This document shows, piece by piece, positions 1 through 64,000 of a DNA stretch of 64,000 bases. The notes beneath the pieces were generated by a model, which had not been told where the DNA came from, made no database searches, and saw only the letters and a program-made list of their open reading frames with translations. Every line of letters begins with the position of its first letter. Within the stretch, counting starts at the first letter, position 1. The stretch covers positions 29,698,001 to 29,762,000 of the forward strand of contig OZ024754.1 of assembly GCA_964016885.1 (NCBI GenBank). The letters run 5' to 3'. Origin of the DNA: Eledone cirrhosa (taxonomy: Eukaryota). A program made the position numbers and the translations under genes.

Positions 1-432
1 ATGGATTAGGCTTGTATTCCTATCCTAGAGGGAACCAAATATGTATCCTTCATATTTTTTCTAGAAGAAAAGGGGCTTAATGACAGTATAAATAGTGTCA
101 CAGGGAGACTGTCTCCTTGAAATATACCCCTGTGATATTCTATTTTATCAGTGACGTTATTATCCTACTTCGCTGTGTTTAATTTCAGGAAGAAGATACG
201 ATCTCTATGGCTCTGATACTGGTATCTGGAAATTTAACAGATGCCTTCCTGTAGTTCAGTTTGAAGGTAACTAAGTTCTTCCTATGTTGCCACACCTCTG
301 ACATCACAGCTGCTTGCTCATCCATGATATTATTACTGTCGCAGTGATCTTGGAGAGATAGATTCAGGCAGGCTGTATGCATTTTATACATTAGGTTCTG
401 GCATGCAATGCGTCGGTAGCTTTTTGCCAAGT
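1..432 (-). pseudogene. Decayed R4/Dong-clade reverse transcriptase fragment (related to the family at 49.6-52.0 kb)
   Basis: Minus strand reads LAKSYRRIACQNLMYKMHTACLNLSLQDHCDSNNIMDEQA, aligning with LAKNYRPIACQNIMYKLYTGCLNLFLQDHCATNNIITPEQA of ORF 49680..51923. Positions ~75-137 read YHRGIFQGDSLPVTLFILSLSP, matching YQKGIFQGDSLSVLLFVLSLNP. The 5' truncation abuts a degenerate (GTAT)n tract. Confidence 0.85.
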
Positions 433-639
433 GGGTGTATGTATGTAGGTATATATGTATATAGGTGTATATGTGTGGAAATAACATTCTTGCATTCTCT
501 AGTGACTCAACGCTTAAGACATCGAAATGAATTATATAATCGCTACACCAGAATTTAATGACATTCAGCACACGAAGAAATAATCTTCGCTGCATTTGCG
601 AGATATATATTTCTACCATCAATATATTAAAAATAAACC

Positions 640-763
<124 letters not shown>

Positions 764-1024
764 CAAGAAGGGTCCGGGTAAATATTTCAATCATATCTCA
801 TTTTGTTTGACCCGTTTTAGCTTGTTCGCTATTTTGGCTATGGCGGTTAATGGCTTCTTAACCATCGTCTCAGCGTGTGTGACCTTTTTAACTTATGTTT
901 ATAGCTCTGGTATCTTCTTCAGTTCCATCGAGCGCTTGTCAGCACAATATGGAAGTTGCGTTTCGCTAATATATATACCCGCCGAAATGCGTTTCTCGCT
1001 AAATTATATTTGTATATATATATG

Positions 1025-1062
<38 letters not shown>

Positions 1063-1067
1063 GTATA

Positions 1068-1098
<31 letters not shown>

Positions 1099-1116
1099 TA
1101 TATTTTTAATATGATA

Positions 1117-1270
1117 TCCCTGAAATATATATAATGAAATAAATATGGTTTTATAAATGTAATTTCCATTTGTTTAATATCGTAAAATACTCCAAAATCT
1201 GTTGAGTGTTTTTATATCAGTTATAAAATATTTACTCGTTGTAACCCAACATTTTAAATAAAACTTCTGC
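1117..1270 (+). mobile_element. Terminal fragment of the hammerhead-bearing PLE-type repeat seen at 63441-63920
   Basis: GAAATATATATAATGAAATAAATATGGTTTTATAAAT...TGTTGAGTG...ATCAGTTATAAA...CTTCTGC is colinear with the reverse complement of 63441-63602 and ends in (AT)n. Confidence 0.7.
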
Positions 1271-1342
<72 letters not shown>

Positions 1343-1393
1343 TTTTGCGGTTCGTTTCGCATTTTCTACCCGCCGAAATATATATATATATAT

Positions 1394-1880
<487 letters not shown>

Positions 1881-2050
1881 AATATATATATTTATATATA
1901 TTGTTATACTTTGGGAGGGTCGTGTTGCCAATAAGAAACACACGCACCAGTGCTTTCACTTCAATTTATTATAATAAATTTATAAATTTAGGAATTTATA
2001 AATTTCCTGTTGATTGGTTGGTTCCACAACCAGATGGTTGTTTATATATT

Positions 2051-2093
2051 GTCAAAGTTCTTTCGTCACACATTCTGTGACCTCTTCAGTGAC
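2051..2093 (-). ncRNA. Minimal type I hammerhead ribozyme motif (PLE-1 inverted arm)
   Basis: Reverse complement: GTCA-CTGAAGA-G-GTCACA-GAATG-TGTGAC-GAAA-G-AA-C-T-T-TGAC (helix I GTCA/TGAC, 6-bp helix II, minimal helix III). Confidence 0.75.
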
Positions 2094-2297
2094 TGGGGAT
2101 TCTTTTCTTTGTTTTTTTCCTGCCTCTCCTTTGTTCTGTCCTACGCCATCTTGTTTGTGTGTGTGTGTTGTGTGCTTAGTTTGCGCAGGTGGTACATCCG
2201 GGTGTCTGTGTGTGTTTATATTCGTTTATTTATTTGTTTATTTACATGCTACCGGTTGGTTGTTTGTTCTATGTGCGTGTGTGTTTTCATTTTGTCC

Positions 2298-2727
2298 TTA
2301 ATTGTAAGTTATGATGTTGCTGTTCCACTCATGTTTTCTATTTAATTTTGGTTGTAATTCTTTTATGTTTATTGCTTCTGTGATTTGTCTAAACATTGCG
2401 TCTTTTCTGTGTGTAGATTCTATTTTTATTTCTATGTTCTCTAATTTACCCTTATGTTCTATTTTAGCATGTTGGTAGAGTACAGATGATTCTTTACTAT
2501 CTTGAAGGTCTCGCCAGTGTTCATTTATCCGTTCCCCTATACTACCAGCTGTCTCACCTATGTACACTATATTTTTATCTCTACATTGTCCTTCAGTACA
2601 TCTTATGCTATATACTACATTTCTAGTTTTACAGTTAATATGGGGGCTTAATTTACAGATTATACATTTCTTGTTTATACAGAGAGGTCTTTGAAAAGGG
2701 TATGTCTTGCTAATAAGTGTTTTTATG
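2298..2727 (-). CDS. Uninterrupted GIY-YIG endonuclease domain in the inverted PLE-1 arm
   Basis: CIICK...CKTRNVVYSIRCTEGQC...VYIGETAGSIGERINEH...RQITEAINIKELQPKLNRKHEW. The frame stays open to the native stop. Expression is not shown. Confidence 0.7.
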
Positions 2728-4568
2728 AGCAGTGACCCTGTCACAGGACCACCAACACGGCCAGTCTGTGGAGCTAACATTGCGAGTAACTACAGACTGT
2801 CCTATTTCCTCTCCCTGATCATACGCCCCATCATTGAAATGTCCTCAGATGTATGTGACAGCACGGAGGACCTCCTCAGCAGAATCGGCGAGAGTAACTG
2901 CTCTAGGGACCTAACAAACTGCATAATAGGTAGTATGGATGTTGTGTCCTTGTATCCATCTATTGACGTGGATTTTGCTGTGGAGAAATGCGTAGAAATG
3001 ATCAGTGAGAGCAATGTTGAATTCCGTGGGATTGATACCAGTGAGCTGGGACTCCTACTTAAACTTACCTATAGTAATAATTATCTAGACACATATGACC
3101 TTAGCAACCTGTGCCCTACAAGACCAGCAAGAGGCAGACCACCTACCATTACCTCAATGGCCAACAAAGCCCACACAGATAGATGGAATGGGTGGACCAG
3201 AGCCATACGGACCCCCGAAAACCACGATGAACTAAAGAAAATGATTGCACATGCGGTGAGGGCCTACATAAAATTAACCCTTAAGGAACATATGTTCAAA
3301 TTTAATGGAAAAACATATGCCCAAGAGGAGGGAGCAGCCATTGGTGTTAGCATTGCAGGCGACATAGCTAACCTATTCAGGGTATGGTGGGACAGTAGAC
3401 TTAAACTTAAACTTAAAGAACAATTAGAAGACCCCTTAACCCTGATAATTTACTCCCGCTACGTTGATGATATAAATATCGTAGTTAAAACACCCCCACT
3501 AGAGAACAGTCAGGAATTAGAGAAAAACACAATGGAAAGCATCCAGCAAATAGCTAACTCCATCCACCAGAGTATTAGAGTTATTATAGACTACCCAAGT
3601 AAACACCCCAACCATCGATTATCTGTACTAGACACAGAGCTCTGGTTAGATACCATTAATAACAAAAAACAAATCCTCCATTCCCATTATGCCAAACCCA
3701 TGACTTCCAAACATCTGATCCACCGAAACTCAGCTGTTTCGGACCATACCAAAATCAACATACTGATTGCGGATTTGGTACGGGTGATGAGAAACGTGTC
3801 CCGCATGAGAGACACATACAACACTTCATCCACCGTATGCAGTTCTCTGGTTACAATCAGAGAGATAAAATCAGAGTGTATAGAGGAGCCAGAACCAAAT
3901 GGGAAAAAATGGTAAATAATGACACAAATGGGACCTGCCCCTTGTATAGGAGCAAATTTTGGAATAGAATAGAAAGAACTAGGAATAAGGCTAATAGAAT
4001 AAACTCATGGTATGATAGCAATAAATACCAGAGTGTAATGTTCATCGATACAACCCCTAGAGGTGAATTAGCTTACAAATTTAGAAGCGCCCTAGATACA
4101 CATAAACTCAATATTAAGATAGTAGAAAGACCAGGTACCTCCATAAAAACACTTATTAGCAAGACATACCCTTTTCAAAGACCTCCCTGTATAGATAAGA
4201 AATGTATAATCTGTAAATTAAGCCCCCATATTAACTGTAAAACTAGAAATGTAGTATATAGCATAAGATGTACTGAAGGACAATGTAGAGATAAAAATAT
4301 AGTGTACATAGGTGAGACAGCTCGTAGTGTAGGGGAACGGATAAATGAACACTGACGAGACCTTCAAGATAGTAAAGAATAATCTGTACTCTACCAACAT
4401 GCTAAAATAGAACATAAGGGTAAATTAGAGAACATAGAAATAAAAATAGAATCTACACACAGAAAAGACCAATGTTTAGACAAATCAGAGGCAATAAACA
4501 TAAATGATTTACAACCAAAATTAAATAGAAAACATGAGTGGAACAGTAACATCACAACTTACAATTAA
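2728..4568 (+). pseudogene. PLE reverse transcriptase plus C-terminal GIY-YIG endonuclease (frameshifted, premature stops)
   Basis: RT motifs GSMDVVSLYPSID, YAQEEGAAIG, YSRYVDDI and HYAKPM. Frameshift at ~3800-3830. GIY-YIG NVVYSIRC...YIGETARS...R..EH. TGA at 4353 and further lesions downstream. Confidence 0.92.
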
Positions 4569-4773
4569 GGACAAAATGAAAACACACACGCACATAGAAC
4601 AAACAACCAACCAGTAACATGTAAATAAACAAATAAATTAACGAATATAAACACACACAGACACCCGGATGTACCACATGCGCAAACTAAGCACGCAACA
4701 CACACACAAAAACAAGATGGCGTAGGTCAGAACAAAGGAGAGGCAGAAACAAAAACAAAGAAAAGAATCCCCA

Positions 4774-4816
4774 GTCACTGAAGAGGTCACAGAATGTGTG
4801 ACGAAAGAACTTTGAC
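4774..4816 (+). ncRNA. Minimal type I hammerhead ribozyme motif (PLE-1 3' pLTR)
   Basis: GTCA CTGAAGA G GTCACA GAATG TGTGAC GAAA G AA C T T TGAC, with predicted cleavage triplet CUU. Hammerheads in PLE pLTRs are established. Confidence 0.78.
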
Positions 4817-5024
4817 AATATATATACAACCATCTGGTTGTGGAACCAACCAACCAACCGGAAATTTATAAATTCCTAAATTTATAAATTTATTATAATA
4901 AATTGAAGTTAAAGCAACTGGTGCGTGTGTTTCTTATTGGCAACATGACTCTCCCAAAGTATAACAATATCGGTTTGAACACACGTTTTCAGATAAAGAA
5001 TCTTGCTAATCAAATTCAGAAACG

Positions 5025-5132
<108 letters not shown>

Positions 5133-6741
5133 CTATACATATATATATATATATATATTTATATATACATACATTCATACATACATGCATATGTGTATAA
5201 TATATAAAATAAATACTCGTGGATTTTGCATATAATGTAAAGCAAATATTTAAACTATTTAATACAATTGTTTAAATTGAGCAGTTTATATTTTTTACCC
5301 GATAAATATGTATTTGTTGGAACACTTCATCTTTTAGTTACATTAAAATATGTCTTTCATGTTTCAAGCTAACAGGTTTATGACTCCTTCGATATGAACA
5401 TGAACATTATTCCAGCTTTCAGATCAATATTTCGCGTAGCTATATCGAATTTGCTTTACGTCATTCAGATATGTAAAACATATGTCAACATGCAAGCGGG
5501 CAAACACACACACACATACACACACCACACGCGCATACACATATGTGTATGAGTGTGTGTATGCACGCATGTATGAATATATGCATTTGGTGTATGTATG
5601 GATGCATGTTTGTATACATGCATGGATGTATATGCTTGTATGTGTGTGGATTTATGTATATATGTATGTATTGTGAATGTCTACGTTCTAGTTTATAACC
5701 ACCATCCAATATCGGTATGAGTTTCTGACAATTTGGTCACAACAATAAAGTCCCCATGTTAATCATCCCATTTGTAGGTTTTTACATTGCTGTGTGAATC
5801 TTATTTATAATAGGTATACCATATCATAAGAAGTGATTGGATGGATTGACGCCAGAAAAGTCATCCGACCGTAAAGAATTACCTCGAAAGGAATCCCATG
5901 ATTTTATATGAAGCTTATCAAGGGACCTGCAAGTCTAACCCAGGCTTTAGCGGAAGAAATAACATTAAAACATCTGCAGTTTCTTGCAGATTTCCACGAT
6001 CACACCTAGGTAGATTGAAGTTGGTGTTTCATTTATGTATCATTACACTAGACAGATGGTATGTGATTTCTCTAGAGATTACTATTGAAAGTTGAACTTT
6101 TAATCACTAAATGTATACACCACCAATCAGGGATATATTTTAGATTCTATTTATTCTTATCACTATGATATTTTATCGTATTGTGTTACGAGTATTATCT
6201 CCGGCATTAATCTAGAGAGTGATAAAGTAATCTAGAAACGTTGATAATCTATTTGATATATTTAACGGGCTATTCAAATTGCACAGAACTGATACGAAAA
6301 TATTAATAAAGTGTGCTAAAAAGATAAAACATGAATGCACTCAAGCTTAGACTTCACCATGATTAAAGGAAACCTTGGTCCATATAGAGCTTGTGATGTT
6401 CCTTCATCATGGACATTTATAACATATATTTATATCTCATTATTGTAAGCAGATGCAATGTGATTTTTCTAGGGATTACCGTTAAACGTTGACATTTTTA
6501 TCACTGTAATCTTCATTGCAACTAGAAGTAAAGACGTTGCAACTAGAAGTAAAGACATTGGCAGTACGTAGATCATTGTAGTGTCATGCTACAGAATAGT
6601 TCTATTAATGTGGATTTATCATCACCATGTTATCGTTATCTCCATTATTTTATTGTATATTTTATTGTTTTTCACCACCCTAGTATTCACCAGAACAGCC
6701 TTTTGCTAACTTCATTAACTAGTGTTTCATTTATCATCATT

Positions 6742-6776
<35 letters not shown>

Positions 6777-7091
6777 TATTATATGATACACCATCTCTCT
6801 TTTCTCATCATCACCGTTACCTCCATTAATTTATATACACTAACTTACCCATTTTATTTATTTTCTTCGCCATTTCTACACTGTTCATTTTGTTTATCAT
6901 CTCCTATTTATCATCATCATCACTATCTAGCACTTTCAACATCATCACCATAAGCAGCATGAATGTTAAAGCTTCCTTTAAAATTCTATCTAATTGGAAC
7001 ACACTCGCCCATTACATTTCATTCTATCATCATCATCATTATAAACACATCAGCTACTCACATGAATCCCGATTTCTTGTCAACACTTACC

Positions 7092-7116
7092 TTTCTTCTT
7101 CTTCTTCTTCTTCTTC

Positions 7117-7190
<74 letters not shown>

Positions 7191-7202
7191 GTTGTTGTTA
7201 TT
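7092..7202. repeat. (CTT)n(TTA)n(GTT)n microsatellite: tail/target of the Dong array
   Basis: Directly visible. Further (TTA)n spacers lie at ~11658-11704, 12735-12862, 16111-16178, 16731-16802, 20054-20124, 20677-20754, 21699-21737, 26207-26268 and 36097-36150. Confidence 0.97.
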
Positions 7203-10200
7203 CCTTGAATCTCAGTCATTGATGTTGGTTAACTGGAAAGTCCGTTGGGTTGAATATCAAGCCACTACCTGCAGCCTCAGATATTCAGGACGTATCGGAG
7301 GGTTCTTGCTGTTCCAAGCAAGCATGCCTTTTGAAGCGTTCCAAAAAGCGTGAAGGGGCCGATTTTCTTTAACCATCCCTGGAAACTTTTGGAGATAGTC
7401 CCCAGTGCGCCTATGACAATCGGGATCACTTTGACTTCATGGCAGTTCCAAATCCTTTTCACCTCCCACTTTAGGTCCTGGTATCGGTTAATTTTCTCCC
7501 TCTCCTTCTCTTGCACTCTCGTGTCGAACGGGCAGGCCACATCCACAATCAGACACGATCTTTTTTCTTTGTCCACAACCACCAGGTCAGGTCTATTGTG
7601 TTCCAGTTTTTTGTCCGTCTGTATCCTAAAATCCCACAGCACCTTCACCTGATTGTTCTCCATCACCGCCTCTGGCCTATGCTCATACCATTTCTCAGAA
7701 TGTGGTAAATTGTTTACTTTGCACAGGTGCCAGTGGATCACCCTGCCCATCACATCGTGTCTCCAGCCCTTGTAGTGGGTCTGGGCTAGGTGTTTACACT
7801 CGGACACAATGTGAGCCACAGTCTCCTCTCTCTCTCCACACATCCTGCACAGTGGGCTAGCCTCCTCCTTGTAGATATGGTGCTTCAACCACTTCGTTTT
7901 GAGGGCCTGCTCCTGCGCAGCCATTAGCATTCCTTCTGTAGCCTTTTTGAGGTCTCCTCTTCTCAACCAGTTCCATGTCTGTGGATCTCTAAATTCAGTT
8001 TTCTCAAAGAAGGTACTATGAAGGGATTTCCCTTAAGGCTGCTCTTCCTCCTTGATGTTATTTCCTCCTTGGACATCCCCTGGCCTACTGTCCCCTCCTT
8101 CAGTACAGTTCTGAGCATTGGCTCCTTACTATAGGTCACGTATTTGTATAGGTTGTTTTTCTCCATCTGAACACAGTCCTCTATGCTGATAAGACCTCTT
8201 CCACCCTCAGATCTCCTTAGGTAGAGTCTATCGACATCACTCCTCTTGTGGAACATGTTGTAGATAGTCAATAGCTTCCTAGTCTTCCTATCCATTTCTT
8301 TTTGTTCAGCAACATTCCATCTCAGAATTCCTGCACTGTACCTAATAATAGACACAGCTCGGGAATTTACTGCGCTTATGGAATTTCTGCTGTTCAGATG
8401 TGACTTCAATACGCTCCTTACTCTCCGAATGTATTCAGTTCTTAACAATTCCTTCATTTATTTGTTCTTTATGCCATCAGCTTCCAGAACGCCCAAATAC
8501 TTGTATCCTTCCTCAGAGTCAATTTCCTTTATCATCTCACCTGTTGGTATCTGGATCCCGTTACTTCTGCTCAACCTACCCCTCTTCATCACAATGACTC
8601 CACATTTACCAATACCAAACTTCATACATATATCACTGCTGAAAATACGGACAGTGTCAACAAGCACATCCAACTCCTTACTTTTCCCGAAGAGCTTAAG
8701 ATCGTCCATGAAGAGGAGCTGATTGATGGTAAGCTCTCCCCTTCCTAACTTGTATCCTGCTCTCACTTTTCGCAGCATAATGGTCAAGGGCATCAGGGCA
8801 AGGACAAACAACAGAGGGGACAGGCTATCTCCCTGGAAGATACCTCTCTTGATCTTCACGCTTCCCAAGGATACTCCAGTTGATGTCAACTCTGTCTCCC
8901 AGGACCCCATACTCCTGCCTAGCAACTGTCTGATGTTATCTGCCACCCTGAAGATCTCCAGGCTTTTGGTGATCCAGGAATGAGGCACCATGTCAAATGC
9001 CTTTCTGTAGTCTATCCATCCCATGGCAAGATCAGTGTGTGTCCTGCAATTCCCCATTACCATCTTATCAATAAGTAACTGGTCCTTTGTACCACGTGAC
9101 TTCTTTCGGCATCCTTTCTGTTCGTCCGGTAACAAGTTGTTTGTGTGGAGGTGATGGTAGATTTCCTCAGACACAATGCTCGTCAACAGTTTCCACATTA
9201 CGGACAGACATGTGATAGGTCTATAGTTGGTAACATCATTACCCTTGATTCGGTCTTTCATTATCAGAACTGTGGTACCTTTTGTCAACCACTCTGGCAC
9301 CTCACCCGACACCAAGCAGTCATTGAACATGGCCGTCAGCTTCGGGTGGAGGGATGTTAAATGTTTAATCCAATACCCCTGCACACCATCTGGGCCTGGT
9401 GATTTCAAGTTGGTTAGTTTTTTGGCCTGCCCCTTAAGAGTTTCAACTGTGATACTCAAATCAGTTTGTTGTTGTGCCTGCTCACCGATCTCCCTCTGTA
9501 CTGTCTCAATCAACCCTGCCTGGGCATTGTGTCTAACATCCTGCTCCCATATTCCTCTCCAGAATGTTTTAGTTTGCTCCGCCCCAGGAATCAAGTCGTT
9601 GCCTCTTTCTTTCCCCTCAAGCTGTCCAAACAGCATCTTCTGGTTGTTGTCGAATATGCGGTTCTGTTTATACTGACTGACTCTGTTCTCGTATCGCCTG
9701 ATTTTTGCACTCTTTGCTACAATGCGTTGCTTTAGTTCCTCTATGATAATATTTAGCTTTTTCCTCCTAGTTTTGTATTTTATTTCCAGTCTATTTTTAG
9801 TGCCTATGTTTTTTAGTGTCCCATTCAGTAGTGACTCAAGCTTTCCTATGTCATTTCTCATTTCCCCGATTTGCCCACTCAGTCGTTTCTTCCACCACGG
9901 CTCTGCTCTTTCTTGTCTGTTGTTTCCTCTCGCTTTTATACCAAGTAGTTTCCTCACCGTATTTGCTGTTGCTTTGAGGATATTGTTGCACTGGTGAAGG
10001 CTCCTCGCCTCAAGGTATGGGATGACTTTGTTTACCTTAGCTGTTGTTTCTTTTAACTTTTTCCTGTCTACAAATCTTAGGTTCATAGGTCTCCCACTAT
10101 CATTGTTCAATTCATCTACCACTAAATTTAGGATGTCAACCGAATCTTGTCCTAGCCCGTCAGCATTCATCTCCTCAGTGGCCGTATCTCTGTTCCAGGT

Positions 10201-11650
10201 ATTATTTATCTCAGTATTCAGATCATTGTCTGCTTCGTGTGGTTCTTCCGTTCTCAGGACCTCTTCACCTTCATTTCCCACTGGCTCGCTTGTCTGGCAT
10301 ACTACACCCGGCATCTCCAAGCCATTCTCTCTGCTCAGTTCCTCCAGTTCCAGCTCGCTTATCCATCCATTAGTTCTTATTACCCGAGCCTGCCCGGCCA
10401 ATTTTTGTTCATCTAATTTAAATAAACCAATCTCGTTCCAGATGTTATGCATCCGTCTCCTGTAGCCCCTCTCCTTGGGGTTACTTTTCAGGTAACATTG
10501 CATAACAGTTCTATTCAATTCTTTCGTCCAGTTGGTTCTGGCCCCTTTCCTTCTTCTCCTTCCTCCAACATCAGCAGTATTTGGTTGACAGTCAGGTTCC
10601 TGCTGCTGAGCCAGGGGGCACCTGTTGGGTGAGAGTCTGTCACATGACGTTCTAGTCTCCATTTCACCGTTATTCGAACTGTTTATGTTCGATATTTAAA
10701 CACTCTTATCGAGGATTGGCGAATGTATGGTTACATATCCATCTGTGGATCCGCCATTCCACTTGGCCCTTGTGTGGCATTATCACCACGCTGTATACGA
10801 ACACACATAAACAAACAAACACACAGGCAGAAAGGGCCCCAAAAATGAATAAGCATAAGTTTCATTGTAATGTAGTGTTCGAATGTCTGACTTAGTTTTT
10901 GTTTTTTAAGTTTTAGTTTTTCCCCCCTCTTCTCTGTCCGTCCGCCTGCTTCTCTCTTCATTCTTATTTTCTTTACGTTTTTTGTTTTCTTTTGTTTTTT
11001 TTTGTTTTTTTTTGTTTTTCTCTGTTTGTTTTTCTCGTTTTTTGCTGTTGTTGCTGTGCTGCTTTGGTTTTGTTGTTTGTTTTTTCTTTTTTCTTTTGAG
11101 TCTATCTATATATTTTGATGCCTTCCTCTTTTTTAGCAGTAGGGATATATAATGTGGTGGCAGCAGCCAGCTTGGAGAGGTGGTAGACTGGCGGCGGTAG
11201 CGATACTGAGACAGTGGTGGTGGTGATGTCGATACCGAGGCAGTGGTGGCGGTGATGTGACCGTATTACTGTAGTGATGGTGCTGTAGCGGTGGTAGCAG
11301 TGAAGGAGTGAAGGGGTGGTGGCGGCGGTGATGGGATAATGGTTGTAATGATGGCCGTAGTGAGCGGTGGTGGTTTAGTGTACACAGGTGATGGGGTGGG
11401 TGGTGTATCTAGTTTCTGGTGTTGGTGAGTTTGGCTGTTCTATATAGTGTAGACAGAGGAGGAGGGGGGGTTCTTCTTCCATTTATAGCCATTTTCTTTT
11501 TTGGATATACAGTGTACAATACAAAGTTGAATATTTGAATATTTGAGCCTTATAACAATATATTTTGGGTCCGAATTTTTTGGGGCTCAAGCCGGGTGCT
11601 TTACGTAGCATTTGTACTAAGAGTTGTTATTTCACAAATGATTTAAATAT
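7203..11650 (-). mobile_element. R4/Dong-clade non-LTR retrotransposon, family A, copy 1 (full-length, disrupted ORF)
   Basis: Colinear with intact copy 8 including the ~1-kb 5' UTR. The ORF is split into 8458..10662, 7963..8457 and 7277..7966 by a stop and a frameshift. (TAA)n lies on both sides in element sense. Confidence 0.95.
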
Positions 11651-11657
11651 GTTAAAA

Positions 11658-11704
<47 letters not shown>

Positions 11705-11705
<1 letters not shown>

Positions 11706-12735
11706 TGCATTTATCTTGCTTTATGTTCATACGAGTTATCACCAAGTCACAACCAGTGACCTCAAGAGACAACAAGGTCCGCCAAGGTTCATCAAGGAAG
11801 AACATACATACTCACACATGCATCTTTAGTGTTTAGACTTGTGATGTACTTATATTGACAGAATCTTCCTTAGTATATGGGCAGTTCCCATTAGTACTAT
11901 CTTTTGTATTTCTCCTATACGCGGGTTTCCTGGGATCTGCGATAAGTAATCATTAGACCCCTTAGGTATCATTCCCAGAGCGCCTACAACCACTGGTATT
12001 GTTTTAGTTCTCAATTTCCACATTTTTCCAATTTCTATCTCCAGGTCCTTATACTTGCTCAATTTTTCAAATGTTTTTATAGATACATTCTTGTCTATTG
12101 GAACAGACATATCAATTAGCAGGCAAACCCTCTTTTTAAAGTCCTTCAATATTATATCAGGTCTATTTGCATCTATTTTTCGGTCTGTTTGGATGCTAAA
12201 GTTCCACAAGATTGAGATGTGATCTTTTTCAAGTATGGGAGGTGGTTGATGCTCCCACCAATTCTTTTGATGGGGCAGGTCAAAATGCTTACACATTATC
12301 CAATGTATGTATTGTGCAGCTCTGTCATGCCTGTTTAGGTATTCGGTTGGAGCTATAGGACTGCACATTGAAATTATATGGTCAATGGTCTCTGGTTGTT
12401 TTTTGCATACACGGCATAATGGGCTGCATCCATTTTTTATTATGTTGGCTTGGTAATTTTTTGTTGGCAGACACTGATCTTGTGCTGATATAATCAGTCC
12501 TTCAGTCTCCGATTTCAGTCCAGAGGATGCCAACCACTGATGGGTTAAAGTTTTGTCAACATCAGGATTGTTAGCTCGCTCTGGGTATTTTCCATACAGA
12601 GGCTTTTCTTGCCATTTCTTAGCCAGTTTCTGTAGCAATTCTTTCTTTGCAGTTACTTTTACCTGCTTTGCTTTTTCTGTGTTTTCCATTTCAGCAGTAA
12701 ATGGGACTTCTGAAATTTGTAGTCCATTACTGTAT
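11705..12735 (-). mobile_element. R4/Dong-clade family B, 5'-truncated (CCHC zinc finger plus restriction-like endonuclease)
   Basis: GLKSETEGLIISAQDQ...CRVCKKQPETIDHIISMC...RHD...RPDI...IDMSVP...KLSKYKDL. Clearly diverged from family A, with its own 3' UTR (11705-11849) and a (TAA)n tail. Confidence 0.92.
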
Positions 12736-12738
12736 CTT

Positions 12739-12849
<111 letters not shown>

Positions 12850-12862
12850 GTTATTGTTATTC

Positions 12863-15800
12863 CTTGAATCTCAGTCATTGATGTTGGTTAACTGGAAAGT
12901 CCGTTGGATTGAATATCAAGCCACTACCTGCAGCCTCAGATATTCAGGACGTATCGGAGGGTTCTTGCTGTTCCAAGCAAGCATGCCTTTTGAAGCGTTC
13001 CAAAAAGCGTGAAGGGGCCGATTTTCTTTAACCATCGCTGGAAACCTTTGGAGATAGTCCCCAGTGCGCCTATGACAATCGGGATCACTTTGACTTCATG
13101 GCAGTTCCAAATCCTTTTCACCTCCCACTTTAGGTCCTGGTATCGGTTAATTTTCTCCCTCTCCTTCTCTTGCACTCTCGTGTCGAACGGGCAGGCCACA
13201 TCCACAATCAGGCACGATCTTTTTTCTTTGTCCACAACCACCAGGTCAGGTCTATTGTGTTCCAGTTTTTTGTCCGTCTGTATCCTAAAATCCCACAGCA
13301 CCTTCACCTGACTGTTCTCCATCACCGCCTCTGGCCTATGCTCATACCATTTCTCAGAATGTGGTAGATTGTTTACTTTGCACAGGTGCCAGTGGATCAC
13401 CCTGCCCATCACATCGTGTCTCCAGCCCTTATAGTGGGTCTGGGCTAGGTGTTTACACTCGGACACAATGTGAGCCACAGTCTCCTCTCTCTCTCCACAC
13501 ATCCTGCACAGTGGGCTAGCCTCCTCCTTGTAGATATGGTGCTTCAACCACTTCGTTTTGAGGGCCTGCTCCTGCGCAGCCATTAGCATTCCTTCTGTAG
13601 CCTTTTTGAGGTCTCCTCTTCTCAACCAGTTCCATGTCTGTGGATCTCTAAATTCAGTTTTCTCAAAGAAGGTACTATGAAGGGATTTTCCCTTAAGGCT
13701 GCTCTTCCTCCTTGATGTTATTTCCTCCTTGGATATCCCCTGGCCTACTGTCCCCTCCTTCAGTACAGCTCTGAGCATTGGCTCCTTACTATAGGTCACG
13801 TATTTGTATAGGTTGTTTTTCTCCATCTGAACACAGTCCTCTATGCTGATAAGACCTCTTCCACCCTCAGATCTCCTTAGGTAGAGTCTATCGACATCAC
13901 TCCTCTTGTGGAACATGTTGTAGATAGTCAATATCTTCCTAGTCTTCCTATCCATTTCTTTTTGTTCAGCAACATTCCATCTCAGAATTCCCGCACTGTA
14001 CCTAATAATAGACACAGCTCGGGAATTTACTGCGCTTATGGCATTTCTGCGGTTCAGATGTGACTTCAATACGCTCCTTACTCTCCGAATGTATTCAGTT
14101 CTTAACAATTCCTTCATTTTTTTGTTCTTTATGCCATCAGCCTCCAGAACGCCCAAATACTTGTATCCTTCCTCAGAGTCAATTTCCTTTATCATCTCAC
14201 CTGTTGGTATCTGGATCCCGTTACTTCTGCTCAACCTACCCCTCTTCATCACAATGACTCCACATTTACCAATACCAAACTGCATACATATATCACTGCT
14301 GAAAATACGGACAGTGTCAACAAGCACATCCAACTCCTTCTCACTTTTCCCGAAGAGCTTAAGATCGTCCATGAAGAGGAGGTGATTGATGGTAAGCTCT
14401 CCCCTTCCCAACTTGTATCCTGCTCTCACTTTTCGCAGCATAATGGTCAAGGGCATCAGGGCAAGGACAAACAACAGAGGGGACAGGCTATCTCCCTGGA
14501 AGATACCTCTCTTGATCTTCACGCTTCCCAAGGATACTCCAGTTGATGTCAACTCTGTCTCCCAGGACCCCATACTCCTGTCCAGCAACTGTCTGATGTT
14601 ATCTGCCACCCTGAAGATCTCCAGGCTTTTGGTGATCCAGGAATGAGGCACCATGTCAAATGCCTTTCTGTAGTCTATCCATCCCATGGCAAGATCAGTG
14701 TGTCTCCTCCTGCAATTCCCCATTACCATCTTATCAATAAGCAACTGGTCCTTTGTACCACGTGACTTCTTTCGGCATCCTTTCTGTTCGTCCGGTAACA
14801 AGTTGTTTGTGTGGAGGTGATGGTAGATTTCCTCAGACACAATGCTCGTCAACAGTTTCCACATTACGGGCAGACATGTGATAGGTCTATAGTTGGTAAC
14901 ATCATTACCCTTGATTCGGTCTTTCATTATCAGAACTGTGGTACCTTTTGTCAACCACTCTGGCACCTCACCCGACACCAAGCAGTCATTGAACATGGCC
15001 GTCAGCTTCGGGTGGAGGGATGTTAAATGTTTAATCCAATACCCCTGCACACCATCTGGGCCTGGTGATTTCCAGTTGGTTAGTTTTTTGGCTTGCCCCT
15101 TAAGAGTTTCAACTGTGATACTCAAATCAGTCTGTTGTTGTGCCTGCTCACCGATCTCCCTCTGTACTGTCTCAATCCACCCTGCCTGGGCATTGTGTCT
15201 AACATCCTGCTCCCATATTCCTCTCCAGAATGTTTTAGCTTGTTCCGCCCCAGGGATCAAGTCGTTGCCTCTTTCTTTCCCCTCAAGCTGTCCAAACAGC
15301 ATCTTCTGGTTGTTGTCGAACATGCGGTTCTGTTTATACTGACTGACTCTGTTCTCGTATCGCCTGATTTTGGCACTCTTTGCTACAATGCGTTGCTTCA
15401 ATTCCTCTATGATAATATTTAGCTTTTTACTCCTAGTTTTGTATTTTATTTCCAGTCTATTTTTAGTGCCTATGTTTTTTAGTGTCCCATTCAGTAGTGA
15501 CTCAAGCTTTCCTATGTCATTTCTCATTTCCCCGATTTGCCCACTCAGTCGCTTCTTCCACCACGGCTCTGCTCTTTCTTGTCTGTTGTTTCCTCTCGCT
15601 TTTATACCAAGTAGTTTCCTCACCGTATTTGCTGTTGCTTTGAGGATATTGTTGCACTGGTGAAGACTCCTCGCCTCAAGGTATGGGATGACTTTGTTTA
15701 CCTTAGCTGTTGTTTCTTTTAACTTTTTCCTGTCTACAAATCTTAGGTTCATAGGTCTCCCACTATCATTGTTCAACTCATCTACCACTAAATTTAGGAT

Positions 15801-16108
15801 GTCAACCGAATCTTGTCCTAGCCCGTCAGCATTCATCTCCTCAGTGGCCGTATCTCTGTTCCAGGTATTATTTATCTCAGTATTCAGATCATTGTCTGCT
15901 TCGGGTGGTTCCTCCGTTCTCAGGACCTCCTCACCTTCATTTCCCGCCGGCTCGCTTGTCTGGCATACTACACCCGCCATCTCCAAGCCATTCTCTCTGC
16001 TCAGTTCCTCCAGTTCCAGCTCGCTTATCCACCCATTAGTTCTTATTACCCGAGCCTGCCCGGCCAATTTTTGTTCATCTAATTTAAATAAACCAATCTC
16101 GTTCCAGA

Positions 16109-16110
<2 letters not shown>
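12863..16110 (-). mobile_element. Dong family A copy 3 (5'-truncated, ~3.25 kb, uninterrupted reading frame)
   Basis: ORF 12936..16067 (1043 aa) has RT (GIFQGDSLSP, LFMDDLK), CCHC finger, RHD and PD-(D/E)xK endonuclease. It is truncated at a TTAT microhomology with the target. Confidence 0.96.
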
Positions 16111-16178
<68 letters not shown>

Positions 16179-16179
<1 letters not shown>

Positions 16180-16728
16180 CTTGAATCTCAGTCATTGATG
16201 TTAGTTAACTGGAAAGTCCGTTGGAATGAATATCAAGCCACTACCTGCAGCCTCAGATATTCAGGACGTATCGGGGGGTTCTTGCTGTTCCCAGCAAGCA
16301 TGCCTTTTGAAGCTTTCCAAAAAGCGTGAAGGGGCCGATTTTCTTTAACCATCCCTGGAAACTTTTGGAGATAGTCCCTAGTGCGCCTATGACAATCGGG
16401 ATCACTTTGACTTCATGGCAGTTCCAAATCCTTTTTACCTCCCACTTTAATTCCTGGTATCGGTTAATTTTCTCCCTCCCCTTCTCTTGCACTCTCGTGT
16501 CGAATGGGCAGGCCACATCCACAATCAGGCACGATCTTTTTTCTTTGTCCACAACCACCAGGTCAGGTCTATTGTGTTCCAGTTTTTTGTCCGTCTGTAT
16601 CCTAAAATCCCACAGCACCTTCACCTGATTGTTCTCCATCACCGCCTCTGGCCTATGCTCATACCATTTCTCAGAATGTGGTAGCTTGTTTACTTTGCAC
16701 AGGTGCCAGTGGATCACCCTGCCCATCA

Positions 16729-16730
<2 letters not shown>
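16179..16730 (-). mobile_element. Dong family A copy 4 (5'-truncated, ~0.55 kb)
   Basis: Endonuclease C-terminus plus 3' UTR between (TTA)n tracts. Confidence 0.95.
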
Positions 16731-16802
<72 letters not shown>

Positions 16803-16803
<1 letters not shown>

Positions 16804-19800
16804 TCCTTGAGTCTCAGTCATTGATGTTAGTTAACTGGAAAGTTTGTTGGAATGAATATCAAGCCACTACCTGCAGCCTCAGATATTCAGGACGTATCGG
16901 AGGGTTCTTGCTGTTCCAAGCAAGCATGCCTTTTGAAGCGTTCCAAAAAGCGTGAAGGGGCCGATTTTCTTTAACCATCGCTGGAAACCTTTGGAGATAG
17001 TCCCCAGTGCGCCTATGACAATCGGGATCACTTTGACTTCATGGCAGTTCCAAATCCTTTTCACCTCCCACTTTAGGTCCTGGTATCGGTTAATTTTCTC
17101 CCTCTCCTTCTCTTGCACTCTCGTGTCGAACGGGCAGGCCACATCCACAATCAGGCACGATCTTTTTTCTTTGTCCACAACCACCAGGTCAGGTCTATTG
17201 TGTTCCAGTTTTTTGTCCGTCTGTATCCTAAAATCCCACAGCACCTTCACCTGACTGTTCTCCATCACCGCCTCTGGCCTATGCTCATACCATTTCTCAG
17301 AATGTGGTAGATTGTTTACTTTGCACAGGTGCCAGTGGATCACCCTGCCCATCACATCGTGTCTCCAGCCCTTATAGTGGGTCTGGGCTAGGTGTTTACA
17401 CTCGGACACAATGTGAGCCACAGTCTCCTCTCTCTCTCCACACATCCTGCACAGTGGGCTAGCCTCCTCCTTGTAGATATGGTGCTTCAACCACTTCGTT
17501 TTGAGGGCCTGCTCCTGCGCAGCCATTAGCATTCCTTCTGTAGCCTTTTTGAGGTCTCCTCTTCTCAACCAGTTCCATGTCTGTGGATCTCTAAATTCAG
17601 TTTTCTCAAAGAAGGTACTATGAAGGGATTTTCCCTTAAGGCTGCTCTTCCTCCTTGATGTTATTTCCTCCTTGGATATCCCCTGGCCTACTGTCCCCTC
17701 CTTCAGTACAGCTCTGAGCATTGGCTCCTTACTATAGGTCACGTATTTGTATAGGTTGTTTTTCTCCATCTGAACACAGTCCTCTATGCTGATAAGACCT
17801 CTTCCACCCTCAGATCTCCTTAGGTAGAGTCTATCGACATCACTCCTCTTGTGGAACATGTTGTAGATAGTCAATATCTTCCTAGTCTTCCTATCCATTT
17901 CTTTTTGTTCAGCAACATTCCATCTCAGAATTCCCGCACTGTACCTAATAATAGACACAGCTCGGGAATTTACTGCGCTTATGGCATTTCTGCGGTTCAG
18001 ATGTGACTTCAATACGCTCCTTACTCTCCGAATGTATTCAGTTCTTAACAATTCCTTCATTTTTTTGTTCTTTATGCCATCAGCCTCCAGAACGCCCAAA
18101 TACTTGTATCCTTCCTCAGAGTCAATTTCCTTTATCATCTCACCTGTTGGTATCTGGATCCCGTTACTTCTGCTCAACCTACCCCTCTTCATCACAATGA
18201 CTCCACATTTACCAATACCAAACTGCATACATATATCACTGCTGAAAATACGGACAGTGTCAACAAGCACATCCAACTCCTTCTCACTTTTCCCGAAGAG
18301 CTTAAGATCGTCCATGAAGAGGAGGTGATTGATGGTAAGCTCTCCCCTTCCCAACTTGTATCCTGCTCTCACTTTTCGCAGCATAATGGTCAAGGGCATC
18401 AGGGCAAGGACAAACAACAGAGGGGACAGGCTATCTCCCTGGAAGATACCTCTCTTGATCTTCACGCTTCCCAAGGATACTCCAGTTGATGTCAACTCTG
18501 TCTCCCAGGACCCCATACTCCTGTCCAGCAACTGTCTGATGTTATCTGCCACCCTGAAGATCTCCAGGCTTTTGGTGATCCAGGAATGAGGCACCATGTC
18601 AAATGCCTTTCTGTAGTCTATCCATCCCATGGCAAGATCAGTGTGTCTCCTCCTGCAATTCCCCATTACCATCTTATCAATAAGCAACTGGTCCTTTGTA
18701 CCACGTGACTTCTTTCGGCATCCTTTCTGTTCGTCCGGTAACAAGTTGTTTGTGTGGAGGTGATGGTAGATTTCCTCAGACACAATGCTCGTCAACAGTT
18801 TCCACATTACGGGCAGACATGTGATAGGTCTATAGTTGGTAACATCATTACCCTTGATTCGGTCTTTCATTATCAGAACTGTGGTACCTTTTGTCAACCA
18901 CTCTGGCACCTCACCCGACACCAAGCAGTCATTGAACATGGCCGTCAGCTTCGGGTGGAGGGATGTTAAATGTTTAATCCAATACCCCTGCACACCATCT
19001 GGGCCTGGTGATTTCCAGTTGGTTAGTTTTTTGGCTTGCCCCTTAAGAGTTTCAACTGTGATACTCAAATCAGTCTGTTGTTGTGCCTGCTCACCGATCT
19101 CCCTCTGTACTGTCTCAATCCACCCTGCCTGGGCATTGTGTCTAACATCCTGCTCCCATATTCCTCTCCAGAATGTTTTAGCTTGTTCCGCCCCAGGGAT
19201 CAAGTCGTTGCCTCTTTCTTTCCCCTCAAGCTGTCCAAACAGCATCTTCTGGTTGTTGTCGAACATGCGGTTCTGTTTATACTGACTGACTCTGTTCTCG
19301 TATCGCCTGATTTTGGCACTCTTTGCTACAATGCGTTGCTTCAATTCCTCTATGATAATATTTAGCTTTTTACTCCTAGTTTTGTATTTTATTTCCAGTC
19401 TATTTTTAGTGCCTATGTTTTTTAGTGTCCCATTCAGTAGTGACTCAAGCTTTCCTATGTCATTTCTCATTTCCCCGATTTGCCCACTCAGTCGCTTCTT
19501 CCACCACGGCTCTGCTCTTTCTTGTCTGTTGTTTCCTCTCGCTTTTATACCAAGTAGTTTCCTCACCGTATTTGCTGTTGCTTTGAGGATATTGTTGCAC
19601 TGGTGAAGACTCCTCGCCTCAAGGTATGGGATGACTTTGTTTACCTTAGCTGTTGTTTCTTTTAACTTTTTCCTGTCTACAAATCTTAGGTTCATAGGTC
19701 TCCCACTATCATTGTTCAACTCATCTACCACTAAATTTAGGATGTCAACCGAATCTTGTCCTAGCCCGTCAGCATTCATCTCCTCAGTGGCCGTATCTCT

Positions 19801-20051
19801 GTTCCAGGTATTATTTATCTCAGTATTCAGATCATTGTCTGCTTCGGGTGGTTCCTCCGTTCTCAGGACCTCCTCACCTTCATTTCCCGCCGGCTCGCTT
19901 GTCTGGCATACTACACCCGCCATCTCCAAGCCATTCTCTCTGCTCAGTTCCTCCAGTTCCAGCTCGCTTATCCACCCATTAGTTCTTATTACCCGAGCCT
20001 GCCCGGCCAATTTTTGTTCATCTAATTTAAATAAACCAATCTCGTTCCAGA

Positions 20052-20053
<2 letters not shown>
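16803..20053 (-). mobile_element. Dong family A copy 5 (duplicate of the copy 3 body with the 3' UTR of copy 7)
   Basis: ORF 16879..20010 translates the same as 12936..16067 and has the same truncation point. The 3' UTR variants match copy 7. Confidence 0.95.
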
Positions 20054-20124
<71 letters not shown>

Positions 20125-20125
<1 letters not shown>

Positions 20126-20674
20126 CTTGAATCTCAGTCATTGATGTTAGTTAACTGGAAAGTCCGTTGGAATGAATATCAAGCCACTACCTGCAGCCTC
20201 AGATATTCAGGACGTATCGGGGGGTTCTTGCTGTTCCCAGCAAGCATGCCTTTTGAAGCTTTCCAAAAAGCGTGAAGGGGCCGATTTTCTTTAACCATCC
20301 CTGGAAACTTTTGGAGATAGTCCCTAGTGCGCCTATGACAATCGGGATCACTTTGACTTCATGGCAGTTCCAAATCCTTTTTACCTCCCACTTTAATTCC
20401 TGGTATCGGTTAATTTTCTCCCTCCCCTTCTCTTGCACTCTCGTGTCGAATGGGCAGGCCACATCCACAATCAGGCACGATCTTTTTTCTTTGTCCACAA
20501 CCACCAGGTCAGGTCTATTGTGTTCCAGTTTTTTGTCCGTCTGTATCCTAAAATCCCACAGCACCTTCACCTGATTGTTCTCCATCACCGCCTCTGGCCT
20601 ATGCTCATACCATTTCTCAGAATGTGGTAGCTTGTTTACTTTGCACAGGTGCCAGTGGATCACCCTGCCCATCA

Positions 20675-20676
<2 letters not shown>
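20125..20676 (-). mobile_element. Dong family A copy 6 (duplicate of copy 4)
   Basis: ORF 20199..20675 translates the same as 16253..16729 and has the same truncation point. Confidence 0.95.
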
Positions 20677-20754
<78 letters not shown>

Positions 20755-20755
<1 letters not shown>

Positions 20756-21698
20756 TCCTTGAGTCTCAGTCATTGATGTTAGTTAACTGGAAAGTTTGTT
20801 GGAATGAATATCAAGCCACTACCTGCAGCCTCAGATATTCAGGACGTATCGGAGGGTTCTTGCTGTTCCAAGCAAGCATGCCTTTTGAAGCGTTCCAAAA
20901 AGCGTGAAGGGGCCGATTTTCTTTAACCATCCCTGGAAACTGTTTGAGATAGTCCCTAGTGCGCCTATGACAATCGGGATCACTTTGACTTCATGGCAGT
21001 TCCAAATCCTTTTTACTTCCCACTTTAATTCCTGGTATCGGTTAATTTTCTCCCTCCCCTTCTCTTGCACTCTCTTGTCGAACGGGCAGGCCACATCCAC
21101 AATCAGACACGATCTTTTTTCTTTGTCCACAACCACCAGGTCAGGTCTATTGTGTTCCAGTTTCTTGTCCGTCTGTATCCTAAAATCCCACAGCACCTTC
21201 ACCTGATCGTTCTCTATCACCGCCTCTGGCTTATGCTCATACCATTTCTCAGAATGTGGTAAGTTGTTTACTTTGCACAGGTGCCAGTGGATCACCCTGC
21301 CCATCACATCATGTCTCCAGCCCTTATAGTTGGTCTGGGCTAGGTGTTTACACTCGGATACAATGTGAGCCACAGTCTCCTCCCTCTCTCCACAGATCCT
21401 GCACAGTGGGCTAGCCTCCTCCTTGTAAATATGGTGTTTCAACCACTTCGTTTTGAGGGCATGCTCCTGCGCAGCCATTAACATTCCTTCTGTAGCCTTT
21501 TTAAGGTCTCCTCTTTTCAACCAGTTCCATGTCTGTGGATCTCTAAATTCAGTTTTCTCAAAGAAGGTACTATGAAGGGATTTTTCCTGAAGGCTGCTCT
21601 TTCTCCTTGATGTTATTTCCTCCTTGGACATCCCCTGGCCTATTGTCCCCTCCTTCAGTCCAGTTCTGAGCATTGGCTCCTTACTATAAGTCACGTAT
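20755..21698 (-). mobile_element. Dong family A copy 7 (5'-truncated, ~0.95 kb, more diverged variant)
   Basis: Zinc finger plus endonuclease with private substitutions (WLKRGD, AQEHAL, CRICGE), flanked by (TTA)n. Confidence 0.95.
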
Positions 21699-21737
21699 TT
21701 TATTATTATTATTATTATTATTATTGTTATTGTTATT

Positions 21738-24700
21738 CCTTGAATCTCAGTCATTGATGTTGGTTAACTGGAAAGTCCGTTGGATTGAATATCAAGCCAC
21801 TACCTGCAGCCTCAGATATTCAGGACGTATCGGAGGGTTCTTGCTGTTCCAAGCAAGCATGCCTTTTGAAGCGTTCCAAAAAGCGTGAAGGGGCCGATTT
21901 TCTTTAACCATCCCTGGAAACTTTTGGAGATAGTCCCCAGTGCGCCTATGACAATCGGGATCACTTTGACTTCATGGCAGTTCCAAATCCTTTTCAGCTC
22001 CCACTTTAGGTCCTGGTATCGGTTAATTTTCTCCCTCTCCTTCTCTTGCACTCTCGTGTCGAACGGGCAGGCCACATCCACAATCAGGCACGATCTTTTT
22101 TCTTTGTCCACAACCACCAGGTCAGGTCTATTGTGTTCCAGTTTTTTGTCCGTCTGTATCCTAAAATCCCACAGCACCTTCACCTGATTGTTCTCCATCA
22201 CCGCCTCTGGCCTATGCTCATACCATTTCTCAGAATGTGGTAGATTGTTTACTTTGCACAGGTGCCAGTGGATCACCCTGCCCATCACATCGTGTCTCCA
22301 GCCCTTATAGTGGGTCTGGGCTAGGTGTTTACACTCGGACACAATGTGAGCCACAGTCTCCTCTCTCTCTCCACACATCCTGCACAGTGGGCTAGCCTCC
22401 TCCTTGTAGATATGGTGCTTCAACCACTTCGTTTTGAGGGCCTGCTCCTGCTCAGCCATTAGCATTCCTTCTGTAGCCTTTTTGAGGTCTCCTCTTCTCA
22501 ACCAGTTCCATGTCTGTGGATCTCTAAATTCAGTTTTCTCAAAGAAGGTACTATGAAGGGGTTTTCCCTTAAAGCTGCTCTTCCTCCTTGATGTTATTTC
22601 CTCCCTGGACATCCCCTGGCCTACTGTCCCCTCCTTCAGTACAGTTCTGAGCATTGGCTCCTTACTATAGGTCACGTATTTGTATAGGTTGTTTTTCTCC
22701 ATCTGAACACAGTCCTCTATGCTGATAAGACCTCTTCCACCCTCAGATCTCCTTAGGTAGAGTCTATCGACATCACTCCTCTTGTGGAACATGTTGTAGA
22801 TAGTCAATAGCTTCCTAGTCTTCCTATCCATTTCTTTTTGTTCAGCAACATTCCATCTCAGAATTCCCGCACTGTACCTAATAATAGACACAGCTCGGGA
22901 ATTTACTGCGCTTATGGCATTTCTGCTGTTCAGATGTGACTTCAATACGCTCCTTACTCTCCGAATGTATTCAGTTCTTAACAATTCCTTCATTTTTTTG
23001 TTCTTTATGCCATCAGCCTCCAGAACGCCCAAATACTTGTATCCTTCCTCAGAGTCAATTTCCTTTATCATCTCACCTGTTGGTATCTGGATCCCGTTAC
23101 TTCTGCTCAACCTACCCCTCTTCATCACAATGACTCCACATTTACCAATACCAAACTGCATACATATATCACTGCTGAAAATACGGACAGTGTCAACAAG
23201 CACATCCAACTCCTTCTCACTTTTCCCGAAGAGCTTAAGATCGTCCATGAAGAGGAGGTGATTGATGGTAAGCTCTCCCCTTCCCAACTTGTATCCTGCT
23301 CTCACTTTTCGCAGCATAATGGTCAAGGGCATCAGGGCAAGGACAAACAACAGAGGGGACAGGCTATCTCCCTGGAAGATACCTCTCTTGATCTTCACGC
23401 TTCCCAAGGATACTCCAGTTGATGTCAACTCTGTCTCCCAGGACCCCATACTCCTGCCTAGCAACTGTCTGATGTTATCTGCCACCCTGAAGATCTCCAG
23501 GCTTTTGGTGATCCAGGAATGAGGCACCATGTCAAATGCCTTTCTGTAGTCTATCCATCCCATGGCAAGATCAGTGTGTCTCCTCCTGCAATTCCCCATT
23601 ACCATCTTATCAATAAGCAACTGGTCCTTTGTACCACGTGACTTCTTTCGGCATCCTTTCTGTTCGTCCGGTAACAAGTTGTTTGTGTGGAGGTGATGGT
23701 AGATTTCCTCAGACACAATGCTCGTCAACAGTTTCCACATTACGGGCAGACATGTGATAGGTCTATAGTTGGTAGCATCATTACCCTTGATTCGGTCTTT
23801 CATTATCAGAACTGTGGTTCCTTTTGTCAACCACTCTGGCACCACACCCGACACCAAGCAGTCATTGAACATGGCCGTCAGCTTCGGGTGGAGGGATGTT
23901 AGATGTTTAATCCAATACCCCTGCACACCATCTGGGCCTGGTGATTTCCAGTTGGTTAGTTTTTTGGCTTGCCCCTTAAGAGTTTCAACTGTGATACTCA
24001 AATCAGTCTGTTGCTGTGCCTGCCCACCGATCTCCCTCTGTACTGTCTCAATCCACCCTGCCTGGGCATTGTGTCTAACATCCTGCTCCCATATTCCTCT
24101 CCAGAATGTTTTAGTTTGCTCCGCCCCAGGGATCAAGTCGTTGCCTCTTTCTTTGCCCTCAAGCTGTCCAAACAGCATCTTCTGGTTGTTGTCGAACATG
24201 CGGTTCTGTTTATACTGACTGACTCTGTTCTCGTATCGCCTGATTTTGGCACTCTTTGCTACAATGCGTTGCTTCAATTCCTCTATCATAATATTTAGCT
24301 TTTTACTCCTAGTTTTGTATTTTATTTCCAGTCTATTTTTAGTGCCTATGTTTTTTAGTGTCCCATTCAGTAGTGACTCAAGCTTTCCTATGTCATTTCT
24401 CATTTCCCCGATTTGCCCACTCAGTCGCTTCTTCCACCACGGCTCTGCTCTTTCTTGTCTGTTGTTTCCTCTCGCTTTTATACCAGGTAGTTTCCTCACC
24501 GTATTTGCTGTTGCTCTGAGGATATTGTTGCACTGGTGAAGGCTCCTCGCCTCAAGGTATGGGATGACTTTGTTTACCTTAGCTGTTGTTTCTTTTAACT
24601 TTTTCCTGTCTACAAATCTTAGGTTCATAGGTCTCCCACTATCATTGTTCAATTCATCTACCACTAAATTTAGGATGTCAACCGAATCTTGTCCTAGCCC

Positions 24701-26205
24701 GTCAGCATTCATCTCCTCAGTGGCCGTATCTCTGTTCCAGGTATTATTTATCTCAGTACTCAGATCATTGTCTGCTTCGGGTGGTTCCTCCGTTGTCAGG
24801 ACCTCCTCACCTTCATTTCCCACCGGCTCGCTTGTCTGGCATACTACACCCGCCATCTCCAAGCCATTCTCTCTGCTCAGTTCCTCCAGTTCCAGCTCGC
24901 TTATCCACCCATTAGTTCTTATTACCCGAGCCTGCCCGGCCAATTTTTGTTCATCTAATTTAAATAAACCAATCTCGTTCCAGATGTTATGCATCCGTCT
25001 CCTGTAGCCCCTCTCTTTGGGGTTACTTTTCAGGTAGCATTGCATAACAGTTCTATTCAATTCTTTCGTCCAGTTGGTTCTGGCCCCTTTCCTTCTTCTC
25101 CTTCCTCCAACATCAGCAGTATTTGGTTGACAGTCAGGTTCCTGCTGCTGAGCCAGGGGGCACCTGTTGGGTGAGAGTCTGTCACATGACGTTCTAGTCT
25201 CCATTTCACCGTTATTCGAACTGTTTATGTTCGATATTTAAACACTCTTATCGAAGATTGGCGAATGTATGTTTACATAGCCATCTGTGGATCCGCCATC
25301 CCACTTGGCCCTTGTGTGGCATTATCACCACGCTGTATACGAACACACATAAACAAACAAACACACAGGCAGAAAGGGCCCCAAAAATGAATAAGCATAA
25401 GTTTCATTGTAATGTAGTGTTCGAATGTCTGACTTAGTTTTAGTTTTTTAAGTTTTACTTTTTCCCCCCTCTTCTCTGTCCGTCCGCCTGCTTCTCTCTT
25501 CATTCTTATTTTCTTTACGTTTTTGGGGTTTCTTTTTTTTTGTTTTTGTTTTTCTCTGTTTGTTTTTCTCGTTTTTTGCTGTTGTTGCTGTGCTGCTTTG
25601 GTTTTGTTGTTTGTTTTTTCTTTTTTCTTTTGGGTCTATCTATATATTTTGATGCCTTCCTCTTTGTTAGTAGTAGGAATTCTATAATGTGGAAGTAGCA
25701 GCCAGCAGGGAAGTGGGAGACTGGCGGCGCTAGCGATACTGAGACAGTGGTGGTGGTGATGTCGATACCGAGGCAGTGGTGGCGGTGATGTGACCGTATT
25801 ACTGTAGTGATGGTGCTGTAGCGGAGTCAAGGGGTGGTGGCGGCGGTGATGGGATAGTGGTGGTAATGATGGCCGTAGTGAGCGGTGGCGGTGAAGGTGA
25901 AAATGTGTCGTTATCTGGCTGTTGTGTTTAGTGTACACAGATGATGGGGTGGGTGGTGTATCTAGTTTCTGGTGTTGGTGAGTTTAGCTGTCCTATATAG
26001 TGTAGCCAGAGGAGAGGAGGGGAGGGGTTCTTCTTCCATTTATAGCCATTTTTTGGGGGGGGATATACAGTGTACAATACAAAGTTGAATATTTGAATAT
26101 TTGAGCCTTATAACAATATATTTTGGGTCCGAATTTTTTGGGGCTCAAGCCGGGTGCTTTACGTAGCATTTGTACTAAGAGTTGTTATTTCACAAATGGT
26201 TTAAA

Positions 26206-26208
<3 letters not shown>
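21738..26208 (-). mobile_element. Dong family A copy 8 (full-length, ~4.47 kb, intact)
   Basis: Same 5' end as copy 1, a ~1-kb 5' UTR, a single intact ORF, a ~75-bp 3' UTR and a (TAA)n tail. Confidence 0.97.
21812..25204 (-). CDS. R4/Dong polyprotein: N-terminal Myb-like region, reverse transcriptase, CCHC finger, restriction-like endonuclease
   Basis: 1130 aa from ATG. Motifs RTNWTKELNRTVMQCY; KSPGPDG; NYRPITCL; WIDYRKAFD; GIFQGDSLSP; FMDD; CRMCGEREETVAHIVSEC; RHD; RPDLVV...DVACP...KINRYQDL. Confidence 0.96.
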   Translation of the reverse strand: METRTSCDRLSPNRCPLAQQQEPDCQPNTADVGGRRRRKGARTNWTKELNRTVMQCYLKSNPKERGYRRRMHNIWNEIGLFKLDEQKLAGQARVIRTNGWISELELEELSRENGLEMAGVVCQTSEPVGNEGEEVLTTEEPPEADNDLSTEINNTWNRDTATEEMNADGLGQDSVDILNLVVDELNNDSGRPMNLRFVDRKKLKETTAKVNKVIPYLEARSLHQCNNILRATANTVRKLPGIKARGNNRQERAEPWWKKRLSGQIGEMRNDIGKLESLLNGTLKNIGTKNRLEIKYKTRSKKLNIMIEELKQRIVAKSAKIRRYENRVSQYKQNRMFDNNQKMLFGQLEGKERGNDLIPGAEQTKTFWRGIWEQDVRHNAQAGWIETVQREIGGQAQQQTDLSITVETLKGQAKKLTNWKSPGPDGVQGYWIKHLTSLHPKLTAMFNDCLVSGVVPEWLTKGTTVLIMKDRIKGNDATNYRPITCLPVMWKLLTSIVSEEIYHHLHTNNLLPDEQKGCRKKSRGTKDQLLIDKMVMGNCRRRHTDLAMGWIDYRKAFDMVPHSWITKSLEIFRVADNIRQLLGRSMGSWETELTSTGVSLGSVKIKRGIFQGDSLSPLLFVLALMPLTIMLRKVRAGYKLGRGELTINHLLFMDDLKLFGKSEKELDVLVDTVRIFSSDICMQFGIGKCGVIVMKRGRLSRSNGIQIPTGEMIKEIDSEEGYKYLGVLEADGIKNKKMKELLRTEYIRRVRSVLKSHLNSRNAISAVNSRAVSIIRYSAGILRWNVAEQKEMDRKTRKLLTIYNMFHKRSDVDRLYLRRSEGGRGLISIEDCVQMEKNNLYKYVTYSKEPMLRTVLKEGTVGQGMSREEITSRRKSSFKGKPLHSTFFEKTEFRDPQTWNWLRRGDLKKATEGMLMAEQEQALKTKWLKHHIYKEEASPLCRMCGEREETVAHIVSECKHLAQTHYKGWRHDVMGRVIHWHLCKVNNLPHSEKWYEHRPEAVMENNQVKVLWDFRIQTDKKLEHNRPDLVVVDKEKRSCLIVDVACPFDTRVQEKEREKINRYQDLKWELKRIWNCHEVKVIPIVIGALGTISKSFQGWLKKIGPFTLFGTLQKACLLGTARTLRYVLNI

Positions 26209-26248
<40 letters not shown>

Positions 26249-26268
26249 GTTATTATTTTCATTATTTT

Positions 26269-28004
26269 GGTGACCTACGTACTAAATCGTACTATCGTGA
26301 GCTCCGCAAAGGTTTGTTATTTTCAGTTGTTTAAAATTGACATTTATGGAAAATTGTTATTGTTAACTGTATATAAGTGCACATACATTCTTTTCTGAAA
26401 AGGACACTCAAAAAGATTGGGGCCTTGAGCCCAAAATTTAAACTTTTATAATTATGAAACAAAGATTTTTCTTTGAAAAATCAAGGACGACTCAGGGTCA
26501 CATCTTCCTCACAAACTAACACCTCACACCGACACCACCATTGTAAATATTACTACGTTTGCCAACACTAAAAATATAAGCAGTAGAAATATTTTAAATT
26601 TGTCTCAGGCAGACATTCATTTCCCGCCATTACCAATGACGGCAGGTGTTAAAGCCGCCACCCCCCACCACCACCACAGCGACAACAGAAACAAAAGAAA
26701 AAAATTAATTAACTCGTGATATCGAAATGAATTCAACCAAAATGAACTCTTCCACACCAAAAACCACTGACACCACCACCACAACTGAAACTAAAATTAA
26801 CAATAACAAAAATAACGATAACAACAGCAACAATGAAATTAAGAAAACGTTTTGCGAGAGTAGCAAAACAGTGCGAAGCATTTCAGGTAACTCAGGAGGA
26901 ATTAGAAGAAGCCAAACAAATGGTAAAGAAAGATGGGTACAGGGTCAGCCTCAACCCCCTCCCCCCTCTAATAAAATGGAGCATAGGCGCCTATGCACCG
27001 TGTCTTATCGAACAATTAACATAAAATCGCGCCGAGTGGAACGGGCATCCGTGTCCCAAATCCACAAAGCTTTGGGACATGTGTGGGCAAAAAAACCCCA
27101 CATCAGACGTGGACAGAAATATGGAACCGTGGACGTGTTCTTTGAAACACCACAGGAGGCTAGAGAACACTCCATGGCCTCATTAAGAAGTGACGACTTC
27201 ACACTCGTCCCAAGCTATTGTGGCCAGAGACTCGTAAAGATCAGGGTGACCCACGTTCCACCGGCCATCGAAATTCCTTGGCTAATAGCTGCCGTCCTCG
27301 CCGGCATCGAAGCCAACACCAAGATAATCGAAATAGTGAAAGAAAAGCAGGAGAACTGGTCCGGATCTGGGATGGAACTCCTGATCCAAGCGGACCAAAA
27401 AAGCATTGAGGAGATCCCAGAGGTAATAAACCTCACTGACGGCAGCCACCACACCGTATTTGTCGAGGGCAGAAGGCCTAGGTGTGTCGTTTGTGGTGAA
27501 GGAACCCACCTAAGGGCTTTCTGCCCTCAGGCTAAAAGGTTGAGGCCACCTCTCCTACCCACACCAGTGACTCAACCATCAACACCACCAGCAGCAGAGA
27601 TGGCAGCAACAACTGTAGCAGCAACAACAGAAGCAACTGTAACAGCAACAATCCCAGCAACAGTAGCAAAACCAACACCACCACCACCCAACACGCCAGA
27701 ACTAACACCAGTGCCTACACCATCCACCACGCCACAAACAAAAACTAACGCCTGTGGAGGATTTTCCACTCCCCGGCCTATCACAACTGGAGACAGATTG
27801 TGATGACGAGGAGTGGGGAACGGTATCTGGAAAAAAGTAAAAAAAGAAACCAAAAAAGAAAAAAATTCTCTTCCTTCCCCCTCCAAAAACAAAATACAGA
27901 GGGAAACAAATAAACTATCAAACAAAAAAGTTAGGACAGATATGCTACCATCCACACCAGCATCACCAACCCCATCACCACAAACACCAACACCATCACC
28001 ATCA
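26269..28004 (+). mobile_element. Tx1/L1-clade element, segment A: 5' UTR and frameshifted ORF1
   Basis: Starts GGTGACCTACGT directly after (TTA)n. ORF 26727..27803 has an RRM-like GQKYGTVDVFF and a gag-type knuckle CVVCGEGTHLRAFC. Homologous to segment B. Confidence 0.9.
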
Positions 28005-28013
28005 CTTCCTCTC

Positions 28014-29839
28014 GGCCCAAAGCCAACCGCCTTCGGGACTGCCGCTAGGTAACGATGGTCGACCCTATCGAAAGCTTTCGACTGATCTAAATTGATCAAG
28101 GACCCACCCGTGCCAGGTTTCCTAGCTACCCTCTCTACAATATATCGCATGAGGTGGAGGTTGTTGTGGATGGATCTGTCGGGAATGGCGCACGTTTGCG
28201 CCTCTCCCACCAGACCCTTGACGACAAGCGCCAACCTCGTTGTTAACACCTTGGCCAAAATCTTGAACTCTGCGTTTAGCAGGGTTATGGGCCTGAAATT
28301 ATCAATAACATCCCCCTTGTTCGGATCCTTTCTCAGCAGCGCCACAGCTCCTCGGCTCACAGAGTTGGAAATTCTCCCGTTCTGTTGCCAATTGCAGTAG
28401 ACGTCCGCCAAGAGGCCTCCGAACAAATCTGGCATTTGTACGTAAAGTTCATAGGGCAGACCATCCAAACCAGGCGATTTACCCCTTGTGCAGCCAGTCA
28501 TTGCCTACCGTTATTCAGCGGCTGTTATCGGCTTTTCGCAACACTCCGCCTCAGTGGCCGAGAGCTGCGGCAGTCCATCGAGGTAGACACTAAAGTCCAT
28601 CCCTCGATTCGGCCCGCCGCTACCCCCGAACAGCTGGGCGAAGTGTCGCTGGAAAGCTTCACACATTTTCCCGGGATCGAGTAGCATGCGCCCGTCGTGA
28701 TCCATCAAAGACCGGATCGTGGCTTTGTTGCTACGACGCGCCTCCGCCGCTCGAGCCCTTTGAACGGCTTTCGTCCCATCGTGTCTGAGAGCACGCACCC
28801 TAGCTCTGACAACGTAGCCTTCGTGCTTTACATTGAAGAATTGGTCAAGGGCCAATTTCACCGCAAGTACGTCGGTCGCGATGCCTTTGCTAAGCCCCTC
28901 GTCTAATTTTCTAACTAATTCTCCCTCTGCTCTTTTTTTTGCTAAAGCCTTACTAAACCTAATGGACACTATTCTAATTTCTCTTTTCAGAGCAAACCAC
29001 CACCTGTTGTTGACGATGGCCCCCGTCAACGCCCGCTTAACTAGTTCGCTAATCCGGTCTCTGTAGGCCTTGCGCGCTGGTAAGGACGCGTTTAGCTTCC
29101 AGTAGCCGGGTCCTCGTCTATGAAGCCTATCTAAGTCAAGCACACAGATCACGAATTTGTGGTCTGTGTAGCTGACTATCTAGAATTGTGGACAGCCTAT
29201 GCTAGACCTATCTATTTCCCTACAAAATACTCTATCTAGATATGATCTGGATGACCCTATGCGATTTGTCCAAGTCCACATTGGTACATTCGGGAAATCC
29301 AATCGGTACCTGTCAGACAGTTCAAAACGCCTAAGCAGGTTGGTGAGACTCTTGCACCCTCCTTCCCTATCCACTAATCCCACACAATCCCAGCGTGCAT
29401 CTAAGATCCCGTTCCAGTCGCCCACTAACACTAAAGAGCGGGACGTTCCAAGAAAGGTCTCCAGACGCCGGAAGAAATCAGGCCGCCCTGCTCCTGTCGG
29501 GGCATAGACGGCCACTAACCTGAAAGCTTGCCCGTCTCCGCTGGTCACGTCCAGCACCACCAACTTACCTTCTGGGTCCAGGAAGATGGCCCGTATGGCA
29601 AGATCCAAACCTCTCCGAAAAAGCACAGCAACTCCTCCCCCCGATCCCGGACGGCTGGGAGATGCGTACACATCGTAGCCGCCGAAGATCGGTGCGAAAG
29701 CCTGTGCTTCGGAGATTCTGGTCTCGCTGATGGCCACTACATCTATGTTTAGTGACCTGAGGTCGTTGTGCAGGTGGCCCTGCTTCCATGACGACCCCAA
29801 GCCACGCGCATTTATGCTGCCTATTCTGAGTGAGGTCAT
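28014..29839 (-). pseudogene. Tx1 ORF2 N-terminal half (APE endonuclease, linker, RT start)
   Basis: GSINARGL, VAISETR, VYAP, GDWN, YLDRVF, TDHK, GPGYWKLN, KSPGLDGLP, NFRPITLLN, LDQSKAFDRV. Stops at 29180 and 28511. Confidence 0.92.
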
Positions 29840-29873
29840 GTTGAAAAGGAGTGGAAAAGATGGGAAAGACCAC

Positions 29874-31872
29874 TTACCTTACTTCTCGTAGGGGAAGGAC
29901 GGCTTTTCCATCCTTTTCACTGCTTGTGGCCTCCTCAGGAAGGATGTCCTTATAAATCCTCCTGGAGAGTGCTTGTCGGAAGTCTCCGATGTCTTTGGGG
30001 AATTTTTGTTTTAGTGTCATGTACGTTTTCTGTGTGATGCGAGTGATTTGTATGTGTGCAGGTGGTGTGAATTTTGGGGTTGTTGTGTAGTCTTTTTCTG
30101 TGATGCTGGTGTTGTGTTGGATGTAGTGTAATAATTGCTTGTTGTTCAAATTTGATGCTGTGTAGTGTGTATCGTTTTGGTTGTTTTGTTTTGTTTGCGT
30201 TTGTTGTGGGTTTGTTTCTATTTCGCATTTTGGTGACTTTTGTGGTGTAGGTGATGGTGGTGTTGGAGTTAATGATGGTGATGGTGTTGGTGTTTGGGTT
30301 GATGGGGTTGGTGATGCTGGTGTGGATGGTGGCATATCTGTCCTAACTTTTTTGTTTCTTAGTTTATTTGTTTCCCTCTGTATTTTGTTTTTGGAGGGGG
30401 AAGGAAGAGAATTTTTTCTTTTTTGGTTTCTTTTTTTTTTTTCCGGATATCGTTTCCCACTCCTCGTCGTCCCAATCTGTCTCCAGTTGTGATAGGCCGG
30501 GGAGTGGAAAATCCTCCACAGCTGTTAGTTTTGGTTGAGGTGTGGTGGATGGTGTAGGCGCTGGTGCTAGTTCTGAAGCGTTGGGTGGTGGTGGTGTTGG
30601 TTTTGCTGGTGGTGGTAGTGGTGTTGGTTTTGCTACTGTTGCTGGGGTTGTTGCTGTTATAGTTGCTTCTGTTGTTGCTGCTACAGTTGTTGCTGCCATC
30701 TCTGCTACTGGTGGTGTTGATGGTTGTGTCACTGGGGTGGGTAGGAGAGGTGGCCTCAACCTTTTAGCCTGAGGGCAGAAAGCCCTTAGGTGGGTTCCTT
30801 CACCACAAACGACACACCTAGGTCTTCTGCCCTCGACAATTACCGTGAGGTGGCTGCCGTCGTTGAGGTCTATTACCTCTGAGATCTCCTCAATGCTTTT
30901 TTGGTCCGCTTGGATCAGGAGCTCCATCCCAGATCCGGACCAGTTTTCCTGCTTTTCTTTTGCTACTGCTATTATTTTCGTGTTGGCTTCGATGCCGGCG
31001 AGGACAGCCGCTATTAGCCAGGGAATTTCGATGGCCGGTGGAACGTGGGTCACCCTGATCTTTACGAGTCTCTGGCCACAATAGCTTGGGACGAGTGTGA
31101 GGTCGTCACTTTTTAATGGGGCCATGGAGTGTTCTCTAGCCTCCTCTGGTGTTTCAAAGAACACATCCACGGTTCCATACTTTTGCCCACGTCTGATGTG
31201 GGTTTTTCTTGCCCACACATGTCCCAAAGCTTTTTGGATTTGGGACTCGGATGCCCGTTCCACTCGGCGCGATTTTACATTTATTGTTCTATACGACACG
31301 GTGCACAGGCGCCGATGCTCCATTTTATTAGGTGGGGGGGTGAGGCTGACCCTGTACCCATCTTTCTTTACCATTTGTTTGGCATTTTCTAAATCTTCTT
31401 GAGTTACCGTGAACGCTTCGAATTGTTTTGCTACGATGGCGAAACTGAGGGTCGGTTTTATAATGTCATTGTTGTTGTTGTTGCTATCGTTAATATTAAT
31501 TTTAATTTCAGTTGTGGTGGTGGTGGTGACGTCAGTCGTCTTTGGTGGGGAAGAGTCCATTTTGCTTGATTTCATTTCGACGTCACGAGTTAATTTATTT
31601 TTTTCTTCTTTTGTTTCTGTTGTCGCGGTGGTGGTGGTGGTGGTGGTGGTGGTGGTTGTCGCGGTGGTGGTGGTGGTGGAGGGTTTAACGCCTGCAGGCA
31701 TTGGTAATGGCGGGAAATGAATGTCTGCCTGAGACAAATTTAAAATATTGCTACTGCTTATATTTTTTTTTGTGTTGGCAAACGTAGTAACATTTACAAT
31801 GGTGGTGTCGGTGTGAGGTGTTATTTTGTGAGGAAGGCTTTCAGCTGCTTCGTGCAGAGGGGAATTAGCCAT
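29874..31872 (-). pseudogene. Tx1 ORF1 (nucleic-acid-binding, CCHC knuckle, Pro/Thr-rich), frameshifted near 30430
   Basis: ORFs 30364..31872 and 29874..30335, containing RPRCVVCGEGTHLRAFCPQ. Confidence 0.85.
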
Positions 31873-32081
31873 TTTTTTTCAAAGAAAATTTTGGATAATA
31901 ATAAAAGTTAAAATTTTGGGCACAAGGCCCCAATTTTTTTGGGTGTCCTTTTCGGAAAACAATGTATGTGTGCTTATAAACAGTTTACAATAAAATTTTC
32001 CATAAATGGCAATTTTTAAACAAACGGAAATAACAAACCTCTGCGGAGCTCACGATAATACGATTTCCTACGTAGGTCGCC

Positions 32082-32120
<39 letters not shown>
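32082..32120. repeat. (AAT)n tract, the only one in the cluster in reversed orientation
   Basis: All other tracts between 7.1 and 36.15 kb read (TTA)n on +. Confidence 0.97.
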
Positions 32121-32121
<1 letters not shown>

Positions 32122-33436
32122 TTTTCTTTATTAACCACAAGGTTTTACATAAAGTAGACATTAAGGACAGTACAGGACAATACAGGACGTTACAAATGGG
32201 CATTTCTGCGTGTAATAAAAAAATAACAATGAAAAATTCCCCAATAGGGGGAGACTTCCGAGGGACATTTGTGGAGAAAGCCCATTAAAAGGCCACAGTG
32301 ACCCTGACCACCAGGGCAAGTGCCCTCTCCCAGTTTTCCACCTTTAATTTACAGACACATACTCAGAGTAGGCCCATTCACTCGGGCCATACTTGCTTCT
32401 CTCACCCATCTTTCAACAAAATGCTGGGAAGAGAGCACTTCCCTCTCTACCCTGATTTTCCTTTTCAAATGAAATTTGAAAAAGTTAATCAGGGCATCAC
32501 CGAAGAAGTGAGTGCTCGTCTTCAGCCCTTTCAAACGTATTCACCATACTATCTCTTTCGCCATGGTCACCAGACAGATAAAAACTGCCTGCCCTTCCCG
32601 GCTAAAGGAAGAGGGCGGGGCAATCCTCACGATGGACTCAGCTGATAGCTGGATCCGCCCTACACGTGACAGCAGGTGTTCGACATAAACCCACAAGTCA
32701 GCAATGCTCGGACACTGGACGAGTGCATGCAGGACGGTTTCATCGCCCTGCGCGCATCTCGGACATGCCCGGCTGACGGCACCTCCATGCCTGTAGAGTT
32801 TATCCCGAACTGGCAAAGCTCCTCGGTAGCACTGCCAGGCCAGGGATTTCTGGAAGTTGTCCATAGGCCCCGGCCCGAAAGTTCTCCCGAAGAGATTGGC
32901 TAGTTGAATTTCGTCGACGCCTAGAGTTTCTCCAAGTACGTCGTCTATCTTCCCCTCCACTAATTCTCTATAGAACGCCAAGGTGGAGTTTCCAACGATC
33001 ACATTGCCCGATTGGTCGAGGGCTGTGAGCGCCTGAAGACATTCCAGTCACCAAGCGCTCTCTCTCGGTCTTCGCTTAACCCAGGACTGCAACTCCGCCA
33101 AGGAGACGAGCTGGGGAAAGACGTGTCTAGCAAACGGAGACCACACCTGATGACCGTCGAGGAAGAGGTGGAGATGTCGTAGCCTGAGCGCGTGTCTGCG
33201 CATCATAAGCCTCGGCATGCCCAGACCTCCACATAGCGGGTATTGACAGCAGATGGACCGCCTGACCATCGGAGCGCGTCGCTTCCACAAAAAGCGAAAG
33301 AGCAAACGCTCCAGCGCAGTCAGGCGGGGCTTAGGACAAGTTACGACGGTCAGGCGGTAGTAGATGACGGACGCGATGTACGCGTTAGCCACCTCCGTTC
33401 GGCCTTTCAGGGATAGCTTCCTCTCGGCCCATTTCT
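32121..33436 (-). mobile_element. Tx1-clade element, segment C: ORF2 C-terminus and 3' UTR
   Basis: From KWAERKLSL through CPRCAQGDETVLHALVQC to the 3' end TTAATAAAGAAAAC plus (ATT)n. Confidence 0.92.
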
Positions 33437-36095
33437 ACCAATTCTTCAATGCAAAGCACGAAGGCTGCGTTGTCAGAGCTAGGGTGCGTGCTCTCAGACA
33501 CGAGGGGACGAAAGCCGTTCAATGGGCCCGAGTGGCGGAGGCGCGTCGTGGCAACAAAGCCACGATCCGGTCTTTGGTGGACCACGACGGGCGCATGCTA
33601 CTCGATCCCGGGCAAATGTGTGAAGCTTTTCAGCGACACTTCGCTCAACTGTTCGGGGGCAGTGGCGGGCCGGATCGAGGGATGGACTTTAGTGTCTACC
33701 TCGACGGACTGCCGCGGCTTTCGTCCACTGAGGCGGAGTGTTGCGAAAAGCCGATAACAACCGCTGAAGTACGGGGGCAATGACTGGCTGCACAAGGGGT
33801 AAATCGCCTGGTTTGGATGGTCTGCCCTATGAACTTTACGTACAAATGCCAAACTTGTTCGGAGGCCTCTTGGCGGACGTCTACTGCAACTGGCAACAGA
33901 ACGGGAGAATTCCCAGCTCTGTGAGCCGAGGAGCGGTGGCGCTGCTGAGAAAGGATCCGAACAAGGGGGATAACATAGATAATTTTAGGCCCATAACTCT
34001 GCTAAACACAGAGTTCAAGATTTTGGCCAAGGTGCTAGCAAAGAGGTTGGCGCTTGTCGTTGGTGGTCTGGTGGGAGAGGCACAGACATGCGCCATTCCC
34101 GACAGATCCATCCACGACAACCTCCACCTCATGCGATACATCGTAGAGAGGGTAGCTAGGGAACCTGGCACGGGTGGGTCTTTGATCAATTTAGATCAGT
34201 CGAAAGCCTTCGATAGGGTCGACCATCGTTACCTAGCGGCAGTCCTGAGGGCGGCTGGCTTTGGGCCCGTCTTCAGAGGCTGGATCGCTGCCATGCACAG
34301 CGACATCTGCTCTGTAGTGAGAGTGAACGGTCACCTTTCGGAACCGTTCAACATCATGCGCTCGGTCCGCCAAGGATGTCCCCTCTCGTCCCTATTGTAC
34401 GTATTGACTCTCGAGCCATTACTGCACAAACTGGAGACGTTGAGGGGGGTCCCGCGCGAACTAGGATGCGGAAGATCCGTGTCAGCATATGCCGACGATG
34501 TCACCGTAGTGGTGTCGAACGCCAAACACATCGAGGCGATCGGCACTACACTAAGAGAATACGAAGCGGTGACAGGAGCAATGATCAACCAGGAAAAGTC
34601 AGTGGGCCTGCAGCTCGGCACCTGGAGAGGCAGGTCCATGCCGTCCAACAGCGTCGTCGGGCGCTGGACGGACGGACCGGTTAAATTGCTAGGGGTCTGG
34701 TTCGGTCTAGACCTCCAGACGGACAAAAACTGGGACGAGGTGACGAGCAGGGTGGCTTCTCTCACCCAGAAATGGGCCGAGAGGAAGCTATCCCTGAAAG
34801 GTCGAGCGGAGGTGGCGAATGCGTACATCGCATCCGTCATCTACTACCGCCTGACCGTCGTACCTTGTCCTAAGCCCCGCCTGACTGCGCTGGAGCGTTT
34901 GCTCTTTCGCTTCTTGTGGAAGGGACGCACTCCGATGGTCAGGCGGTCCATCTGCTGTCAACACCCGCTACGTGGAGGGCTGGGCATGCCGTGGCTGATG
35001 ATGCGCAGACACGCGCTCAGGCTACGACATCTCCACCTCTTCCTCGACGGTGATCAGGTGTGGTCGCCGTTTGCAAGACACGTTTTTCCCCAGCTCGTCT
35101 CCTTGACGGAGCTGCAGTCCTGGGTCAAGCGAAGACCGAGAGGGAGCGCTTGGAGACTGGAATGTCTTCAGGCGCTCACAGCCCTCGACCAATCGGGCAA
35201 TGTGATCGGTGGAAACTCCACCTTGGCGTTCTATAGGGGATTAGTGGAGGGGAAGAGCGACGACGTACTTGCAGAAACTCTAGGCGTCGACGAAAATCAA
35301 CTAGCCAATCTCTTCGGAAGGACTTTCGGGCCGGGGCCTATGGACAACTTCCAGAAATCCCTGGCCTGGCAGTGCTACCGAGGAGCTTTGCCAGTTCGGG
35401 ATAAACTCTACAGGCATGGAGGTGCCGTCAGCCGGGCATGTCCGAGATGCGCGCAGGGCGACGAAACCGTCCTGCACGCACTCGTCCAGTGTCCGAGCAT
35501 TGCTGACTTGTGGGTTTATGTCGAACACCTGCTGTCACGTGTAGGACGGATCCAGCTATCAGCTGAGTCCATCGTGAGGATTGCCCCGCCCCCACCTTTA
35601 GCCTGGAAGGGCAGGCAGTTTTTATCTGTCTGGTGGCCATGGCGAAAGAGATAGTATGGTGGACACGTTTGAAAGGGCTGAAGACGAGCACTTACCTCTT
35701 CGGTGATGCCCTGATTAACTTTTTCAAATTTCATTTGAAAAGGAAAATCAGGGTAGAGAGGGAAGTGCTCTCTTCCCAGCATTTTGTTGAAAGATGGGTG
35801 AGAGAAGCAAGTATGGCCCGAATGAATGGGCCTTATCTGAGTATGTGTCTGTAAATTAAAGGTGGAAAACTGGGAGAGGGCACTTGCCCTGGTGGTCAGG
35901 GCCACTGTGGTCTTTTAATGGGCTTTCTCCACAAATGTCCCTTGGAAGTCTCCCCCTATTGGGGAATTTTTCTTTGTTATTTTATTTCAACCTCTGTTTT
36001 TTTACACGCAGAAATGCCCATTTGTACCGTCCTGTATTGTCCTGTACTGTCCTTAATGTCTACTTTATGTGAACCCTTGTGGTTAATAAAGAAAA

Positions 36096-36096
<1 letters not shown>
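33437..36096 (+). mobile_element. Tx1-clade element, segment D: ORF2 linker, RT, CCHC finger, 3' UTR and (TTA)n tail
   Basis: ORFs 33364..33783, 33780..35654 and 35633..35854 (two frameshifts). Motifs VRQGCPLS, AYADDV and CPRC...H...C. AATAAA just before the tail. Confidence 0.94.
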
Positions 36097-36150
<54 letters not shown>

Positions 36151-36159
36151 ATTTACCTA

Positions 36160-36530
36160 TTTCTTCTCCTTCGCCCATCTATTCCTGAGAGGGCTGTGGG
36201 GACAGGGTTCTCAAACACTCCTTCCACTGGGTCCTGTTAGAAGCAACTCCCTCTAACTGATCCCTCTTGCTCGGGGTCTACCCCTGGGTCTCTTACGGAT
36301 TTGCCCGTTAATCCAGCAATTCTTTCCTGAAACATTCTAACCACATGCCCATAGTATCGGAGCTGTGATCTCTCAATTCGGCGAAGTAGTGGCTCTACTT
36401 GAAGGGATTTTCTGATCTCCGAGCTGTGCACTTTATCGAGTAACATATTCCCAAGACCCTCCGAAAGAAATCCCATTTTGGCCGCTTATATTCGCGATTA
36501 TATTATTTTGGTCATTACCGACGATTCAAG
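36160..36530 (-). mobile_element. RTE-clade LINE 3' fragment
   Basis: LDKVHSSEIRKSLQVEPLLRRIERSQLRYYGHVVRM...G(K)RPRGRP-like C-terminal signature typical of RTE elements. Confidence 0.75.
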
Positions 36531-37552
36531 ACCCTAGGTAAGTTTTGGTATGAGTACCGAATTGAAGATAGCGGGTTTGGCTTTTTTACACTTACCTCCC
36601 TTCTTCTCATTACCGAATGCTGAAGCTGGTGGATTACTACACCAGATCCTGCATTGCTTGCATTTAATTCATATGTTCAATGCGATGAATAGTCTCTTGC
36701 GAGGAAGTGTGTCTCAATTTTCGCAGCATTGATATTCATTCCAGCCCTACCACAACATATAGGTGATCGCGCGCGCGCGCACGTGTGTGTGTGTGTGTGT
36801 GCGCGTGCGCGTGTGTGTGTGTTTGTGTAATTACAAGATAATAATTGTGCGACACAGATTTAAGTTAAATGTATGGTCTACGCCGAAACTCAGGTTTGTT
36901 TTGTCATTGTTTGTATTAGAACTTTCCCTTTAAAAATATATTTCACACACACTCTCACACACACAGACACACAAACACACCCATACATAAACACACACAA
37001 CACATACACAGAGAGACGTGAACATTCATTTGATAGAACATAATCTTTACGTTTGGAGATTTTAGAAATTTCCACCCATGAGATTATCAGTATTAAATAT
37101 ATAAACATCAGATTCGCCCATTTCTAGAAATATTTCTTGATTGAAGGAGGAGATTTGAAATATATGTGAAGTTACTACATGATTGAATATACAATAGTTG
37201 TAATAAAATTAATCTTTCCCTTATATCTTGCTCTTTTCTGTGGTAAACACGAATTTATGGGAGGCAATCAATGTAACAAATGAAGACAATTCTTTTTCCT
37301 TTACATTCTTCCATAGATTTCATATTATATTTATAGATGACTCTTTGTTTATTATTTCCAAGAGAACATTCTGACAGTTTAATACCTTCGCTCTAAATTG
37401 ATATATACCCCTAATTATATAGATTTATCAACGATACTCCAACATGAATTCAGATATTGGTGCTAATAATTTCAATGCAACTCACACCAGATCTCATTGT
37501 TAGTTCCATGTGTGTGTTTATATAATAAAGGAAGGTAATGAAGAACTTCTTT

Positions 37553-37572
37553 GATATATATATATATATATA

Positions 37573-37643
<71 letters not shown>

Positions 37644-37782
37644 TGTGTGTGTGTGTGTGTATGTGTGGGTGTGGGTGTGGGTGTATGTGTGTGTGTGTGC
37701 GTGAGTGTGTGTGTGAGTGTGTGTGTGTGTATGTGTGTGTATGTGTGTGTGTGTGTGTGTGAGTGTGTGTGTGTGTGTGTGC

Positions 37783-37813
<31 letters not shown>

Positions 37814-37872
37814 CGTACGTGTGTGTGTGTGTGTGAGTGTGTGTGTGTGTTTATGTGTGTGTGTGTGTGTGT

Positions 37873-37950
<78 letters not shown>

Positions 37951-38037
37951 GTGTAGGACATCTGATGGTAGCTATAACTGGAACCCGAAACCAATGTAGA
38001 TATCTCTATGGAAAATTTGATCGAGAGATTAGGAGAG

Positions 38038-38104
<67 letters not shown>

Positions 38105-38160
38105 GAGATAGAGAGAAAGAGAGAGAGAGAGAGAAAGAGAGAGAGGGCAAGAGAGAGAAA
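37553..38160. repeat. Compound (TA)n/(GT)n/(GC)n and (GA)n microsatellite
   Basis: Directly visible. Confidence 0.97.
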
Positions 38161-38506
38161 TACATGCAGCCGCAAGAAATCGAGTAGAAGACATGTGTGT
38201 ACGTGTGTGCATACATGTGTACACGTGTATGTGTAAAAGTGTAGACGTGCATCCTTATAATTAATATGTAATAATTGAGTGTATTTTGTTATGTATTTTG
38301 CATTGAAACTTATGACCAATAAAAGGAAAAGCTAATAATCGATGGTGTAGAGTGGTAGTTTGGGTAGCTAGCTCCCCCGTCTCTAAGGTATGATACTGAG
38401 TTGTAAATATATAAACCTTTACTTAGTTGTTAATGCGCTTCTTGTAAATAAACCTGTTTTGTTGTTAAAGTAGGTAGAGTATGAATAAGCAGCAATATAC
38501 CAACTA

Positions 38507-38547
<41 letters not shown>

Positions 38548-38566
38548 GACACATATATATATATAG

Positions 38567-38599
<33 letters not shown>

Positions 38600-38617
38600 G
38601 ACACATATATATATATA

Positions 38618-38710
<93 letters not shown>

Positions 38711-38732
38711 ATCTATATATCTGTGTTTGTGT

Positions 38733-39850
38733 CACCATCACAGTTATCACCATCACAGTTATCACCATCATAGTTATCACCATCACAGTTATCTCCATCA
38801 CAGTTATCTCCATCACAGTTATCACCATCACAGTTATCACCATCACAGTTATCACCATCACAGTTATCACCATCACAGTTATCACCATCACAGTTATCAC
38901 CATCAAAGTTATCACCATAACAGTTATCACCATCACAGTTATCACCATCATAGTTATCACCATAACAGTTATCCCCATCACAGTTATCACCATCACAGTT
39001 ATCACCATCACAGTTATCACCATCACAGTTATCACCATCACAGTTATCACCATCACAGTTATCCCCATCACAGTTATCACCATCACAGTTATCTCCATCA
39101 CAGTTATCACCATCACAGTTATCACCATCACAGTTATCACCATCACAGTTATCACCATCACAGTTATCACCATCACAGTTATCACCATCAAAGTTATCAC
39201 CATAACAGTTATCACCATCACAGTTATCACCATCATAGTTATCACCATAACAGTTATCCCCATCACAGTTATCACCATCACAGTTATCCCCATCACAGTT
39301 ATCACCATCACAGTTATCTCCATCACAGTTATCTCCATCACAGTTATCACCATCACAGTTATCTCCATCACAGTTATCACCATCACAGTTATCTCCATCA
39401 CAGTTATCACCATCACAGTTATCTCCATCACAGTTATCACCATCATAGTTATCTCCATCACAGTTATCACCATCATAGTTATCACCATAACAGTTATCAC
39501 CATCACAGTTATCACCATCACAGTTATCACCATCACAGTTATCACCATAACAGTTATCACCATCACAGTTATCACCATCACAGTTATCACCATCACAGTT
39601 ATCTCCATCACAGTTATCACCATCATAGTTATCTCCATCACAGTTATCACCATCATAGTTATCACCATAACAGTTATCACCATCACAGTTATCACCATCA
39701 CAGTTATCTCCATCACAGTTATCTCCAACACAGTTATCACCATCATAGTTATCTCCATCACAGTTATCTCCAACACAGTTATCACCATCACAGTTATCTC
39801 CATCACAGTTATCACCATCACAGTTATCACCATCACAGTTATCATCAGAA
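38733..39850. repeat. 15-bp minisatellite (ATCACCATCACAGTT)n, ~74 units
   Basis: Directly visible, with recurrent single-base variants. It decays at the right edge to ~39905. Confidence 0.97.
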
Positions 39851-41454
39851 CAATTATCACCATCGTAGTTTTCACCGTCATAGTTATCAACGATATTGTT
39901 GTCAACGTCTTATATCCCACGTATTTATGTTTTATGTGAAAAACTGAAAAACAAATGTTCAATAGATGACAACCTATAGGTTTAATATCTCTCTAACATT
40001 CCAATATGTCGTATGTTTACAATAATAATATATATTTCATGTTCGATTCCCTTAAGAATAACTACAGCTTTTTAAATGCCTGTTGGCGACTGCGGTTGAT
40101 GAAGTTATTCATCCAGTTTCTACAAAAATTATAGATGATGCGAATAAATATAGCTTGATTGAGAAGAAGCTAATAACTGAAAAAAAATGTGTAAACTAAT
40201 TTCATCATTTCTAAGGAAGGTATCATTTCCGTTTGATGCTGAAGCTATATGTTGTTCTTTGACCAACATTGATCTTGACAATGAATATTTACCGTGTTAA
40301 GAGCATCTAAACACTATCAGCAAAAGTTAATTGATTTGAAATATTTGATTAAATCTATAAAGTAAAGATGCCAAATGCGATGATATTGCTTCAGATTAGC
40401 TTTAACCTCTGCTGTTGCTATAGAATTTACAGATGCTTAAAGTAACAACGTACAACACTACCACACAATTTGGTTGTTCATATTCTGTCATCGACTCAGC
40501 GTTATGTCTACCGTGGTAAAGATGTTTAACTATCAAGCACTCAGTCATATCTATAAATTGATATGACTGAACGTTTCCCTAAATAAATACCAGGTATTGA
40601 CTGACTTTCCTTTTTGCATTTGTTGCTAAAGAAACCTGAAGTGTCCTCGGTCCCTGGACAGGCATTTTCCTCTGCAAAACTGGGGGCAGGGCATCACGCC
40701 AAAGAAAGGAATCCCATGAAACGGAGTAGCTAATGCAAGCCGGTATCGCTGTCTGTTCACCGTGACAAATATTTCGTCATTTTGTCCGCCGCGGGGAAGA
40801 GGTAAGATATACCAACTAGCCAATGTTATAGACTATGTTACCTCCCCCTATTTTCGTTGTTCATTCTTTTCCGTTTTTTAATTTTTTCTTTCTTGGTTTT
40901 CATTATGATATTGTAAATAATTAAGTCAAGAAATATTCTTTTGTTTCATATATATGATTTGCCTCAACTTTTGTCTTTTCCAGGTCTTTTAAAAATGTAC
41001 ACTCTAGTACTTGGGTCGATTCACCCTATCTATCTCTTTCTTACATCTCTTCTCTTACTCTCTTTGTCCTTCTCTGGGAAAAATCTGCTATGTTCAGACT
41101 TGGAGACGGGATGGACTCTGCAAAATTTTGTAAATGCCCACCACATAGTGTATGTCTCTATGGTGGCCCCTACGATTCCATCATGAGTTTTACACACATG
41201 AATACTAATATTCAAATTTCACGTACAAGACATTAGTGAAGTCTAGGCTATGATAGAAATCAATTACCTACGGCAAAATGCCAACTAGTTACACTGAAGA
41301 CGAAATAAAACGGTTGCAAACCAAACTCCCTAACCACATAGTCATGCCTATATAAAAACAAACTAGATATTTCTATCACCATAAAAAAAATACTTCTTTA
41401 AATAGTCAATTCAGAGCAATAGAAGTATGTACTTGCATACCTGAACGTATGGTT

Positions 41455-41705
41455 GTGAGATGGGGTGAGGTGTGGTGGTGGAGGTGTGGGGAGGTGTGGT
41501 GGCGGTGGAGGTGTGTGGGGGTGGCGGTAGTGGAGATGGGAGATGTTAGTGGAGATGGGGGGGTGTTGGTGGAGATGGGGGATGTGCAGTGATGGAGATG
41601 AGGTGACGTGTGGTGGTGGGAGATGGGGGAGGTGTGGTGGTGGAGATGGGGGGCTGTGCAGTGGTGGAGATGAGATGAGGTGTAGTTGGGGTGAGGTGAG
41701 GGTGA
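41455..41705 (+). repeat. G-rich low-complexity repeat (GGTGGAGATGGGG-like)
   Basis: Degenerate tandem units with multiple G3-G6 runs. Confidence 0.8.
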
Positions 41706-41992
41706 GTCTACAGCCGAATCTTGTCTGAGTTAACAGGAATAATTTCCGGAATTACAACAATGAATATGTAGGATCAGTGAGGGTCACACTATTTATAAAC
41801 CAATAGGTGCTTTAAAAACATTTTCATATAACCAATGAACCATTGTATATATATGTATATATACATACACATACACACACAGACATATATATATATATAT
41901 ATATATGCGTGCGTTTCTCTGTGTACGTGTATGTATGCAATATATATATATATATATATATATATAAGCGTGCGTTTCTCTGTGTGTGTGTA

Positions 41993-42079
<87 letters not shown>

Positions 42080-42096
42080 ATATATATATATATATG

Positions 42097-42190
<94 letters not shown>

Positions 42191-42209
42191 CATATATATA
42201 TATATGTAT

Positions 42210-42263
<54 letters not shown>

Positions 42264-42483
42264 CGTTTCTGAATTTGTTTAGCAAGATTCTTTATCTGAA
42301 ATCGTGTGTTGAAACCGATATTGTTATAATTTGGGAGGGTCATGTTGCCAATGAGAAACACACGCACCAGTTGCTTTCACTTCAATTTATTATATATTTA
42401 TAAATTTATAAGTTTACAAATCTACAAATTTATAAATTTCCGGTTGGTTGGTTGGTTCCACAACCAGATAGTTGTTTATATAT

Positions 42484-42528
42484 AGTCATAGTCCTTTCGT
42501 CACACACTCTGTGACCTCTTCAGTGACT
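42484..42528 (-). ncRNA. Minimal hammerhead ribozyme motif
   Basis: Reverse complement: AGTCA CTGAAGA G GTCACA GAGTG TGTGAC GAAA G GA C T A TGACT; predicted triplet CUA. Confidence 0.78.
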
Positions 42529-43462
42529 GGGGATTCCTTTCTTTGTTTCTGTGCCTTTCCTTTCTTCTGTCCTACGCCATTTTGTTTCTGTGTGTGTGTT
42601 ATCGGCTCAGTTTGCGCATGCGCCACATCCGGGTGTCTGTGTGTGTTTGTGTTCATTTATCTATTTGTTTATTTATTTACATGTTGTTGGTTGGTTGTTT
42701 GTTCTATGTGTGTGTGTGTTTTCATTTTGTCATTAATTGTAAGTTGTGATGTTGCTGTTCCACTCATATTTTCTATTTAATTTTGGTTGTAATTCTTTTA
42801 TGTTTACTGTCTCTGTAATTTGTCTAAACATTGCATCTTTTCTGTGTGTAGATTCTATTTTTATTTCTATGTTCTCTAATTTACCCTTGTGTTCTATCTT
42901 AGCATGTTGGTAGAGTACAGATGGTTCTTTATTATCTTGAAGGTCTCGCCAGTGTTCATTTATCCGTTCCCCTATACTACGCCAGTGTTCATTTATCCGT
43001 TCCCCTATTCGTAGTATAGGGGAACGGATAAATGAACACTGGCGAGACCTTCAAGATAATAAAGAATCATCTGTACTCTACCAACATGCTAAGATAGAAC
43101 ACAAGGGTAAATTAGAGAACATAGAAATAAAAATAGAATCTACACACAGAAAAGATGCAATGTTTAGACAAATTACAGAGGCAGTAAACATAAAAGAATT
43201 ACAACCAAAATTAAATAGAAAATATGAGTGGAACAGCAACATCACAACTTACAATTAAGGACAAAATGAAAACACACACACACATAGAACAAACAACCAA
43301 CCAACAACATGTAAATAAATAAACAAATAGATAAATGAACACAAACACACACAGACACCCGGATGTGGCGCATGCACAAACTGAGCACACAACACACACA
43401 CAGAAACAAAATGGCGTAGGACAGAAGAAAGGAAAGGCACAGAAACAAAGAAAGGAATCCCC

Positions 43463-43507
43463 AGTCACTGAAGAGGTCACAGAGTGTGTGACGAAAGGAC
43501 TATGACT
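43463..43507 (+). ncRNA. Minimal hammerhead ribozyme motif
   Basis: AGTCA CTGAAGA G GTCACA GAGTG TGTGAC GAAA G GA C T A TGACT. Differences from the 4774 copy fall in loops, the H17 position and the outer end of helix I. Confidence 0.8.
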
Positions 43508-43679
43508 ATATATAAACAACTATCTGGTTGTGGAACCAACCAACCAGAAATTTATAAATTTGTAGATTTGTAAACTTATAAATTTATAAATATATAATAA
43601 ATTGAAGTGAAAGCAACTGGTGCGTGTGTTTCTTATTGGCAACATGACCCTCCCAAAGTATAACAATATATATATATAT

Positions 43680-43868
43680 AGTAATAATAATAAATTTGAA
43701 GACTAAAATCAAAATAAGACTCGATAAGGATAAATATATATCAAATATATAAGAACCGTAGAGCAAATATTTATTAAAATAGCAGATTAAATTTTAAGCA
43801 AAGGTTAGTTTCAGAAGATCTCGTTAAGGGTGAAAGCAGCGATTCTTTGCTTAAACTTTAATCTGTTA

Positions 43869-43875
<7 letters not shown>
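43680..43875. mobile_element. PLE-2 (Naiad-like) miniature inverted pair of pLTR ends
   Basis: 43680-43803 is the reverse complement of 57251-57374. 43804-43875 is a plus-strand copy of the ribozyme segment. (TA)n flanks both sides. Confidence 0.85.
43807..43857 (+). ncRNA. Variant hammerhead ribozyme motif with CAGA core
   Basis: AGTTT-CAGAAGA-TCTC-GTTAA-GGGT-GAAA-GCAG-CGATTCT-TTGC-T-T-AAACT: helices I, II and III around a CAGANGA/GAAA core. Confidence 0.62.
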
Positions 43876-43907
<32 letters not shown>

Positions 43908-44256
43908 GGGATAACAGGTTATCGTTGTAGGCAGTCCACTTAGATCTTAGATGTAGACCAACTAGAGTACTCCGTGTAGTGGATGGTATTAACGTATGGC
44001 TTAGTTTGACTCAACAATACGTTTCCATAGTGATGCTGCGAGTTCGGGGTGATTACTATGTAGCTTATACTTGCAGTAATAATAGTTCAAGAAATAAGAG
44101 TGACATGGTTTGCTATATAATAAGGGCTTTATTCACATTGCTGACAATTGTTTCTTTGATCTGGTAGGTTTCGCTTGGTGTTGCGTCAATCAGTCTCCAA
44201 TACTTTGTTTATAACCAATCGTTGCATACATACACAGACAGAGAGAAATGCACGCA

Positions 44257-44311
<55 letters not shown>

Positions 44312-44364
44312 ACTGTGTGTTCATTGGGCGTTCATTTATATGTTTGTTTATCCAGTGGATAAGA

Positions 44365-44512
44365 GGAATTGGCAGTGTTGTTAGAGCGACGGATAATGTG
44401 CTCCGGTAATAGTTTCTGGTTTCTGTCGGCTGGGGTCAAATCCCGCTGAGGTCAACTTTACGTTTCATCGTTTTGTGATCGATAAATAAATAAAGTACCA
44501 GTTGAGGGGTCG
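44365..44512 (+). mobile_element. SINE (tRNA-derived head, Deu/Nin-like domain), diverged
   Basis: TGGCAG...TTAGAGCG; GGTCAAATCCCGC; CAACTTTACGTTTCATCGTTTTGTGATCGATAAA...GTACCAG. Homologous to the copies at 47900 and 53772. Confidence 0.65.
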
Positions 44513-45517
44513 GTGAGTTGGCTGACTCTTAAAGATTCAGACAGGAGATTTATGGCATCTGATCCAACCCTGTGCATTGTGAGTTCAAGCTCCACCTCAC
44601 TTTTTTTTCCATAAATTGAGACAAGTAGATACTAACAGCAACAAAATGACCAATCGACTCATTGCATGACGTTTAGCTACTTTCCTTTCATTTTGAAACT
44701 TTTGGTGCCCTTGGCCTTAGGATCACCTGCCTACTCACCCCCATCAGCACGGAGTTGGCTACCCGCAGGTGTGAGCCTCGCAAGCTGGAATGGCTCTTCC
44801 AACGTGTCTCCCTCACCATCCTCCAGGGAAATGCCTTCTCCATTCTGTCCGCCGGGGCTGCAGGGTGGTCAGCGCGTGGGCTTCCATTTGTATATAATAG
44901 GGAGAGACGGGGAGAGTGAGAGAGACGGAGACAGAGAGTGAAAGAAAGAAAGAGAACATCAACGCACATCTGACGAGATGTCAAAAATGAATCGGGACCC
45001 GTCACCTTGATTGGACCCTCAGGTTATTGATATCGATACAATTGTAATATGCAAAAAAGTTTGTATATATGCTGCAACACTGACTTCAACTCTTTTAAAT
45101 CTATTTACATTCTGCACACTACAGACGTAATACTGGAATACAACCCACATGAAGTGGATACACGTGTTTGTGGAATACACAACCAACTACTTGCACGTTA
45201 ACTTCATAAACAGGCTGTATATTTTTGATTGAAAATCTGGAGCACATTTTACTGAAAGCGAGGAAGATCCATTCAACTTTGCAATACAATCAATTAGTCG
45301 GTTTTCTATTGTTATAACCATTGTAATATATATTCTAAATGATATCTGTCTCACTTGTTGAAGTGTTGAACATGAGCCAGATCCAATATCGGAGAGGTCA
45401 TATACGTTGTAACATAATAACAATGTCTATTGTAGCATTTTGTAATGGCATTTCGAAATATTCGTTCGTCTAACAAAGAATGTATATTATGTAAGTTTAT
45501 TCAATATGAGCTCAATA

Positions 45518-45621
<104 letters not shown>

Positions 45622-47269
45622 CACCTCAATATATTATAAAATATATTTATATGATATGTATATATACGCATATATATATAATCTGAGTTTTTCGAATATT
45701 AGTAATAACATTCGATTCGTTTGCAATTATGCAAACAAGCCTCAATTTGATAGCCATGTCAGTAGAATGAACACTTCATTCTTGCTCTTGGGTTATATTT
45801 ATATACATATATATATATAAGTGAAGAATAACATGCTTAACTGTACAGACAAGGGGATTCATTTACAGTCTAACAATTGTTTCCATGATAGAGTTGTCTA
45901 TAAATTGCTAAACAATGGTGACAGCATAATTCAATTTAAAATACATATAACTTCAATCATTTCATCAGAAACTGATAAGAAATACAAAATTACTACATCA
46001 ATAATAGTATTAATGATAAAGAAATAAAGGAAGTGTGACAGATGGAAATGAGAGAGAAAGAAAGAAAATGACGAAAGAAGGAACGAAAATATAGTTAAAT
46101 GTGTAACCGGCAAAGTTACGAAATCAAACTATCACATCAAAATAAATATAATATTAATAATAAAGAGAGGATGAGAGAGAAATTTTGAAATTACATGGAC
46201 GTATTCAGTCACCATATACAAATACTTCATACACAATAACTTTCTATACATTCTTGCAAGAAAAAAAAAAAAAAAGTTATGAAAATTAAGAAAACCTAGA
46301 AATGTTTGCAATATTCGTATTCAGAGCTTTTCAGTTCGCAAGAATACATTGACTGCTGTAATTGGAATCGCTTATGTCTGGGAAGTTTCTATTCCATAAC
46401 AATCTTTCCATTCTGTGTATTTATCTGGCACTGATTGCACCTAAACTTCCAAACATCCTTTTCCATAAAGATGACTTATACGTGTATTCTGAAAATTGAA
46501 TTTTATATAATTTTTGTTTAACCTTTTACTGTACTAAAAGTTTTTTTATAGATATTTCTAAAGAAATATGTTTCTAAATTATTTTCAGTTTTTTGTCTTC
46601 ATTTGCAAAGATGTATATTTTCAATAGTATATATTTATGTAATAAAATGATGAGATGAATTTTTCAAACATTACTAAGGTGAGTTACTCTGAGGACGAAT
46701 TAACTCCTTCGAAATATATTTTAAATAGAAACATAAGATAATTAGTTTCCTATGTATTTTATGCGAAATATTATTTTGCTGTCAACTGATGTTATTTCGT
46801 TCTATGTGGTCTCTTGGAACTCCTGCTAATTGGTAAATAGCTAATTATTTTACCAGAAATGTATGTTCTAGAAAGAAAAACATTATTTTCTGTTTTAAAT
46901 TAATGTTTACTTCAATATTTTCATGAAAGTTTACTAATAAACTAAACTTTCACTTAACCGATTTTCTCAACAGAATTTCTCAGAAATGTTATTCATATAA
47001 TTTATGAACTGTTGCATTTTGAGTCTTGATCTAATCTTTCCTTATTCTAATATATGCCTGTTAACTACTTCACCATATTGTATACATAATGAAATGTTAA
47101 TTACGTAATATTTAAATGACATAACACATTATCTCACTACATTCCTGGAGCTCAGGTTGTTGACCTCCTCATGATGACTGCTTGAAACAGATCACTGATC
47201 TTACACCTCCTCAATTTGGCGAAAGACAAAAATGTGAGATGACAAAATTCATACGCAAGAAGTAGATTA

Positions 47270-47600
47270 AATCTCTAATTCAATATATCTTTCCAAACTG
47301 ACGACAAATTTTACTACTGGCTCCAGAATAGGTCTATGATCGGATATTCCTTTCGCAAGAATATCCATGATCACACTATGTAATGTAACCATGTTTAAGA
47401 CGGTAGAAGGTGATTTAAGTGAAACTTGGTTACTATTTCCAGCAATGTGGAAGGTCAATTAACGGTTCCTTGGCTGGTCCGTAATGCATTGATATTAATG
47501 AAAACAAAAGTTCCCTCTAAGATATTAAGACGATTGATCTTGTCTTCATACTCAGACTCATATTCTGTCGTTAAGGTTACCCTTCAAAAGCGGGTCATAA
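47270..47600 (-). pseudogene. Possible highly decayed LINE AP-endonuclease fragment
   Basis: GISDHRPI resembles the terminal SDH motif, and an upstream LLKGNLNDR resembles GDFNAR. The match is weak. Confidence 0.3.
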
Positions 47601-47899
47601 CAAATGACCAAGGCTCCTGCTATTCCTAATCAACCCCTACATCTGTAGTAGCCTTCTCAAAAATCTGACTGGTCCCAGAAGTTCAGCCTTTTACAGCAAC
47701 TTAATATATATTTCAACATAAACTATTTGAATTTAATTGTTCACCATCATTGTCACCTGCAGAACCAGCAACGACAGGAATGGTCTCCAATCTCATTAAT
47801 TCCCAAATTCTCTTTATTTCCTGTTTCAGGGCATGATATTATGGTGGTGGTGTTATTGTTGTTATCATTATTGTTGTTATCATTATTATTTACTAAAAG

Positions 47900-48140
47900 G
47901 GCGGTGGATTTGCAGTATCGGGAGAACGTCGGCCAACATGCTGCTTTGTGGCATGTAGTTATGGCCCTTTACTACTTTCTGAGTTCAAATCCCACCGAGG
48001 TTAAATTTGCCTTTCATCCTTACGGGGTCGATAAAATAAAGCACCAGTAATGTACTGGGGTCGATTTAATCGACTTTCCATCCTGCCCCACGAAACAATA
48101 TATATATTGTTGGCCTTGTGCCTAAATCAGAAACCATTAT
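47900..48140 (+). mobile_element. SINE (tRNA-derived head, Deu/Nin-like domain)
   Basis: B-box GAGTTCAAATCCC followed by TTTGCCTTTCATCCTTACGGGGTCGATAAAATAAAGCACCAG, repeated at 53840-53925. Confidence 0.78.
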
Positions 48141-49599
48141 TTCAGTAATGTCTGTGATATTTTAGATTCGATATGCAAATGAACAACCAGGTGGAAAGTT
48201 ACCAAAAGGTCATCTGAGAATAAGATAAAACCAACAAATTTTAACAAGCAAAGAAAAAAATAGAAAAAATACTTCGTAAGTGCGAAGAAACCACTTCCAG
48301 TTCAACTATATAATGACATTAAGATTCATTTGATAACGAAGAATGGCTGCTAAAAAAAAAAATAAAAAAAAGTAAATTTTATAGCAGACCTGAGAACTGA
48401 AGTGAAAGTAGTATTAATAAGTATAAAATTGCGCATGAATAAAGAAAGCAGAAACGTGTAAGATTTTATAGAATGAGCAGAGAGAACATCATAAAAAAGA
48501 AATAACTAAATTTGAAAAAGCGAAACTTTTGTCGTAGTACCTATAATGATAATAAAGCAGCCAAAGATCAACATGGAGAGACTGAAATTATATAGAAGAA
48601 AACAACATTCGTTAGAGTAGGTGTTTCACAGATAACTAAATGGAAGCATGGAATTTTGTGTGTGAATAATTCTCTCACACTGAATTTCGGGTCTTTGAAT
48701 TATCTTTAATATCTCTCTCTCTGAGTATTTTTCATAGTAACGTATATATTTATAAAGATTTATTCAACTAAAGCTACTTACTAATATACTATCTTTTGTA
48801 CAAATATTTTTACAAATGTTTCTGTTACATTCTATCCCGTTGTCATTGTTAATCTACATCTTCTGAAAATTTCAAGCTGTTATCAACATTTATATTCATT
48901 ATACTCATTATATATTACTTCTATAATACTGAACAACTAAGAAACATCTATGTGATTGCTCGCTCTGCTAAAAGTAACTGTTAAGTCACTTTCAAATCTC
49001 ACACTAATGTCGTAAAAAGGAAGGGCATGTTGCACATTGTTATCATAAATATACAAATAATATAATCTTCATCCATTGCGAATATATAATCATGAATATA
49101 GATAAACGTATAGTTAAAGATTTGAAGGTCAATATGAACATATGAAAAGCTTCCTACGAGTCGTACAATGACAGACTCACTTAAGAGTCGTTATGAAAGC
49201 AACAAAACTGGCATTTAATGCAAGCAAAGTCACCAGCAAACAAAATCTCTGGGAAAGAAAAATATTTACACCTCATATATAAATATCTGAATAATTCTTC
49301 TGTAAAACGTGCTTCATATAATATTATGGAGAATCTAAAAACATAGTAAACATCACTCGTAAAATGGCGACGAATTATAAAACAAACGTAAACCAGCACA
49401 AGTAAAATTAATCTCTACAAAAAAGGGAAAGAAGAAAAATAGTAAAAGAAGCAAAATTAGTGATTCAGTGCCTTTTAATGGTAATGATAATATTCTCTTA
49501 CAGACACTAATGAGGATCAGAAATGGACACCGTCATCATCATCATACATGTATGTATGTATGTATGTATGTATGTATGTATGTATGTATGTATGTATGT

Positions 49600-52051
49600 T
49601 TTCTCTTTCTCTTAATTTCGAGTATATTTTTTTGACCGGCCACCTTCCTGGTGGCAAGGTTGTAAAAGAAAAGAAATTGTCATCCCTTGAATCGCAAGAA
49701 TGTTTTGCATATTTTGAAGGTGCCAGCTATCGCAGCCATTTGTAGACTATGAATTAGGGAGCTGCGCTTTTTGTCCGCAAATCCAAGTTCGGTCATACTT
49801 TGGTCCAAGCGGGTTGGTATATAACCCGTAGCACCAATAATGATGGGTATGAAGCTAAAGGTGTATCTTGGATACTGGATTTGTAAGCTCCTCATCAATG
49901 GTCCGTAGATGTCCTCCTTCTCCTGTATTTTTCTGACAACGTTTACATCAAGTGGGCAGCTGATCTCCACAACAGAACACGTTTTCAATGTGTGGTCCCA
50001 AACTACAATATCAGGCCGGTTGTGCTTTAATTTGGTGGCAGTTTTTATTTTCAGGTTCCACCAGTATTCCTTAGTGCCATCTGTCTCAATATATTCTTCC
50101 TCGTTTGTTGTTAATTTTGTTTTCCGAAGTGCGTTCCAGATAGTTCTAGCTATCCCATCGTGTCTCATGGGGAGGTAGTAGCGAGATGACATTCTTTCGC
50201 AGCTGGCAACAATGTGGCTTACATTCTCGATCTTTGTTTTACATAGCCTACATTTATTGTCAGCTGCTGGCCCTCCTCTTTTGTGCAGCAGATATTTGGT
50301 AGGGAGTTCTTGTTCCTGTATTGCATAGAGATATCCCTCAAGGTGTGATGTCATAAACTTGTCGGAACTCCATGCCAGGCTTTTTGAGTGGTTTATCCCC
50401 TCTATGGTCTGTGTTTTACGCCTCAAGTATCCATGCACAACTTTCTCTGTAAATTGGTCAATTTTTTTTTCTTGTTTGAACATTGAATAGGATCTTCCGA
50501 TTTCTCTGGGTGAGAGATTTATATCAGGCTTTATTCCATATCTCTCCTCCAGATCAGTCGCTATTCTAATGATATTTCTTTTTTCATGCTCATAAACCTG
50601 AGCAAGATGGTCGCCAACCTTTTTCCTCTGTTGAAGGTGTTGCTTCAGTGTTACTATCCAGGTCTCATATGTTGTTAATATTGATTTTAGACCCCGGCCA
50701 CCTTCCTTGCGTGAGAAGTATAGCCTATCCACATCACCATTGATGTTAAAGTTCCCAGTAACACTGAGAAGTTTTCGAGTTCTAACATCCATCTCACTTA
50801 GTTCTTGCAATGACCAGTTCAGTAGGCCAAATGTTGGCGTTAGAATTGGCACAGCATAGGTATTGTGGGCAATGTATTTGTTGTATGCTGACAGTTCTGA
50901 TGACCATATTTTTTTTACTCTTCTGAGGTATTCAGTTCTGGTTCTCTCCTTATTTATGGGTCCATCATATCTGACATTCTCATCCTGTCCAATATATCTG
51001 TAGTTGTCACCTGACTGCAGAGGTTGTATTGTCAGGCCGTTCATATCTAGATTTCTAGAGGAGGGCACAGCTCTTCCACGTTTTACTGCCAAATATGCAC
51101 ACTTGGACTCACCAAATTTCATTTTGATGTCGGTTGAAAATTGTGTAATGAGGTCCAATTGTTTCTTGATGTCATTGATATTTGGCCCATACAACTTCAG
51201 GTCATCAACAAAGAAAAGATGGGAGATACTTCTGGGCCCACTTCTTTGTCCACCTTGTTTCCTGAGTAGGTAAGATAGTGGATTCAGTGAGAGAACAAAG
51301 AGTAGTACTGACAAGCTATCACCCTGAAAGATGCCCTTCTGGTAATGTATCCTATCAGTCTTAACCTGCTCCTTCTCACCTCTAAGGATCAAATTGGTGT
51401 ACCAGTTCTTGGTCAGGCGTTCAACAGCAGCTACTAATGGTTGTGGGACTTTAGCTAACTGTAAAGCCTTAATAATCCACCCATGAGGTACACTATCAAA
51501 TGCTTTTTGATAGTCCAGCCACACGACAGTCATGTTTCTGCGATTCTTTGTTGTTTTTTCCTGAATCATTTTGTTAGTTAGTAGGTGATCTATGCAACCC
51601 CACACCTCCCTCTTTCCACCAGCTTGCTCAGGTGTTATGATGTTGTTGGTAGCACAGTGATCCTGTAAGAACAGGTTAAGGCACCCAGTATATAATTTAT
51701 ACATGATGTTTTGGCAGGCAATTGGGCGGTAATTTTTAGCAAGGGTGGTTTGGCTATTTTGGGGAATGAGGAGAGTAGTGGCAGTTGATAACCATCTGGG
51801 CAGTTCTTGTGTGCCCTTAATGGTTTCTGTAAACAGCCGTATGAGATCTTGCCGATAGAAAGTGAAATTCTTCAACCAGTATCCTGTAATGAGGTCTGGG
51901 CCTGGCGATTTCCTATTCGACATTTTCTGTAGAGCTGTTTCCAGTATTGACCCATCTATGTCATATTGTTTTGTCTGGACATGTTGGCAGTAGTCCTGTT
52001 CCAGTTGTTTTAGCCAATTAGCTTGTCTGTTGAATCAATTAGCTTGTCTGT
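49600..52051 (-). mobile_element. R4/Dong-clade family C, 5'-truncated, inserted in (TACA)n
   Basis: (ATGT)n on both sides (49547-49599 and 52051-52215); ~80-bp 3' UTR. Confidence 0.93.
49680..51923 (-). CDS. Dong family C RT, CCHC finger and restriction-like endonuclease (uninterrupted, N-terminally truncated)
   Basis: KSPGPD, NYRPIACQN, WLDYQKAFD, GIFQGDSLS, FFVDDLK, CRLCKTKIENVSHIVASC, RHD, RPDIVV...EISCP...KEDIY. The frame stays open upstream to the junction ([14 protein letters not shown]). Confidence 0.93.
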   Translation of the reverse strand: MSNRKSPGPDLITGYWLKNFTFYRQDLIRLFTETIKGTQELPRWLSTATTLLIPQNSQTTLAKNYRPIACQNIMYKLYTGCLNLFLQDHCATNNIITPEQAGGKREVWGCIDHLLTNKMIQEKTTKNRRNMTVVWLDYQKAFDSVPHGWIIKALQLAKVPQPLVAAVERLTKNWYTNLILRGEKEQVKTDRIHYQKGIFQGDSLSVLLFVLSLNPLSYLLRKQGGQRSGPRSISHLFFVDDLKLYGPNINDIKKQLDLITQFSTDIKMKFGESKCAYLAVKRGRAVPSSRNLDMNGLTIQPLQSGDNYRYIGQDENVRYDGPINKERTRTEYLRRVKKIWSSELSAYNKYIAHNTYAVPILTPTFGLLNWSLQELSEMDVRTRKLLSVTGNFNINGDVDRLYFSRKEGGRGLKSILTTYETWIVTLKQHLQQRKKVGDHLAQVYEHEKRNIIRIATDLEERYGIKPDINLSPREIGRSYSMFKQEKKIDQFTEKVVHGYLRRKTQTIEGINHSKSLAWSSDKFMTSHLEGYLYAIQEQELPTKYLLHKRGGPAADNKCRLCKTKIENVSHIVASCERMSSRYYLPMRHDGIARTIWNALRKTKLTTNEEEYIETDGTKEYWWNLKIKTATKLKHNRPDIVVWDHTLKTCSVVEISCPLDVNVVRKIQEKEDIYGPLMRSLQIQYPRYTFSFIPIIIGATGYIPTRLDQSMTELGFADKKRSSLIHSLQMAAIAGTFKICKTFLRFKG

Positions 52052-52247
52052 ATGTATGTATGTATGTATGTATGTATGTATGTATGTATGTATGTATGTA
52101 TGTATGTATGTATGTACGTATGTATGTATGCATATATGTATGTATGTATGTATGTATGCATGCATGTATGTATGTATGTATGTATGTATGTATGTATGTA
52201 TGTATGTATGTATGTATATACACACACACATATATATATATATATAT

Positions 52248-52285
<38 letters not shown>

Positions 52286-52295
52286 GTATCTATAA

Positions 52296-52350
<55 letters not shown>

Positions 52351-52530
52351 AATATATATATAAATATATAAATATACATAAATATATACATATATGTATA
52401 TATATATATGTATATATATAAATATACATATATATATATATACATATATATATGTATATATATATATATGTATATATATAAATATATGTATATATATATG
52501 CATATATATATATGTATGCATATGTATATA

Positions 52531-52777
<247 letters not shown>

Positions 52778-52823
52778 TATATATATATATATATATATTT
52801 GTATATATATATATATATATATT

Positions 52824-52861
<38 letters not shown>

Positions 52862-53469
52862 CTGAAATATGATAAATGTACTTGCCTAGATAGATATTTA
52901 CATTGAAGAAGAATGCGTTTGAAATTGCGCCCAAGAAATATTGAAAGGAGTAAGCACGAAATGAACGAGACATTCATGAAGGGAGGGAAGCTATTACACA
53001 GTTGGAGCAGAAGCTTTTGAAAAGATTAACTACTTCATGGTAAATAGAAACGGCTATGATAAATACGAATGAAGGTTGTTAACGAAATATATCGTTTGTG
53101 TCAGTCGTTAGAAATACATCTTTCAACAGAGGACATTTCCAAAACCAATTCATTTGTCATAGAGTAATAAATAAAACTTAAACCGAACTGAAACAAATGT
53201 ATTACCAAATGAAGCCAGTAAATTAATTGTTTAATTAAATAAGATCAGCCTGAATTTATTTTTTTTTAAATGCCTGTTTTGATGACGCAATAGTAAAATA
53301 TTGGACTTGATATGAAACAACATCTTATTTAGTCTGTGTGTTAAAATCTTGGTGGTGTGGATTGACAGTATCGGTAGAGGGTCAGACGCCATGCTTTGCA
53401 GCATAGAGTATATATATATATATATATACTTAAAGCCCTTTAATTGTATATATATATATATCCTGTGAA

Positions 53470-53585
53470 GGCGTGTGGCTGAGTGGTTAGAGAATTGGAT
53501 TCACAATCTTGAGATTGTGAGTTCGATTCCTGGACCGGGCGATGCGTTATGTCCTTGAGCAAGACACTTTATTTCACGTTGCTCC
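53470..53585 (+). mobile_element. tRNA-derived SINE with a CORE-like segment
   Basis: A-box TGGCTGAGTGG, B-box GTTCGATTCC, then GTCCTTGAGCAAGACACTTTA. Confidence 0.8.
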
Positions 53586-53771
53586 TTCTACCTGGAGTTG
53601 CGACCGATAGATAGTATTAGCAACTGGAAAGACCGACGAAACCATTGTTTCCTCGGTCCGATTTGACGAAAGTCGATCGATAAGAATATATATCCTGTAA
53701 TATTTTGGGACGGTCATGCTGCCAGCAAAACACAAGCACTAGCTGTACTTCACTTTCGTTTTATTATTAGT

Positions 53772-53960
53772 CCGGTAGTTTGGCAGTAATGGTAGAGCGT
53801 CAGACACCATGCTTTGAAGCATAGAGTTATGGCCCTTTACGTTCTGAGTTCAAATCCCGCCAAGTTTAACTTTGCCTTTCTTCATTACGGGGTCGATAAA
53901 ATAAAGCACCAGTAATGCACTGGGGTAATTGCTGGCCTTGTGCCATAAGTAGAAACAATT
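53772..53960 (+). mobile_element. SINE (same family as 47900); a 5' fragment also lies at 53351-53409
   Basis: TGGCAGTAATGGTAGAGCG...GAGTTCAAATCCCGCC...GGGGTCGATAAAATAAAGCACCAG. Confidence 0.78.
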
Positions 53961-55501
53961 ATATCATTATTCAGAGTTATCAAATGTAAGTCTGTTCTTC
54001 AATGCTTACACGGGTTGGATGAACCACATTACTTATTATGGTGCAATGGTCGTTACGTGATTGACAATTACAAACTCCACCCACTTACTGAACAGGATAC
54101 TAATCTGCCACAGGATTAACACACAGATACTCCGTTTTTAGCTGAGCGAACTGGAGCAACGTGAAAGTACATTACTCAAAGACTCATTGCGTCTGGGTAT
54201 CAAACCTACGATATGATCTTCAGGGCAGTATTCTAACCGTTAAACCGTTAAAGCGACGTTTCTTCCATATCCTTTTACAATTGATATAATAAATTATTTT
54301 CATGGAAAGGCATTCATTTAAAAGATTCTTTCGCTTCCCATAACATATATAACTCTCTTTCAAAACTGGCATTTGTTAATATCATCGTCATTGTTCCTGT
54401 ATGGACGGATTTGGAACACTCGAGAGCTGGACTAGGCTCCATACGATACTTAGTTTGAAACTGAAGTATCTGTGTTGAAGTAAACCTAATGAAACACGGT
54501 GATCATGCTGCTAAACTGACATTTCGAGAGTATTTATGATCCTTTTTATCAGTCATAAAAATATATACTATAAGACACTTTGGTTTAACCAGTAACGGCT
54601 CAGCTTAAGATATATATCATTGTCCCATTAAGAAATAACAAATCCTGGTTGTTGTTATTGTTAATAGTAAAGAGAATTAATGTAAGAGAACATTAGCGTC
54701 AAAGTTGTAGATATTTATAGCAATGTGTATTTAATAAGTAATTCATCAACATAAATAAAAGCACGTAGCCTAATCTGTATTGGATTTGCTATAAGTCTGT
54801 GATGTTTATTTATGAACCGGGTGACGTATTGCGTCCTTGGGCATATTTCATTACACGTTGCTTAGGACTGGGGGTCCTATCACATGCGACCTCAGCTATG
54901 ATTCAATCTTATAGGAGGCCAACTAGACCTACATAGGTGAAGTCTGTAAGAAATTCAGGGTGATAGAATCCGAGAAACCTCCTATGAGATGCAAATAGGC
55001 AGGAGCAGTAAATTTCATCAATTCAAGTGCAGTCTCGAGTACCATGGTTATATATAAGCAACATTATATGAAGTCAGCAACAACAAAGATATAATTCAGC
55101 CGGTTAAAACTAATTACTCAGAAGACATTTTAGTTAATGAAAGAAATCATGTGATCAATTTCAATAAGTTTTAATTGAAATAGTTTGACAAAATTCAGGG
55201 ATGGTACTAGACAGATTGTCTAAAGTTTATTGTATAAAGTTCGAAAAGTAAAACAATTTATCTACAAGAATTTAAATTAATGGATTATATTCCTTAATAA
55301 ACAATACTTTTTAAAAGGATGGACAAGTAGCTATAATAAGTTGCCGCTGTTAATGTTTCGCCCCAGGATTTAGTCTATCATATCGACACCAGAACATATT
55401 TTCAAAACGAATCGCTACTTTACAGGATATAAACAGAGACAACATGCAAATATAAACACAGGCCAGACAGACAGCTACACATAAACATTTCCTTATACAC
55501 A

Positions 55502-55618
<117 letters not shown>

Positions 55619-55740
55619 GGGGGGGTTATGTGTGTGTGTGTTGTAGTTTACTTGAAAGATTGTTGAATAGGAAATATAAATTTTAATAATTTTCTAATGT
55701 ATTGTATGGCGTTTAAAATTATTTAAATTTATATATATTA

Positions 55741-55816
<76 letters not shown>

Positions 55817-55882
55817 TAAAATAACAGATTAAAGTTTAAGCAAAGAATCGCTGCTTTCACCCTTATTATTAAAATTTATATT

Positions 55883-56288
55883 TACCTATCCGGGAAATGC
55901 CTCTCTAGTAACATTGTCTACAAATGTAAGGTTGAAACACCCACGTCCCGTAGGGCCTACATAGGGTTAACCGCCAATAGATTCAAGCAGCGTCTTTACA
56001 TGCATACCCATTCTTTTCGTTATCCTCTAAGAAGGAATATGACGTCACTTTCAGCTTATATCTGGAGTCGAAAAGACAACCACACCCAATATAAGTTACA
56101 CTGGGAGATCCTAGCTAGGGCTAGATCGTATAACGGAAATAAAAGACCATGTGACCTCTGAGGCCCTGGAAATACTCTACGCAACAGACCACATCTTAAA
56201 CAAAAAATCTGAGGCAATTTCGGCTTGTAAACATAAATTGCACAAAACTTTCCTGTATTACAGCCCCACATTATACCCTAACGGATAG
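55883..56288 (+). pseudogene. GIY-YIG endonuclease C-terminal domain of Naiad-type PLE (not in the ORF track)
   Basis: Manual translation: YLSGKCLSSNIVYKCKV...AYIGLTANRFKQRLYMHTHSF...TSLSAYIW...LHWEILARARSY...CDL, then a frameshift, then EALEIL...LNKKSEAISACKHK...*. Confidence 0.85.
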
Positions 56289-56879
56289 TACGATCTATAT
56301 GTGGATATTTTACGTCTTGATGTGGTAGTTAAGTATATGTTATGTTTATACCATTACTTATTTGCATAGGTAAGTATATATTACCTGTATGTTTTGTGAA
56401 GGTACGTATACTTTCTCGTACGTATATTTGATTGTATATGTTATGGCGTATAATTTTATATATTCTGGTACATATGGTTTGGTTATGTGTATACGGGAGT
56501 TTTGCGTCTGTGTGAGTATGCTGGTTCGTACGTATGTAGGGTGTGTGTATATGTGTACTTCATGTTTTGGTTGACGTACGTCTCCGAACATTTGTGTATT
56601 TACATGTAGGTATGTGTGTGCGCTTGTTATATACGTATTTATTTATTTATATACGTTTATTTAATTATTTATTTATTTGTATACACGCACACACACACAT
56701 ATTTATATGTGCGTGGTTTTGTATACCTATGGCAAGTGTTTTCGCGTATGCTTGTGTATGTACGTATTTTCTTGCGTGTATGTATTTATTTAATTTCTAT
56801 TACCTCTGTATTGTATTTTATTTACTTTATTCTTAACTCTGAAGCGGAGATTAATTCGGTTTCCTAGTTAGAATTTTAT

Positions 56880-57142
56880 TCTACGACTTCAGCTATACCA
56901 TTTACGTGGTTTTGTCTTTGCGTACAATTGTTCTCTACGCTCCACATATGACGTATTATCTTCGTTTTTTCCGTTCATTGCCAGAGAACGTCTCTATGAA
57001 CCACCTAAGAGAACATTAGTCTACGACTTCTTTTATACCATAAACGTCGTTCTGTCTTTGCGTGTAATTGGTTTTGACCGCTCCTATTAATGACGTATTA
57101 TATTCGTTTTTTCCCGTTCTTTGCCAGGGAACGTTTCCACGA
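56880..57142 (+). repeat. Two diverged ~140-bp tandem units within the PLE-2 3' region
   Basis: CTACGACTTC...TGTCTTTGCGT...ATGACGTATTAT.TTCGTTTTTTCC...TTGCCAG.GAACGT at 56881 and 57021. Confidence 0.85.
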
Positions 57143-57370
57143 ACGAAAGTATCGTCTTCCTGTCTTCCTCCAGGTGTAACGTTTTTTGAAATATCCACTT
57201 CGGCGTTTACAGATTGACTTTGTTAGTTTCAGAAGATCCCGTCAGCGATTCTTTGCTTAAATTTTAATCTGTTATTTTAATAAATATTTGCTCTACGGTT
57301 CTTATATATTTGATATATATTTATCCTTATCGAGCCCTCTTTGGATTTTAGTCTTTAAATTTATTATTAT

Positions 57371-57484
<114 letters not shown>

Positions 57485-57488
57485 ATAT

Positions 57489-57795
57489 TAGAAAATGAAA
57501 GTTTTTTTCAAATTGAAAGAAAAGACGAGATGTCCTACAGGAGTGAAAGTATAAGGAAAGAAGATGAAATCGAAAATGCAACTGGAGCCTTTTTAAAAAT
57601 ACTTATTTGGTTCCTTTATCGGTTTCACAGGACGGAGGGTTTGTAGTTTTTCTCGCATCTGCGAGAAAAACCACAAACCCTCCATCTCAATTCTACTTTT
57701 GAAAAGCATAAGAACTGTGAAACTGGTAAAGGAACCAAATAAGTGTTCTTAAAAAGACTCTAGTTGCATTTTCGATTTCATCTTTTTTCCTTATA
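57489..57795. mobile_element. PLE-3: fold-back pair of pLTR ends with a decayed hammerhead
   Basis: 57551-57630 is inverted at 57715-57795, with an inner 24-bp hairpin at 57635-57684. CTT-TTGAAAA-GCA..TGT-GAAACTGGTA-AAG resembles a mutated hammerhead. Confidence 0.6.
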
Positions 57796-58277
57796 TATAT
57801 ATATATATGAGTCTCTGGTTCAATCGGGGGTAACCATAGTAAGTAAAGTACTCAATACATTAGTAGAGTATATACAAAATTTAATATAGAAATGGCTTCT
57901 ACGGGACAAGAATTGTTTCATTCGGAGGAAATCATCACTTTTAAGATTTTATTCAATATCGAACGCGACATATATTTCGCAGATGATCGGCTCACGTTCT
58001 TAACCCTCATGAAATTTCCTGTAGAATCCTTGTCGGCGTCTTCCAACTCTTTGTGACCTTTGACAAAAAACAAAAAAACAAAACCAAAGCGGTCGTGCAC
58101 CTTTCAAGAAGCAAGCAATCTCTAATTCCCTATGCTCTTTGTTTAAGGCAATGATTGCAGTGTCCCTTTTCTGAAATCTGGATGCTTTGCATCATTTATC
58201 AGAAAATAAATGATAATCAGGACAAATTAGAAAAATGTATGTTTGAGCTATTAAAAGACATACCATATATATATACC

Positions 58278-59361
58278 AGATAGAAAAATGCGTACAGCAA
58301 AAAAAAGTAATATTGTTGGAATATAAACCTTTAAAAATACAGGACAAGAAACTAAAATAAAACTTTAAAAGAATAGGACAAGAAACTAAGATAAAACTTT
58401 AAAAGAATAGGACAAGAGACTAAGATAAAACTTTAAAGAATTGGGCAAGAAATAAAAAATTTTACAATAATATTAGTGGCAAAATTTTTATTGGTAAAAA
58501 ATCGAGTTCCACATTCATAGGCTCTGGGTTCCACATTCAGAGGTCGTCGTCAGACCGGGGGGATCATTTGATCCTGGTTTGAACACCAATTGGGCCATAA
58601 CCATACCCCTATTTCATCATTCGGCGACACGCCTCATGTGTCATGCATAATGTGAATGGACCCATGGGCCCATGAGCACATATCTTGAGCAGCAGCGGAC
58701 GGTCTTGTCGTCCCGATCATCCTTGACCAACTCGTCCATCTTCTCCTTGCATCTTGTCCTTGAGTTCAAGTCCGGCAGTTCAGATGAATGCGTGCCACAG
58801 CTTTCTGGTACAGGAAGGGGGAGCAGGAGGACTGGAGGGATGACGGGACACAGAGGGAGGGAGGACCGGTCGTTGAGGGAGGTGCCGTAGTCGGTAGTCA
58901 GAGTCGACATCTTGTCCCGGTCGCCTTCTCCATCTTCGTCTGGTGTTCCGGGACCAGAAGTGCATTCTTGGAGGAGACCTGCAGCTGCATCGGCCAATTC
59001 TTCTTGCAATGGTCATTCTGACGGAGCAGAACTGCTCAGCCAACCAACCCCAACCAGAACCAACCGCTCAGGGGCAACGCACAATGAGAGCATGACAATT
59101 ATTATGCACTAATCAAGAGGAAATTGGGGCACAGCACAGGAAACGAATAAAAACATTTTGCCACTAATATTATTGTAAATTTTTTTATTTCTTGTCCAAT
59201 TCTTTAAAGTTTTTTCTTAGTTTCTTGTCCTATTCTTTTAAAGTTTTATCTTAGTTCCTTGTCCTATTCTTTTAAAGTTTTATTTTAGTTTCTTGCCTGT
59301 ATTTTTAAAGGTTTATATTCCAACAATATTACTTTTTTTTGCTGTACGCATTTTTCTATCT
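58278..59361. repeat. ~215-bp inverted repeats (58278-58493 / 59146-59361), each with ~3.5 copies of a ~33-bp unit
   Basis: AGATAGAAAAATGCGTACAGC...GGACAAGAAACTAAGATAAAACTTTAAAAGAATA repeats, mirrored on the right. Confidence 0.93.
58641..59009 (-). CDS. GC-rich exon-like ORF, acidic N-terminal part, possible degenerate PHD-type finger
   Basis: RCKEKMD...TVRCCSRYVLMGPWVHSHY loosely resembles C..C..WVH..C. A candidate acceptor CTCCGTCAG lies upstream. Confidence 0.3.
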   Translation of the reverse strand: MQEELADAAAGLLQECTSGPGTPDEDGEGDRDKMSTLTTDYGTSLNDRSSLPLCPVIPPVLLLPLPVPESCGTHSSELPDLNSRTRCKEKMDELVKDDRDDKTVRCCSRYVLMGPWVHSHYA

Positions 59362-59637
59362 AGTCTACTATTTTTTAAGGGAATGCAAGCAACAACTATC
59401 TAATAATTAAATGATCATAGTGAATTACTGACAAGTGATTGATATTTTAAAGTTCTTTTGAGTATAATTGCAATCTAGTTGAGGCAACTGGCTTAATGAC
59501 AAAGCTAGAAAATCATGAATGTATTTGAGATGATTAGTGCATAATAGTGAATTGGTGAAACTTGTGCATTTCAATGGTGTTACAGCAATAGATGTAAGTT
59601 ATATAGTAGTAATACTTTATCATTTTAACTTTTTAGA

Positions 59638-59997
59638 ATGGACAAAAACCCATGCAAAGAAATGACTTTGACTGCAGTGATTCTCTCCAATTTACTTACA
59701 AAGCAAAACGTGGTCAAATACCTTATCATCTCTGATAAAATGCCCATTGAATCACTGAAAATCGGATGCATGGAATTCCTCATAAAATGCACCTATGAAT
59801 CGGAAGCCATCACATATATCAATGGATATAGGGAGTTGTTCACACTGGAAGACCATCACTTCATTTGTGACTTCATCAGTTATCTCCACAATTATCTCAG
59901 ACACCCAATGCCATTGATGAGAGGTGATCCAATGTGTGAGCATGTAACTAATCTTATAGAAGTTGTTATCGACCACCTGGCTTTTAGTGACATTTGA
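59638..59997 (+). CDS. 119-aa protein with a BACK/SPOP-C-terminal-like helical motif
   Basis: ATG-to-stop ORF. ILSNLLTKQNVVKYLIISDKMPIESLKIGCMEFL fits the pattern L..L...NV...L..AD......LK..C..FI. Preceded by GTAAGT...TTTTAG (59594-59636). Confidence 0.5.
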   Translation: MDKNPCKEMTLTAVILSNLLTKQNVVKYLIISDKMPIESLKIGCMEFLIKCTYESEAITYINGYRELFTLEDHHFICDFISYLHNYLRHPMPLMRGDPMCEHVTNLIEVVIDHLAFSDI

Positions 59998-60177
59998 CTG
60001 ATTTGACTGATAATGATGTATTTTTAAAAAGTATGTGTACATTCTTGTTACTATTTTAAGGCAATGCAAGCAACAACTATTTAATAAAATTTAAATTTAA
60101 AAATGACCATTGTGCATTACTAGTATGATGGCATTTTATTAAGTCACAAAATTAGTCAGTCAGCCATAGAACAAGGA

Positions 60178-60913
60178 TCAGGTGGCAAGTACATTGGCAA
60201 AAATGTGTGTCAATTTAAGATTTCCAACATTGTTCAAATGAATCATATCTGGTTTGAAATCAGATTTGTCAAATTTTGACCAATTTTCAATGTTGTGAAG
60301 ATTGGGCAAGTTCAATTTTTGAATCATTTCTTTCATGCAGTAATTAAACTTTTCCAAACGAGAATTTCTCTTGCCCAAGTCATTTTTATTTTCAATTACA
60401 CTTTGTGGACGTGGAATGACACCACTGTAGAAAATGGGTGTACAGTGGTGCTTTTCCGCTATTTTCTGTAGCCTTTCAAAGAGACTCTTCCCCTGTTTTT
60501 CCGGTTTTGGGCCTCGAATGGGCACTTTGTCCTTAATTTACAAATAAATGATTAATAAAAAAATACTTGGGCAAAAATTATTGTATTAATTTGCACAGCT
60601 TTGTAGTGCCAACGGTGCGACGAGGATTCAGATCATTAGAGCCGACATGAACCACCAATACTTTCACAAAAGGACAACAGATAACAATGTTGGCGATTAA
60701 CATTACCTGGCCCTGATACAAAATATCTAAGTATTTTTGTTGATATGATAAGTAAATACATTTGAATTAATATTTTTATACCTTCTGGTCATTCGATTTC
60801 GCCACATTTCTAATTATGGATTTGTAAAAACTGGCATGAATGTGAATTTGATCAGTCCAATTGCCCGATTTTAGTGAAAAGTTTTGATTTGAAATGGAAA
60901 TACTCCGTGCCAT
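60178..60913 (-). pseudogene. SGNH/GDSL hydrolase gene in three blocks separated by ~65-70-nt AT-rich intron-like gaps
   Basis: Block I-like FYKSIIRNV (exon from ATG 60913 to 60782, GT at 60781). Block III VLVVHVGSNDL (~60630-60662). YSGVIPR and block V DMIHLNNVG lie in ORF 60178..60525. Frames do not splice cleanly. Confidence 0.7.
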
Positions 60914-61861
60914 GGAAAAAAAGAATAAGCCGATCAAAAAGCCGCGAAACATCATTTTTAATTAAGCGAAATTAGTGGATGCAAATCTCAGAAAATATTG
61001 TACACTATTCGCACCTATCGCACTATTCGCACCTATCGGTACAAAAAATCGCACGACTGTTAATAATACTAGAAGTGCAAACTATCTGTTGAATACCTGG
61101 AATATGAAGAGCAACCGATACAATCGGTCGGCGATCGGTCTTGAAGAAGAATGAAGAATGAAGTGAAATTTTGGTCTGGTTGTTGTCATCGGTGTTTCGC
61201 AGAGATGCCGGCACGAACAAAGGTGTCAGTGACACAAAGTTGTCCGCTTGAACAAAGGTGTCGGTCCGACAAAGGTGTCAGTCAGACAGACAGTCAGACA
61301 GTGTCACAGTCGGTGCGACAAAGCGGTCGATGCGATTAAAAAAAATTTAACTCACATGTTTACCTATATTTTCGCAAACTATTGATAGATTGGTACAAAA
61401 AATAGCTTTGATAATAAACATAAATTTAAGTATTTAAATTAAAGTATTTAAAAAGCATTTTAGCAGTGAAAAGAGAAGTAATGTTTCACACTGACGCAAG
61501 TAGGGCCGTTCAGAAATGATGTAGTCAATTAGGAGGAGGGGATTCGGCGATTTGACTACATTTGACTAACGTAATCACAATCACAAGAGTTCCGCCGAAA
61601 AAAATTTGTCATTTCTGGATTACCTCCCCTAGCGTCACGCTTACTACTCACTTGAACACAAGATTTATCAGCAAACTTTGATTATAAACTTTTTCCCGCT
61701 GGACCAAATTTCTAGATATTTAAGCCAAAAGATGTGTAATGATCTACTGTTCATGCTCATATAAGTTTTATCTCAGTTAAATAAAGTAGAGCCGCGCTGT
61801 ACTGTCGTAAACAGACGATTGCCAACGAAAACACGACCACAACAATATTACCGTCCGTTTA

Positions 61862-61944
<83 letters not shown>

Positions 61945-61982
61945 GAGAGAGTGAGAGATAGAGATAGATAGATAGATAGATA

Positions 61983-62873
61983 AATTTCTTTATTAGCCAC
62001 AAGGGCACAAAAGAAGGGGACAAATAGAAATGGGGAGTTTACATACAGGTATATGAAAATAAAACTATTAATAAAATAACAAATAACAATTGAAATCCCC
62101 ACTAGGGGAGAGGCGTTACACAGGGGTTGTACACACCCCGAACAAATGTACAACCCTCATCTCCAGGAGCACCAAGAGTGAGTACTCCCTTCCTCTCTTC
62201 CTCTTTTTCCTCAACCTACAGGCTTATATAGAGAGAAGGCCCAACTACTCGGGCCATCTTTGTCACATTCACCCACCTTTTATAAAATTTGCTGGGGTAC
62301 AGCACATCTCTCTCCATCCTGATTCTTCTTCCAAAATGATATTTGAAAAAACGAATCAGTTGCTCGCCGGAGAGAAAGGTGTCTGACCTCAGCCCTTTTA
62401 ACCTCGTCCACCGTATAACCTCTTTCACCATAGCCATAACACATAGAACACATAAAACCGCCTCTCCCTCGATTTTGACGGAGGGTGGCGGTTTGATCAT
62501 GACAATGGACTCGGTGGTCAACTGGATTGGTCCCACCCGCGACAATAGTCGTTCTACATAGCCCCACAGGTCGGTAACGCCCGGGCAGTGTACAAATGCG
62601 TGCGCGACGGTTTCCTCGTCGTGCACGCATCTCGGACAGATCTTTTTCGAAGGGTCCCTACCCGGGCGCCCGTGTCTGTAGAGCTTGTCTCGAACTGGTC
62701 CTACCGAACAGACTGGCCAGTTCGTCCTCCTCTGCGCCTAGAGTTTCTCCGAGCGTGTCGTCGCACTTGCTGCGAACCAACCCTCTATAGAATGTCGAAG
62801 TGGAGTCTCCACTGATCGCCGGGTCCGTTTGCCAGAGGACTGTGAGCGCCTGAGCACATTCGATGTGCCAGTC
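61983..62873 (-). mobile_element. Second Tx1 family, 5'-truncated 3' fragment, inserted in (TATC)n
   Basis: WHIECAQALT...STSTFYRGLV...DDTLGETLG; EETVAHAFVHCP...MVKEVIRWTRLKGL, homologous to segments C/D. (GATA)n lies on both sides. Confidence 0.9.
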
Positions 62874-63582
62874 AGATAGATATATAGATAGAAAGATAGA
62901 TAGATAGGTATACACTAGTGGATCGGTTTATGTACCAGGATTACTGGATATATGAAGAATCATATAAACTGGGAAATTATTTTGATGTATTAATGGTTAT
63001 ATTTTCTAGTTTATGTTGATTATGATACGTGGAAGTCATTAAAGATACACGTGATATATAAATAATTTATTTGTAAAATATATTTACATAAATGTTCGGC
63101 ATATATATACCACCTTCGAATCATTGCGTCCTGGCTCGTGTTTAACATGGTTTTTGCCTGCATTATTTGCAATCAAACCAATGGATCATTCACACACACA
63201 CACACACATACACACATATATATATATATATATACACATTTTAGTACAGCATTAACGAAGCTTTAGGCTGCGGCTAAGCGAACGAATGCAGATTCGGAAT
63301 GTAGCTTTGGCACGATATATATATATATGTATTATGTACATATGTATATGCATATATATTAAATACATATGTATATATATATATATATATATATTTATGG
63401 CCATACTCGATAACGAGGGGGCAGTCATCATATATATATAAGTAGAAGGGATATTTAATTTGTTGGAAATCCGACAAATATAAATATAAATGTTTATAAC
63501 TGATTTAGAGCACTCAACAAGTTCTTGGGGTAAATATTCAATGATATTAAATAAATGGAAACTATATTTATAAAACCATATT

Positions 63583-63645
63583 TATTTTATTATATATATT
63601 TCAAGGGTACCAAAACACTTTGGTACGCTTCCTTCAGATAAAATA
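63583..63645 (-). ncRNA. Hammerhead motif (core CTGAAGG, A9 substituted)
   Basis: Inverted copy of 63814-63876 with one core change. Confidence 0.55.
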
Positions 63646-63813
63646 CAAAGTTTGTTTTATAAATAGACATATACCCAAGAAAATCATACATTATTAGTTG
63701 GATATTCTCTGGATAGTCCAGGGAATATCCAACTGATAAGAATGACTATCCAGAGAATATAACTGATAAGGTATGATTTTCCTGGGCATGTCTCTATTTA
63801 TAAAACAACTTTG

Positions 63814-63876
63814 TATTTTATCTGAAGAAAGCGTACCAAAGTGTTTTGGTACCCTTGAAATATATATAATAAAATA
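63814..63876 (+). ncRNA. Type I hammerhead ribozyme motif with a palindromic helix III
   Basis: TATTTTAT-CTGAAGA-AAGcGTACCAAA-GTGT-TTTGGTACcCTT-GAA-ATATATAT-A-ATAAAATA: 8-bp helix I, long helix II, AUA triplet. Confidence 0.8.
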
Positions 63877-63915
63877 AATATGGTTTTATAAATATAGTTT
63901 GCATTTATTTAATAT

Positions 63916-63978
<63 letters not shown>

Positions 63979-64000
63979 GAAGAAGTTTATGAAACGGAAA

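What the first reader, a model, noticed from the sequence alone, without database searches (positions are those of the whole stretch)
57809..61863. Unclassified 4-kb (TA)n-inserted segment carrying a cluster of compact genes
Unlike its surroundings, it is gene-dense and nearly free of microsatellites. It holds an SGNH hydrolase, a BACK-like ORF, a PHD-like exon between long inverted repeats, very short intron-like gaps, and clustered short repeats (CACTATTCGCACCTATCG x2 at 61003; ACAAAG-containing units at 61217-61323). There are no TIRs, tail, RT or transposase. The ends are GAGTCTCTGGTT...AACCATAG (small hairpin) and ...TTACCGTCCGTTTAGGA (TC start on minus). Inference: a deletion derivative of a large cargo-carrying element (tyrosine-recombinase/Crypton-like, Helitron-like or viral) that targets (TA)n.
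Basis: partly seen in the sequence, partly recalled or inferred. Interest (0 to 1): 0.75.

Follow-up and report, generated by a model that had tools for sequence, protein, structure and literature searches.

The report
Helitron-like element carrying tiny-intron genes
This is a multi-copy 3.6-kb piece of DNA, likely from an octopus-like animal, that has Helitron-type end letters and carries small genes with predicted tiny introns and no close database relatives; it is likely a passenger transposon copied by a rolling-circle enzyme made elsewhere in the genome.

Summary
The segment is real, repeated and likely mobile, but it is two modules, split by an internal (TA)5. The family unit is 58276-61864. 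On the minus strand it reads A|TC...CTGG|T, the Helitron1 end pattern; only 1 of 52 TA-bounded ends in the window has both letters. The internal inverted arm is a second such end (CTAG|T). Public contigs of three organisms hold the family. They show nested deletions that all rejoin a fixed ~256-bp 5' cap at 61608/61609, with different sets in two samples of one species. Cargo: a three-exon SGNH gene (broken in this copy) and a BTB/BACK-like ORF, with predicted 43-58-nt introns and no sequence homolog found. The PHD call is not confirmed. No mobilising enzyme lies in or beside it. Best reading: a non-autonomous Helitron-like composite (0.55). Against: a very weak 3' hairpin, no Rep-helicase seen, and contigs that run 49-222 nt past the right end. 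Rivals: TIR/foldback, CryptonV-like, viral remnant. The left 456 bp is a separate, rarer module with a fourth spliced gene fragment.

The parts
58276..61864 (-). Family unit: predicted non-autonomous Helitron-like element, 3,589 bp, A|TC ... CTGG|T
   Evidence: End letters read directly; contig depth of about 560-2,770 across it in run X1, against 5-116 just left of it
61608..61864 (-). Fixed 5' cap (~256 bp). Starts TC; imperfect terminal hairpin (61808-61861); 12-mer at 61840-61851 that recurs inverted in the left arm; small palindrome at 61631-61641
   Evidence: Three deletion joints land at 61608/61609; hairpin score reached by 41 of 1500 random 60-mers; 12-mer shared in 3 of 300 shuffles; palindrome
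61003..61323 (.). Short tandem repeats (18-mer x2; 17-bp ACAAAG units) upstream of the SGNH gene; function not tested
60178..60913 (-). Predicted three-exon SGNH/GDSL hydrolase gene (introns 60727-60781, 55 nt; 60532-60589, 58 nt); this copy has a frameshift in exon 2 and a lost donor at intron 2
   Evidence: Motifs SIIR, GSND, DMIH read directly; Pfam E=0.0065; Atlas; contigs of X1, X4, X5 differ from the window at both breaks
59638..59997 (+). 119-aa stand-alone BTB/BACK-like ORF, with predicted 43-nt introns just before (59594-59636) and after (60018-60060)
   Evidence: no homolog among 64-207-residue proteins
59143..59363 (+). Right arm: inverted second copy of the 3' end, finishing CTAG|T where arm homology stops
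58496..59142 (.). GC-rich core (53% GC), likely a decayed captured coding fragment; PHD identity unconfirmed
   Evidence: depth about 2,000-2,270 in X1
58276..58495 (-). Left arm: predicted 3' terminus with 34-bp subrepeats, ending CTGG|T at the (TA)5; arm sequence is shared with far commoner repeat families
   Evidence: bin depth 26,868 in X1 and 305 in X5
57809..58264 (-). Separate left module: 3' fragment of a predicted spliced gene (58190-57918, 43-nt intron 58058-58100), plus an end region (57861-57937) shared with very high-copy tandem/foldback repeats
   Evidence: depth 5 for the 57896-58141 contig and about 500,000 at 57903 in X1
61865..61910 (.). Right TA microsatellite flank
58265..58275 (.). 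Internal (TA)5: left flank of the family unit

Best explanation
The stretch 58276-61864 is a multi-copy element with A|TC and CTRR|T ends that is likely a non-autonomous Helitron-like transposon, likely copied by a rolling-circle Rep-helicase supplied from elsewhere in a likely octopod genome. SHOWN: the end letters; the repeated nature; the nested deletion joints behind a fixed 256-bp cap; the cargo reading frames; the lack of an enzyme gene. INFERRED: the enzyme nicks at the 5' TC of the cap, copies one strand through the cargo, passes the inverted inner end (which faces the wrong way to stop it), stops at CTGG, and pastes the copy between A and T in a TA run. INFERRED: the nested forms arose when the short cap was joined to different points of a longer cargo-bearing ancestor (self-insertion or template jump), and each new cap-plus-remainder unit was then amplified. 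INFERRED: the SGNH and BACK-like genes are passengers or accessory genes of a larger parent element. The left 456-bp module is a neighbour in the same TA tract, or a rare read-through past CTGG.
For: Ends: 1 of 52 TA-bounded stretch-strand ends in the window has both letters, 6 have the 5' one and 2 the 3' one. The two arms differ at the third base of the end word and both stay within CTRR; their homology stops there. No TSD or terminal TIR. A 12-mer lies 13 nt into the 5' end and inverted 31 nt from the 3' end (3 of 300 shuffles), like a Helitron2 asymmetric repeat (PMC3627910, passages). Repeated: 8 of 12 listed runs hold part of it, 3 of them half or more, in 4 studies; all 30 bins have depth in X1 and X4, 28 in X5, 19 in X6. 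Young: 47 substitutions in 3,054 letters against the 7 listed X4 pieces. Joints 59507, 59776 and 60360 all rejoin at 61608/61609, and depth steps down from 2,598 to 584 and returns to about 2,300-2,770 in the cap. Short 5' modules stacked by self-insertion, and end-bypass, are described for Helitrons (PMC5148889 sections 3 and 16). Contigs keep the SGNH introns in the sense direction (records 5, 14, 21), which argues for a DNA route.
Against: No Rep-helicase in the segment or in about 7 kb of flanks, so the mobiliser is unseen. The 3' hairpin is only a 3-bp stem, -1.2 kcal/mol, not the usual 16-20-nt hairpin (recalled). The A^T target comes free inside a TA run. The CTRR reading was found after looking at several candidate ends. 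Contigs continue 222 nt (X4, depth 22.6), 49 nt (X5) and 53 nt (X6) past 61851, where the tool masked a repeat, so other copies may not end at 61864. In X5 the core has about half the depth of the cap and post-arm (0.45 against 0.87-1.0), and the contig crosses the arm end without a break, which fits a symmetric foldback there. The 5' copy of the 12-mer is 13 nt in, not 0-2 nt. Contig depth is not copy number (tool caveat).
Confidence: 0.55

Rival explanations
1. A TIR/foldback composite (Mutator-, Zisupton- or Galileo-like). The 220-bp arms with 34-bp subrepeats are terminal inverted repeats of a cut-and-paste family, and the fixed cap boundary is a transposon end that made adjacent deletions.
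For: Arms 95% identical with tandem subrepeats; arm and left-end motifs shared with very high-copy foldback-type repeats, with opposite-strand joints; half-depth core in X5; other foldbacks in the window; Zisupton, Novosib and Merlin types reported as mostly cephalopod among molluscs (PMC10294476, passages).
Against: No TSD around arm-core-arm in four boundary settings. The core is no commoner than the post-arm DNA or the cap, so arm-core-arm does not seem to travel alone. Adjacent deletions are one-off events and would need a second mechanism to reach similar high depths.
Confidence: 0.2
2. A CryptonV-like element: a tyrosine recombinase excises it as a circle and inserts it into microsatellites, and the fixed breakpoint is a recombination site.
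For: Some CryptonV families insert specifically in microsatellites (PMC8869645, passage). Animal Cryptons lack terminal repeats and have non-autonomous forms that keep 5' and 3' ends (PMC3212892, passages). Loose ends beside the left-end motif are often (TA)n or (TG)n.
Against: No recombinase motif. The deletion partners share no obvious sequence. It does not explain why both arms stop at CTRR|T.
Confidence: 0.12
3. A remnant of an integrated large DNA virus with compact spliced genes, later amplified.
For: Small divergent genes with 43-58-nt introns and no homolog; a 16-mer occurs upstream of both the core and the BACK-like ORF, although 14 of 200 shuffles give such a pair.
Against: No relative of either protein in IMG/VR (that set is mostly phages, recalled). 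No viral hallmark gene. Helitron-type ends.
Confidence: 0.08
4. Ordinary single-copy host genes between chance microsatellites.
For: TA runs are dense here.
Against: A run of only 88 million contig letters holds 0.45 of the words; deletion forms and high relative depth; this copy is broken where other copies are not.
Confidence: 0.02

Closest known systems
Non-autonomous Helitron1 (canonical Helitron) elements with captured genes
   Same: 5' TC, 3' CTRR, between A and T, no TSD, no TIR, cargo, no own enzyme, stacked or chimeric ends (definition from PMC3627910 and PMC5148889, passages and sections read).
   Different: Almost no 3' hairpin; a second, inverted 3' end inside; cargo appears as whole spliced genes with tiny introns and no database homolog, not as host exon fragments; nested deletions share one breakpoint.
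Helitron2 / Helentron / DINE-HINE elements
   Same: Imperfect 5' terminal hairpin; a 12-bp inverted motif about 30 nt from the 3' end; tandem subrepeats near an end.
   Different: The 5' copy of the motif is 13 nt in, not 0-2; ends are TC/CTRR at A^T rather than T^T; the 3' hairpin is weak.
CryptonV (tyrosine-recombinase DNA transposons that target microsatellites)
   Same: Microsatellite flanks, no TIR or TSD.
   Different: No recombinase seen; Helitron-type end letters. I saw only a one-sentence description of CryptonV (PMC8869645).
SGNH esterases of CR1/L2 ORF1 and Ngaro retroelements (recalled, from no call)
   Same: SGNH fold carried by a mobile element; nearest Atlas clusters are unnamed eukaryotic proteins.
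   Different: Stand-alone gene with two introns kept in the sense direction; no RT; no tail.
Penelope-like elements
   Same: Can keep introns (recalled); one lies in this window between TA runs.
   Different: No hammerhead core in the segment, while the window's Penelope-like copies have them; no Rfam hammerhead hit; no shared sequence.

Membership tests
Helitron1 (non-autonomous) | 5' end TC | tested here: met
   A|TCCT at 61864, minus strand; other copies may extend further
Helitron1 (non-autonomous) | 3' end CTRR | tested here: met
Helitron1 (non-autonomous) | Insertion between A and T without TSD | tested here: inconclusive
   Letters fit, but any insert in (TA)n would; no empty site available
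Helitron1 (non-autonomous) | Hairpin 10-12 nt before the 3' end | tested here: inconclusive
   3-bp stem ending 13 nt before the end, -1.2 kcal/mol; right place, too weak to count
Helitron1 (non-autonomous) | An autonomous Rep-helicase partner with the same ends | not testable with these tools
   None in the segment or flanks; no genome held
Helitron2/Helentron | 5' ATIR 0-2 bp from the end and 3' ATIR 20-30 bp from the end | tested here: not met
   12-mer at 13 nt and 31 nt with the 58276 end; no ATIR with the 57809 end in either orientation
Helitron2/Helentron | Hairpins at both ends | tested here: inconclusive
   5' hairpin: 41 of 1500 random 60-mers score as well, 45 of 200 shuffles fold as well; 3' hairpin weak
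Helitron2/Helentron | Insertion at TT or TTTT^Y | tested here: not met
   Flanks are alternating TA
DDE TIR transposon / foldback | TIRs at the outer ends | tested here: not met
   No inverted repeat joins 57809 or 58276 to 61863 at the termini; the arms pair only with each other
DDE TIR transposon / foldback | Target-site duplication around arm-core-arm | tested here: not met
   Four boundary settings, lengths 2-12
Crypton/CryptonV | Tyrosine recombinase in the family | not testable with these tools
   None in this copy; longer copies not available
Crypton/CryptonV | Specific insertion in microsatellites | tested here: inconclusive
   This copy is TA-flanked; TA runs are dense here; flanks of other copies of the unit were not displayed
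Penelope-like element | pLTR with hammerhead ribozyme, RT and GIY-YIG | tested here: not met
SGNH/GDSL hydrolase | Blocks I (GDS), II (G), III (GxND), V (DxxH) | tested here: inconclusive
   Blocks III and V present; block I keeps a Ser (SIIR) but not Gly-Asp; block II lies at the frameshift; Pfam below cut-off; block definitions recalled
BTB/BACK protein | Profile or fold match | tested here: inconclusive
   Atlas score 0.91 to BTB/BACK clusters; no Pfam BACK hit; single-sequence model pLDDT 39, unusable
PHD finger | C4HC3 pattern in one frame | tested here: not met
   No Pfam hit with stops read as X

The most novel reading that the evidence does not exclude
A distinct octopod lineage of rolling-circle elements with hybrid ends (Helitron1 TC/CTRR plus a Helitron2-like asymmetric repeat) that homes to TA microsatellites, is still diversifying between individuals, and carries working spliced accessory genes (an SGNH esterase and a BACK-only ubiquitin-ligase adaptor mimic) taken from a compact-genome donor such as an unknown DNA virus or a dicyemid kidney parasite (mean intron 38 bp, PMC6736024, passages; the introns here are longer, 43-58 nt).
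Probability: 0.12. Interest if true: 0.72.

Novelty: new variant of a known kind. Interest (0 to 1): 0.42.

Why it matters
Cargo-carrying non-autonomous Helitrons are well known, so the class is not new. Three points lift this one. First, the cargo looks like whole, compact, spliced genes with no close relative among 1.84 billion protein representatives, and other copies lack the breaks seen here, which hints at a larger undescribed parent element or a non-host donor. Second, a fixed 5' cap with nested partners, differing between two samples of one species label, is a natural record of how such elements make new derivatives. Third, the ends mix features of the two Helitron groups and lack a strong hairpin, so structure-based finders could miss the family. 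If the Helitron reading fails, the same data point to an unclassified microsatellite-associated DNA element in cephalopods.

Tried and rejected
Whole genome: none held. Homolog searches: BACK-like ORF 0 hits of 3 candidates; SGNH exon 3, 0 hits at E<=0.001 in 1.84 billion and 0 of 64 longer candidates; PDB sequences gave only chance hits; NCBIfam nothing credible. Single-sequence structure models were too poor to search (pLDDT 39 and 48). IMG/VR: no relative of either protein, no match to the left motif. JGI metagenomes: 0 matches to the cap pattern; 4 matches to the left motif, all limited to 23-26 nt and rejected as chance. Rfam: 12 weak hits, all far below gathering scores. No RNA holder listed; this says nothing on expression. 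Parts without cover in X5 and X6 are not taken as absence. Earlier scan notes: nothing in 5 answered look-ups. Literature searches with no paper holding all terms: octopus+transposon+microsatellite+SGNH; SGNH hydrolase+DNA transposon+PHD+Repbase; octopus+endogenous+large DNA virus+integrated+microsatellite; Helitron+TA microsatellite+insertion preference. The library is partial, and Repbase, Dfam and the repeat library of PMC13282606 (its supplement was listed, not read; its Zenodo file is out of reach) could already hold this family. Rejected: splicing as the cause of the deletion joints (skipped parts are not GT..AG on either strand and carry 1-4 extra letters); 5'-truncated retrotransposition (sense-strand introns kept); LTR end at 61608 (no purine tract or primer site seen by eye; depth steps fit deletion, not insertion); 57809 as the partner end (reads CTCA, no ATIR).
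Full report
Setting. The window is AT-rich, microsatellite-dense animal DNA filled with LINEs, a Penelope-like element and small foldbacks. The only species-named hit among the 120 listed homologs of one LINE is from Argonauta hians, at 67% identity, the highest in the list, so the host is likely an octopod. No whole genome is held, so copy evidence comes from one laying of public contigs.

Observation check. The flanks, end letters, inverted arms, short repeats and lack of microsatellites are as described. The SGNH and BACK-like calls have only weak support: Pfam gives E=0.0065 for SGNH exon 3 and nothing for BACK, while language-model neighbours point to GDSL and BTB/BACK. The PHD exon is not confirmed. 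The left hairpin is at chance level. TA flanks alone say little, since 35 TA clusters lie in 31.7 kb, and one of them, a (TA)5 at 58265-58275, lies inside the reported segment.

Genes. The SGNH gene is on the minus strand, 60913-60178, in three predicted exons with 55- and 58-nt introns of 16% GC. This copy has a frameshift in exon 2 and no GT at the second donor. Contigs from X1, X4 and X5 all differ from the window at exactly those two places (tables 3 and 4), so the breaks belong to this copy and the family likely holds an open gene. The BACK-like ORF (59638-59997, plus) is open, 119 aa, with predicted 43-nt introns on both sides. A fourth, unreported gene fragment lies on the minus strand at 58190-57918; removing a 43-nt GT-AG gap joins two frames into 75 open codons. 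No sequence search found a relative of SGNH or the BACK-like ORF. Splicing is predicted only.

It is a repeat family. Eight of 12 listed runs hold part of the segment, under five organism codes and four studies; only the four laid runs (three organisms, two studies) are used here. X4 has just 88 million contig letters yet holds 0.45 of the words. The window copy differs from the 7 listed X4 pieces by 47 substitutions in 3,054 letters. In X1, contig depth is 2,009-2,268 in the core, 2,598 after the right arm, then 1,886, 1,313, about 1,250 and 584 moving right, and about 2,300-2,770 again from 61608 on. Depth is not copy number, but the steps match three listed joints, from 59507 (X1 643, X5 15.3, X6 5.6), 59776 (X4 29.3) and 60360 (X1 622), all landing at 61608/61609 with 1-4 extra letters. 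Fourteen further joints were not displayed. The two samples of organism A differ: X4 contigs cross 59507 and 60360 unbroken, and an X1 contig crosses 59776 unbroken. This may reflect recent amplification, cryptic species under one label, or contig drop-out. Left of the (TA)5 the picture changes: a contig at depth 5 over 57896-58141 and a bin mean of 116 in X1, but about 500,000 at 57903, where tandem and opposite-strand joints show very common short repeats. So 57809-58264 is a different module.

The ends. Taking the (TA)5 as the left flank, the unit 58276-61864 reads on the minus strand TA|TCCT ... CTGG|TA. Of 52 TA-bounded stretch-strand ends in the window, 6 have the 5' word, 2 the 3' word and only this one both. 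The right arm ends CTAG|T on the plus strand; the two arms differ at that position yet both fit CTRR, and their homology stops there. A 12-mer 13 nt into the 5' end recurs inverted 31 nt from the 3' end (3 of 300 shuffles), and the 5' end forms an imperfect hairpin of modest significance. These match the Helitron1 definition (5' TC, 3' CTRR, A^T) with some Helitron2-like traits (PMC3627910, passages; PMC5148889, passages and sections 3 and 16). The 3' hairpin is only a 3-bp stem.

Mechanism. Most likely (0.55) a Rep-helicase in trans starts at the cap, copies one strand to CTGG and inserts it at A^T. A short 5' module joined to different points of a longer ancestor would give one fixed breakpoint, variable partners and separate amplification of each form, as proposed for stacked 5' termini in Fusarium Helitrons. 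All of this is inference; no enzyme was seen in the segment or about 7 kb of flanks. Three results do not fit neatly. Contigs run on 222, 49 and 53 nt past 61851, next to a stretch that the tool masked. In X5 the core has half the depth of the cap and the contig crosses the arm end unbroken, as a symmetric foldback would. The hairpin is weak. These keep a TIR/foldback reading at 0.2. CryptonV-like (0.12; PMC8869645 and PMC3212892, passages) and viral remnant (0.08) remain possible; single-copy host genes are ruled out for practical purposes.

Comparison and novelty. It works like a non-autonomous cargo Helitron; membership is not shown, because the hairpin test is inconclusive and no partner could be sought. 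A recent Octopus vulgaris annotation lists 8 recently active Helitron families (178 insertions, 765,802 bp, about 4.3 kb each) and 58 unknown families, without describing any (PMC13282606, parts 1-2 of 3 read; supplement listed but not read). Four keyword searches found no paper on such an element, but repeat libraries were not searchable. The tiny introns suggest a compact-genome origin; dicyemid parasites of cephalopods average 38 bp (PMC6736024, passages), shorter than here, so this is only a lead.

Verdict. Real feature; boundaries revised; new variant of a known kind; interest 0.42.

Noticed in passing
window 7093-26263: Tandem array of near-identical (95-99%) restriction-endonuclease-type LINEs (NeSL/Dong-R4-like, name recalled) separated by (AAT)n runs, with nested 5' truncations and several long open ORFs (1,083-1,141 aa).
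   Followed up: no
window 1743-5159 and 42318-43669: Penelope-like element between TA runs with inverted ends, and a 1.35-kb foldback made of the same ends; hammerhead-core motifs at 2089(-), 4778(+), 42523(-), 43468(+).
   Followed up: partly
window 26231-36135: Tx1/L1-like LINEs arranged as nested inverted duplications (86-95% identical arms).
   Followed up: no
window 57861-57937: Motif shared with extremely abundant short repeats (contig depth about 500,000 in X1) that show 71-78-bp tandem units, foldback joints and (TA)n or (TG)n flanks; an unnamed high-copy family.
   Followed up: partly
window 57489-57791: Small TA-flanked imperfect palindrome next to the finding; its minus-strand end also reads CTAA|T.
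   Followed up: no
window 59373-59453 and 60054-60144: 72% identical direct repeat beginning at a predicted intron acceptor; suggests an older duplication of a gene's 3' region inside the cargo.
   Followed up: partly
window 38732-39889: 15-bp minisatellite, 77 copies, open in several frames.
   Followed up: no
window 61982-62873: 5'-truncated Tx1-like LINE end inserted in the compound (TA)(GA)(GATA) microsatellite right of the finding.
   Followed up: no
window 63531-63928: 398-bp TA-flanked foldback, 88% palindromic.
   Followed up: no
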